A stretch of DNA of 32,000 nt, taken from positions 120,001 through 152,000 of the forward strand of contig NJBF01000001.1 in the NCBI GenBank assembly GCA_003144275.1, written 5' to 3'. This DNA is from Candidatus Heimdallarchaeota archaeon B3_Heim. GTDB taxonomy: Archaea; Asgardarchaeota; Heimdallarchaeia; Hodarchaeales; Hodarchaeaceae. Position numbers and translations under genes: made by a program. Below, piece by piece: positions 1 to 32,000 of this stretch (positions are counted from its first letter, which is position 1; the number at the start of each line of letters is the position of its first letter). Under the pieces are notes generated by a model, which was not told where the DNA came from, searched no databases, and worked only from the letters and a program-made list of their open reading frames with translations.

Positions 1-754
1 CTAACTTATTATTTGGCAAAATCCCAATAGCTACAAATACAGCTTTGACTCGTTTTTGTTGCTCTTCCCCAGTTTTAACATTCTTAATCGTTACTTTCTT
101 CACCCCTGTAACTTCATCCCCTATAATTTCTGTTACTACTGAATTCCAGACTATTTTTACTTCTGAATTTTCTAGTATTTGTTTTTGGAGTGATTCCTCT
201 GCTCGTAATTGATCTCGACGATGAATTAGTGAAACTTCACGAGCGGGGACTGTTTCAAGATAAAGAGCTTCTGTGACCGCAGAATTTCCTCCACCAACAA
301 CTATCACTTTTCTCGTCTTATATATTGGACCATCACAGGTTGCACAATAAGAAACTCCACTTTCTTTTAGTTTTTCTTCTCCTGGAACACCAAGATGACG
401 GTGCGTTGTACCCATAGCTAGAACAATCACCTTTGCAATGTACGTATCTAAAGGAGTTTGAACTTCGATTTCAGGTCCTCCCACCTTGATATCAATAACC
501 TCGACCGATTCTTTAATTTCAGTACCAAATTTTTCAGCCTGTTTTTTAAGCCTATCTGCAAATTCCGGTCCTGAAATCTCGCTAAAACCTGGATAATTTT
601 CAATAATAGGTGTAGTGTACGCTAATCCGCCAACTATTAACTTATCTAGCACAAGCGTATTCCAGCCCATTCTGGAAGCATAAATTGCTGTGGCCATACC
701 TGCAGGCCCTGCACCAATGATTATCATATCATATTTCGAAGAATCTGTGCCCAC
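1..754 (-). CDS. trxB: Thioredoxin-disulfide reductase (3' end runs off the left edge; absent from the supplied ORF track)
   Basis: Manual translation of the minus strand from GTG at 754 (GGAG about 12 nt upstream, in-frame TAG just before it). Motifs: YDMIIIGAGPAG (FAD), IENYPGF, GVSYCATCDGP (redox CxxC), VIVVGGGNSA (NADPH), LIHRRD. Confidence 0.95.
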   Translation of the reverse strand, partial: MGTDSSKYDMIIIGAGPAGMATAIYASRMGWNTLVLDKLIVGGLAYTTPIIENYPGFSEISGPEFADRLKKQAEKFGTEIKESVEVIDIKVGGPEIEVQTPLDTYIAKVIVLAMGTTHRHLGVPGEEKLKESGVSYCATCDGPIYKTRKVIVVGGGNSAVTEALYLETVPAREVSLIHRRDQLRAEESLQKQILENSEVKIVWNSVVTEIIGDEVTGVKKVTIKNVKTGEEQQKRVKAVFVAIGILPNNKL

Positions 755-1231
755 TCTTTGCTACACTCCAATTTAGTAACAGATAATTGATATTATATTA
801 TATAGATAAATGAATTATTATTAATCTTTCGTGATTACAAAAATACTTTTTCTTTGATTTTCTATTAATATAGCAACGGAGATTGTTGAGAATTATCAAT
901 TAATTGAGATTTGCATCACTAAGTTGATGTTAATTCTATGACTGGATTTGCTAATCAACTTTGAATTCAAATGGTTATGAAATGAAATACACACCCATTT
1001 CATTTTACTTGGTAAAATAGTGAAGACATTATAAGAACGCAATCAAACGAATTCTAAAAACAGTTCAATGCCTTACAGAAACAGAAATATCTTACTAAAT
1101 TGATCACAATCTTAACTCTAATAAATGGAGTACCCAGTAGAATAATTGCCCTCTGTAAGAATGCCCTTAATTCAAAGTAAGAGAAAAAAACTAATTATTT
1201 CCTCCCGAAAAATTATAATTAGGAAAAAAAG

Positions 1232-3865
1232 TTGGTTGATTTACCAATGAAGATTTTAAAAACCACTACTTCACAAATCACTTTTATTTCAGATGTTACC
1301 AAGAATAAAATTCATGAGCAAGATTATATCATCCTTTTTGATAAAAATAAATCAACTAATAAACATTTATTAGCACAAGTTAGTAGATTATCTCAAGAAA
1401 AAGCGAATGAGATGAAAGGGATTGCATATATTCTTGGAGAGTTTGAAATGGATGAATTTCGCTTATCTACATGTCGAATTCCTGTTTCAATGTATGCTGA
1501 GATATCTATTCCTCCTAAAGGATTGGTTTCAAGGATTATTTCCTATGATGGAGAAGATGGCATATATTTAGGCGATATTATTACTTCTCCCTCTACAACT
1601 GATCCATTCTTAATATCACCCCAATTTTTAGAACGACATGTTCTCTGTGTAGCCAGTACTGGAGCTGGTAAGTCATACAGCATTGGGGTGTTATTAGAAG
1701 AAATTCTTCTGAAATTCAATAACGCCTCAGTCCTACTGTTTGATGTTCATAATGAGTATTGGGGGTTAGGATTAGAAAATACAGGAAAAGAAATAAAAAA
1801 CCTTGATCGAGCAGGATATACCCCACAAGGTTTCACTGAAAAATTAATGGTCTTTGATGAAGATTCGATTGGATTAGGTACTCATTTTGATCTACCAAAG
1901 ATAAGAAGACTATTGGAAATATCAGCAGCTCAAGAAAATGTTCTCACAAATCTGATACAAGAACCTGAGAAACTCGAGGACATTTTAAGAAAAGTTAAAG
2001 ATGCAGATATCCATACAGGAACTCGTGAGAATTTAATTTCGAAAATTAACATTCTTCAAAAACAATCTGTGTATACGAAGGATTTAGGTGTATCCTCTCT
2101 CGTACAGTCAAATCAAGTGTCAATCATTCGATTAGATCAATATACTGATGAAAAAAAGCGTAATATGCTGGTAAATGAGCTGCTTACGCAAATTTTTATG
2201 ATGAAGGTTCATGGAAAGATACCAAAAGAACAAGAGATTCTTATTATTATAGAAGAAGCACATAGATTTGCCCAAAAAAGTGACATACTTGCTAGAATAG
2301 CACGTGAAGGTAGGAAATTTGGAATATACGAAATATTAATTTCTCAAAGACCAGGAGATTTGCCAGATAATATAATTGCGAATATGAATACCTTAGTGGC
2401 TCTTCGGATTAAATCTGAGAAGGATATTACAAAAATACGTTTAATGGAAGGTATAAATACAGATACTGTCTCAGTTCTCCCTCATCTCACAAAGGGAGAA
2501 GCTCTTATAGTGGGCCTTCAAGATGGCATCTCAAGTCCTATTAAAATTCAAATTCGGGCACGGTTAACCAAACATGTTGATCCTCAAGAGGATTCCATGC
2601 CTGATTCGATACCCCGATTCGATTCTTCTCATCCTATCAGGGAGAGGCAATTATCAAAACAGGATCCCCCAAAAGATGAGAATAGCTTTGAATTAGATTT
2701 AGCTCCATCACAGATCACCATGAAACCAATAGATTACAAGGATTTAGTAAATCTTCTTTATTGTGAGCATATAATGATTACACACAAGCTCACAGGTATT
2801 TGTTTGTATAAATTTGGTACTTCAATGCTGAAAGTTGATCCACAATTAGTTTCTGGATTTTTAACCGCAATTTCAAGTCTCTTTACAGAATTGAAGGACG
2901 AAGAAATCAAAGATCGCACTATAATTAGGGATTTTTCAGAGGAAATCGGTGATCGGACTTTTAAAATAATAACTATTGAAGGAAACTACTCTGTAACCTC
3001 TTTAATATTAGAACGTCCTCCAAAATTCGGTAAACGTTTGAGAAAACGAGGACGAGAATTTGTATATGCATTTGAAAAAAAATTTCATAAGCTCCTCACC
3101 AACTTTTTTGGAGAACTAGATCCATTTGAAGCAGTCATTGATGATTTAGATCAATTTCTAGGTTTATCATTATTAGGCCCACTCAAACTTAAGACAGATA
3201 GAGAAAATGGAATGAATGACAACCAGCTTGTCCAAATTATTCAGGAACAGAGCAATAAATTAGCAAATTCAGAAGGATTATTCATAAAAGAAATTGTCAA
3301 TCACGGCCTTATTAGTTCCAAATTCAAGTACATAGAAATTTTTAAAAATCTTCTAAACCTATTCAGAGAGGATTTATTAGTTCCACTAGATCCAAACCGA
3401 AGATTACCTAATTTTGATCGTAACGATGTATCTGATGAAAGTGATATTGTTACTGAATACAAAAAATCGATCTTACAATCCCTCCAGGAAGATGAACTCC
3501 CCACTGAATCTCTTTCTAACCAAGCGGACGATACAAATCCTGAATGGGTAACACAAATAGTAGCAGAAATCCTTGAGAACAGTTTACCAGATCAGCTCAA
3601 AGAGGATATATTAATCCGAGATATCATCTTTGAGTCAAATATTAAACTAAAGGACAATACACCTAATACAAGTGTTTATTCTAAACCAGAACTAGTTAAA
3701 AGCTTAAATTTATTGTCCAAGGCTGGTTTCAAAACAATTACAAAAACTACTAATCCTTTGAAAGGACCTAAATTTATTATTTCATCAGGAAGTGCTGAAT
3801 TGGTCGTATCGATATCATTGTATAATTCAAATAAATATCTCTGCGTCATTGCACAGCTAGATTGA
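1232..3865 (+). CDS. HerA/FtsK-superfamily (DUF87-type) ATPase with C-terminal Asgard longin-like and winged-helix-like extension
   Basis: N-terminal HAS-barrel-like region, Walker A ASTGAGKS, LFDVHNEY, Walker B IIIEEAHRF, REGRKFG (Arg finger) and ISQRP. After the ATPase end (RLTKH) comes a linker, then HIMITHKLTGICLY..VDPQLVSGFLTAISSL..FEKKF..NFFGELDPF (longin-like). TTG start; true start uncertain. Confidence 0.85.
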   Translation: MVDLPMKILKTTTSQITFISDVTKNKIHEQDYIILFDKNKSTNKHLLAQVSRLSQEKANEMKGIAYILGEFEMDEFRLSTCRIPVSMYAEISIPPKGLVSRIISYDGEDGIYLGDIITSPSTTDPFLISPQFLERHVLCVASTGAGKSYSIGVLLEEILLKFNNASVLLFDVHNEYWGLGLENTGKEIKNLDRAGYTPQGFTEKLMVFDEDSIGLGTHFDLPKIRRLLEISAAQENVLTNLIQEPEKLEDILRKVKDADIHTGTRENLISKINILQKQSVYTKDLGVSSLVQSNQVSIIRLDQYTDEKKRNMLVNELLTQIFMMKVHGKIPKEQEILIIIEEAHRFAQKSDILARIAREGRKFGIYEILISQRPGDLPDNIIANMNTLVALRIKSEKDITKIRLMEGINTDTVSVLPHLTKGEALIVGLQDGISSPIKIQIRARLTKHVDPQEDSMPDSIPRFDSSHPIRERQLSKQDPPKDENSFELDLAPSQITMKPIDYKDLVNLLYCEHIMITHKLTGICLYKFGTSMLKVDPQLVSGFLTAISSLFTELKDEEIKDRTIIRDFSEEIGDRTFKIITIEGNYSVTSLILERPPKFGKRLRKRGREFVYAFEKKFHKLLTNFFGELDPFEAVIDDLDQFLGLSLLGPLKLKTDRENGMNDNQLVQIIQEQSNKLANSEGLFIKEIVNHGLISSKFKYIEIFKNLLNLFREDLLVPLDPNRRLPNFDRNDVSDESDIVTEYKKSILQSLQEDELPTESLSNQADDTNPEWVTQIVAEILENSLPDQLKEDILIRDIIFESNIKLKDNTPNTSVYSKPELVKSLNLLSKAGFKTITKTTNPLKGPKFIISSGSAELVVSISLYNSNKYLCVIAQLD

Positions 3866-3910
3866 ACGATAAACCTCACTTGAAGTGTGTGTTACCTTTT
3901 TAAACTTGAA

Positions 3911-3925
3911 AGGAAGAAAAAAATG
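3911..3925 (-). terminator. Probable oligo-T terminator between the convergent longin-domain genes
   Basis: A-rich run on + (ggaagaaaaaaatg) reads as a T-tract on the minus strand about 30-40 nt after the 3954 stop, as in archaeal oligo-U terminators. Confidence 0.35.
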
Positions 3926-3953
3926 AGAAGGGGGGGTTTCTGAGACGAAAAAG

Positions 3954-6524
3954 TCATGCTCCTGGGAAAAGATCTTTTATAGTATTTGTTTCTCCTGCAA
4001 ACGCATCTAAGTCTCCTAACCACTTAGGAAGCGTCTTCTTATGCCTCGTTTCAAAGTCGTTCAAAAATTCACCTAATTTTTTACGTAATTCGGTTGAGGT
4101 ACTGTCTGCAAATATTGCGGCAAATACCCAATTCGCATATTCGATTGTTAGAACAACATCACCGTGATCAATAGTCTTGAGGAGTTGTTCGCTCCGAACA
4201 GCTTCTTTTGCGAATGAAGTAATAGCAGAGAACAACCCAGCCACCAGTGCTGGTTCTACTTGCGATTCTTCTGCAAAAGTATGCGAAAGAACAGCACGTC
4301 CATCCAACATCATTACGTGAAGTGAATCGATGGTTGCTTCTTCGAAAGAATAAGAGAATTCACGGTGCCAGAGGGTTATGATTTGACTAAAGGATACTTC
4401 AGCATCATAGGTAACCTCATCGAGAATCGAATGGACCTCACTGATAGAGATCCCGATATTCTCTGTTAACTGAGAAATAGTTAGCATATGACCTGTAATT
4501 GCATTTCGGATCACTTCACCTTTCTCTGAATTCATCCATGCTTTTGAAACTAATTTCTCAGTATCTTCATCTTTAGAGGGAGTAGCGGCAATCAATAATA
4601 TGTCAGCTTTCTTTTCTAGCTCACCCACACTCGGTAATCGTGTAACATCGGAAAAAATTGATTTATACTGAGTTTTTTCCTCACCTTTCTGTGTTCGTAC
4701 GTGGAATTGTTTTCCTGCAAGGAATAAAATTCCCCCGTAGACGAGGATGACAGCCAACGGATGAAAGAGATTAAAGGGGATAGAGAGAATTTGGAGAAAC
4801 TGACCTCCCGATCCTTGCCAAATCACAGGTATTTGTCGAAGTTCAGGTAGAATGAATTGATACCCCCCGAATGTCCCACCTTTCCAGACTGCGGTTAACC
4901 AATTCAAATCAATGTACCCCAAAACGGATGTTGCCTGTAGAAAAGGATACACCAGTATTTCATTCTGATAATTAGGATATACATCGCCAACAGAGAAACC
5001 TAGTATAGTATACCAACCCTCATTGTACCAACCAAACAAAAAAAGGCTCACAGATAAGATTGAAAGGTAGGTGACGATGCTTGTTCCAATGACGCTCCAA
5101 TTCCATCTACGAATGACTAAGACTAATGTAGCACTCAACAGAAAACTTGCATAATTTTGAGTTAACCAAAAGAAGGTCGCGTACTGAACGGTATCAAAAT
5201 TCGTGAAAATATTCTTAACAATAACTAAATATGTTAAAAAACCAACAGAGAGGAGAAAACCAACCAAAATACCAGAAACCGTTCCTTTAGCTATATTTAT
5301 CCTGTTGAAACGAGCTGTTGTAATTTTAATAGTTTTAAAGCTTTCTATAAGTTTAAGCAATAGATAAATTGAAAATGGTTCGAATATATCTAAAAAGAGA
5401 ACGAAAAACAATGATACCATAATGAAATAGACAATAAAGTACGACACCACAAATATCTGATCGAAATATTGTACGAGGAACAAAATGACAGCCAAACCTG
5501 ACATAAAAGCTCCAACAGTAGATAAACTTTGAACCATTGTTACATATAATTGGTTACCTAAAAATTTACCCTTCCTTGACAAATGACTGGCCTTTATTAG
5601 ATATATACTGAATACTAAAGTTGCTATATAGGCAAAATATATTTCTAAAAACCACCCCATCGATGTTCCTTGGAGTAAGCTTGGATTTTCAGTCTCCCCG
5701 AGGAGTTGTAAAATTGTCATCAGAAGAAACAGAGTTATGGGTAATATCGCAATTAGTACCTTCAATAATTCTCTTTCATTTTCCCAATTCTTTGCTTTTA
5801 CTCGTTTCATTACCTCATGAAAGGGAGAAGTCTCGAGCTCAAATTGTATCTCCTGAAATCTCCGAGAAATAGATCTTACTTCCGAGAGTTGGTTTTCTAA
5901 ATCTTTATTTTCAGCTTCAAATTCCGTAAGAGCAACGTTCTTTTCATATGCCTCTGATTCGCCAGCTTTCTTCAATTGCTTTCGAAGTTGTGAAATCTCA
6001 TTTTTATTGCGTTTTATCAGTTTCTTTATAGGAGATATCTCATTCCGCTTCTCAGTCCAAGTTTGATAGAAAAGAATTGTCATGGATAATATGGGTGAGA
6101 TCCCAAAGACAAAAGCAAGAATTACTATAGGATAACTAAGGTAGATAACTATTGAATTGGCAATATGTCCAAATAAATACTTGATAAGAAGTGGTATAGG
6201 CGCAGATATTGCTCCTTGAGTAATTACCGATTCTGAATCCCATAAAGTGGTCCAGCCTGATGTTCCAGCTATGGGATAGTATTCTTGATCAATGAATTGA
6301 TTCGGATCTGGTACAAACGAATTCAAGATACTTGGAAATATGAAATAAGCGATATAGAAGACAACAAAGCCGATATAAGCACGATTATAAATTATTGCTA
6401 AGAAATTTTCTGATTTTCGCCTTGTATATAAGTACGGAATAAATAGAACTATTAGTGGGGTTAAAGTTAATACGATAGAGACAAGAAGGTTCATCGGATT
6501 TGTTAGGGGATCAATACTCGTCAT
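3954..6524 (-). CDS. Polytopic membrane protein (about 12 TM) with a coiled-coil loop and a C-terminal Asgard longin-like domain
   Basis: About 12 hydrophobic segments by eye and a charged heptad-like loop (KKLIKRNKNEISQLRKQL..ENKDLENQLSEV). C-terminus SLHVMMLDGRAVL..VEPALVAGLFSAITSFAKE..LKTIDHGDVVLTIE..FLNDFETRH..WLGDLDAF fits the Asgard longin-like pattern. Confidence 0.75.
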   Translation of the reverse strand: MTSIDPLTNPMNLLVSIVLTLTPLIVLFIPYLYTRRKSENFLAIIYNRAYIGFVVFYIAYFIFPSILNSFVPDPNQFIDQEYYPIAGTSGWTTLWDSESVITQGAISAPIPLLIKYLFGHIANSIVIYLSYPIVILAFVFGISPILSMTILFYQTWTEKRNEISPIKKLIKRNKNEISQLRKQLKKAGESEAYEKNVALTEFEAENKDLENQLSEVRSISRRFQEIQFELETSPFHEVMKRVKAKNWENERELLKVLIAILPITLFLLMTILQLLGETENPSLLQGTSMGWFLEIYFAYIATLVFSIYLIKASHLSRKGKFLGNQLYVTMVQSLSTVGAFMSGLAVILFLVQYFDQIFVVSYFIVYFIMVSLFFVLFLDIFEPFSIYLLLKLIESFKTIKITTARFNRINIAKGTVSGILVGFLLSVGFLTYLVIVKNIFTNFDTVQYATFFWLTQNYASFLLSATLVLVIRRWNWSVIGTSIVTYLSILSVSLFLFGWYNEGWYTILGFSVGDVYPNYQNEILVYPFLQATSVLGYIDLNWLTAVWKGGTFGGYQFILPELRQIPVIWQGSGGQFLQILSIPFNLFHPLAVILVYGGILFLAGKQFHVRTQKGEEKTQYKSIFSDVTRLPSVGELEKKADILLIAATPSKDEDTEKLVSKAWMNSEKGEVIRNAITGHMLTISQLTENIGISISEVHSILDEVTYDAEVSFSQIITLWHREFSYSFEEATIDSLHVMMLDGRAVLSHTFAEESQVEPALVAGLFSAITSFAKEAVRSEQLLKTIDHGDVVLTIEYANWVFAAIFADSTSTELRKKLGEFLNDFETRHKKTLPKWLGDLDAFAGETNTIKDLFPGA

Positions 6525-6853
6525 TTCATCACTTCAATTAAAATTACTTCACTATTAATTGTGCCTACTATATATCATTTGGTTTAAATTTTACTATTTA
6601 AAATCCCTTTTCAAAGGATCACAGGAGAAATAATCATGGTGGATAAATTAGTAAGCTATTAATTATCCTTAATTTTAAGAAATTAGATGTATATTGATTG
6701 ATATTTGAAAAATTAATTCTCAAATGATTTTTCATCATCATTAACTTTTTTCAGAAGATCAGTGGCCGTAAAAAAGGTTTATTTTAATGCTCTAATTGTC
6801 TGACAAGAATCTCCCTCAATCAAATCTTTATTGAAAGGATTTATTTAATAAAT

Positions 6854-8257
6854 TTATTCATGGAGTTCCTCTGGCACTATCTCATATGTATGTTGACCCC
6901 AGACATCCTTGATGATTAGAGGTAATCGTAAAATATTCTGTCCTATCAGTGACCAATTCTTCTGTTTAACCAATTTACGAATTAATCTAACATAACGTGA
7001 TGGATTTATTAGGGGGGAATTTGTGATAAATTCAGCTTTTAAGACAAGATCGAAAATTTCCTCTGTAGTAAGCTCAGACGTGCCAAAACTTCTATCATTA
7101 TAGGAATAATACTGATCGGGTTTTATATTTCCATTCGATACGGCCTGCTGCCAAAAATCAGACCCTATTAAATACAAAAAAGGAAACGGTTGAGAAATAT
7201 CAATTTTTGCGGTACGGCAGAAGTCAATTGTTTTTTGTATTTCCTCAACTGATTCGTATGGCCCACCAACAATAAATGTAGCAATAATAATCAACTGATA
7301 TTCATCAGCCAAGTCGAACGCCCTAGAAAGTGTATGTGACCAATTACGAGGATTTCCACTAATCTTTTTGTACATATCAATCATACGTGGAACAACTGAT
7401 TCTAATCCAACTAGGAGCCCTGTAGCTCCTGCTTGTCTCATCAAACGGGCTCCCTCTTCGTCAATATGATCTGCACGGGCCAATGACCAGAACGGTATAT
7501 CAAGTCCTTCTTTAATTTTTAATCTCAGGACTTCTTTGGTGTGCTTAGAATTCACCTGGAGGCTGTCATCGATTACGACGATATTTTTGTACTTCAATTC
7601 GTTTTGAATTATCGCAATTTCTTCAACAATTTTTTCTGGAGATCTTTGGCGATGAGCCATTGTCAAGACGGATCTACTACAAAAACGACATTTCCGCCAT
7701 GAACAGCCCCGTACCCACTTCATACTTGCTGAATCGCCTATCCAAATATTTGTCATTCTGTTGTATTCAATATGCCTGACAAAACTACGATCAGGAAAAG
7801 GTAAAGCATCAATATCTTTTATGTAACCTAAATCATAAAACTTTTTTTCAGGATTGCGGATAATATCCACTATCCTTTGTTCTGCTTCTCCTGCTACCGC
7901 AATATCAATATGTGAACATTCTAGAAGGACTTTTTCTTTAATGTAGGTGACATGAGGCCCTCCTGCTAAGGTTGTGATATTGGAGTTTACTCTTTTAGCA
8001 ATTTGTAAAATAGAATAGGCGACTCTACGGAATGGTGTCATAACTGTGACACCTATATGAGTAAAATCCCCGTTAGCAATGAGTTTCATCATTCTTAGAG
8101 GTGAAAAGCCCTCTGCAGAAAGATCAATGACAGTTACTTTAATACCTTCTCTTTTTAGAATAGTTGCTAATGTTAGAATACCTAGAGGTTGACAAAATCG
8201 CTCCACGTTTCCCCATTTGTCAGGAGGAAAGACAAGTAAAACTGATTCTACGGACAT
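6854..8257 (-). CDS. B12-binding-domain radical SAM protein (class B-like); substrate unknown
   Basis: N-terminal PLGILTLA..GGPHVT..GEAE cobalamin-binding segment, RGCSWRKCRFC cluster motif, IDDS, GLES, FIVGGPYES. Confidence 0.85.
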   Translation of the reverse strand: MSVESVLLVFPPDKWGNVERFCQPLGILTLATILKREGIKVTVIDLSAEGFSPLRMMKLIANGDFTHIGVTVMTPFRRVAYSILQIAKRVNSNITTLAGGPHVTYIKEKVLLECSHIDIAVAGEAEQRIVDIIRNPEKKFYDLGYIKDIDALPFPDRSFVRHIEYNRMTNIWIGDSASMKWVRGCSWRKCRFCSRSVLTMAHRQRSPEKIVEEIAIIQNELKYKNIVVIDDSLQVNSKHTKEVLRLKIKEGLDIPFWSLARADHIDEEGARLMRQAGATGLLVGLESVVPRMIDMYKKISGNPRNWSHTLSRAFDLADEYQLIIIATFIVGGPYESVEEIQKTIDFCRTAKIDISQPFPFLYLIGSDFWQQAVSNGNIKPDQYYSYNDRSFGTSELTTEEIFDLVLKAEFITNSPLINPSRYVRLIRKLVKQKNWSLIGQNILRLPLIIKDVWGQHTYEIVPEELHE

Positions 8258-8477
8258 TCTTTACGATAACTTCCTTATTTTCTGAAGTTGTGAAATTTTG
8301 CTATTTTTAAGAGAAAGACAGAAAACCTACTAACATCGGAAAAAACGAATATAAAAGGATACTGGATAGGGAAATATCCAATCACACAATATCAGCCGAT
8401 CTAATTAATAAACCAAAAATATAGACAATTCAAAAATAAAAGGAACATAAAAAAAGAAGAAAAATGAGAGACGAAAA

Positions 8478-10166
8478 CTATCGTCTCTTGCGATAAGATG
8501 CGTAAAATAGTGGAATTGCAATTAATGCCGAAAGTAATCCGAATCCTGGAATATTTGTTCCCGTAGTACTAGTATCTGATGGACCATCGGTTGTTGTCTC
8601 TTGAGTCGCTGCTACAGCAGCTACTGCTGAATAAGAAGGATCATGAACGATTTGTCCACCAACCCAGTCTCCAAACTCAGTAACTGTCAGATAATTGGAA
8701 GCATCAATTGCATAGCTGGGGGGACTTTGAAAACCAAGTCCATTGATAAGAACATGTTCTGTAAAGTCTTCATAAAGTCCGTGAGTCAAGTCGAAATATT
8801 TTCTTGCGAGGGAGGTCGTTATGTGAGCGAGCCCACTATGAGGTTTTGCTACAATGACTACATCACGATCTACATCTGCATTAAAACCCAGTTCTTCAAC
8901 ACCTTTTAATTTATACGTATCCTTATTTTCAAAATCAGTTTTAAAATCATCTTCGGCGGAAATAGAGTTACTTGTTGAGTCCCAAGTCCCAAAGTTTAGT
9001 CCATGAGAATTTGTTTGTGTAACTACAGCAAATCCAAATCCATTGGCGTCATTGATTCTTTTCTGAGCGTCATCCGACGGATAAACTTCTACGTTAAAGG
9101 TTGGTGAGAGCTTATCTGGTAATGTACCAAGCAGCGGCAATGAAAGGTCGATACCAGGAAGTTCTATGTCATATGTGAGAGATTCTTCAAAAGAGTTAGG
9201 ATATTCAGTCGTGTTAATTCCTTCACCAGAATTAGTAATAAGCCAACTTACCTCACCAATATTGTAAAGAGTATTGATATCTGTAGAAACTTTAGTAATT
9301 GTTTCAGTTTCAATTGTTTCAGTGTATTGATTCCAGTTTACTTGATAATCAAATGATAGATAATCAAAGACGGTAACTGCATCAAATCCAGAGGCCATCG
9401 CTAATAATTTTGATATATCAGTTTGAAGAAGGGCAGCAGGAATAGCTGACAAAGGATTGTATGCGTCCCTCTCAACTCGTTGCCAAAAAGTCATCACATT
9501 TGTATAATTAATTCCAAAGTGGATTTCTGTGTTACTTACCACGTCGAATTTTGTATGTACATCATATTTAGGTATCGGATCGCCTCCACGACTTTGCACA
9601 AGGGTATTCAATGCATCTGTTAATTGTCCGAAAGCTAATGTATAACCAATATAAATCTCGTCACCTGAATTAATGACTTTATCTTCAGGAGTAGTTGAGT
9701 AAGCAATTAATCCCATGAAGTTATTTGAAACATATTTTTCTGCATGCTGATATGTTCCAGAGTTATCTTTTTCAAGATTGGTCCAATGTTCTAGTAGTTG
9801 TTGAAAAGGAGTGGTGCCATTAACAGTTACAATTGACTGATCACTATATCCTAATGTATCAAGAGCGGCCATTGTTTGCGAATTTAAAATATCACTAAGA
9901 TAGAAGTTCATTTCAACTTTTTCCAATCCTGTAAATACTACTTCAACCCCTGAAGTATTAATATAAGACATAAACACAGACGCGTTATCTTCAGGAAAGA
10001 ATGGTTTTAAAGGAACGTCAATGGTTTCATAAAAATAATCTTCATCAAAAGAATGAGTCAAGTTGAATTCCTGACTGGTTGCTGTTGCTGATTGAACCAA
10101 AGAAAAACCAAGGACAAATATTAAGGCTAAAGATAATTGGACTGGTATAATTTTTGGATTTTTCAT
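8478..10166 (-). CDS. Cell-surface (S-layer-like) glycoprotein with PGF-CTERM sorting signal
   Basis: N-terminal signal peptide, several N-x-S/T sequons (NLT, NAS, NTS, NGT, NYT, NTT), Thr-rich linker, then IPGFGLLSALIAIPLFYASYRKRR (PGF + TM + basic tail). Confidence 0.8.
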   Translation of the reverse strand: MKNPKIIPVQLSLALIFVLGFSLVQSATATSQEFNLTHSFDEDYFYETIDVPLKPFFPEDNASVFMSYINTSGVEVVFTGLEKVEMNFYLSDILNSQTMAALDTLGYSDQSIVTVNGTTPFQQLLEHWTNLEKDNSGTYQHAEKYVSNNFMGLIAYSTTPEDKVINSGDEIYIGYTLAFGQLTDALNTLVQSRGGDPIPKYDVHTKFDVVSNTEIHFGINYTNVMTFWQRVERDAYNPLSAIPAALLQTDISKLLAMASGFDAVTVFDYLSFDYQVNWNQYTETIETETITKVSTDINTLYNIGEVSWLITNSGEGINTTEYPNSFEESLTYDIELPGIDLSLPLLGTLPDKLSPTFNVEVYPSDDAQKRINDANGFGFAVVTQTNSHGLNFGTWDSTSNSISAEDDFKTDFENKDTYKLKGVEELGFNADVDRDVVIVAKPHSGLAHITTSLARKYFDLTHGLYEDFTEHVLINGLGFQSPPSYAIDASNYLTVTEFGDWVGGQIVHDPSYSAVAAVAATQETTTDGPSDTSTTGTNIPGFGLLSALIAIPLFYASYRKRR

Positions 10167-10349
10167 TTTTTTTCACCTAATATTTTTCGGTCAAAATATT
10201 ATAAAATACACTCGAAAAATAATAACCCTTTCCTAATAGTTAAAGTTAAACAAATCGAGTGCTTGATCTAATCATAATACACTAATTAATGTTTATAAGA
10301 ATGTTCGAATCGATATTCCGCAAAACTCCTAATCACTTGATTTTCCTAA

Positions 10350-12026
10350 TTAAGTTCGAGAACTTCTCATTCTTACCCGAAATACTACAAGTATTGCGAG
10401 AGAAAATACACCTGGAAAGAGTGAAAAATATGAGATTTTAGATAAACCAAGATCTAAGTTATTAGATTTTAGTATCGCTTTTGAAAGTGATTTTATTTTA
10501 GTTGGATAACCCATCCACGATTCTATTTGAAAATCTTGTACATATTCTGCTGATGTGAGATACAGATTAGCTGTTTTAAGTAGTTGTTCCGTACTAAGAG
10601 ATGTTGTGGACATATTTGCAACGAAACGTCTAACGCTTTCAGCCACAAATGGGTTCAAAAGAGAAGATTCCTCTAAGAACAGGATATTACCACTTAAACT
10701 AGGATGTTGAGTTAATGCAACTAGTTTGATATTTATAGAAGTCAATGACCATTTCTGAGTTTGAAGATCTCGCTGGAGTGCATAATCATGTCCTTTTATA
10801 TGATTTATGAATAAGAGATCTTCATTTTGTGTAATTGTAATATTATCTTTAGCTGTGATATCAGATTGTATTAGCTCCTCTCTTGATGTGTTACATCCAT
10901 CAATTTTGATCGAGGAACTCTTCTTTGATTCGAAACCTTCCAATACACCAAGATTGTGGGATACAAGAAGTGAAAGAGAGGCATGGTTAAATAAAGTCAT
11001 TCTACTGTAAATATCATTTCCTTTATACCATGAAATCGTATCATTAACACGAATTAACCCAGGATATTCTTTTTCGATGTGTTTTTCAGTAGTTTCATTC
11101 CAAGTCAATCCTGAAGGCAATTCTTCATTTATAATCAAGTTTTGGATAGCTCCAACATTCATTTCTACTTGTGTTTCCACTCCTGAATTAGTAGATGTCG
11201 AATATTTCATTATTCTCGTAGTAAAGCTTATTGATTCAAATTCTATTAAAACAAATTTATCTGATATACTAAAACTACTTATCTGTTCGATATTAACCCC
11301 ATTTGTTTGAAAGAGATATGTTATATTCGAATATGTTGTAGTAATTGTCAATTCATTGTTGTTTTCTTGTATCTCAACCTCCATTGGAATAATACTAGAA
11401 AATGTAGGGATGTCAATAGTCGTTGTATGACCATCTATTGAATTTTGAACCATTTGACTAGAGTTCAATGAATCTAACAAAAATTCTAGGATTTTTAGAG
11501 GTATATTCGCATATCCTACTAAATACTGGTCATAAATAAAGTTCTGTCCATCTAACTTTAGAGCTAGTCCCAATAAGTCTTGAGTGAGAATCACACTCTC
11601 GCCTGAAGGTAAACTAAACACTGACAAATATTTGAAATATGGAAGGGATGCTTGCCATTCTACCTCAAAGGGGGTAATAGATTCAGTTCTCTTGATACTT
11701 TCCACAGCTATGAAAGCAGATTTTATTTCGTGAGAATCATGGCCGATCATTGTAATATTATTGTCTATTTCAGGATCGAGATCATTCTGAATTGGAAATT
11801 CTTCTCCTGTAATTAAATCACTTAGCAATTGTAAAGATTCAGCAGATGGAGTATTACTGTTATAATCGAATTTAATTCCGAATAACGAATTTTGATAGAA
11901 GGGATCTAGTTGCTCAAATTGAAAGTCAAGACTTTTACCAATAACTCCCACATTGAAAGATGAGATGATTATGAACAAAAAAATAGTAGGAATGCAGAAT
12001 CGAATGATAGAGCTTCTGTAACCCAT
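10350..12026 (-). CDS. Second secreted, C-terminally anchored surface glycoprotein; probable divergent paralog of 8478..10166
   Basis: Signal peptide, many sequons, C-terminal FPGVFSLAILVVF + RVRMRSSR. Collinear blocks of similarity to the neighbouring gene (see findings). Its ATG abuts the stop of the upstream gene (TAAATG). Confidence 0.65.
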   Translation of the reverse strand: MGYRSSIIRFCIPTIFLFIIISSFNVGVIGKSLDFQFEQLDPFYQNSLFGIKFDYNSNTPSAESLQLLSDLITGEEFPIQNDLDPEIDNNITMIGHDSHEIKSAFIAVESIKRTESITPFEVEWQASLPYFKYLSVFSLPSGESVILTQDLLGLALKLDGQNFIYDQYLVGYANIPLKILEFLLDSLNSSQMVQNSIDGHTTTIDIPTFSSIIPMEVEIQENNNELTITTTYSNITYLFQTNGVNIEQISSFSISDKFVLIEFESISFTTRIMKYSTSTNSGVETQVEMNVGAIQNLIINEELPSGLTWNETTEKHIEKEYPGLIRVNDTISWYKGNDIYSRMTLFNHASLSLLVSHNLGVLEGFESKKSSSIKIDGCNTSREELIQSDITAKDNITITQNEDLLFINHIKGHDYALQRDLQTQKWSLTSINIKLVALTQHPSLSGNILFLEESSLLNPFVAESVRRFVANMSTTSLSTEQLLKTANLYLTSAEYVQDFQIESWMGYPTKIKSLSKAILKSNNLDLGLSKISYFSLFPGVFSLAILVVFRVRMRSSRT

Positions 12027-13523
12027 TTAGTTCGCCTCCAGTACCTTATCCAAAGATTCTACTCGATTCGGATTTATAATGTAAGAAGAACGTTTCTTTT
12101 CTTTAATTATCATAATTATTCCTAAATCAGAAAGCCTTTTGATATGATGTTGAACACTCGAATGATGCACATTTATTTTAGAGGATATTTTTGACAAAGA
12201 AAGTGGCTTACTGTTTCGTAATAATACTTTACAAAGCTCTTTAGCCACTTCACTTTTTAAAGCTAAGGCTATTTCTGATATTTGCACCGACTCTTCCCCT
12301 GTTAAATAGAAAATATGATATTTTCCAATTTTATGATGTGTTACTAGATTAAAGTCATCTAACGCTTGTAAATGCCATAAGAGAGATGAAATTCCACATC
12401 CAAGAGTACGCTGTATTTCTCTTAAATGGGCTCCTTGTTCTCCCTTCTCTTCTAAATATCCAACTATTTGCATCCGCATTTCATTATCCAATAAATCATC
12501 TTCATTTAATCTTCTTTTCTGAGGAGAATAGGCGATATGTGCAATAAAGAAGAAAATTCCTATTGTTGCTCCTGTGATCAACTCACGAATTCTTGAAAGG
12601 ATACCAAATTTTATCAACCCAATGAACGAGAGAACGAGTCCAATAGAGATAATCCCAACTGTAGCTAACTGCTCAAATCCTGTAAACTGAAACATTCCTG
12701 GGGGATTTGACAATGTTTCTGTGGTTAAGAGAGCAATATCTCCTAAGACATCTATTAAATCATCAGCAACAGGATAATTTATTCCCATTAATCTAAAATC
12801 ATTTGTATCTTGAGAAAGTGCGACACTAGGACAAAAACTACCTACAATCACTTTGTTTCGAACTAACCATAGACCCGATTTAAATTTTGAAAGATAAGAC
12901 TCATTTTCAGGATGGTCTATTTCAGCTAGTAATACTGTTTTTTCGTGTAAACCAACCCAAGAAGAAGTCCCAGTGAAATTATATGCTAATTGATCGAGTC
13001 CTAGGGAAGGAAGCGTTTCATTAATAATATGAATATTGTGAACTTGAGAGTTTTGATTTATCGGATAGACTTCAGGCCAATAGCTTGTTATACCCAAATT
13101 CTGTAATTCGGTGCTAGGCGTTCTGTCAAAGAACTTGTTTAAGACGAATAATCCCTTTCCACTTTGAATCCAAGTAACTAAGTCACCTAAAAAACCGAAA
13201 TCAATAGGTAATTGTAGTTCATTGATCCACCAAATAGCCCTTACACTTTGATTGTCAAAATTAAATGAGGAATTTGACAACACAGCAGTTATGTTATAGA
13301 AATCCACATTGATCTCTGCATTCAAGACTAGTTCATTGCTAAGTCGTTTATCGTTATCTGAGCCATAAAAGATTGTAATTTTAGGGAGTTCTGCATCGGT
13401 TGTCATAGAAATATGAGCTAAGGATGCTTGAAATGTCAAGGGGGAAACCACTACAAAGAATAAGAAGGTAAGCATTAGAAATTGAACTTTGCTAGAAAAT
13501 CGTCTCACCATTCTTGAAAGCAC
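12027..13523 (-). CDS. Membrane-spanning transcriptional regulator: extracellular domain, TM helices and two cytoplasmic winged-HTH domains (COG3398-like)
   Basis: Signal peptide, sequon-rich middle (NIT, NSS, NQS, NET, NFT, NES), two hydrophobic helices, then LLDNEMRMQIVGYL..GAHLREIQRTLGCGISSLLWHLQAL and LSLSKISSKINVHHSSVQHHIKRLSDLGII. Start may be the ATG at 13511. Confidence 0.75.
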   Translation of the reverse strand: MLSRMVRRFSSKVQFLMLTFLFFVVVSPLTFQASLAHISMTTDAELPKITIFYGSDNDKRLSNELVLNAEINVDFYNITAVLSNSSFNFDNQSVRAIWWINELQLPIDFGFLGDLVTWIQSGKGLFVLNKFFDRTPSTELQNLGITSYWPEVYPINQNSQVHNIHIINETLPSLGLDQLAYNFTGTSSWVGLHEKTVLLAEIDHPENESYLSKFKSGLWLVRNKVIVGSFCPSVALSQDTNDFRLMGINYPVADDLIDVLGDIALLTTETLSNPPGMFQFTGFEQLATVGIISIGLVLSFIGLIKFGILSRIRELITGATIGIFFFIAHIAYSPQKRRLNEDDLLDNEMRMQIVGYLEEKGEQGAHLREIQRTLGCGISSLLWHLQALDDFNLVTHHKIGKYHIFYLTGEESVQISEIALALKSEVAKELCKVLLRNSKPLSLSKISSKINVHHSSVQHHIKRLSDLGIIMIIKEKKRSSYIINPNRVESLDKVLEAN

Positions 13524-13751
13524 CTTTAGACCAATTTAGTTTAATTATGATAATAAGTTATCCGAATCAATATTCCGCATCTAGAATCTGGGAGACAAAT
13601 TTTCATTTCTTTCGGATATAGTATCCAACTCGATTTATTAAGCTCTGACAATGTGAAATGAAATGCTTAAATAATATACCAGAAATATTATTTACGCTAA
13701 TTCCATCTTTTTGGAAAGAGAATCAAAATAACTCACGGAGATAATATAAAA

Positions 13752-14225
13752 ATGAAATTAATAAAATTATATCGAAGACGAAGAGCTGTAAGCCCAATTT
13801 TAGCAGCTATTCTTTTAATCGGACTCGCTGTCGCTGCAGGTGCTGTATTGTTCGTAGTCGTATTACCTATGATAACATCATCTGGAGAACTGAATTTTGG
13901 AGAAACAACTTTATCAGATATCGACGCTGATGGTTTCAATGATAAGCTAGTGTTTACTTTAACGAATAAACTATCAGATACAGTAGCTATATCTAACGTT
14001 GTTCTACAAGGTAGAACTGGAGCAGGAACATGGACTACTTTTACAACTGAAGATAATACAACAACTAATTTTCCGTTTAATATAGCTACAAGCCAATCAA
14101 AAATTGGGATAATATTTACTTTTGATCCAGGAACCTATGATGAAATACGAATTAAAGTTGATTATTCAATTGATGGTGTAGCCGAAGATCCCCTATATAG
14201 TGCTGCGTATGATGTGGCAGTTTAA
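13752..14225 (+). CDS. Archaeal type IV pilin-like protein (class III signal peptide)
   Basis: RRRRA|VSPILAAILLIGLAVAAGAVLFVVV is a prepilin peptidase (PibD/FlaK) cleavage motif followed by the hydrophobic helix, then a beta-rich globular domain. Confidence 0.9.
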   Translation: MKLIKLYRRRRAVSPILAAILLIGLAVAAGAVLFVVVLPMITSSGELNFGETTLSDIDADGFNDKLVFTLTNKLSDTVAISNVVLQGRTGAGTWTTFTTEDNTTTNFPFNIATSQSKIGIIFTFDPGTYDEIRIKVDYSIDGVAEDPLYSAAYDVAV

Positions 14226-14245
14226 TTTATAGAAAATCCGATCAA

Positions 14246-14267
14246 TTTTCTTCCTTTTTTCTTTTTT
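14246..14267 (+). terminator. Oligo-T terminator after the pilin gene
   Basis: ttttcttccttttttctttttt about 20 nt after the stop at 14225. Confidence 0.45.
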
Positions 14268-14324
14268 CACAATTATTATGAGATAAATACCATTTTTTCC
14301 CTTGTATAAAGACACAGGTCACAT

Positions 14325-14816
14325 TCAACCCAGTCTTAATGTCTCAGATCTGCTTCTTACGAATTTATTAACAGCCATTTTCCCATCAGTCAAGACTTGA
14401 CGTATATTAATTGCAAAATCATCCCAATAAGCAATTAATCTCTCTCTTTGATCCTTAGTTTTTACCATTTCTGTTATAAGAAAAAAGGATATTTGATAAC
14501 CTTCTTCTGGACTTCTAATTACTTTAACATGAGGACCAGGATTTCGCCATAATTCATTCCGGATACGGTCAAAAATGAACTCTTCTACAGGATCATTAAA
14601 TGTTAATTTAAGTGATATAATTGCAGAATTCCCTTGTTTTATCATTATCCCATTCTTAAACTCAACGGTCTCTCGTTTTACGTTCTCACAGCATGGGTGA
14701 TCTGGATCAAGAATGCAGTTCGGTTCCATACCCGACGTACAAGGGACTGGATATAGTTGTATTTGTGATTCGTCTAATGTCAATGTAAACTCACCAAATA
14801 TGACAAATTTCATCAT
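14325..14816 (-). CDS. arpC4: Arp2/3 complex subunit 4 (ARPC4/p20-Arc)-like protein
   Basis: Alignment from memory to human ARPC4: NSAIISL~NSVRVSI, NDPVEEFI~ADEIEKIL, RSPEEGYQISFFL~RKPVEGYDISFLI, RLIAY~KLVDF, LTDGKMAVNKFVR~ISEMKLSVNARAR. Length (163 aa) is similar and the blocks are collinear. Confidence 0.75.
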   Translation of the reverse strand: MMKFVIFGEFTLTLDESQIQLYPVPCTSGMEPNCILDPDHPCCENVKRETVEFKNGIMIKQGNSAIISLKLTFNDPVEEFIFDRIRNELWRNPGPHVKVIRSPEEGYQISFFLITEMVKTKDQRERLIAYWDDFAINIRQVLTDGKMAVNKFVRSRSETLRLG

Positions 14817-14930
14817 TAGGAGAATAGAAGTGTCATTAGGAGGTGCCAGATTTTAAGTTAATAAAATTGAGGAGGGAACCTAAGAGTACCCCTTATGGAA
14901 AAGGATGTTTTATTTCCCCCGAATAAAAAA

Positions 14931-15350
14931 TTAAAAGTCTCGAGTTTTCAAGAGCTTCATTTTAGTGGAGCTAACCAAATAATGCATTAAACCTAACTTT
15001 ACATTTGAATCTGTAATTAACACTAGAATCGTACTTTGTACTTTTGAAATTATTCCTAAACCAATGGGAGTTTGGACATGAACAAAATCAATCTGATCCC
15101 CCAAATTTAATTGAATACACGCACTTGAGAATGTACTAACAATTCCTGCTACCATTGCTGATACAACTGTCTCTACTTCATCTGATATAGGCAGTGTTCT
15201 CGCAGATAATATGGGAAACCCTTCCTCACTTACTAACAGAACTTTTTTTACACCTTTTACCGTTCCAAGACCATCAATGATTTTTTGAACTTTGTCCATT
15301 GAATTATATCCGTTATTATCTCCTAATGTCATATTTTCAAAAGTGGCCAT
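14931..15350 (-). CDS. Roadblock/LC7 (MglB/LAMTOR-like) domain protein
   Basis: VKGVKKVLLVSEEGFPI..VSAMVAGIV..LVLITDSNVKLGLM is a typical Roadblock pattern; AGGTGA SD lies upstream of the ATG. Confidence 0.85.
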   Translation of the reverse strand: MATFENMTLGDNNGYNSMDKVQKIIDGLGTVKGVKKVLLVSEEGFPILSARTLPISDEVETVVSAMVAGIVSTFSSACIQLNLGDQIDFVHVQTPIGLGIISKVQSTILVLITDSNVKLGLMHYLVSSTKMKLLKTRDF

Positions 15351-15720
15351 GATATCACCTTTTAGATGCTCTACAATGTTATCATATTTTTTACTTATAA
15401 TAACCCAAAATCAAAATATTAGATCATCACAATTGATTGATCTGATCTAATCATGCTAGATGGTTTTATATATCAATAAAAGTATTAATAGCAAATATAT
15501 TCGAAACGTCGTATAGATTAAGCAATATTTTGTAATTATCAGGCATAAGATTAACAAATCCTTAGTTGGTACTATTTCTTAACAATTAATAAGAAATAAA
15601 GATGAATGAACCTATTGTTCAGAGAATTAATCCTTAAATTTATGAGCAATACTCAAGTCCAAAGAGAAGCTTTTATTATCGCATTCTTATCCGAGGCAAA
15701 TAGGCAAAGAGGTTAATGGA

Positions 15721-15903
15721 ATGAGTGAAAACATAAAAATGCAACGTTGTAATCCTTGTCAAGTTGCAGTTATGCCAAGTGAACATGGAACAGCTCGTTT
15801 TCCCTGCCCATCATGCGGAATGATACCAATCATTCGATGTGAGCGATGTCGAAAACTTGGAAATCGCTATATTTGTCCTAATTGTGGTTTTTCTGGACCC
15901 TAA
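15721..15903 (+). CDS. Zn-ribbon RNA-binding protein (DUF1610/HVO_2753-like, COG2888)
   Basis: FPCPSCG..IIRCERCRKLGNRYICPNCGFSGP; usual position upstream of aEF-1beta. Confidence 0.9.
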   Translation: MSENIKMQRCNPCQVAVMPSEHGTARFPCPSCGMIPIIRCERCRKLGNRYICPNCGFSGP

Positions 15904-15967
15904 TTCTGTATTAATCAACAAACTGATATTTCGTGATTTAATGATTCAATTGTTAAGATGATCTGCC

Positions 15968-16255
15968 ATGTCAAATGTACTAAGTATCTTAAAGGTAATC
16001 CCTACTTCTCCAGAAGCAAATCGTGAGGAACTGTTAGCTAAAGCGAAAGGTGAACTATCTGAAGGACTAGAGATAGAAATTCTAAAATATGAAGAAGAAC
16101 CTCTATTTTTTGGATTAGTAGCGATGAAACTTTTTGTAAAGACTGTTGATTCAGATGAAGGCAGTGAAGTTCTTCAGACGTTTGAGCAAAGGCTTATCGA
16201 TGTAGAAGAAATTGATAATTGCGAAGTAGAACTTCAGACAATAATTGATTATTAA
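15968..16255 (+). CDS. ef1b: Archaeal elongation factor 1-beta
   Basis: VLSILKVIPTSPE..EEEPLFFGLVAMKL..EEIDNCEV; size and synteny fit. Confidence 0.9.
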   Translation: MSNVLSILKVIPTSPEANREELLAKAKGELSEGLEIEILKYEEEPLFFGLVAMKLFVKTVDSDEGSEVLQTFEQRLIDVEEIDNCEVELQTIIDY

Positions 16256-16434
16256 ATAGGCATTTTCTTTTTCATCTCCGTCTTGGAGGATTGATTGGGG
16301 GAAGATTTCGTTGAAAAAAATTATTCTACTCGTTGTATTTTTGAATCTTCAAAAGAAAACTAATATTAAATATAACAATTTTGAATAAGATTAGCATAAG
16401 AATTCACAAGAAATCTGTGAGTTGGCGGATTAAC

Positions 16435-18621
16435 TTGGCAAACGAAGTAGTACTGAAAGTAGCTGAAGCCAGACAAAGGGACGTAGGCCGTGGAAAGATT
16501 CGAATGGATGATATCAACATGAGAGAGATTGGAATAACTACTGGCGATGTTGTTGAAATCCGAGGCCGCCAAAAAACAGGTGCTATAGCTTGGCCTGCTT
16601 ACATTGAAGATCAAGGAGCTGGTATTGTACGCATGGACGGGATCATTCGAAGAAACGCCAAAGTATCTCTAGAAGAAAACGTCCGTATACGTAAAGCCCA
16701 AATCAAAGTTGCTAAAACAGTCAATATTGCACCAACTCGTCAAATATCTTTAGATTATGGATTTGAAGCCTTTGTAAAAAGAAAACTACTAGGCTATCCT
16801 GTTTCTAAAAATGACACAGTACTTATTCCAATATTAGGTCGATCTATTCCATTCGTCGTTAATTCTACGACTCCTGCAGAGATTGTACTTATTACTGATA
16901 CAACCAAGCTCAATGTTTCAGAAAAACCGATTTCTGAAACAGAAACCAGTATGCCAGGAGTAAGCTATGAGGATATCGGAGGATTATCTGATGCAATTCA
17001 AAAAATTCGAGAAATGGTGGAGCTTCCTCTAAACCACCCAGAACTCTTCAAGAAATTAGGAATTGATCCTCCCAAAGGAGTATTACTACATGGTCCTCCT
17101 GGAACAGGAAAAACCCTTATTGCAAAGGCAGTTGCTAATGAATCTGAAGCGCATTTTATTCCCATACAAGGCCCAGAAATTATGTCCAAATTTTATGGGG
17201 AAAGTGAAGCCCGCTTACGAGATATCTTCAAAGAGGCGGAAGACAATGCACCCAGCATCATTTTTATTGATGAAATTGATGCTATCGCTCCCAAAAGAGA
17301 AGATGTGACGGGAGAAGTTGAAAGAAGGGTTGTTGCCCAGATTCTTGCATTAATGGATGGCCTAGAAAGTCGAGGAGAGACCATTGTGATTGGAGCCACA
17401 AACCGCCCTAATGCTGTTGATCCTGCATTACGAAGACCAGGGAGATTTGATAGAGAAATTGAAATTGGTGTACCTGATCAAAATGAAAGACTGGAGATAC
17501 TTCAAATTCATACAAGACGAATGCCAGGTATTGAAAAAGTTGACATCAAGAAGTTAGCCGTTATTACACACGGATTTGTAGGCGCAGATCTCGCAGCCCT
17601 AGGCAGAGAAGCTGCAATGAGGAAATTACGCGAAATTCTTCCTGATATAAATTTAAGCGATGATACAATCCCACCAGCAGTACTTGACAACTTGGAAGTT
17701 GAAGACCGTCATTTTGGAGATGCTTTAAAAGAAATTCATCCCTCTGCTATACGTGAAGTATTCATAGAAGTTCCCAATGTACGATGGACGAACATTGGAG
17801 GTATGGACCAAGTAAAACAGGAACTTATCGAAATCGTAGAATGGCCATTCAAACAGAAAAAGAATTTTGAACGAATTGGCATCCATCCACCTCGAGCGGT
17901 CTTGTTATTCGGTGCTCCTGGCACAGGTAAAACTCTGTTGGCCAAAGCAATTGCCACGGAAAGTCAGGTAAATTTTATTAGTGTTAAAGGTCCCGAATTG
18001 ATTTCTAAATGGGTAGGGGAAAGTGAAAAGGCAATCAGAGAAATATTTAGAAAAGCTCGCACTGCAGCTCCAGCTCTGATATTTTTTGATGAAATTGATG
18101 CAGTAGCGGCAAAACGTGGATCATCTGGCTCCTCTGGCGCCAATGAACGCGTAATAAGTCAACTCTTGACAGAACTTGCTGGTATTGAACCTTTGCGTGA
18201 TGTCTCTGTTTTAGCTGCAACAAACCGTCCTGATATGATTGATCCCGCTCTTCTCAGACCAGGACGCTTTGATAGGGTCGTATATATACCACCTCCCGAA
18301 GAAGATAGCCGGAAAAAGATCTTAGAAATACATACCCGAGATATGCCATTAGGAAAAGATGTGAATTTAGATCGATTAGCTAAAGAAACGGAATTTTATG
18401 TAGGAGCAGATCTCGAAGCCATTTGTAGAGAAGCGGGAATGCTCGCATTACGAGAGAACTTAATGGCTGAAATAGTGTTATGGCGGCATTTTGAACAGGC
18501 GTTATCGAGTGTCCACTCCTCTTGTACACCAGACATGATGAAATGGTATAAAGATCAAGAATCGCAATTCAGACGACGAGTAGGAATGGATGCACCTCAA
18601 ACGATTCCACTCTTCGGATAA
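16435..18621 (+). CDS. cdc48: CDC48/VCP/p97-family AAA+ ATPase
   Basis: N-domain [15 protein letters not shown]1 Walker [10 protein letters not shown]2 [40 protein letters not shown]. Start placed at TTG 16435 (MANEVVLKV) rather than the track's 16381. Confidence 0.97.
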
Positions 18622-18770
18622 GAGAAAGGCTAAGTGTTAATTCGAATAGTTAAATAATTGTTTATCATTACTTGAGAAATGGCGTTAACAGCCATAAAGT
18701 TCACAAAATCAATCTAATTTTCGAGATTTATTCCAAAAGGAACGATTAAAACAAGGTATAGTGACATTTA

Positions 18771-19043
18771 ATGGAATCACCAAAGTACCCATATTGGAGA
18801 CCATTTCCTTTAACTTTTTCAATAATGAATATTGTCGAGCGAAGAGAAGGGATTCTGTTAGAAGATGATTTAGTTCGTCTATTAGAGTCAGATGTGGGGG
18901 AATTTTCTGATCGAGAATTGAATCAAGCACTAATGAAACTAGAAATCGAAGGATTAATTCATGTCCAAACGATAAAGAAAAATCAAAGAGTAATTAAACG
19001 CATTAAAAAAGGGAACAGATTCCTTACAGTGGGAGAAGACTAA
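18771..19043 (+). CDS. Small winged-helix protein downstream of cdc48
   Basis: EDDLVRLL..FSDRELNQALMKLEIEGLIHV is a wHTH recognition helix plus wing pattern. Confidence 0.65.
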   Translation: MESPKYPYWRPFPLTFSIMNIVERREGILLEDDLVRLLESDVGEFSDRELNQALMKLEIEGLIHVQTIKKNQRVIKRIKKGNRFLTVGED

Positions 19044-19049
19044 TAGATA

Positions 19050-19997
19050 CTAGCTATTTTTTAATTTCAACCCTAGTTTGGCAAGTAATTGGCATACAGG
19101 GCAGGTTTCTTTTGTAGTTAACTCATTACATGACTTACACATGAAGGTAGTTGATGAAACCTCAGATTTCGTGAAATATTGCGATAATGAGTCGTGTACA
19201 TTGATGATATTTACCAAGGTACTGGGACGTTTCTTTTCCATCTCTGATAAAAATGCACGGATGTCGTTTCTCATTGCAGTAAATGCATAGGGACAGGGTA
19301 CTGAATGATATTCCAAATTGTTCGCATGGGCATAAAGTACAATTTCGGGTTCAGATATTTTAACTAATGGACGAATGCGAGGTATGAGTGAAGGAAACTT
19401 TCTCACTGGAATTCTAGAAATTCTTTTAAATCTCCCTGAATCTCCCCGAAGAAGATTCATTACAATTGACTGGGCTTCATCATCTAAATTATGAGCAGTA
19501 GCAATTTTAGTTATTTTTGCTCCCTGACTTCCATAGTTCAAAGCTCTTCGGCGTAAAATACCGCATAATGCACAAGCAGATAAAGAAATTCCCTCCTTCT
19601 TACTCTTATACACGATTTCGTCTAATGTAGCACCATATAAATCTTCAAAAGATACAAGGATATGTTTGAAATTATATTTCGAGGAGATTTTCTTTGTTAA
19701 TTCTAGAAAACCTTCACGATATCCTTCTATTCCTTCATCTATTGTAATTACTGTTACTTGGTTCTTAGAATGACGATTTAAGATGATTTTTGATAACATA
19801 TGTAATAATACAGTACTATCTTTGCCTCCTGAATAGCCTAGACCAATATGATCCACTTTACTTAGCATCTTGTATTTTAATATAGATTTTTTAACACGAT
19901 TTTCAATCAGTTCAAGGAAATGCTGCTTACATAGAATTTTCTTTGTCATGGGATCCTTAGTATATGGTGGATCACTACAACAATTCGATTCCTGCAT
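19050..19997 (-). CDS. ttuA: tRNA 2-thiolation protein, TtuA/Ncs6/CTU1 family (TIGR00269-like)
   Basis: PP-loop SGGKDS, ACALCGILRRR, TAHNLDDEAQ, RIRPL, CPY, C-terminal CKSC..CPVC Zn finger. Confidence 0.9.
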   Translation of the reverse strand: MQESNCCSDPPYTKDPMTKKILCKQHFLELIENRVKKSILKYKMLSKVDHIGLGYSGGKDSTVLLHMLSKIILNRHSKNQVTVITIDEGIEGYREGFLELTKKISSKYNFKHILVSFEDLYGATLDEIVYKSKKEGISLSACALCGILRRRALNYGSQGAKITKIATAHNLDDEAQSIVMNLLRGDSGRFKRISRIPVRKFPSLIPRIRPLVKISEPEIVLYAHANNLEYHSVPCPYAFTAMRNDIRAFLSEMEKKRPSTLVNIINVHDSLSQYFTKSEVSSTTFMCKSCNELTTKETCPVCQLLAKLGLKLKNS

Positions 19998-20014
19998 ATC
20001 GATACAACTGTGGA

Positions 20015-20305
20015 CTATGTTTTACGCTCAGAAACATGCAAATTAACAAGGGGAGGACACACTTTATCTGCGATTACTCCTCCATAAGTTATCGCTTTCT
20101 TTGATAACTCTTCGACATCTAACTTTGAAAATGCGGTTACTTCGAGAAATAAGCTTATCTCGATATTTAATTCTCCCTTTTCAGAGGTTTCTATCGATAT
20201 ATCGATTTCGTTATGCCCTAACTCTTCCCCTGCTTCGGTAACTAAAAAGTTGTGAATTTCCTCATATAAGTAGTCAAGTAGATCATCGGGATTTATAATG
20301 GGCAA
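20015..20305 (-). CDS. DUF3194-like small acidic protein
   Basis: Acidic 96-aa protein with IDISI..ELNIEISL pattern, located directly downstream of prefoldin beta as DUF3194 genes usually are. Confidence 0.55.
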   Translation of the reverse strand: MPIINPDDLLDYLYEEIHNFLVTEAGEELGHNEIDISIETSEKGELNIEISLFLEVTAFSKLDVEELSKKAITYGGVIADKVCPPLVNLHVSERKT

Positions 20306-20356
20306 AGAATTTCAGCTTGATTTGTTCAATGTTAGAGGGGAACGGATGTAAGAAGA

Positions 20357-20701
20357 TCATCCAAGATCTTGACTTAATTTCTTCTGTAATTCCTCAAAAC
20401 GTTCTACATTTTGTTTTTCTTGAGAGGATAATCCTTTTTTCTGAATTTCAAGGAGTTCTCCTTTCTCAGTTAACTCTTTTAAAACGTTTTGAGCCTTTTT
20501 TGGAAACATGACGCCTCCAACAGCTTTCCAGACTTCAGTATCTCCTTCAAGATTTTGTAACTCTTTTTTTGTCACCCCTATTTCTGAAAGGGCTCTCTCA
20601 ATTTCATTTAATTGAATACGGAGATTTTGTATATTTTGTTCAAGAGTCCTATATCGCACCAGTTGTTCTTGTTGAGCGGGGGAGAGTTCAGGGAGTGTCA
20701 T
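20357..20701 (-). CDS. pfdB: Prefoldin subunit beta
   Basis: ELSPAQQEQL coiled coil, EVWKAVGGVMF beta hairpin, second coiled coil; superoperon position. Confidence 0.92.
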   Translation of the reverse strand: MTLPELSPAQQEQLVRYRTLEQNIQNLRIQLNEIERALSEIGVTKKELQNLEGDTEVWKAVGGVMFPKKAQNVLKELTEKGELLEIQKKGLSSQEKQNVERFEELQKKLSQDLG

Positions 20702-20735
20702 TTTTCTTTTTCCTCTGATATTAAGTTCATTTATT

Positions 20736-21008
20736 CTAAGTATTTACAATTTTCTTCGGGATAATTTGAATTAACTCGCTTACCAAAGTAATCCATTTCA
20801 GCATGGAAGAAATGTTTGCTTTCGCTGCCGTAATATCTTGTGAGTTAACAGTCATAATTAACGAATTCGTTTCCAATCTCAACAAGATTTGTGATCTTTC
20901 AAAATGGTGATCATTTACTTCGGGAATTAATGATTCGTAGATGAATTTGGCTTCTTCTGGAGAATCAAGTTGAATTACAGTCTCTATACTAATCTTACTC
21001 TCCATCAT
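20736..21008 (-). CDS. pcc1: KEOPS complex subunit Pcc1
   Basis: EEAKFIYESLIPE..RSQI..SQDITAAKANISSMLKWI; ATGA overlap with the Brix gene stop. Confidence 0.85.
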   Translation of the reverse strand: MMESKISIETVIQLDSPEEAKFIYESLIPEVNDHHFERSQILLRLETNSLIMTVNSQDITAAKANISSMLKWITLVSELIQIIPKKIVNT

Positions 21009-21577
21009 TCTACCTCTTGCATAATATTAATTACAAATGAATAGAGAGGCGTACCATTATTTGGAACAGTCCTAACTACTTCCCCATGGAGGTTTCCATT
21101 AGAATAATCACTGAATTTAATTTTAAGAGTCGATTTCGTCTGTTTACTTTTCGTCTGACTTAGTAATGGATTTAAAAAATTTTGAATGCGTTCCTTTAAA
21201 GAAATTGGAATATCTAGTGGATATTCGACTGAAATATAGTTGCAATCCACTCTCGTTTCTTTTTCCCCCTTTCGAGGAAAATTGAAATTCTCTAATTTAG
21301 CATTAACCTCAAATTGTTTGGGAGATTGTATGAAGTCATAACAACTGAGAGAGATTGAATCAATTTTCTTAGAGCCGTGAACGATGAGTAACTTGTTGAT
21401 ACCCATATTCCAACAGAGATTTTTGATTTCTTTTAGACTTAATGAACCGCGATTCATTCTTTTAGATAAAGGAAGAGAAAATGACAATAATTTACTTACA
21501 CGGCGTAAAAAGTGAGAAGGATTATGAGATGTTGTTATCAAAAGAGTAAATAAATCCTCATTCTCTTTTTTTGCCAT
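21005..21577 (-). CDS. Brix-domain ribosome biogenesis protein (Imp4-like)
   Basis: LLITTSHNPS..NRGSLSLKEI N-terminal Brix motif; lies between eL43 and pcc1. Confidence 0.8.
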   Translation of the reverse strand: MAKKENEDLFTLLITTSHNPSHFLRRVSKLLSFSLPLSKRMNRGSLSLKEIKNLCWNMGINKLLIVHGSKKIDSISLSCYDFIQSPKQFEVNAKLENFNFPRKGEKETRVDCNYISVEYPLDIPISLKERIQNFLNPLLSQTKSKQTKSTLKIKFSDYSNGNLHGEVVRTVPNNGTPLYSFVINIMQEVE

Positions 21578-21620
21578 AATTCTTCATTTTTACCATAATC
21601 TTATGGGGGTGAAATTCCCC

Positions 21621-21896
21621 TTAAGAATCAGTTTGAGTAGCAAGGCGTTTAGCTGTTCTTTGAGCAATTTTGCCTCCGGGGGTTTCTGGAGCCCACGATC
21701 CACCTGTGTATCTAAATCCACAGAATTTACATTCCCAAATTCCGATAGATACACGTTTTACTTTCAGTGAGTCGCAGGAAGGGCAAACGTGAAATCTCTT
21801 TGATTCTTGTTCAATTTTTTTAACTCGTTTTCGAATTGTAGCTCCATAGCGGGTACCGAAACGTCCAGTTGAACCTACTTTCTTAGTCCGACCCAT
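21621..21896 (-). CDS. rpl37ae: 50S ribosomal protein L37Ae (eL43)
   Basis: MGRTKKVGSTGRFGTRYG..CPSC..GIWECKFCG..GGSW. Confidence 0.97.
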   Translation of the reverse strand: MGRTKKVGSTGRFGTRYGATIRKRVKKIEQESKRFHVCPSCDSLKVKRVSIGIWECKFCGFRYTGGSWAPETPGGKIAQRTAKRLATQTDS

Positions 21897-21946
21897 TTTA
21901 CCACCAAATCTCCAGTTTTAAGTGCCTGTTTTTTACTTTTTCAAAG

Positions 21947-22810
21947 TTAGAAATCAAAATGATACATCTCATTCATTTCAGGGAATTGAGAACATTCTTC
22001 AATCTTTTCAAGTAGAGGTGCCACCAAAGAAGAGCCTTTATCCAAAAGTGTAACAAATTCTTCCTCGGTAAAGACTCCTGATTCTCCTTTCTGCATTGAA
22101 CAAATAATTCCTTTATCGGTAATAGCTAGAGAGAAACGTGCATCTTTTCCCCTATCTTCGAGTAAATTAGGATCATAGACAATTGTATTATTGACTTTAG
22201 CGAATGTAAGGCAAGCAACAGATCCTTTTCTGGGAAGAGGTTCCTTTTCATCCAACAGAGTGACTTCTTCGAGATCTTCGTCAATTACAACCTTTTTCAG
22301 TCGAGTATTTGCTAGTGCAGCCATAGCACCAAGAGCGGCAGCATCGAACAAATTCCCACCATCATCAAGGATATACACATCAATAAAAAGGATCCAAACC
22401 TTCTTTCCAGGAATTACACATAATTTAGGATCCTTCATGGGTATAATTTTGCTTTCTCGTATACCACGATCGACAACACGAGCCAACTCAACTGCTCGGG
22501 GGCCGGGTGGACCACTTTCATTGGTTGGTGATGAGATAGGAGAAATTTCTGCATTTACAGTGATTACACCGTCATTTGGTGTGTCAGGAAAGGGAGTACC
22601 AAGTTGTGCTTTCACACCAGCAAGGATTACAGTATCTCCCCATTTTACCATTGCTGATCCTTCAGCCTTTTTAATAACATTTGGGATTATTTGTATTGGT
22701 CTACAATCCAATAAATTTCTTCCATCAGATCTTTTCCCTTTTTCAAGTAATTTAGTAACATATTGTTTTTCTAAAACTCCAACGATTGCTTCTGAACGCA
22801 TGATATTCAC
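21947..22810 (-). CDS. rrp42: Exosome complex component Rrp42
   Basis: RSDGRNLLDCRPI, AEGSAMVKWGDT, ELARVVDRGIRES, DDGGNLFDA. Confidence 0.95.
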   Translation of the reverse strand: MNIMRSEAIVGVLEKQYVTKLLEKGKRSDGRNLLDCRPIQIIPNVIKKAEGSAMVKWGDTVILAGVKAQLGTPFPDTPNDGVITVNAEISPISSPTNESGPPGPRAVELARVVDRGIRESKIIPMKDPKLCVIPGKKVWILFIDVYILDDGGNLFDAAALGAMAALANTRLKKVVIDEDLEEVTLLDEKEPLPRKGSVACLTFAKVNNTIVYDPNLLEDRGKDARFSLAITDKGIICSMQKGESGVFTEEEFVTLLDKGSSLVAPLLEKIEECSQFPEMNEMYHFDF

Positions 22811-23566
22811 CTATTCCTCTTCTTCTCCCAAATCATCTATAGATTCCTCAATTTGGGTATATTTGGCCAGAACGGCATCTTTTTGCATTTTGTATACTTC
22901 ACCAATTGCACGAATTGCTAGCGATAATCCTTCTTTTACTTCATCAGTCGTGAATTCACCATCACATTGGAACAAAGTGATTTCCCCAGTATTATAATTC
23001 ATCGCAACAGGCATATCACCTTGTCCATCCTTATCTTCGACATCAGATAAGTCAACAACCATTTTATCCGCAACTTTGCCCACTGCACAGCCTGTTACAA
23101 ACCCCTTCATCGGAATACCTGCATCAGCTAGAGCTATTGACGCTGCAGTCAACGCAGCGCATCGGGTGCCTCCATCAGCGTCCAATACAGTAATATATAC
23201 ATCAATCGTGCCGTTTGGAAATTTTTCTAAAAATAGTACAGAATCTAAAGATTCCTTAATCAATTTACTTAATTCATACTCTCTACGTCTTGGTGCAGGG
23301 CTCTTTCGCTCGTTCACAGAAAACGTAGCTAGACGATATTCTACTCGAACTATCGCCCGATCAGGTTTTGCTAAGTGTTTTGGGTGCAATTCTCTCGGAC
23401 CATATACTGCACATATTATTTTGTTATTACCCCAAGTAAGATAACAACTCCCATCTGCTCTGTCCAAAACACTACTTTTCATTGTGATTGGACGTATTTC
23501 ATGAAGTTCTCTACCGTCTAAACGTCGTCCATCATCTAAAAGTAGAGATGTTTTATCTTGTGTCAT
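22811..23566 (-). CDS. rrp41: Exosome complex exonuclease Rrp41
   Basis: RLDGRELHEIRP, VYGPRE, FSVNERK, ADGGTRCAAL, EDKDGQGDMP. Confidence 0.96.
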   Translation of the reverse strand: MTQDKTSLLLDDGRRLDGRELHEIRPITMKSSVLDRADGSCYLTWGNNKIICAVYGPRELHPKHLAKPDRAIVRVEYRLATFSVNERKSPAPRRREYELSKLIKESLDSVLFLEKFPNGTIDVYITVLDADGGTRCAALTAASIALADAGIPMKGFVTGCAVGKVADKMVVDLSDVEDKDGQGDMPVAMNYNTGEITLFQCDGEFTTDEVKEGLSLAIRAIGEVYKMQKDAVLAKYTQIEESIDDLGEEEE

Positions 23567-23582
23567 TCATTTCACACCATTA

Positions 23583-24290
23583 TCATAATTTTTTATTTTC
23601 TTCTTCTAAATATTCACGAATTCTATCCGTAAGCCCACTGGTATGAGCTTCTGCTTCAATTTTCCGAATTGCGCTAATTACTAGATTTTCCTTTTCAACC
23701 GAATTTGCAGAAACTACAATACGTCCATTTTGACCTACAATAATTTGAGCATTTGTCATATTTTTTAATAATTGAATCATACTACCCTTCTTACCAATTA
23801 TCCGTGGTATTTTCACTGGATCAACATCAATTAATCTGCCGTGAGTTAATTTTCGAAGCCCTCTTCCTAGCATAGTAAGGACTGGATCTCTAGTTCTATC
23901 AAAATATGTGATTTGTGCCTTGATAATGTCTCCATAATCCAAAACCTGTTCTAAGCTCTCTCTGAGAGAATCAAAGTCGCGATCTAATACACTATTAACT
24001 CTAAGAGCACCAACGTAAGGGCCTCGTATATCGACGTTCCATGAGGTAAGCCCTACTCTAACAATTTTCCCAATAATGATATCTCCTTCTAACGGGATAT
24101 AACAACCTTCTAAAGGGACAACACCAACACTATCTTTCCGAATTTTTACTAATCCAATCATGGAGGCTATAATTTCAGTTTCTCCGTTGATTTTTTTCCG
24201 ATATACTCCACCCGCAACATCGACTCCAGATCCACGTGCGAGGACTTCACCTGGTACGACCAGCTGATTTTTATTTACTAAAATTGTCAT
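23583..24290 (-). CDS. rrp4: Exosome RNA-binding protein Rrp4
   Basis: LVVPGE, YIPLEGDIIIG (S1), KIPRIIGKKGSMI (KH), IVGQNGRI, EAHTSGLTDRI. ATG at 24290 preferred over 24299. Confidence 0.95.
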   Translation of the reverse strand: MTILVNKNQLVVPGEVLARGSGVDVAGGVYRKKINGETEIIASMIGLVKIRKDSVGVVPLEGCYIPLEGDIIIGKIVRVGLTSWNVDIRGPYVGALRVNSVLDRDFDSLRESLEQVLDYGDIIKAQITYFDRTRDPVLTMLGRGLRKLTHGRLIDVDPVKIPRIIGKKGSMIQLLKNMTNAQIIVGQNGRIVVSANSVEKENLVISAIRKIEAEAHTSGLTDRIREYLEEENKKL

Positions 24291-24306
24291 TTTAATCACT
24301 TTATTA

Positions 24307-25041
24307 TTATAATCTTATTCTTTCTATAACTTTAATTTCAGAACGACCCTTCGTCATTCCTTGTACCATCTCCATAAACTCCCCTTGTACTCCTGCTGCG
24401 ATACTAACAACTGCAATCCAAGAACCATCCTTCTGCCATTCATCTTTTTCGATCTGACCCTTACGCTTAATTTCCCCATACGCTTTTCCAGTGAATTCAG
24501 GGGGTATCTGGACAGCTAATTTCACTGTCTCCATACTAATTGGAATAATTGTTCGAAGTTCAACAATAATATCCTTGATCTGCTCTTCAGCTGATTTTGT
24601 TGGATCAATCATAACTTTTGCTTCTTTCATGGCATTCTCGATTCTTAAAGGAGGATGTGGGGTTCGAGTTTTAGGATTAATGCAGGTTTTAGCAAGTAAA
24701 TTGACTATTTGTTTTCTTTTTTTCTCAAAAAATTCCTGTCTTTGCTCTGCAGTGAGGTTTAAATCTCCTTTAACAAGGATTTTCTCTGCTATTTCGATAA
24801 TATTGGTTGTTTCGAAACAGTGATTCAAAATTTCATCAGATGCTCGCTCGCCCTTACTAGCATTGTCAAAAATCTCATCCACTTCAAGAATGTCGTCTAT
24901 TGTTATTGACTCATCAAGAAGTCCCATTTTGTATTTCAAAGCAAGTTCGGGATTAACTATCAATTCGAATCGATTGCCTTGAAATTTAGCACGTACAACG
25001 GATTTTCCTGAAAGATCTACTCTTCTTGTATCTCTTAACAT
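24307..25041 (-). CDS. sbds: Ribosome assembly factor SBDS/Sdo1
   Basis: RFELIV, GERAS, QRQEFFEKKRKQI, INPKTRTPHPPLRIENAM. Confidence 0.95.
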   Translation of the reverse strand: MLRDTRRVDLSGKSVVRAKFQGNRFELIVNPELALKYKMGLLDESITIDDILEVDEIFDNASKGERASDEILNHCFETTNIIEIAEKILVKGDLNLTAEQRQEFFEKKRKQIVNLLAKTCINPKTRTPHPPLRIENAMKEAKVMIDPTKSAEEQIKDIIVELRTIIPISMETVKLAVQIPPEFTGKAYGEIKRKGQIEKDEWQKDGSWIAVVSIAAGVQGEFMEMVQGMTKGRSEIKVIERIRL

Positions 25042-25043
25042 GA

Positions 25044-25781
25044 CTATTCCTCTTTGTTCTTAATTTGCTTGATGAGATTTAATATATCTATCGAGTTATA
25101 GTAGTTTAATTTTCGATCTGAACTTGAGATTATGGCAATCTCGACCATGTCAGGATCCAGTTTATCGTCAGAAACCTTTTGCAACGCTTTCAGTGCCACT
25201 AAAATTCCCTCTTGGAGTGTTTTAGAGATTTTACGATAAGAGTTCTCTAAGTCTTCCACAATTATTGGAGTTCCAGAACCAATAGCTGCTGCACGATACC
25301 CCCAATAACTTCCACTAGGTTCTGTCATGAATAATTGAGGACCGTTGATCTCATCAACCCCTGCAATTATCAGTGAAACACCGAACGGTCGAACTCCCGC
25401 ATGCTGAGTATAAGCCTGTTTAACGTCTGCTATTCTGTGTGTTAAATTTTCAACCGTTATTGACTCATTATAAGTAATTTGATGAATTTGAGCTTGAACT
25501 CGAGCCTGATTAACAAGTATACGCGCATCAGCGGTTAAACCCGCGATAGCAACCGCAATGTGTTCATCAATTGCAAAAATTTTTTTTACCATTTCTTTTT
25601 CAATCAGAGTGGTATGTAGTCTCTTCTGTACTGCGAGAATACAGCCTTCCGATGTTTTAATCCCAATAGCTGTTGTTCCCCTTTTAACCGCTTCAATTGC
25701 ATACTCTACCTGAAACAATCGTCCATCAGGGCTGAAAATTGTACTCCCTCTGTCATAACCTAATCCTTTTGGGGCAAACAA
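25044..25781 (-). CDS. psmA: Proteasome subunit alpha
   Basis: GYDRGSTIFSPDGRLFQVEYA, TQHAGVRPFGVSL; TTG start with GGTGG SD. Confidence 0.97.
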   Translation of the reverse strand: MFAPKGLGYDRGSTIFSPDGRLFQVEYAIEAVKRGTTAIGIKTSEGCILAVQKRLHTTLIEKEMVKKIFAIDEHIAVAIAGLTADARILVNQARVQAQIHQITYNESITVENLTHRIADVKQAYTQHAGVRPFGVSLIIAGVDEINGPQLFMTEPSGSYWGYRAAAIGSGTPIIVEDLENSYRKISKTLQEGILVALKALQKVSDDKLDPDMVEIAIISSSDRKLNYYNSIDILNLIKQIKNKEE

Positions 25782-26263
25782 CTCATTCCACCTGAAATAA
25801 TTCCTTTTTTATTCTTTCTCTTTCAATCCTATCGAGTTTATCTCGAATATTTAACGATTCAGACGATAATTTTCTTCAACCAATTAATCACTTTTTTAGA
25901 AACCGAAGATTAGCCTTTTATTACAGATTTAGACACCTCAAGAATTTTCTCAATGAAGGAATATCTCTTAATCCTCAAGAAAAACGGAAAACTCCCTATA
26001 CCAGGCATTTTACTTTAAATAAAGTTATATCCTTCCTCTATCAGCAGAAATAATTTTGAATTTTTATGAGATAATTCTGATAGACAGTCTGCATCTATTA
26101 CAATAGAAAAGTACATTTGTCTCTGCATTTGAGTGACCCCTGTGATTGTTATTAGGAAAGTGATCACAAGTTGTTAAAAACTATTTAAATTATACATTTC
26201 TTCTGCTGATTTAAGTCGATTTTACATGTATTTCTCGCTAAAATGCTGAAAAGGTGTTATTTC

Positions 26264-26701
26264 ATGGCTTACGAACCGAAAAAAATTGGTACTATCAAAG
26301 TAGGTAGATATATTATTGATCCAGAATCAAATGAACCATGTCGAGTTATTTCTATAGATAAAAGCAAACCAGGTAAACATGGTGCAGCTAAAGCTCGAAT
26401 GATGATAGTTGGACTTTTCGATAATCAGAAACGACAATTAATTTCTCCCGTCGATAAAAGAGTAAATGTTCCTATTATTGAAAAAAATACAGGACAGGTA
26501 ACCAATGTAGAAGCTAATACAGGATTCGTACACGTTATGGATAATGAATCATATGAAACATTTATAGTTGATTCTCCAACAGAAGAGAATTTAAAATCAA
26601 AGTTAAATGAATTATTTGCTGCGGGAAAGGGTGTTGAGATTGATTATTGGGTGGTTATGGATCGGAAAAAAATTAATCTAGTACGAGAAATGGAATATTA
26701 A
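26264..26701 (+). CDS. eif5a: Translation initiation/elongation factor aIF5A
   Basis: Hypusine-site motif SKPGKHGAAK. ATG at 26264 follows an AGGTG SD (the track's 26243 start is probably too long). Confidence 0.95.
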   Translation: MAYEPKKIGTIKVGRYIIDPESNEPCRVISIDKSKPGKHGAAKARMMIVGLFDNQKRQLISPVDKRVNVPIIEKNTGQVTNVEANTGFVHVMDNESYETFIVDSPTEENLKSKLNELFAAGKGVEIDYWVVMDRKKINLVREMEY

Positions 26702-26732
26702 CTAGACGAACTGCGAAGGGGTTGACTAATTA

Positions 26733-27593
26733 TTGGCAGAAGTATCACAAATTGGTATTTTCTCCCAGGTGCTCTGTGAAGAGACAATTGATATCCTTGA
26801 CAAAATAATTTCACTTGAGGAAAGTAAAAAAATTTCTTATTCGTTAAATCCTGAACTTTTTCAATATATTGAAAAGAATAGACCACAATTAGCTCAATTT
26901 TTCCAAAAAACAACCCTTGAGGAAATGAAAGGGGATTGCATATTTTCAATAGGGGGAGATGGAACCATACTTAGAATAGCCCGGGTTAATCCTAATATAC
27001 CAATTCTGTCCATTAATAAGGGTAGAAAAGGATTTATGACTGAAATTGAAGCAGATGAGGTTATCACATCTCTACCTCGATTTTTCCAAGGAAAATTTAG
27101 ACTTGAAGAACATACTAAGATTGCAGCAAATATTGAGAATGAGATCCAAGCTTCTGCAATAAATGAAATTTTGATAACTTCGACTGATCTATTGAAACCT
27201 ATAGATTTCAAAGTTCTGGTAGATAATGAAGTGATATCAGGTTCTTCAGCTGATGGTATAATTATTGCCACCCCTATCGGTTCAACAGGTCACAATTTAT
27301 CGAGTGGCGGAAGTGTTATGGATCCTGATTTACAAGGTTTGATAATATCGTGGATTAATCCAATAAACTTAGCTATCCGTCCAGTGATTCTTAATTTTTC
27401 TCGAAATCTTGAAGTTATCTGTACCACAAGAATTAATCCAATAAAGATGGTTTTTGATGGACAGGTCAGTTTAGAATATACTACCCCTGTGAAATTTTCA
27501 ATTTCACTCTCTCAGGAAAAGGTGCAATTTTATCGTCTTAGACATTTCACTTCACGATGGCGGCAACATCTTCATCCTGAAATTAGGGATTGA
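26733..27593 (+). CDS. nadK: NAD(+) kinase
   Basis: GGDGT, GRKGFM, AINE, ADGIIIATPIGSTGHNLSSGG. Confidence 0.92.
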   Translation: MAEVSQIGIFSQVLCEETIDILDKIISLEESKKISYSLNPELFQYIEKNRPQLAQFFQKTTLEEMKGDCIFSIGGDGTILRIARVNPNIPILSINKGRKGFMTEIEADEVITSLPRFFQGKFRLEEHTKIAANIENEIQASAINEILITSTDLLKPIDFKVLVDNEVISGSSADGIIIATPIGSTGHNLSSGGSVMDPDLQGLIISWINPINLAIRPVILNFSRNLEVICTTRINPIKMVFDGQVSLEYTTPVKFSISLSQEKVQFYRLRHFTSRWRQHLHPEIRD

Positions 27594-28135
27594 GTAAAGA
27601 TTTGATTGATTACTCCAAGCTATTACACGTCCTTGATTCGACAGCATTTATTGGCTTAGATTTTCCTATTCTCCAATCAATTGAAGTGAAAAAGTTTCTA
27701 ACAGCTCATTCAGTTATAGAGGAATTAAAAGACTTTCGATCGAGAATGAACTTTGATGTGATGCTGCAAACAAATAAGTTAGAGGTATCATCTCCTAATC
27801 CACAAAATTTTAGAAAATTAAAAACGAAAATACATAAAATTGATCCAAATACACGTCTTTCAGATACAGACATCCAAGTTTTAACCCTAGCATGGCAGGT
27901 AAAGGGAGTATTAGTAACAAATGATCTCACTCTGCAAAACATCGCCAAGCAATTGAAAGTCACAACCCGTGTAATCAGTGGAAAAGGAATCAAAGTAATT
28001 CGAAAAAGTAGCTTAAGGTGTATGAGCTGCAAACGAACTTTTCGAGTATCAGGTCAGCACTGTCCTGAGTGTGGGGGAATTTTAAAGCAGTATTTCTCTA
28101 CAAGCAACTCAAATGACCTATTGGGAAAGGAGTGA
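27590..28135 (+). CDS. nob1: Nob1 rRNA-maturation endonuclease (PIN + Zn ribbon)
   Basis: VLDSTAFI, LSDTDIQVL, LVTNDLTLQN, then CMSC..CPECGG; 4-nt overlap with the nadK stop. Confidence 0.85.
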   Translation: MSKDLIDYSKLLHVLDSTAFIGLDFPILQSIEVKKFLTAHSVIEELKDFRSRMNFDVMLQTNKLEVSSPNPQNFRKLKTKIHKIDPNTRLSDTDIQVLTLAWQVKGVLVTNDLTLQNIAKQLKVTTRVISGKGIKVIRKSSLRCMSCKRTFRVSGQHCPECGGILKQYFSTSNSNDLLGKE

Positions 28136-28202
28136 ATTAAAAATAAAAATTCATTGTAAGAAAGAACAGTTACGAGTAAAATTCCCCCAGGAAGAAAAAG
28201 AT

Positions 28203-28403
28203 TTGCCAGAAGAATTAAAATCTAAAGAAGAATTCATGACTACGCTCGATTTAGCATCAGTTTGCTATGTAAAACGATTAAAGGACTCAGATGTTGTTAA
28301 ACTAAAACTCAGGACAAAAAAACGCCTGTACACCTTCAAAACAACCCCCAAAGAAGCTAATCAAATAGTGCAGAGTTTAAACATCCCTGTAGAAGAGGTT
28401 TAA
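28203..28403 (+). CDS. rpl38e: Ribosomal protein eL38 (L38e)
   Basis: KEEF..CYVKR..DVVKLKLRTKKRLYTFK resembles eL38 (DNVKFKVRCSRYLYTL). Start re-placed at TTG 28203 (MPEELKSKEEF, 66 aa) after AGGAAG. Confidence 0.85.
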   Translation: MPEELKSKEEFMTTLDLASVCYVKRLKDSDVVKLKLRTKKRLYTFKTTPKEANQIVQSLNIPVEEV

Positions 28404-28510
28404 AACCCTCTGGATATTAATTCTCTTCTTCAAGAGGAAAAATTGAATTAGTTCTTTTTAAAATAAAAAAAAGGGGAGAAAGCTTTCATTGATGCTTAAT
28501 GTGAAGCGCT

Positions 28511-28786
28511 TTATTCTTGAGACTCAGCTGAAATTGTTTCCAGTTGGGAAAGAATATTCCATATTTTAGTTCGAGCAAAAAGAGGACAATTCGGATCTTG
28601 ACTAATTTCATCCAGAATTGAGATTGCAAAATTTGCCCGTACTTCAGGTGGGTCATCTTCTTGACTATTCTTACCTGTTACCGCCATATATGCTTCCTTA
28701 GCGGCTCTTCTGATGTTCTTTGGAACACTATGATCTGATGAGATTTGCTGCAACAACATCTTTGAATTTTCAATTTTATCTTCCAT
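28511..28786 (-). CDS. UPF0147 family protein
   Basis: DHSVPKNIRRAA..AISILDEISQDPNCP..ARTKIW. Confidence 0.92.
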   Translation of the reverse strand: MEDKIENSKMLLQQISSDHSVPKNIRRAAKEAYMAVTGKNSQEDDPPEVRANFAISILDEISQDPNCPLFARTKIWNILSQLETISAESQE

Positions 28787-29156
28787 TTTTGATCACCCAG
28801 ACCTTCTAATTGAATAGAAAATAGAAATACGTAATATTCTGGCAATATAAACGGCGTCAGAGCAAAATTATTGAGCTCTGAATTCCTAGATTCTCTGTGA
28901 CGGCCTAATTAAGAAATCTAGAAAAACCTTTCTTTTCGCAAATTTCAATCCTCACCTTTTAAGTTAGATTCCCGCGATTTAACCTTTATGACTAATCCCT
29001 TATTTTATGGACAGAACTTGATTTACCAAAGAAAATGAAATGAGAGTATAAATGTGATTTTTTTCCCAAAGAAAATAGTATAAATATTTTATGAACAGCC
29101 GACCCCTTGAAGTGGAAAACTCTTTTCTAAAGAATTACACAGGAGAATCGACATAG

Positions 29157-29624
29157 TTGGAAATGGAAGCCAATGATTTAAATGGGTTTTTGATTTATGA
29201 GATCATTGCTAATAATGGAAGACTTATCTGTTCTCATTGTGGAAACAGAGTCATCTTAAATGATTTGTTTGATGAAAGAATTGTTATCGAAGTTGAAAAT
29301 GGTTATATTGGACATATTAATTGCTTATTAAAATACATAATGAAAGCTGAGCCCATTATTTCTTCAGGTTTAGCAAATGGTCTATTTTCAGAGTCTCAAG
29401 TTAGACACGACCTATTATCGAAGCCGTTTGAATCTGTTATCTTGGATATAAGTCGAGCATGTTCGTATAGAAATTTGGCAATTTCATCCCAAGCAGGAAA
29501 ATGTTCAAAATTTATAGCTGCAGAGACAAATTTAATAGAGATGCGAAACAATAACAATTTATCAGTTTTACTTGATTATATTGAAATTTCTATTCCAGAT
29601 CTTAGTGACTCCGATATCAACTAG
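29157..29624 (+). CDS. Hypothetical protein with a putative C-x2-C-x24-H-x2-C zinc finger
   Basis: CSHC..HINC and a second Cys pair; AGGAG SD upstream of TTG 29157; fills the gap before eL22. No family recognised. Confidence 0.5.
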   Translation: MEMEANDLNGFLIYEIIANNGRLICSHCGNRVILNDLFDERIVIEVENGYIGHINCLLKYIMKAEPIISSGLANGLFSESQVRHDLLSKPFESVILDISRACSYRNLAISSQAGKCSKFIAAETNLIEMRNNNNLSVLLDYIEISIPDLSDSDIN

Positions 29625-29670
29625 TAAGAGAGTACCCCAATTTAATGAAATTATATTAGGTGTGAAGAGA

Positions 29671-29910
29671 ATGAAGGTAGATCTTTCAAATATTCCAGAT
29701 GCAGAAATAATAGATGAATTAGCAAATATGATAGAAGATAAAGAGAAAATAAAGACCAAGAAAGAAGGAAAAACATTAATAGTGAAGGATCTTTCTTCTC
29801 GAAAATTAAAATTCTATACCAAAAAAGTTCTAGGTAGAAAGGACTTACCTGGAGTCTATAAAGTCGTTTCCCAAGGAGACCACTTTCTCGTTTATTTCCA
29901 AGAGCTCTAA
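29671..29910 (+). CDS. rpl22e: Ribosomal protein eL22 (L22e)-like
   Basis: LSSRKLKFYTKKVLGRKDL..YKVVS..FLVYFQEL resembles eukaryotic FSKRYLKYLTKKYLKKNNL..LRVVA..YELRYFQI. Start re-placed at ATG 29671 after AGGTG (79 aa). Confidence 0.8.
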   Translation: MKVDLSNIPDAEIIDELANMIEDKEKIKTKKEGKTLIVKDLSSRKLKFYTKKVLGRKDLPGVYKVVSQGDHFLVYFQEL

Positions 29911-29921
29911 TTTTTCGCTCT

Positions 29922-29936
29922 GAAAACGTATTATAA
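29922..29936 (+). promoter_or_regulatory. Candidate BRE + TATA box for a near-leaderless radical SAM transcript
   Basis: gaaaac directly followed by tattataa, ending 25 nt before ATG 29962; the spacing suits an archaeal promoter. Confidence 0.35.
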
Positions 29937-29961
29937 GGAATCATCCTTCGAATGGGATTTT

Positions 29962-31086
29962 ATGCATAAAAAACCTGAGAAGACCAAATGGGGAAGTACA
30001 TTTACGGGTCCATTATCAAAGGGATGTCGACAGTGCATTTCGGGAGAAAAATTAGTAGTCCTAGTCAGTACAGAATGTTCTAGTAACTGTTTTTATTGCC
30101 CCTTAAGCAATGAAAGAAAAGAAGCAAATACCTCGTTTGCCAATGAACGCCCCTTTACCAATGTTGCAGATCTCCTTGTTGAAGCACTAAATATGAAAGC
30201 TAAAGGAGCAAGTATGACGGGAGGTGACCCTCTTGAAGTGCATTCTTTTAATAAAACACTTTCTTACTGCAAGGCTTTAAAAGAGCAATTTTCGAGTGAT
30301 TTTCATATTCATGCATACACAAGAGGGAAGGATTTGAATAAGGAGTTATTAACAAGAATAACACCATTTCTTGATGAGATCCGTTTTCATGCTATTAATT
30401 TCAAAAAAGATTTTCCCATTATTCAATTAACGACTGAATTTGATATTGATGTCGGGATTGAGATTCCTGTGATTCCAACGAAAGGAATCAACCATTATAA
30501 GAAATTAATTCAGGAATTCGAGTCATTTATCCCTCAAAAAGATCATTTTTACTTTATTAATCTGAATGAACTGGAAATAAGTGAAACAAATTACCGTAAT
30601 ATTCTTTCTCATAAATTAGAAATTGATAATATCAATTTATCAGCTGTTAAAGATAGTTCTAATCTTGCAATTAAGATAGTGGAATGGGCTACCCAAAATA
30701 CAGGTATACCAGTCCATTATTGTGCTCTTGCAACGAAAGATAATGTGCAACTTCCAAACAGATTATTTCGAATAGCTATGAATACCAAACTTCCCTCAGA
30801 CGTTGTTGTGGAGGAAGGTACAGATAGAGGTCTGCTCATAAGAGGAGTTATAAAAGGGTCAGGCTATGATCTGGAAGAAGTAAAACAGTTTCTCGTATTT
30901 GAAGCTGATGTACCTGCATATTTAGTCCATATTGATTATCAAAACAATAGACTCCTTACCAATGCAGCATTATTAGAAGAAATCAGTGAAGATGTTATCG
31001 CAAAATTCCCAAAAATGCAATTAGGTATGGCAGAAGAATACCCTTCCTATGACAATTTACAAACAACTTTTATTCCTTTTATTTGA
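29962..31086 (+). CDS. Archaeal radical SAM protein (COG2108-like); function unknown
   Basis: LSKGCRQC..GEKLVV..TECSSNCFYCPLS (CX3CX2C plus an extra N-terminal CxxC), SMTGGDP, FINLNELEISETN. Confidence 0.8.
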   Translation: MHKKPEKTKWGSTFTGPLSKGCRQCISGEKLVVLVSTECSSNCFYCPLSNERKEANTSFANERPFTNVADLLVEALNMKAKGASMTGGDPLEVHSFNKTLSYCKALKEQFSSDFHIHAYTRGKDLNKELLTRITPFLDEIRFHAINFKKDFPIIQLTTEFDIDVGIEIPVIPTKGINHYKKLIQEFESFIPQKDHFYFINLNELEISETNYRNILSHKLEIDNINLSAVKDSSNLAIKIVEWATQNTGIPVHYCALATKDNVQLPNRLFRIAMNTKLPSDVVVEEGTDRGLLIRGVIKGSGYDLEEVKQFLVFEADVPAYLVHIDYQNNRLLTNAALLEEISEDVIAKFPKMQLGMAEEYPSYDNLQTTFIPFI

Positions 31087-31114
31087 TCCAAAGTATAGAG
31101 AATTGGAGACAATA

Positions 31115-31792
31115 ATGATGGATTTTCCGGAACCTAGAGTTTTACAAACCCCTCCATACGTCCAACTCGCCATTGATATCCCCTTGATTTCGAGCGTAAG
31201 AAATCTATTCGATCAAATTGCTGAAATAGCGACTTCTCGTCTCTTAATAGAAATTGGTACTCCATTTTTGAAAAATGAAGGCCTACGTTCTGTGGTACCA
31301 TTTTGCAGGGAATATTTTCCTTCTAATTATCTCATTGCAGATCTAAAAACATTGGATGTAGGAAAATTAGAGGTAAATTTAGGTTCTAAGATGGGTGTGA
31401 ATGCGTGCGTAGTCTCGGGCCTTGCTCCGATTGCTACGATAAACAATTTTATAGACGAATGTAGAAATTCAAAAGTTGATAGCTGGGTAGATACATTAGG
31501 TATATCATTTAATGATTTTAGAACAAAAGTAAAGTCATTAAAATCTTTTCCTGATGTATTGGTTATCCACAGGGGAATCGATGAAGAGAATTCTGGAAAA
31601 AAATATTCTTGGGAAATAATTAAGCTGTATAAGTCTTTAGTACCGAGTTTGATAGCTGTAGCTGGAGGGATAACTTTAAAAAATCTTCAAGAACCCCTGA
31701 AAAATGGTTCTGATATAATAATTGTTGGTAGAGCCATTTATCAAGCAAAAGATCCAACGGTTCAGCTAAAAAAGTTCCTCTCTGCACTTTGA
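31115..31792 (+). CDS. hxlA: 3-hexulose-6-phosphate synthase (OMPDC/HUMPS fold), standalone
   Basis: PPYVQLAID, IEIGTPFLKNEG, IADLKTLDVG, VVSGLAP, HRGIDEE, AVAGGI, IIIVGRAI. Start re-placed at ATG 31115 after GGAG. Confidence 0.8.
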   Translation: MMDFPEPRVLQTPPYVQLAIDIPLISSVRNLFDQIAEIATSRLLIEIGTPFLKNEGLRSVVPFCREYFPSNYLIADLKTLDVGKLEVNLGSKMGVNACVVSGLAPIATINNFIDECRNSKVDSWVDTLGISFNDFRTKVKSLKSFPDVLVIHRGIDEENSGKKYSWEIIKLYKSLVPSLIAVAGGITLKNLQEPLKNGSDIIIVGRAIYQAKDPTVQLKKFLSAL

Positions 31793-31822
31793 GACGGAAA
31801 AAAGGAACACTATTGTTATTGG

Positions 31823-32000
31823 TCATTCTATATTTGCGTGTTCAGCTCTCATGGATTCTTCTGTAATACCTAAATTGTAAGCTATTTGAGCTACACATGA
31901 ATCTAAAGTAATCGCTGCTGCATATTCGAACGCGGGGATAAAAAAGTTCAAATCTGAAATTTGACGTAATTCCACACTTACTTCCTCATGCCTTCCCTCA
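31823..32000 (-). CDS. hxlB: 6-phospho-3-hexuloisomerase, C-terminal fragment (5' part beyond the right edge; absent from the ORF track)
   Basis: Manual translation: ..FIPAFEYAAAITLDSCVAQIAYNLGITEESMRAEHANIE*. This matches the Phi C-terminus (FE..A...LD.....L...EE.M...HANLE) and is convergent with hps. Confidence 0.8.
   Translation of the reverse strand, partial: EGRHEEVSVELRQISDLNFFIPAFEYAAAITLDSCVAQIAYNLGITEESMRAEHANIE

Follow-up and report, generated by a model that had tools for sequence, protein, structure and literature searches.

A HerA-family ATPase and a polytopic membrane protein, each with a C-terminal longin domain, are encoded tail to tail in Hodarchaeales

In the window analysed here, a stretch of 32,000 nt from Candidatus Heimdallarchaeota archaeon B3_Heim (contig NJBF01000001.1, positions 120,001 to 152,000), a gene for a HerA-family ATPase with a longin-containing C-terminal module converges on a gene for a polytopic membrane protein that ends in a longin domain of the same subfamily. 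The fused HerA strictly adjoins this membrane gene, tail to tail, wherever it occurs, and the linkage is real and clade-limited. We hypothesize, with a probability of about 45%, that the pair forms a Hodarchaeales-specific membrane and surface module in which the HerA motor is a functionally coupled accessory. The pair comprises the following features, numbered from the first letter of the window:

1232..3865, + strand: P0001, HerA-family ATPase with C-terminal longin module (ORF and translation; 877 aa from TTG)
1568..2566, + strand: HerA/DUF87 P-loop ATPase core, aa 113-445 (Pfam PF01935, PDB HerA, motifs)
2729..3181, + strand: predicted longin domain of the ATPase, aa ~500-650 (AF2 model, VIA, Foldseek)
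3182..3397, + strand: helical, winged-helix-like segment, aa ~651-722 (AF2 secondary structure, one VIA match)
3425..3535, + strand: acidic low-confidence linker, aa ~732-768 (pLDDT <50, model residues 253-289)
3542..3862, + strand: C-terminal alpha/beta domain, aa ~771-877 (pLDDT 67-87; kept in all orthologues)
3866..3953, no strand: 88-nt convergent intergenic spacer, with TTTTT on + and TTTTTTT on - (sequence read)
3954..6524, - strand: P0002, polytopic membrane protein with longin tail (ORF and translation; 856 aa)
3957..4379, - strand: predicted C-terminal longin domain, aa 716-856 (AF2 model, VIA, Foldseek)
4380..4697, - strand: cytoplasmic beta-hairpin and helical (HTH-like) segment, aa 610-715 (AF2, pLDDT 78-94)
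4713..6524, - strand: membrane region of ~12 TM helices, aa 1-604 (hydropathy, family alignment)
5760..6071, - strand: charged, coiled-coil-like cytoplasmic loop, aa 152-255 (22 K/R, 19 D/E)

The ATPase runs from the HerA core through the longin, the winged-helix-like segment and the acidic linker to the alpha/beta domain. Its translation probably starts at ATG 1247 (Met6) rather than at TTG 1232, given the orthologue length of 872 aa; the 37 orthologues span 839-894 aa and nearly all bear Hodarchaeales or Heimdallarchaeota labels. The core matches the DUF87/HerA central domain PF01935 at E 2.1e-16 (61.1 bits, cut-off 23.2), and HerA structures in the PDB were found at E 1.5e-22 (4d2i, over aa 130-441) and E 2.2e-26 (9x1l). 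Walker A (ASTGAGKS, aa 141), Walker B (LIIIEE, aa 337) and the GRKxG motif (GRKFG, aa 360) are all present, which together with the P-loop domain places P0001 with HerA in the FtsK-HerA superfamily, as the sequence-only reading had proposed; judged by these motifs, the core is catalytically intact. Other HerA/DUF87 paralogues of the genome could serve repair. The winged-helix-like call is weak, as it comes from one VIA match (model residues 168-243, Z 7.5). The alpha/beta domain has a conserved NPL..G..K motif; a Pfam scan of the ATPase's C-terminus, with E up to 10, returned no relevant family, the Atlas search with aa 765-877 gave weak matches at best (TM <=0.54, features <=0.81), and a roadblock-like fold is at most hinted at.

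Hydropathy of the membrane protein gives 11-12 TM segments within aa 11-604 and a cytoplasmic C-terminus, in agreement with the partner of about 12 TM helices expected from the first reading. In the alignment of the membrane region, E294 and E382 are invariant and D379 nearly so, and they lie in or near TM helices. The loop at aa 152-255 has weak matches of SMC or coiled-coil type, and the beta-hairpin and HTH-like cassette recurs in other Asgard proteins. The protein has 78 homologues, and clustering of 1.84 billion proteins at 50% identity leaves its family with only 74 clusters. Against Pfam and NCBIfam the membrane region produced sub-threshold noise alone (DUF2207_C, HpsJ), and a PDB profile search with its alignment returned no matches.

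The motifs that had suggested a shared longin-like signature are present in both translations: VDPQLVSGFLTAISSL at aa 535-550 and FEKKF..FFGELDPF at aa 614-632 of the ATPase, VEPALVAGLFSAITSF at aa 756-771 and FETRH..WLGDLDAF at aa 824-842 of the membrane protein. The longin regions align by BLASTP with 27% identity over 102 aa (E 6e-06), and the profile of the membrane longin matches the HerA longin at E 1.2e-09, so that their likeness exceeds chance. Both belong to a common longin subfamily and each adjoins a helical segment. AF2 models were made of the HerA tail (m1bcb8429fe46) and the membrane tail (mf7b4423026ac), and the longin fold was taken as an alpha/beta/alpha sandwich with the order b-b-a-b-b-b-a(-a), whose five strands form a sheet flanked by a single helix on one face and by the C-terminal helices on the other. 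DSSP finds this order in both models, the HerA tail reading (a)-b-b-a-b-b-b-a. The VIA matches of the HerA longin are the Lokiarchaeal longin 8yqg (Z 11.7), Sec22 (11.3) and synbindin (11.1), and its Foldseek matches include Mon1/Ccz1, MglB and AP5 sigma. The membrane longin matches Sec22 at Z 13.8 (rmsd 2.4, 118 aligned), CPLANE at 13.0 and VAMP7 at 12.6, with AP sigma/mu, zeta-COP and TRAPP at Foldseek probability 1.00. VIA alignments to solved longins cover 114-138 residues, and roadblock chains score lower, at Z 7-10. As modelled, both tails have the longin fold, and their extents (2729-3181 and 3957-4379) agree with those the sequence-only reading had assigned (~2760-3160 and ~3957-4330). 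Neither excised domain matched a longin or roadblock Pfam family (e.g., Robl_LC7, Fuz_longin) at E up to 10, and they represent a divergent subfamily recognisable by structure; Fuz_longin_1 is carried by 22% of the Atlas feature neighbours, with no direct match in the two domains themselves.

This subfamily has at least 20 copies in the genome, among them longins of MFS, 7-TM, giant surface and TPR proteins. In the domain tree, the HerA longins cluster with those of two giant surface proteins (support 96/89), and the membrane longins of the P0002 type form a separate clade (97/93) nearest to the MFS longins. The two are not sister clades, and an origin of the HerA longin by duplication of its neighbour's longin is therefore rejected; the best non-self match of the HerA longin in the genome is the longin of the membrane protein.

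The two genes converge across a spacer of 88 nt, as originally reported. An oligo-T run on either strand of the spacer gives each gene a terminator of its own, so they are separate transcription units and not a co-transcribed operon. Their pairing is conserved within the clade. Every one of the 22 species genomes in the window's family has the fused HerA; 21 of them place it on one contig with the convergent membrane gene, no more than about 100 nt away in 19 and across a 1.6-kb radical-SAM insert in the other two. In the 22nd genome (G050) the membrane gene is split over two contigs, with its tail beside HerA; one of the 21 (G055) has an intact HerA next to what is left of the membrane gene, a remnant of 206 aa. 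The same arrangement was found in at least 11 further contigs from other assemblies and metagenomes (L016-L019, L022, L024, L025, L033-L036), and the pairing is kept down to 29% identity of HerA and 37% identity of the membrane-protein tail. The junction also persists where the outer flanks differ, on both sides in L022 and on the HerA side in L024.

No fused HerA away from the membrane gene was seen in any locus or genome examined; where the membrane gene lacks this neighbour, the rest of the genome was covered for G069, which has an ATPase-less copy of the module alone, and for G070, which has no copy, while L020, L021, L023 and L030 were covered as single loci. A tblastn search for HerA remnants at the unlinked loci retrieved the membrane protein's own longin alone. 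The membrane gene stands without a HerA neighbour in at least three lineages, including LC_3-like ones. The expectation that the pair would stay linked across Asgard genomes therefore holds for every relative with a fused HerA, but the linkage is confined to one clade and does not extend to all membrane genes. A thioredoxin-reductase-like gene is the other HerA neighbour in all loci, and the wider synteny is kept as well, with PTPS and MptE-like genes close to HerA in all of them. The locus is a stable syntenic position of the core genome and not a variable island.

On its other side, the membrane gene follows a co-directional cluster:

6854..8257, - strand: B12-binding radical SAM gene, sporadic insert (Pfam)
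8478..10166, - strand: P0117, secreted surface protein with Heimdall-CTERM anchor (NF045529, 27 bits, above cut-off)
10350..12026, - strand: P0118, second secreted, C-terminally anchored protein
12027..13523, - strand: P0119, membrane-anchored regulator with tandem wHTH domains, first gene of the cluster (HTH_20 at 1.1e-10)

P0117 is the most consistent upstream neighbour of the membrane gene, with homologues directly upstream of it in six loci (L016, L020, L021, L023, L024, L025). The radical SAM gene occurs in 5 of the 22 family genomes, and inside the locus it has been inserted at two different positions. This conserved surface-protein operon closes with the membrane gene, an association that is deeper than the one with HerA. 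The operon had been overlooked in the sequence-only reading. P0002 was also considered as the sorting enzyme of the Heimdall-CTERM proteins. Archaeosortases are recognised by an exosortase/archaeosortase domain with invariant Cys, Arg and His. The role was rejected, as the 36 invariant alignment columns of P0002 hold no Cys or His and a separate archaeosortase-family gene lies elsewhere on the contig (TIGR04178, 40.3 bits); PF09721 did not match either, and the same model missed a Haloferax control.

Starting from the folds, the motifs, the membrane topology and the strict adjacency, we infer a physical coupling, a substrate for the motor and a docking role for the longins. The operon encodes a membrane-bound wHTH regulator, then two secreted anchored surface proteins and finally the ~12-TM protein, which exposes its coiled-coil loop and its helical-plus-longin tail to the cytoplasm. 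The convergently encoded HerA-type ring ATPase, which has no nuclease partner, has gained a C-terminal module of longin, winged-helix-like and alpha/beta parts. Through the longin-containing tails the ATPase may be recruited to the membrane protein or regulated with it, by a contact that could be direct or be mediated by a third factor common to both, for example a small GTPase; among the neighbour genes inspected, none within the locus encodes a partner GTPase. At the membrane, the ATPase could thereby perform mechanical work in translocation or remodelling.

Such coupling must be weighed against a reading that is quite conceivable, namely that the two genes are independent neighbours produced by the known, rampant shuffling of longin and roadblock domains among Asgard archaea, each protein having its own partner (for example a small GTPase, or itself as a homodimer) in a synteny that was merely inherited within a young clade. 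Extensive lineage-specific longin fusions are documented in Asgard archaea (bioRxiv 10.1101/2020.10.19.343400), and the many subfamily copies in varied architectures, the convergent transcription units, the longins that are not sister clades, the membrane genes without HerA and the retained surrounding synteny all fit this reading. It is opposed by the junction, which recurs in every fused-HerA locus, including those with rearranged flanks and at 29-37% identity, and by the fused HerA itself, which never occurs elsewhere and appears degraded or absent where the link is broken. The narrow clade, the convergent genes, the kept wider synteny, the HerA-less membrane genes, the separate longin clades and the number of subfamily copies were all counted against coupling; 20 copies would by chance give about 0.1 adjacent pairs per genome.

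The more specific model of the sequence-only reading, in which the two longins form a heterodimer directly and so hold the hexameric HerA against the membrane protein as a translocation machine, has been weakened and now seems unlikely. Both domains are predicted true longins, a commonly dimerising fold that has been described as a dimeric platform (PMC10933270), the solved Lokiarchaeal longin 8yqg was deposited as a dimer, and the strict adjacency and the best non-self match between the two longins speak in its favour. However, the longins belong to different subfamily clades, the membrane longin being closer to the MFS longins, and the many other longin tails of the cell, many of them on membrane proteins, would compete. 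The family scores for Ced and VirB4, far below the cut-offs, weigh against the translocation machine as well. A complex prediction of the two longin domains with alignments scored 0.02, which has no bearing on binding either way. Rather improbable is a HerA that acts on DNA in repair, defence or uptake, with the C-terminal module as a mere regulator and the membrane protein serving the surface-protein operon alone. The core most resembles DNA-acting HerA proteins and anti-phage HerA models, and a winged-helix-like segment follows the longin, but no NurA, Mre11, Rad50, Sir2 or other nuclease or effector gene adjoins P0001, its core-genome position is stable, and the other paralogues could do the repair. 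We consider it a long shot that longin tails constitute a general docking code in Hodarchaeales, by which longin-displaying membrane proteins pair with soluble longin machines including the HerA ring. The possible displayers are the 12-TM protein, MFS transporters, 7-TM proteins and giant single-pass surface proteins. If true, such a code would foreshadow, in a prokaryote, the adaptor and cargo recognition of eukaryotic membrane traffic and would bring ATP-powered translocation or remodelling to a surface-protein complex.

According to reports, Hodarchaeales are sister to the eukaryotes, whose longins are core adaptor modules of AP, COPI, TRAPP, SNAREs and Rab or Rag regulators. Few binding partners of Asgard longins are known. 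The locus supplies a conserved and concrete pair of candidates, one a motor ATPase and the other a membrane protein, both bearing a longin; further longin-tailed membrane proteins of this genome can serve as ready specificity controls. Binding of the two proteins would mean that longin-mediated membrane recruitment predates eukaryogenesis and that a HerA motor can be coupled to a membrane in a new manner. Without binding, the locus still stands as a record of new longin architectures (HerA, 12-TM, MFS, 7-TM) and of a new membrane-protein family restricted to the order. No description of HerA-longin or TM-longin proteins (12-TM, MFS, 7-TM) was found in a literature search of incomplete coverage, which is weak evidence of novelty.

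Among known systems, HerA-NurA, which acts with Mre11-Rad50, is the archaeal DNA end-resection helicase, with nurA and usually mre11/rad50 adjacent. P0001 shares the homologous P-loop core with it and with anti-phage HerA (PF01935 and 4d2i, Walker A/B and GRKxG), and the barrel region of HerA 9x1l aligns with its N-terminal region. In contrast to these systems, the constant neighbour of P0001 is a membrane protein and not a nuclease or effector, and its 430-aa extension of longin, winged-helix-like and alpha/beta parts is unique to it. It scores 80-100 bits against HerA equivalog models with cut-offs of 800-970 (NF040819, 99.8 vs 970), and with no nurA neighbour it was not assigned to the HerA-NurA repair system. 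Sir2-HerA, DUF4297-HerA and similar anti-phage systems, which pair HerA with an effector gene inside a defence island, were likewise rejected: the PADLOC HerA models match the ATPase core alone, PADLOC found nothing in P0002, P0117 or P0118, and the partner genes of a defence system were not found.

The Ced, VirB4 and VirD4 systems resemble the locus in that the gene of a polytopic membrane protein neighbours that of an ATPase from this superfamily, which makes the logic of a docked motor plausible. The parallel drawn in the sequence-only reading is an analogy alone, as the family scores of P0001 lie far below the cut-offs (CedD 61.5 bits vs 600, FtsK_SpoIIIE 17.6 vs 24, T4SS-DNA_transf 12.8 vs 20.1), and these scores place it outside the Ced DNA-import and T4SS coupling ATPases. 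P0002 matches no CedA or T4SS family, and those systems lack a longin docking element. The longin heterodimer platforms (Mon1-Ccz1, TRAPP Bet5-Trs23, AP sigma-mu, FLCN-FNIP) resemble the locus in bringing together two longin proteins, here encoded side by side, and differ in that a partner GTPase gene is absent here. The top whole-chain Foldseek matches of the HerA tail are MON1A, CCZ1, Fuzzy and Inturned, of which a single domain alone is comparable, given an rmsd near 19-20 A.

A longin SNARE consists of an N-terminal longin, a SNARE motif and a C-terminal tail anchor. Structurally, the membrane longin comes closest to the longin SNAREs (Sec22, VAMP7, Ykt6), and in both the longin sits at the cytoplasmic face of a membrane. 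The order in P0002 is reversed, from 12 TM helices through the helical segment to the longin, and the protein is polytopic rather than tail-anchored, with no SNARE heptad motif after the longin and an identity of ~10%; a longin SNARE identity was thus rejected. Known Asgard longin proteins include Rag-like GTPase-longin fusions, the Roadblock-Longin 8yqg and NPRL2-like longins with two-component domains. The fold is the same, 8yqg being the best structural match of the HerA longin, and lineage-specific domain shuffling is common to those proteins and to this locus (PMC10933270; bioRxiv 10.1101/2020.10.19.343400). Compared with them, the longins described here are fused to other partners, a HerA motor and a 12-TM protein at this locus and MFS and 7-TM proteins elsewhere in the genome.

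The names carried by near-identical and related proteins assign the window to Hodarchaeales, in the Asgard class Heimdallarchaeia. In the 3.95-Mb, 94%-complete assembly containing the window (G000:C57:120001-152000), the two convergent ORFs described in the sequence-only reading are both real and lie where it had placed them, 88 nt apart, each followed by a separate oligo-T tract.

1232-3865, plus strand, HerA ATPase gene, ORF of 877 aa
3954-6524, minus strand, membrane protein gene, ORF of 856 aa

The HerA gene probably starts at ATG 1247, because its orthologues have 872 aa. The ATPase is composed of the following parts, those from the longin onwards being taken from the tail model.

aa 1-110, plus strand, N-terminal region, aligning with the barrel part of a HerA-like helicase of known structure
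aa 113-445, plus strand, HerA/DUF87 core (Walker A, aa 141; Walker B, aa 337; GRKFG, aa 360)
aa ~500-650, plus strand, longin
aa ~651-722, plus strand, helical, winged-helix-like (wH-like) segment
aa ~732-768, plus strand, acidic disordered linker
aa ~771-877, plus strand, conserved alpha/beta domain with no fold matched

About five DUF87 paralogues are encoded elsewhere in the genome, and no nurA, mre11, rad50 or defence effector gene adjoins the HerA gene. For the convergent gene, hydropathy and charge distribution predict about 12 TM helices within aa 11-604, which bears out the proposed polytopic partner, and the tail is predicted to be cytoplasmic.

aa 152-255, minus strand, K/R-rich, coiled-coil-like cytoplasmic loop (hydropathy/charge)
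aa 497-576, minus strand, 80-aa external loop (hydropathy/charge)
aa 610-715, minus strand, beta-hairpin and helical (HTH-like) part of the tail (tail model)
aa 716-856, minus strand, longin (tail model)

The membrane region has no match in Pfam, NCBIfam or PDB. When 1.84 billion cluster representatives were searched exhaustively with a profile, only 74 clusters were returned, every full-length member ending in the same longin; the family is small and restricted to the order, and its membrane part and longin never separate. E294 and E382 are invariant and D379 nearly so, all in or at TM helices, and such acidic residues would suit a transporter, channel or enzyme.

The longin-like signature attributed to both proteins was recovered, the motifs being present in each and the domains sharing 27% identity over 102 aa by BLASTP (E 6e-06). 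A profile built on the membrane protein's domain matched the HerA domain at E 1.2e-09, while no Pfam model recognised the shared domain. The alignments of 37 HerA tails (A1) and 56 membrane tails (A2) were each folded with AlphaFold2, giving models with pLDDT of 74 and 85, respectively, and the longin order b-b-a-b-b-b-a in both. In Foldseek searches against the PDB, the membrane tail matched longins of AP sigma/mu, zeta-COP, TRAPP and Mon1-Ccz1 (prob 1.00), and the HerA tail matched Mon1, Ccz1, Fuzzy, MglB and AP5 sigma. The Foldseek-independent VIA comparison gave Z scores of 13.8 to Sec22, 13.0 to CPLANE and 12.6 to VAMP7 for the membrane tail, and of 11.7 to the Lokiarchaeal longin 8yqg, 11.3 to Sec22 and 11.1 to synbindin for the HerA tail, with roadblock chains below longins for both. 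Since the predicted models match longins in both searches and roadblock chains rank lower, the longin fold of the two domains is confirmed and 'longin' is a better label than 'roadblock'.

Profiles of both domains detect at least 20 longin copies in the window's genome. By our own estimates of the gene number (roughly 3,700) and of the chance expectation, 20 copies would give ~0.1 adjacent longin pair per genome at random; the adjacency in a single genome thus proves little, and its conservation across genomes bears the argument. Our survey covered 83 species genomes from the class. Each of the 22 from the window's family, the window's own included, has the HerA tail module (E <1e-100); the membrane family was found in 21 of these 22 and in the two genomes of a second family within the order. 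The two genes are convergent on one contig in 21/22 genomes, with a gap of ~100 nt or less in 19 and a 1.6-kb radical-SAM gene between them in two (G066 and G068); in the remaining one (G050) two contigs each hold part of the membrane gene, the tail part lying beside HerA. Beside the intact HerA gene of a 70%-complete genome (G055:C1:2127000-2132500, locus L041) lies only a 203-aa ORF (206-aa open frame) representing the membrane gene's longin end; nothing in that genome matched the membrane region, and the remnant may be a decayed gene or an assembly problem. The pair recurs in further assemblies and metagenome contigs (L016-L019, L025, L033-L036), as well as in two divergent lineages (L022, L024) that differ in their outer flanking genes and whose HerA, at only 29% identity, has no N-terminal barrel.

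The claimed linkage in relatives therefore stands wherever the fused HerA occurs, i.e., the ATPase with longin, wH-like and alpha/beta C-terminal module, which was never found apart from the membrane gene. It fails in the other direction, as the membrane gene has no HerA neighbour in several lineages: the LC_3-like contigs L020 and L023, genome G070, contig L021, which has a left flank similar to the one in the linked L024, and a distant 740-aa subgroup (L030, L031). No HerA remnants were found by tblastn at these unlinked loci, and G070 has no HerA tail module. Linked and unlinked lineages interleave on the membrane-longin tree, a pattern pointing to an early origin of the link within the order, followed by two or more losses. 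In G069, from the second family, the tail module (longin, wH-like part and C-terminal domain) is a stand-alone protein with no ATPase.

L027:1342-2847 (G069:C406), stand-alone 501-aa tail module, on a contig other than the membrane gene's

The membrane gene is the last of a co-directional cluster with the order P0119, P0118, P0117, membrane gene, complete in L016-L019, L021 and L025. In the window this order is interrupted upstream of the membrane gene, where a B12-binding radical SAM gene is inserted after P0117.

6854-8257 (L039:391-1794), minus strand in the window, B12-binding radical SAM gene
8478-10166, minus strand, P0117
10350-12026, minus strand, P0118
12027-13523, minus strand, P0119

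P0119 is signal-anchored, has two TM helices and carries its tandem wHTH domains on the cytoplasmic side; P0118 and P0117, each roughly 560 aa, are secreted and have C-terminal anchors. The C-terminal end of P0117 is a Heimdall-CTERM sorting signal (27 bits, above cut-off), of which the genome holds 17 above cut-off and 29 at E 0.1 or less, together with one archaeosortase-family gene (G000:C57:77352-77627). P0117 is the deepest conserved partner of the membrane gene, as its homologue lies immediately upstream in six loci, LC_3-like ones among them. The radical SAM gene, for which no specific NCBIfam family was matched, occurs in 5/22 family genomes, in four of them within the HerA-membrane locus and at two positions: upstream of the membrane gene in the window's genome and G054, and between the pair in G066 and G068 (75% identity). 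About 1 kb past P0119, an ARPC4-like gene (PF05856, 3.8e-08) adjoins a stand-alone Roadblock/LC7 gene (PF03259, 5.6e-08; 14931-15350) at 14325-15350 on the minus strand, and housekeeping genes occupy 16381-25781 (CDC48, PP-loop ATPase, prefoldin subunit, exosome subunits Rrp41, Rrp42 and Rrp4).

Other longin carriers in the genome include two MFS transporters, three 7-TM proteins, two roughly 1450-aa surface proteins and a TPR protein.

G000:C31:59815-61623 (L007:106-1914), plus strand, longin-tailed MFS transporter
G000:C4:37621-39297 (L008:1468-3144), minus strand, longin-tailed MFS transporter
G000:C101:10876-11985, C14:20292-21512 and C72:551-1666, three 7-TM proteins
G000:C48:37342-41655 and C86:7519-11919, two roughly 1450-aa surface proteins
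L029:5505-7655 (G075:C67), minus strand, FG-GAP/beta-propeller longin protein of another genome, adjoining a gene of >1790 aa

The MFS-type transporters (10 predicted TM helices; MFS_1 E 4e-06 and 1e-11) bear a terminal cytoplasmic longin, and most genomes of the family have similar 550-590-aa genes, often in tandem. The 7-TM proteins (~370-410 aa) have a receptor-like architecture with a C-terminal longin of the same subfamily and no Pfam match. Each surface protein has a signal sequence and a single TM helix (near aa 1160-1230), with its longin on the cytoplasmic side. In another Heimdallarchaeia family, the HerA-tail longin and wH-like part were matched in 11/12 genomes, mostly in ~720-735-aa proteins; in the 716-aa G075 protein they are joined to an FG-GAP/beta-propeller region with weak BBS2/BBS7-propeller matches below cut-off.

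The locus is best read as encoding a membrane and surface module specific to the order, with a longin tail on its 12-TM component; in Hodarchaeaceae-like lineages the module is accompanied by an accessory HerA motor with a related longin module. We put the probability that HerA and the membrane protein are functionally coupled at roughly 0.45. Coupling is favoured by the strict adjacency of the fused HerA wherever it is present and its absence where the link is broken, but disfavoured because the genes converge, the clade is narrow and the membrane protein can occur without HerA. Somewhat less probable, yet a serious contender, is a reading in which longin shuffling produced each gene independently and inherited synteny has kept them adjacent. 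Extensive lineage-specific domain shuffling is known in Asgard archaea, and longin and roadblock dimers are platforms for small GTPases (PMC10933270; bioRxiv 10.1101/2020.10.19.343400); no GTPase gene is present in the locus.

The putative longin-longin heterodimer, by which the ATPase ring was proposed to dock on the membrane protein, is possible but unlikely. Both partners do carry the fold, but the sister group of the HerA longins is formed by those of the giant surface proteins (support 96/89), and the membrane protein's longin has the MFS longins as its closest paralogues; because their nearest relatives differ, there is no sign of a dedicated, co-derived longin pair. The membrane and surface module with its HerA companion is of interest mainly because it allows a concrete binding experiment in the closest archaeal lineage to eukaryotes. 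No description of the HerA-longin fusion, the 12-TM membrane family or the longin-tailed MFS and 7-TM proteins was found in the literature; the individual parts are of familiar types, and Asgard archaea are already known for promiscuous longin fusion.

Follow-up and report, generated by a model that had tools for sequence, protein, structure and literature searches.

The gene at positions 1232 to 3865 of the window, by which we mean the whole 32,000-nucleotide stretch of Hodarchaeales DNA analysed here, encodes a HerA-type ATPase joined to a C-terminal extension made of a longin domain, a winged helix and a small terminal alpha/beta domain. The fusion is real, and alignment and phylogeny indicate that the gene is a HerA paralogue, most simply a duplicate of the NurA-linked type. 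Our best reading, tentative and as yet unproven, is of a HerA motor that has neofunctionalised and docks to membrane proteins bearing longin tails. The observations below firmly support the domain assignments, the paralogy, conservation of the fusion, the homology between its longin and that of a membrane protein encoded next door, and the conserved adjacency of these two genes.

Gene start and domain layout

The gene is a single open frame of 877 aa counted from TTG 1232, and the residue numbers used throughout run from that codon. The true start is probably ATG 1247, since 22 of the 29 aligned orthologues begin at the methionine matching it; the product would then probably be 872 aa long. 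An AT-rich, TATA-like stretch is present about 30 nt upstream of this ATG, and the mRNA is possibly leaderless. The following features were assigned to the gene.

1232..3865, forward strand: whole gene, ATPase with HerA, longin, winged-helix and C-terminal domains
1247..1561, forward strand: N-terminal region, residues 6-110, in the position of the HerA HAS barrel (alignment with HerA paralogues)
1562..2581, forward strand: HerA/FtsK-type P-loop ATPase core, residues 111-450 (Pfam, NCBIfam, PADLOC and PDB matches, alignments)
1652-1675, forward strand: Walker A, ASTGAGKS, residues 141-148 (alignment of 29 orthologues)
2252-2263, forward strand: Walker B, EEAH, residues 341-344 (alignment of 29 orthologues)
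2342-2353, forward strand: SQRP, residues 371-374 (alignment of 29 orthologues)
2582..2731, forward strand: Pro/acidic linker, residues 451-500, weakly conserved across orthologues
2732..3175, forward strand: longin domain, residues 501-648
3176..3436, forward strand: winged-helix domain, residues 649-735, net acidic (topology, TM scores and charge)
3437..3541, forward strand: acidic disordered linker, residues 736-770 (low pLDDT and net charge)
3542..3862, forward strand: terminal alpha/beta domain, residues 771-877 (separate model, invariant motifs, profile search)

The layout put forward in the sequence-only reading (ATPase, Pro/acidic linker, longin, winged-helix-like segment, acidic linker, terminal alpha/beta domain) was recovered in all its elements, and the Pfam DUF87 match together with an AlphaFold2 model confirmed the ATPase, the longin, the winged helix and the terminal domain.

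The ATPase half

Homology to HerA spans residues ~111-448. The Pfam family DUF87, the HerA central domain, was matched at residues 113-275 (E 2e-16, 61 bits against a cut-off of 23.2), and HerA_C was matched weakly over residues 362-438. Matches in NCBIfam and PADLOC were to HerA-type models only, all of them far under the equivalog cut-offs: for NF040819/NF040937 we obtained 99.8 bits against 970 (helicase_HerA) and 80.5 against 800. HerA entries of the PDB matched the core with E values of 1e-22 to 1e-34, and its best solved relatives are HerA 9x1l and 4d2i, the latter aligned over residues 125-435. Walker A (ASTGAGKS), Walker B (EEAH), REGRKFG and SQRP are invariant in 29/29 orthologues, and the same catalytic motifs are common to NurA-linked HerA paralogues. 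The EEAH form of Walker B was considered as an oddity of this ATPase and dropped, being common to all the HerA paralogues compared. Since the ATPase motifs are intact, the protein most likely still assembles into a hexameric ring driven by ATP.

The N-terminal region of HerA is the contact site for NurA. Residues 6-110 align with this region of the HerA paralogues, though the stretch is shorter by about 30 aa and has diverged. The DUF87 match and the invariant Walker A, Walker B and SQRP motifs place the protein in the HerA clade of the HerA/FtsK superfamily. It does not qualify as an FtsK (Pfam FtsK_SpoIIIE 17.6 bits against 24; no TM segments predicted), nor as a Ced/VirB4-type transfer ATPase (NCBIfam CedD 61.5 bits against 600); the VirB4/CedD-like paralogues of this genome are C50 and C54.

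Relation to NurA-linked repair HerA

The gene of repair HerA adjoins nurA, and usually also mre11 and rad50. The absence of these neighbours, pointed out from the sequence alone, was borne out on a wider scale. None of the NurA, Mre11 and Rad50 families was found when 21 ORFs of the window, comprising nearly all those of 140 aa or more, were scanned against Pfam, and no nurA, mre11 or rad50 gene occurs in 16 syntenic loci. The Rad50 zinc-hook model had no match in the genome, a control showing this model to be insensitive. The same genome has a NurA gene beside another DUF87 gene on contig C97, and the complete sister genome G066 holds two NurA-HerA pairs elsewhere in addition to the HerA-longin gene.

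A maximum likelihood tree of 43 rows was built under LG+C20 with SH-aLRT support values. The HerA-longin proteins form a clade (SH-aLRT 100) on a stem of 2.64 changes per site. This clade is sister (SH-aLRT 95) to a 'type A' group of NurA-adjacent HerAs drawn from four Heimdallarchaeial families, the present one included, and does not lie inside it; grouping with canonical NurA-linked HerA, which would have spoken against repurposing, was thus not observed. The exact node of the clade is uncertain because the branch is long. The simplest history consistent with the tree is a duplication of NurA-linked HerA followed by rapid divergence.

Archaeal repair HerA (4d2i, 9x1l; NF040819/NF040937; DUF87) has in common with the HerA-longin protein the ATPase core, Walker A, EEAH, REGRKFG and SQRP. 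In contrast to repair HerA, the HerA-longin protein carries about 430 extra C-terminal residues (longin, winged helix and terminal domain), lacks NurA, Mre11 and Rad50 neighbours, reaches about 10% of the equivalog cut-offs, has a shortened N-terminal region and a long stem, and coexists with bona fide NurA-HerA pairs. Judged by score, neighbourhood, clade and architecture, it would not be counted among the NurA-linked repair HerAs. That this paralogue has been repurposed, as suggested earlier, is supported by its long branch, the lost linkage to NurA and the new domains, from which we infer a changed role.

The C-terminal extension

Residues 490-877 were modelled with AlphaFold2 using 44 orthologues (mean pLDDT 79). 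Model residues 13-159, corresponding to protein residues ~502-648, adopt a longin fold that matches solved longins over most of the domain. Foldseek matches of this part were to Mon1/Ccz1, Fuzzy-Inturned and MglB, and further structural matches to GATOR1 and the Rag C-terminal domains. Its structural kin are the longin domains (TRAPPC4/synbindin, Sec22, VAMP7, sigma-adaptins, Fuzzy, Mon1/Ccz1; 8yqg); unlike these, it has no Pfam sequence-family match and is joined to a ring ATPase. The longin is conserved like the ATPase core (majority fraction 0.75 against 0.77), and the extension is therefore under selection and not chance ORF sequence.

Residues ~649-735 show the H1-S1-H2-H3-S2-S3 topology of a winged helix in the AlphaFold2 model. 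An Atlas model of this domain matched PadR, WHD/WHD_PKMT and RRE-type winged helices with TM scores of 0.55-0.65, a moderate support since both sides are predicted models; a feature-based Atlas search with the domain gave no match. Its net charge averages -5 across orthologues, the third helix being neutral, and this acidity argues against canonical DNA binding. The linker that follows is disordered in the model at residues ~733-768 (pLDDT <50) and has a net charge of -7 over residues 736-770. When the last 107 residues were modelled alone, the terminal domain was compact (pLDDT 87.5, pTM 0.79), and it contains two invariant motifs, DIL.R...FES and NPL.G. A profile of this domain had 17 matches among 1.84 billion representative proteins, all of them HerA-longin-like proteins or fragments; six were looked up, and the three with names belong to Hodarchaeota, Hodarchaeales and Promethearchaeota. 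By this search, the terminal domain is confined to the HerA-longin family.

The sequence-only reading did not recognise this architecture as a described one, and neither did we: no Pfam or NCBIfam model covers residues 450-877, and in the full-text literature outside subscription journals we found no paper combining Asgard, HerA or FtsK, and longin. In a structural survey of Asgard longin/roadblock proteins, the fusions are only with GTPases, Roadblock and TRAPPC3 (PMC10933270).

Conservation of the fusion and origin of the tail

A search of 5.8 billion proteins returned about 60 full-length relatives (45-96% identity, 839-894 aa), which stem from NCBI, JGI, ENA and Logan and lie on independent contigs. 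Those with names are Hodarchaeales, Hodarchaeota, Heimdallarchaeota or Promethearchaeota, and one is assigned to Thorarchaeota. Beyond these relatives the score falls from 703 to 134 bits, the next matches being 520-aa DUF87 proteins of Archaeoglobi. The complete C-terminal module was found in 21/21 genomes of the GTDB genus, always in an open frame without internal stops; the ORFs are 810-936 aa long where the contig permits, and one of 647 aa is cut by a contig end. Searching for shorter proteins yielded contig-end fragments only, and the Pro/acidic linker region is alignable across orthologues. The full architecture is also present in the divergent members P0138 (913 aa, 33% identical end to end), P0132, P0141 and P0140.

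The tail also occurs by itself. A genome of the sister family, G078, encodes a 501-aa protein that lacks the ATPase (L074:1342-2847) and matches the longin and winged helix with 31% identity (E 5e-24); it is also collinear with the start of the terminal domain (hhalign 88%, E 3e-6). Its gene lies near a gene for an MptE-like kinase, as does the HerA-longin gene. P0139 (482 aa) is a second stand-alone form. These relatives look like the evolutionary source of the fusion and not like evidence of mis-assembly. In P0140 (964 aa) the same longin and terminal domain are found on a different DUF87 ATPase, which has no N-terminal barrel and is closest (37%) to other DUF87 paralogues of these genomes. 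Since stand-alone forms exist and P0140 carries the tail on another ATPase, the tail behaves in these comparisons as a pre-existing portable adaptor that was joined to HerA/FtsK-type motors more than once.

The longin and winged-helix part is much more widespread, with matches in 343 of 400 Asgard genomes. Its matches to Asgard surface and membrane proteins have 28-36% identity with E values down to 1e-29. Of five examples inspected, three consist of a signal peptide, an ectodomain of ~850 aa with Ig-like Big_1 domains, one TM helix and then the tail; the fourth has a shorter ectodomain, and the fifth has FG-GAP repeats and no predicted TM helix. By homology, Asgard surface proteins commonly have the longin-winged-helix part as their cytoplasmic tail. 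These proteins differ from the HerA-longin ATPase in that the tail follows a TM helix behind large Big_1 ectodomains, and in having neither the ATPase nor the terminal domain.

The convergent membrane neighbour

Immediately downstream, a gene on the opposite strand encodes a second protein with a longin at its C-terminus.

3954..6524, reverse strand: convergent neighbour P0122, ~12-TM protein of 856 aa with a cytoplasmic winged-helix-like segment and a C-terminal longin, candidate docking partner
3963..4367, reverse strand: longin of the neighbour, residues ~720-854, nearly invariant among orthologues

P0122 has about 12 predicted TM segments. Its C-terminus matches the longin of the ATPase by BLASTP with E 6e-6 over 102 residues, and a profile-profile comparison of the two longins gave a probability of 94% and E 1e-7. 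Within the genome the neighbour is the best non-self match of an HMM of the ATPase longin; with the reverse HMM, built on the neighbour longin, two other membrane proteins outscore the ATPase. Membrane proteins with a like longin tail are also encoded at C4, C31, C101, C48 and C86 of this genome. Orthologues of the neighbour are otherwise 60-84% identical over the aligned C-terminal 250 residues, but their longin hardly varies.

The neighbour adjoins the HerA-longin gene in 21/21 genus genomes, G064 having only a remnant: this genome, 70% complete, has an intact ATPase beside a 110-aa remnant of the membrane protein. In the sister family, homologues of the neighbour are longer and have no adjacent HerA-longin-like gene, and they lie on short contigs. 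The gene order in 16 syntenic loci is TrxR-like (-), HerA-longin (+) and the 856-aa protein (-), followed on the minus strand by two surface proteins of ~560 aa and a 498-aa membrane-anchored double-HTH protein. Because synteny spans at least 20 kb in these loci, adjacency of the two longin genes is weak evidence for a functional link. The window is otherwise of a housekeeping character, with CDC48, exosome, proteasome and SBDS genes in addition to ARPC4-like and Roadblock genes, and does not resemble a mobile element or defence island. Its DNA is low-GC (~35%) archaeal DNA.

A possible membrane-docked motor

What follows on the ring, the pairing of longins, the docking at the membrane and the substrate is our inference. 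A duplicate of NurA-linked HerA would have lost its linkage to NurA, evolved fast, and become joined at its C-terminus to a pre-existing adaptor, in which a longin and an acidic winged helix are followed by a small alpha/beta domain specific to this lineage. Each ring would carry six longin tails, and these would pair with longins on the cytoplasmic tails of membrane proteins, the putative first partner being the ~12-TM protein encoded tail-to-tail beside the ATPase gene. This would give a membrane-docked motor made of two polypeptides and functionally comparable to FtsK or CedB. Its substrate would most likely be DNA, by HerA ancestry, and might be protein. Pairing is suggested because longins act as dimers (PMC10933270) and a paralogous longin is present on the adjacent membrane protein; a longin homodimer is also named in the entry title of a Lokiarchaeal Roadblock-Longin protein, 8yqg.

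The membrane-coupled motors of the FtsK/SpoIIIE, CedB and EccC type belong to the same HerA/FtsK superfamily. The order of motor and winged helix is reminiscent of the FtsK gamma domain, and the membrane coupling proposed here would be analogous to theirs. Unlike them, the HerA-longin polypeptide has no TM segments and its winged helix is acidic, and the coupling would take place in trans, via the longins.

Several observations argue against docking. The two genes converge and do not share a transcript. Longins form a very large family in Asgard archaea, so that the sharing of a domain by two neighbours could be coincidental. The neighbour longin is matched better by two membrane proteins than by the ATPase, and G064 keeps the ATPase beside a remnant. 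In the sister family, the membrane protein occurs without an adjacent HerA-longin-like gene, as far as the short contigs extend. The specific form of the proposal, in which Hodarchaeales would have a two-part membrane machine of a hexameric HerA/FtsK-type motor and the ~12-TM protein, perhaps with other longin-tailed envelope proteins, held together by longin heterodimers, is possible but on balance doubtful.

Alternative readings

The protein could also be a soluble helicase of DNA repair or recombination whose tail regulates or oligomerises it, for example through longin homodimers joining two hexamers, with other nucleases taking the place of NurA. The nearest relatives of the ATPase are indeed NurA-adjacent HerAs, all catalytic motifs are kept, and the Lokiarchaeal longin of 8yqg was solved as a homodimer. 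Genes for an SNM1/DRMBL-type nuclease and a MutS domain V protein, which could serve here, lie 3-6 kb upstream in conserved synteny. However, no operon links the ATPase to any nuclease, since pterin-synthesis and TrxR-like genes lie between; the NurA-contacting region is shortened and diverged, the winged helix has a net acidic charge, the great length of the stem points to an altered function, and the same tail is found elsewhere on membrane proteins. On this balance we consider a repair helicase unlikely.

The longin could instead be a platform for an Asgard small GTPase, in the manner of MglB, Mon1-Ccz1, TRAPP and Ragulator, so that the ATPase would be switched or localised by a GTPase, or would itself serve as the GEF or GAP scaffold for one, independently of the neighbour. 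Roadblock/longin dimers are conserved GTPase platforms and such GTPases are many in Asgard archaea (PMC10933270), and the structural matches to MglB, Mon1/Ccz1, Fuzzy/Inturned, GATOR1 and the Rag C-terminal domains, together with a Roadblock/LC7 gene at 14931-15350 of the window, point the same way. Against this, no GTPase gene was found in the window or the conserved block, and longins without a GTPase role, such as those of SNAREs and adaptins, are also common. As the main explanation this reading is slightly less likely than the repair helicase, and these two are the chief rivals of docking. A GTPase platform and membrane docking are compatible with each other.

A role in defence, comparable to that of Sir2-HerA or DUF4297-HerA and with the tail as sensor or effector, would account for the best PADLOC matches, which are to HerA models of defence systems (120.9 bits). 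Those scores reflect the common ATPase core and are far under the NCBIfam equivalog cut-offs; the anti-phage models NF042943/4 gave 79 and 66 bits against cut-offs of 850 and 800. The gene has no effector neighbour, its neighbours being TrxR-like and membrane or surface proteins. It lies in a collinear housekeeping region and is present in 21/21 genomes, unlike patchy defence islands, and the tree groups it with NurA-linked HerA. We rejected this reading as very improbable.

The concern raised at the outset, that an assembly or gene-calling error had joined two genes, could appeal to the stand-alone proteins equal to the C-terminal half, but was rejected as having a negligible probability, given the fused form on ~60 independent contigs, the 21/21 open genus frames, the alignable linker and the contig-end origin of the short matches.

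Significance

Hodarchaeales are the archaea closest to eukaryotes, and longin domains, a hallmark of eukaryotes, attach trafficking machinery to membranes. In the protein described here, a longin is permanently attached to a ring motor of a well-understood class, and a paralogous longin is carried by the neighbouring multi-pass protein and by many other envelope proteins. This provides a concrete pair with which to ask whether the longins of archaea were already in use as adaptors for docking at membranes before eukaryogenesis. The protein is also a documented case of a repair helicase that appears to have gained a new role when it was fused to a portable adaptor. Should the longin pairing fail, the HerA-longin protein would still be a clean case of lineage-specific HerA neofunctionalisation. 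If docking is true, prokaryotes of the lineage nearest to eukaryotes would be using the longin fold as the adaptor that docks an ATP-driven motor at the membrane.

Genes surrounding the HerA-type ATPase gene

The HerA-type ATPase gene (window 1232-3865, +) converges on a gene for a large membrane protein, and the following genes were assigned beyond it.

3954-6524 (-): polytopic membrane protein, 856 aa, approximately 12 predicted transmembrane (TM) segments
6854-8257 (-): B12-binding radical SAM gene, found at just 3 of the 16 syntenic loci
8478-10166 (-): surface protein of about 560 aa, tandem copy, signal peptide and C-terminal anchor
10350-12026 (-): surface protein of about 560 aa, tandem copy, signal peptide and C-terminal anchor
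12027-13523 (-): 498-aa membrane-anchored HTH protein with signal peptide, ectodomain, TM and HTH domains
13752-14225 (+): archaellin/type IV pilin-like gene
14325-14816 (-): ARPC4-like (Arp2/3 subunit) gene
14931-15350 (-): Roadblock/LC7 gene
16381-18621: CDC48
21947-25781 (-): exosome (Rrp41, Rrp42, Rrp4), SBDS and proteasome-alpha cluster

The polytopic membrane protein matched no family in Pfam, NCBIfam or PADLOC. It was observed to carry a charged, coiled-coil-like loop at about residues 155-250, a winged-helix (wH)-like segment and a C-terminal longin domain, the last of which is nearly invariant. Its homologues in the sister family are longer, at 1041 and 1137 aa. At locus L048 of the Asgard genome G064 (G064:C1, about 2130361-2130690) the membrane protein is cut to its last 110 aa, the ATPase gene is intact and unrelated genes follow the remnant. 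The remnant reflects either a rearrangement or a mis-join in this assembly, a single contig of 70% completeness.

The insertion point of the radical SAM gene varies within an otherwise fixed gene order: in the window it separates the membrane-protein gene from those of the surface proteins, and at locus L056 the ATPase gene from that of the membrane protein. Neither tandem surface protein was assigned to a Pfam family; one of the two bears a Heimdall-CTERM/PGF-like sorting signal. The adjacent HTH protein combines a signal peptide and an ectodomain of about 260 aa with two TM helices and a pair of cytoplasmic HTH domains of ArsR/TrmB type. Its layout resembles that of a one-component transcription regulator anchored in the membrane.

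The archaellin/type IV pilin-like, ARPC4-like and Roadblock/LC7 genes adjoin one another (13752-15350); ARPC4-like and Roadblock/LC7 proteins count among the eukaryotic signature proteins. The exosome/SBDS/proteasome-alpha cluster is typically archaeal.

The conserved block upstream of the ATPase gene (L079, G000:C57:107000-121300) encodes PTPS, an MptE-like kinase, a DRMBL/SNM1-type nuclease (303 aa), a MutS domain V protein (731 aa) and a beta-CASP RNase.

NurA-HerA pairs

Two distinct NurA-HerA pairs were found in each of two Heimdallarchaeial genomes, G066 (G066:C1, 2810952-2812921 and 921352-923383) and G015 (G015:C1, 2512360-2514882 and 2874928-2877313). The pair on contig C97 of the B3_Heim genome is of a very divergent type (tree stem 5.84).

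The tail and its longin-wH module in other proteins

Two stand-alone proteins of 482-501 aa, L074:1342-2847 (G078:C406, sister family) and P0139, have no ATPase part; in them longin and wH are followed by a long linker and the terminal domain. An MptE-like kinase gene lies near the former, as it does near the focal gene. The same longin and terminal-domain tail was identified in P0140 (964 aa, from a Hodarchaeales MAG), joined to an ATPase that belongs to another DUF87 clade and has no N-terminal barrel.

The longin-wH module also occurs in other large proteins across Asgard, in 343 of 400 genomes (exemplified by loci L039 (G168:C28), L040 and L041). In three of the five proteins inspected it forms the cytoplasmic tail of a type-I surface protein of approximately 1100 aa; these proteins contain Ig-like Big_1 domains and sometimes have tandem paralogues. 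The longin-wH module looks like a receptor-tail module that has so far gone without a name.
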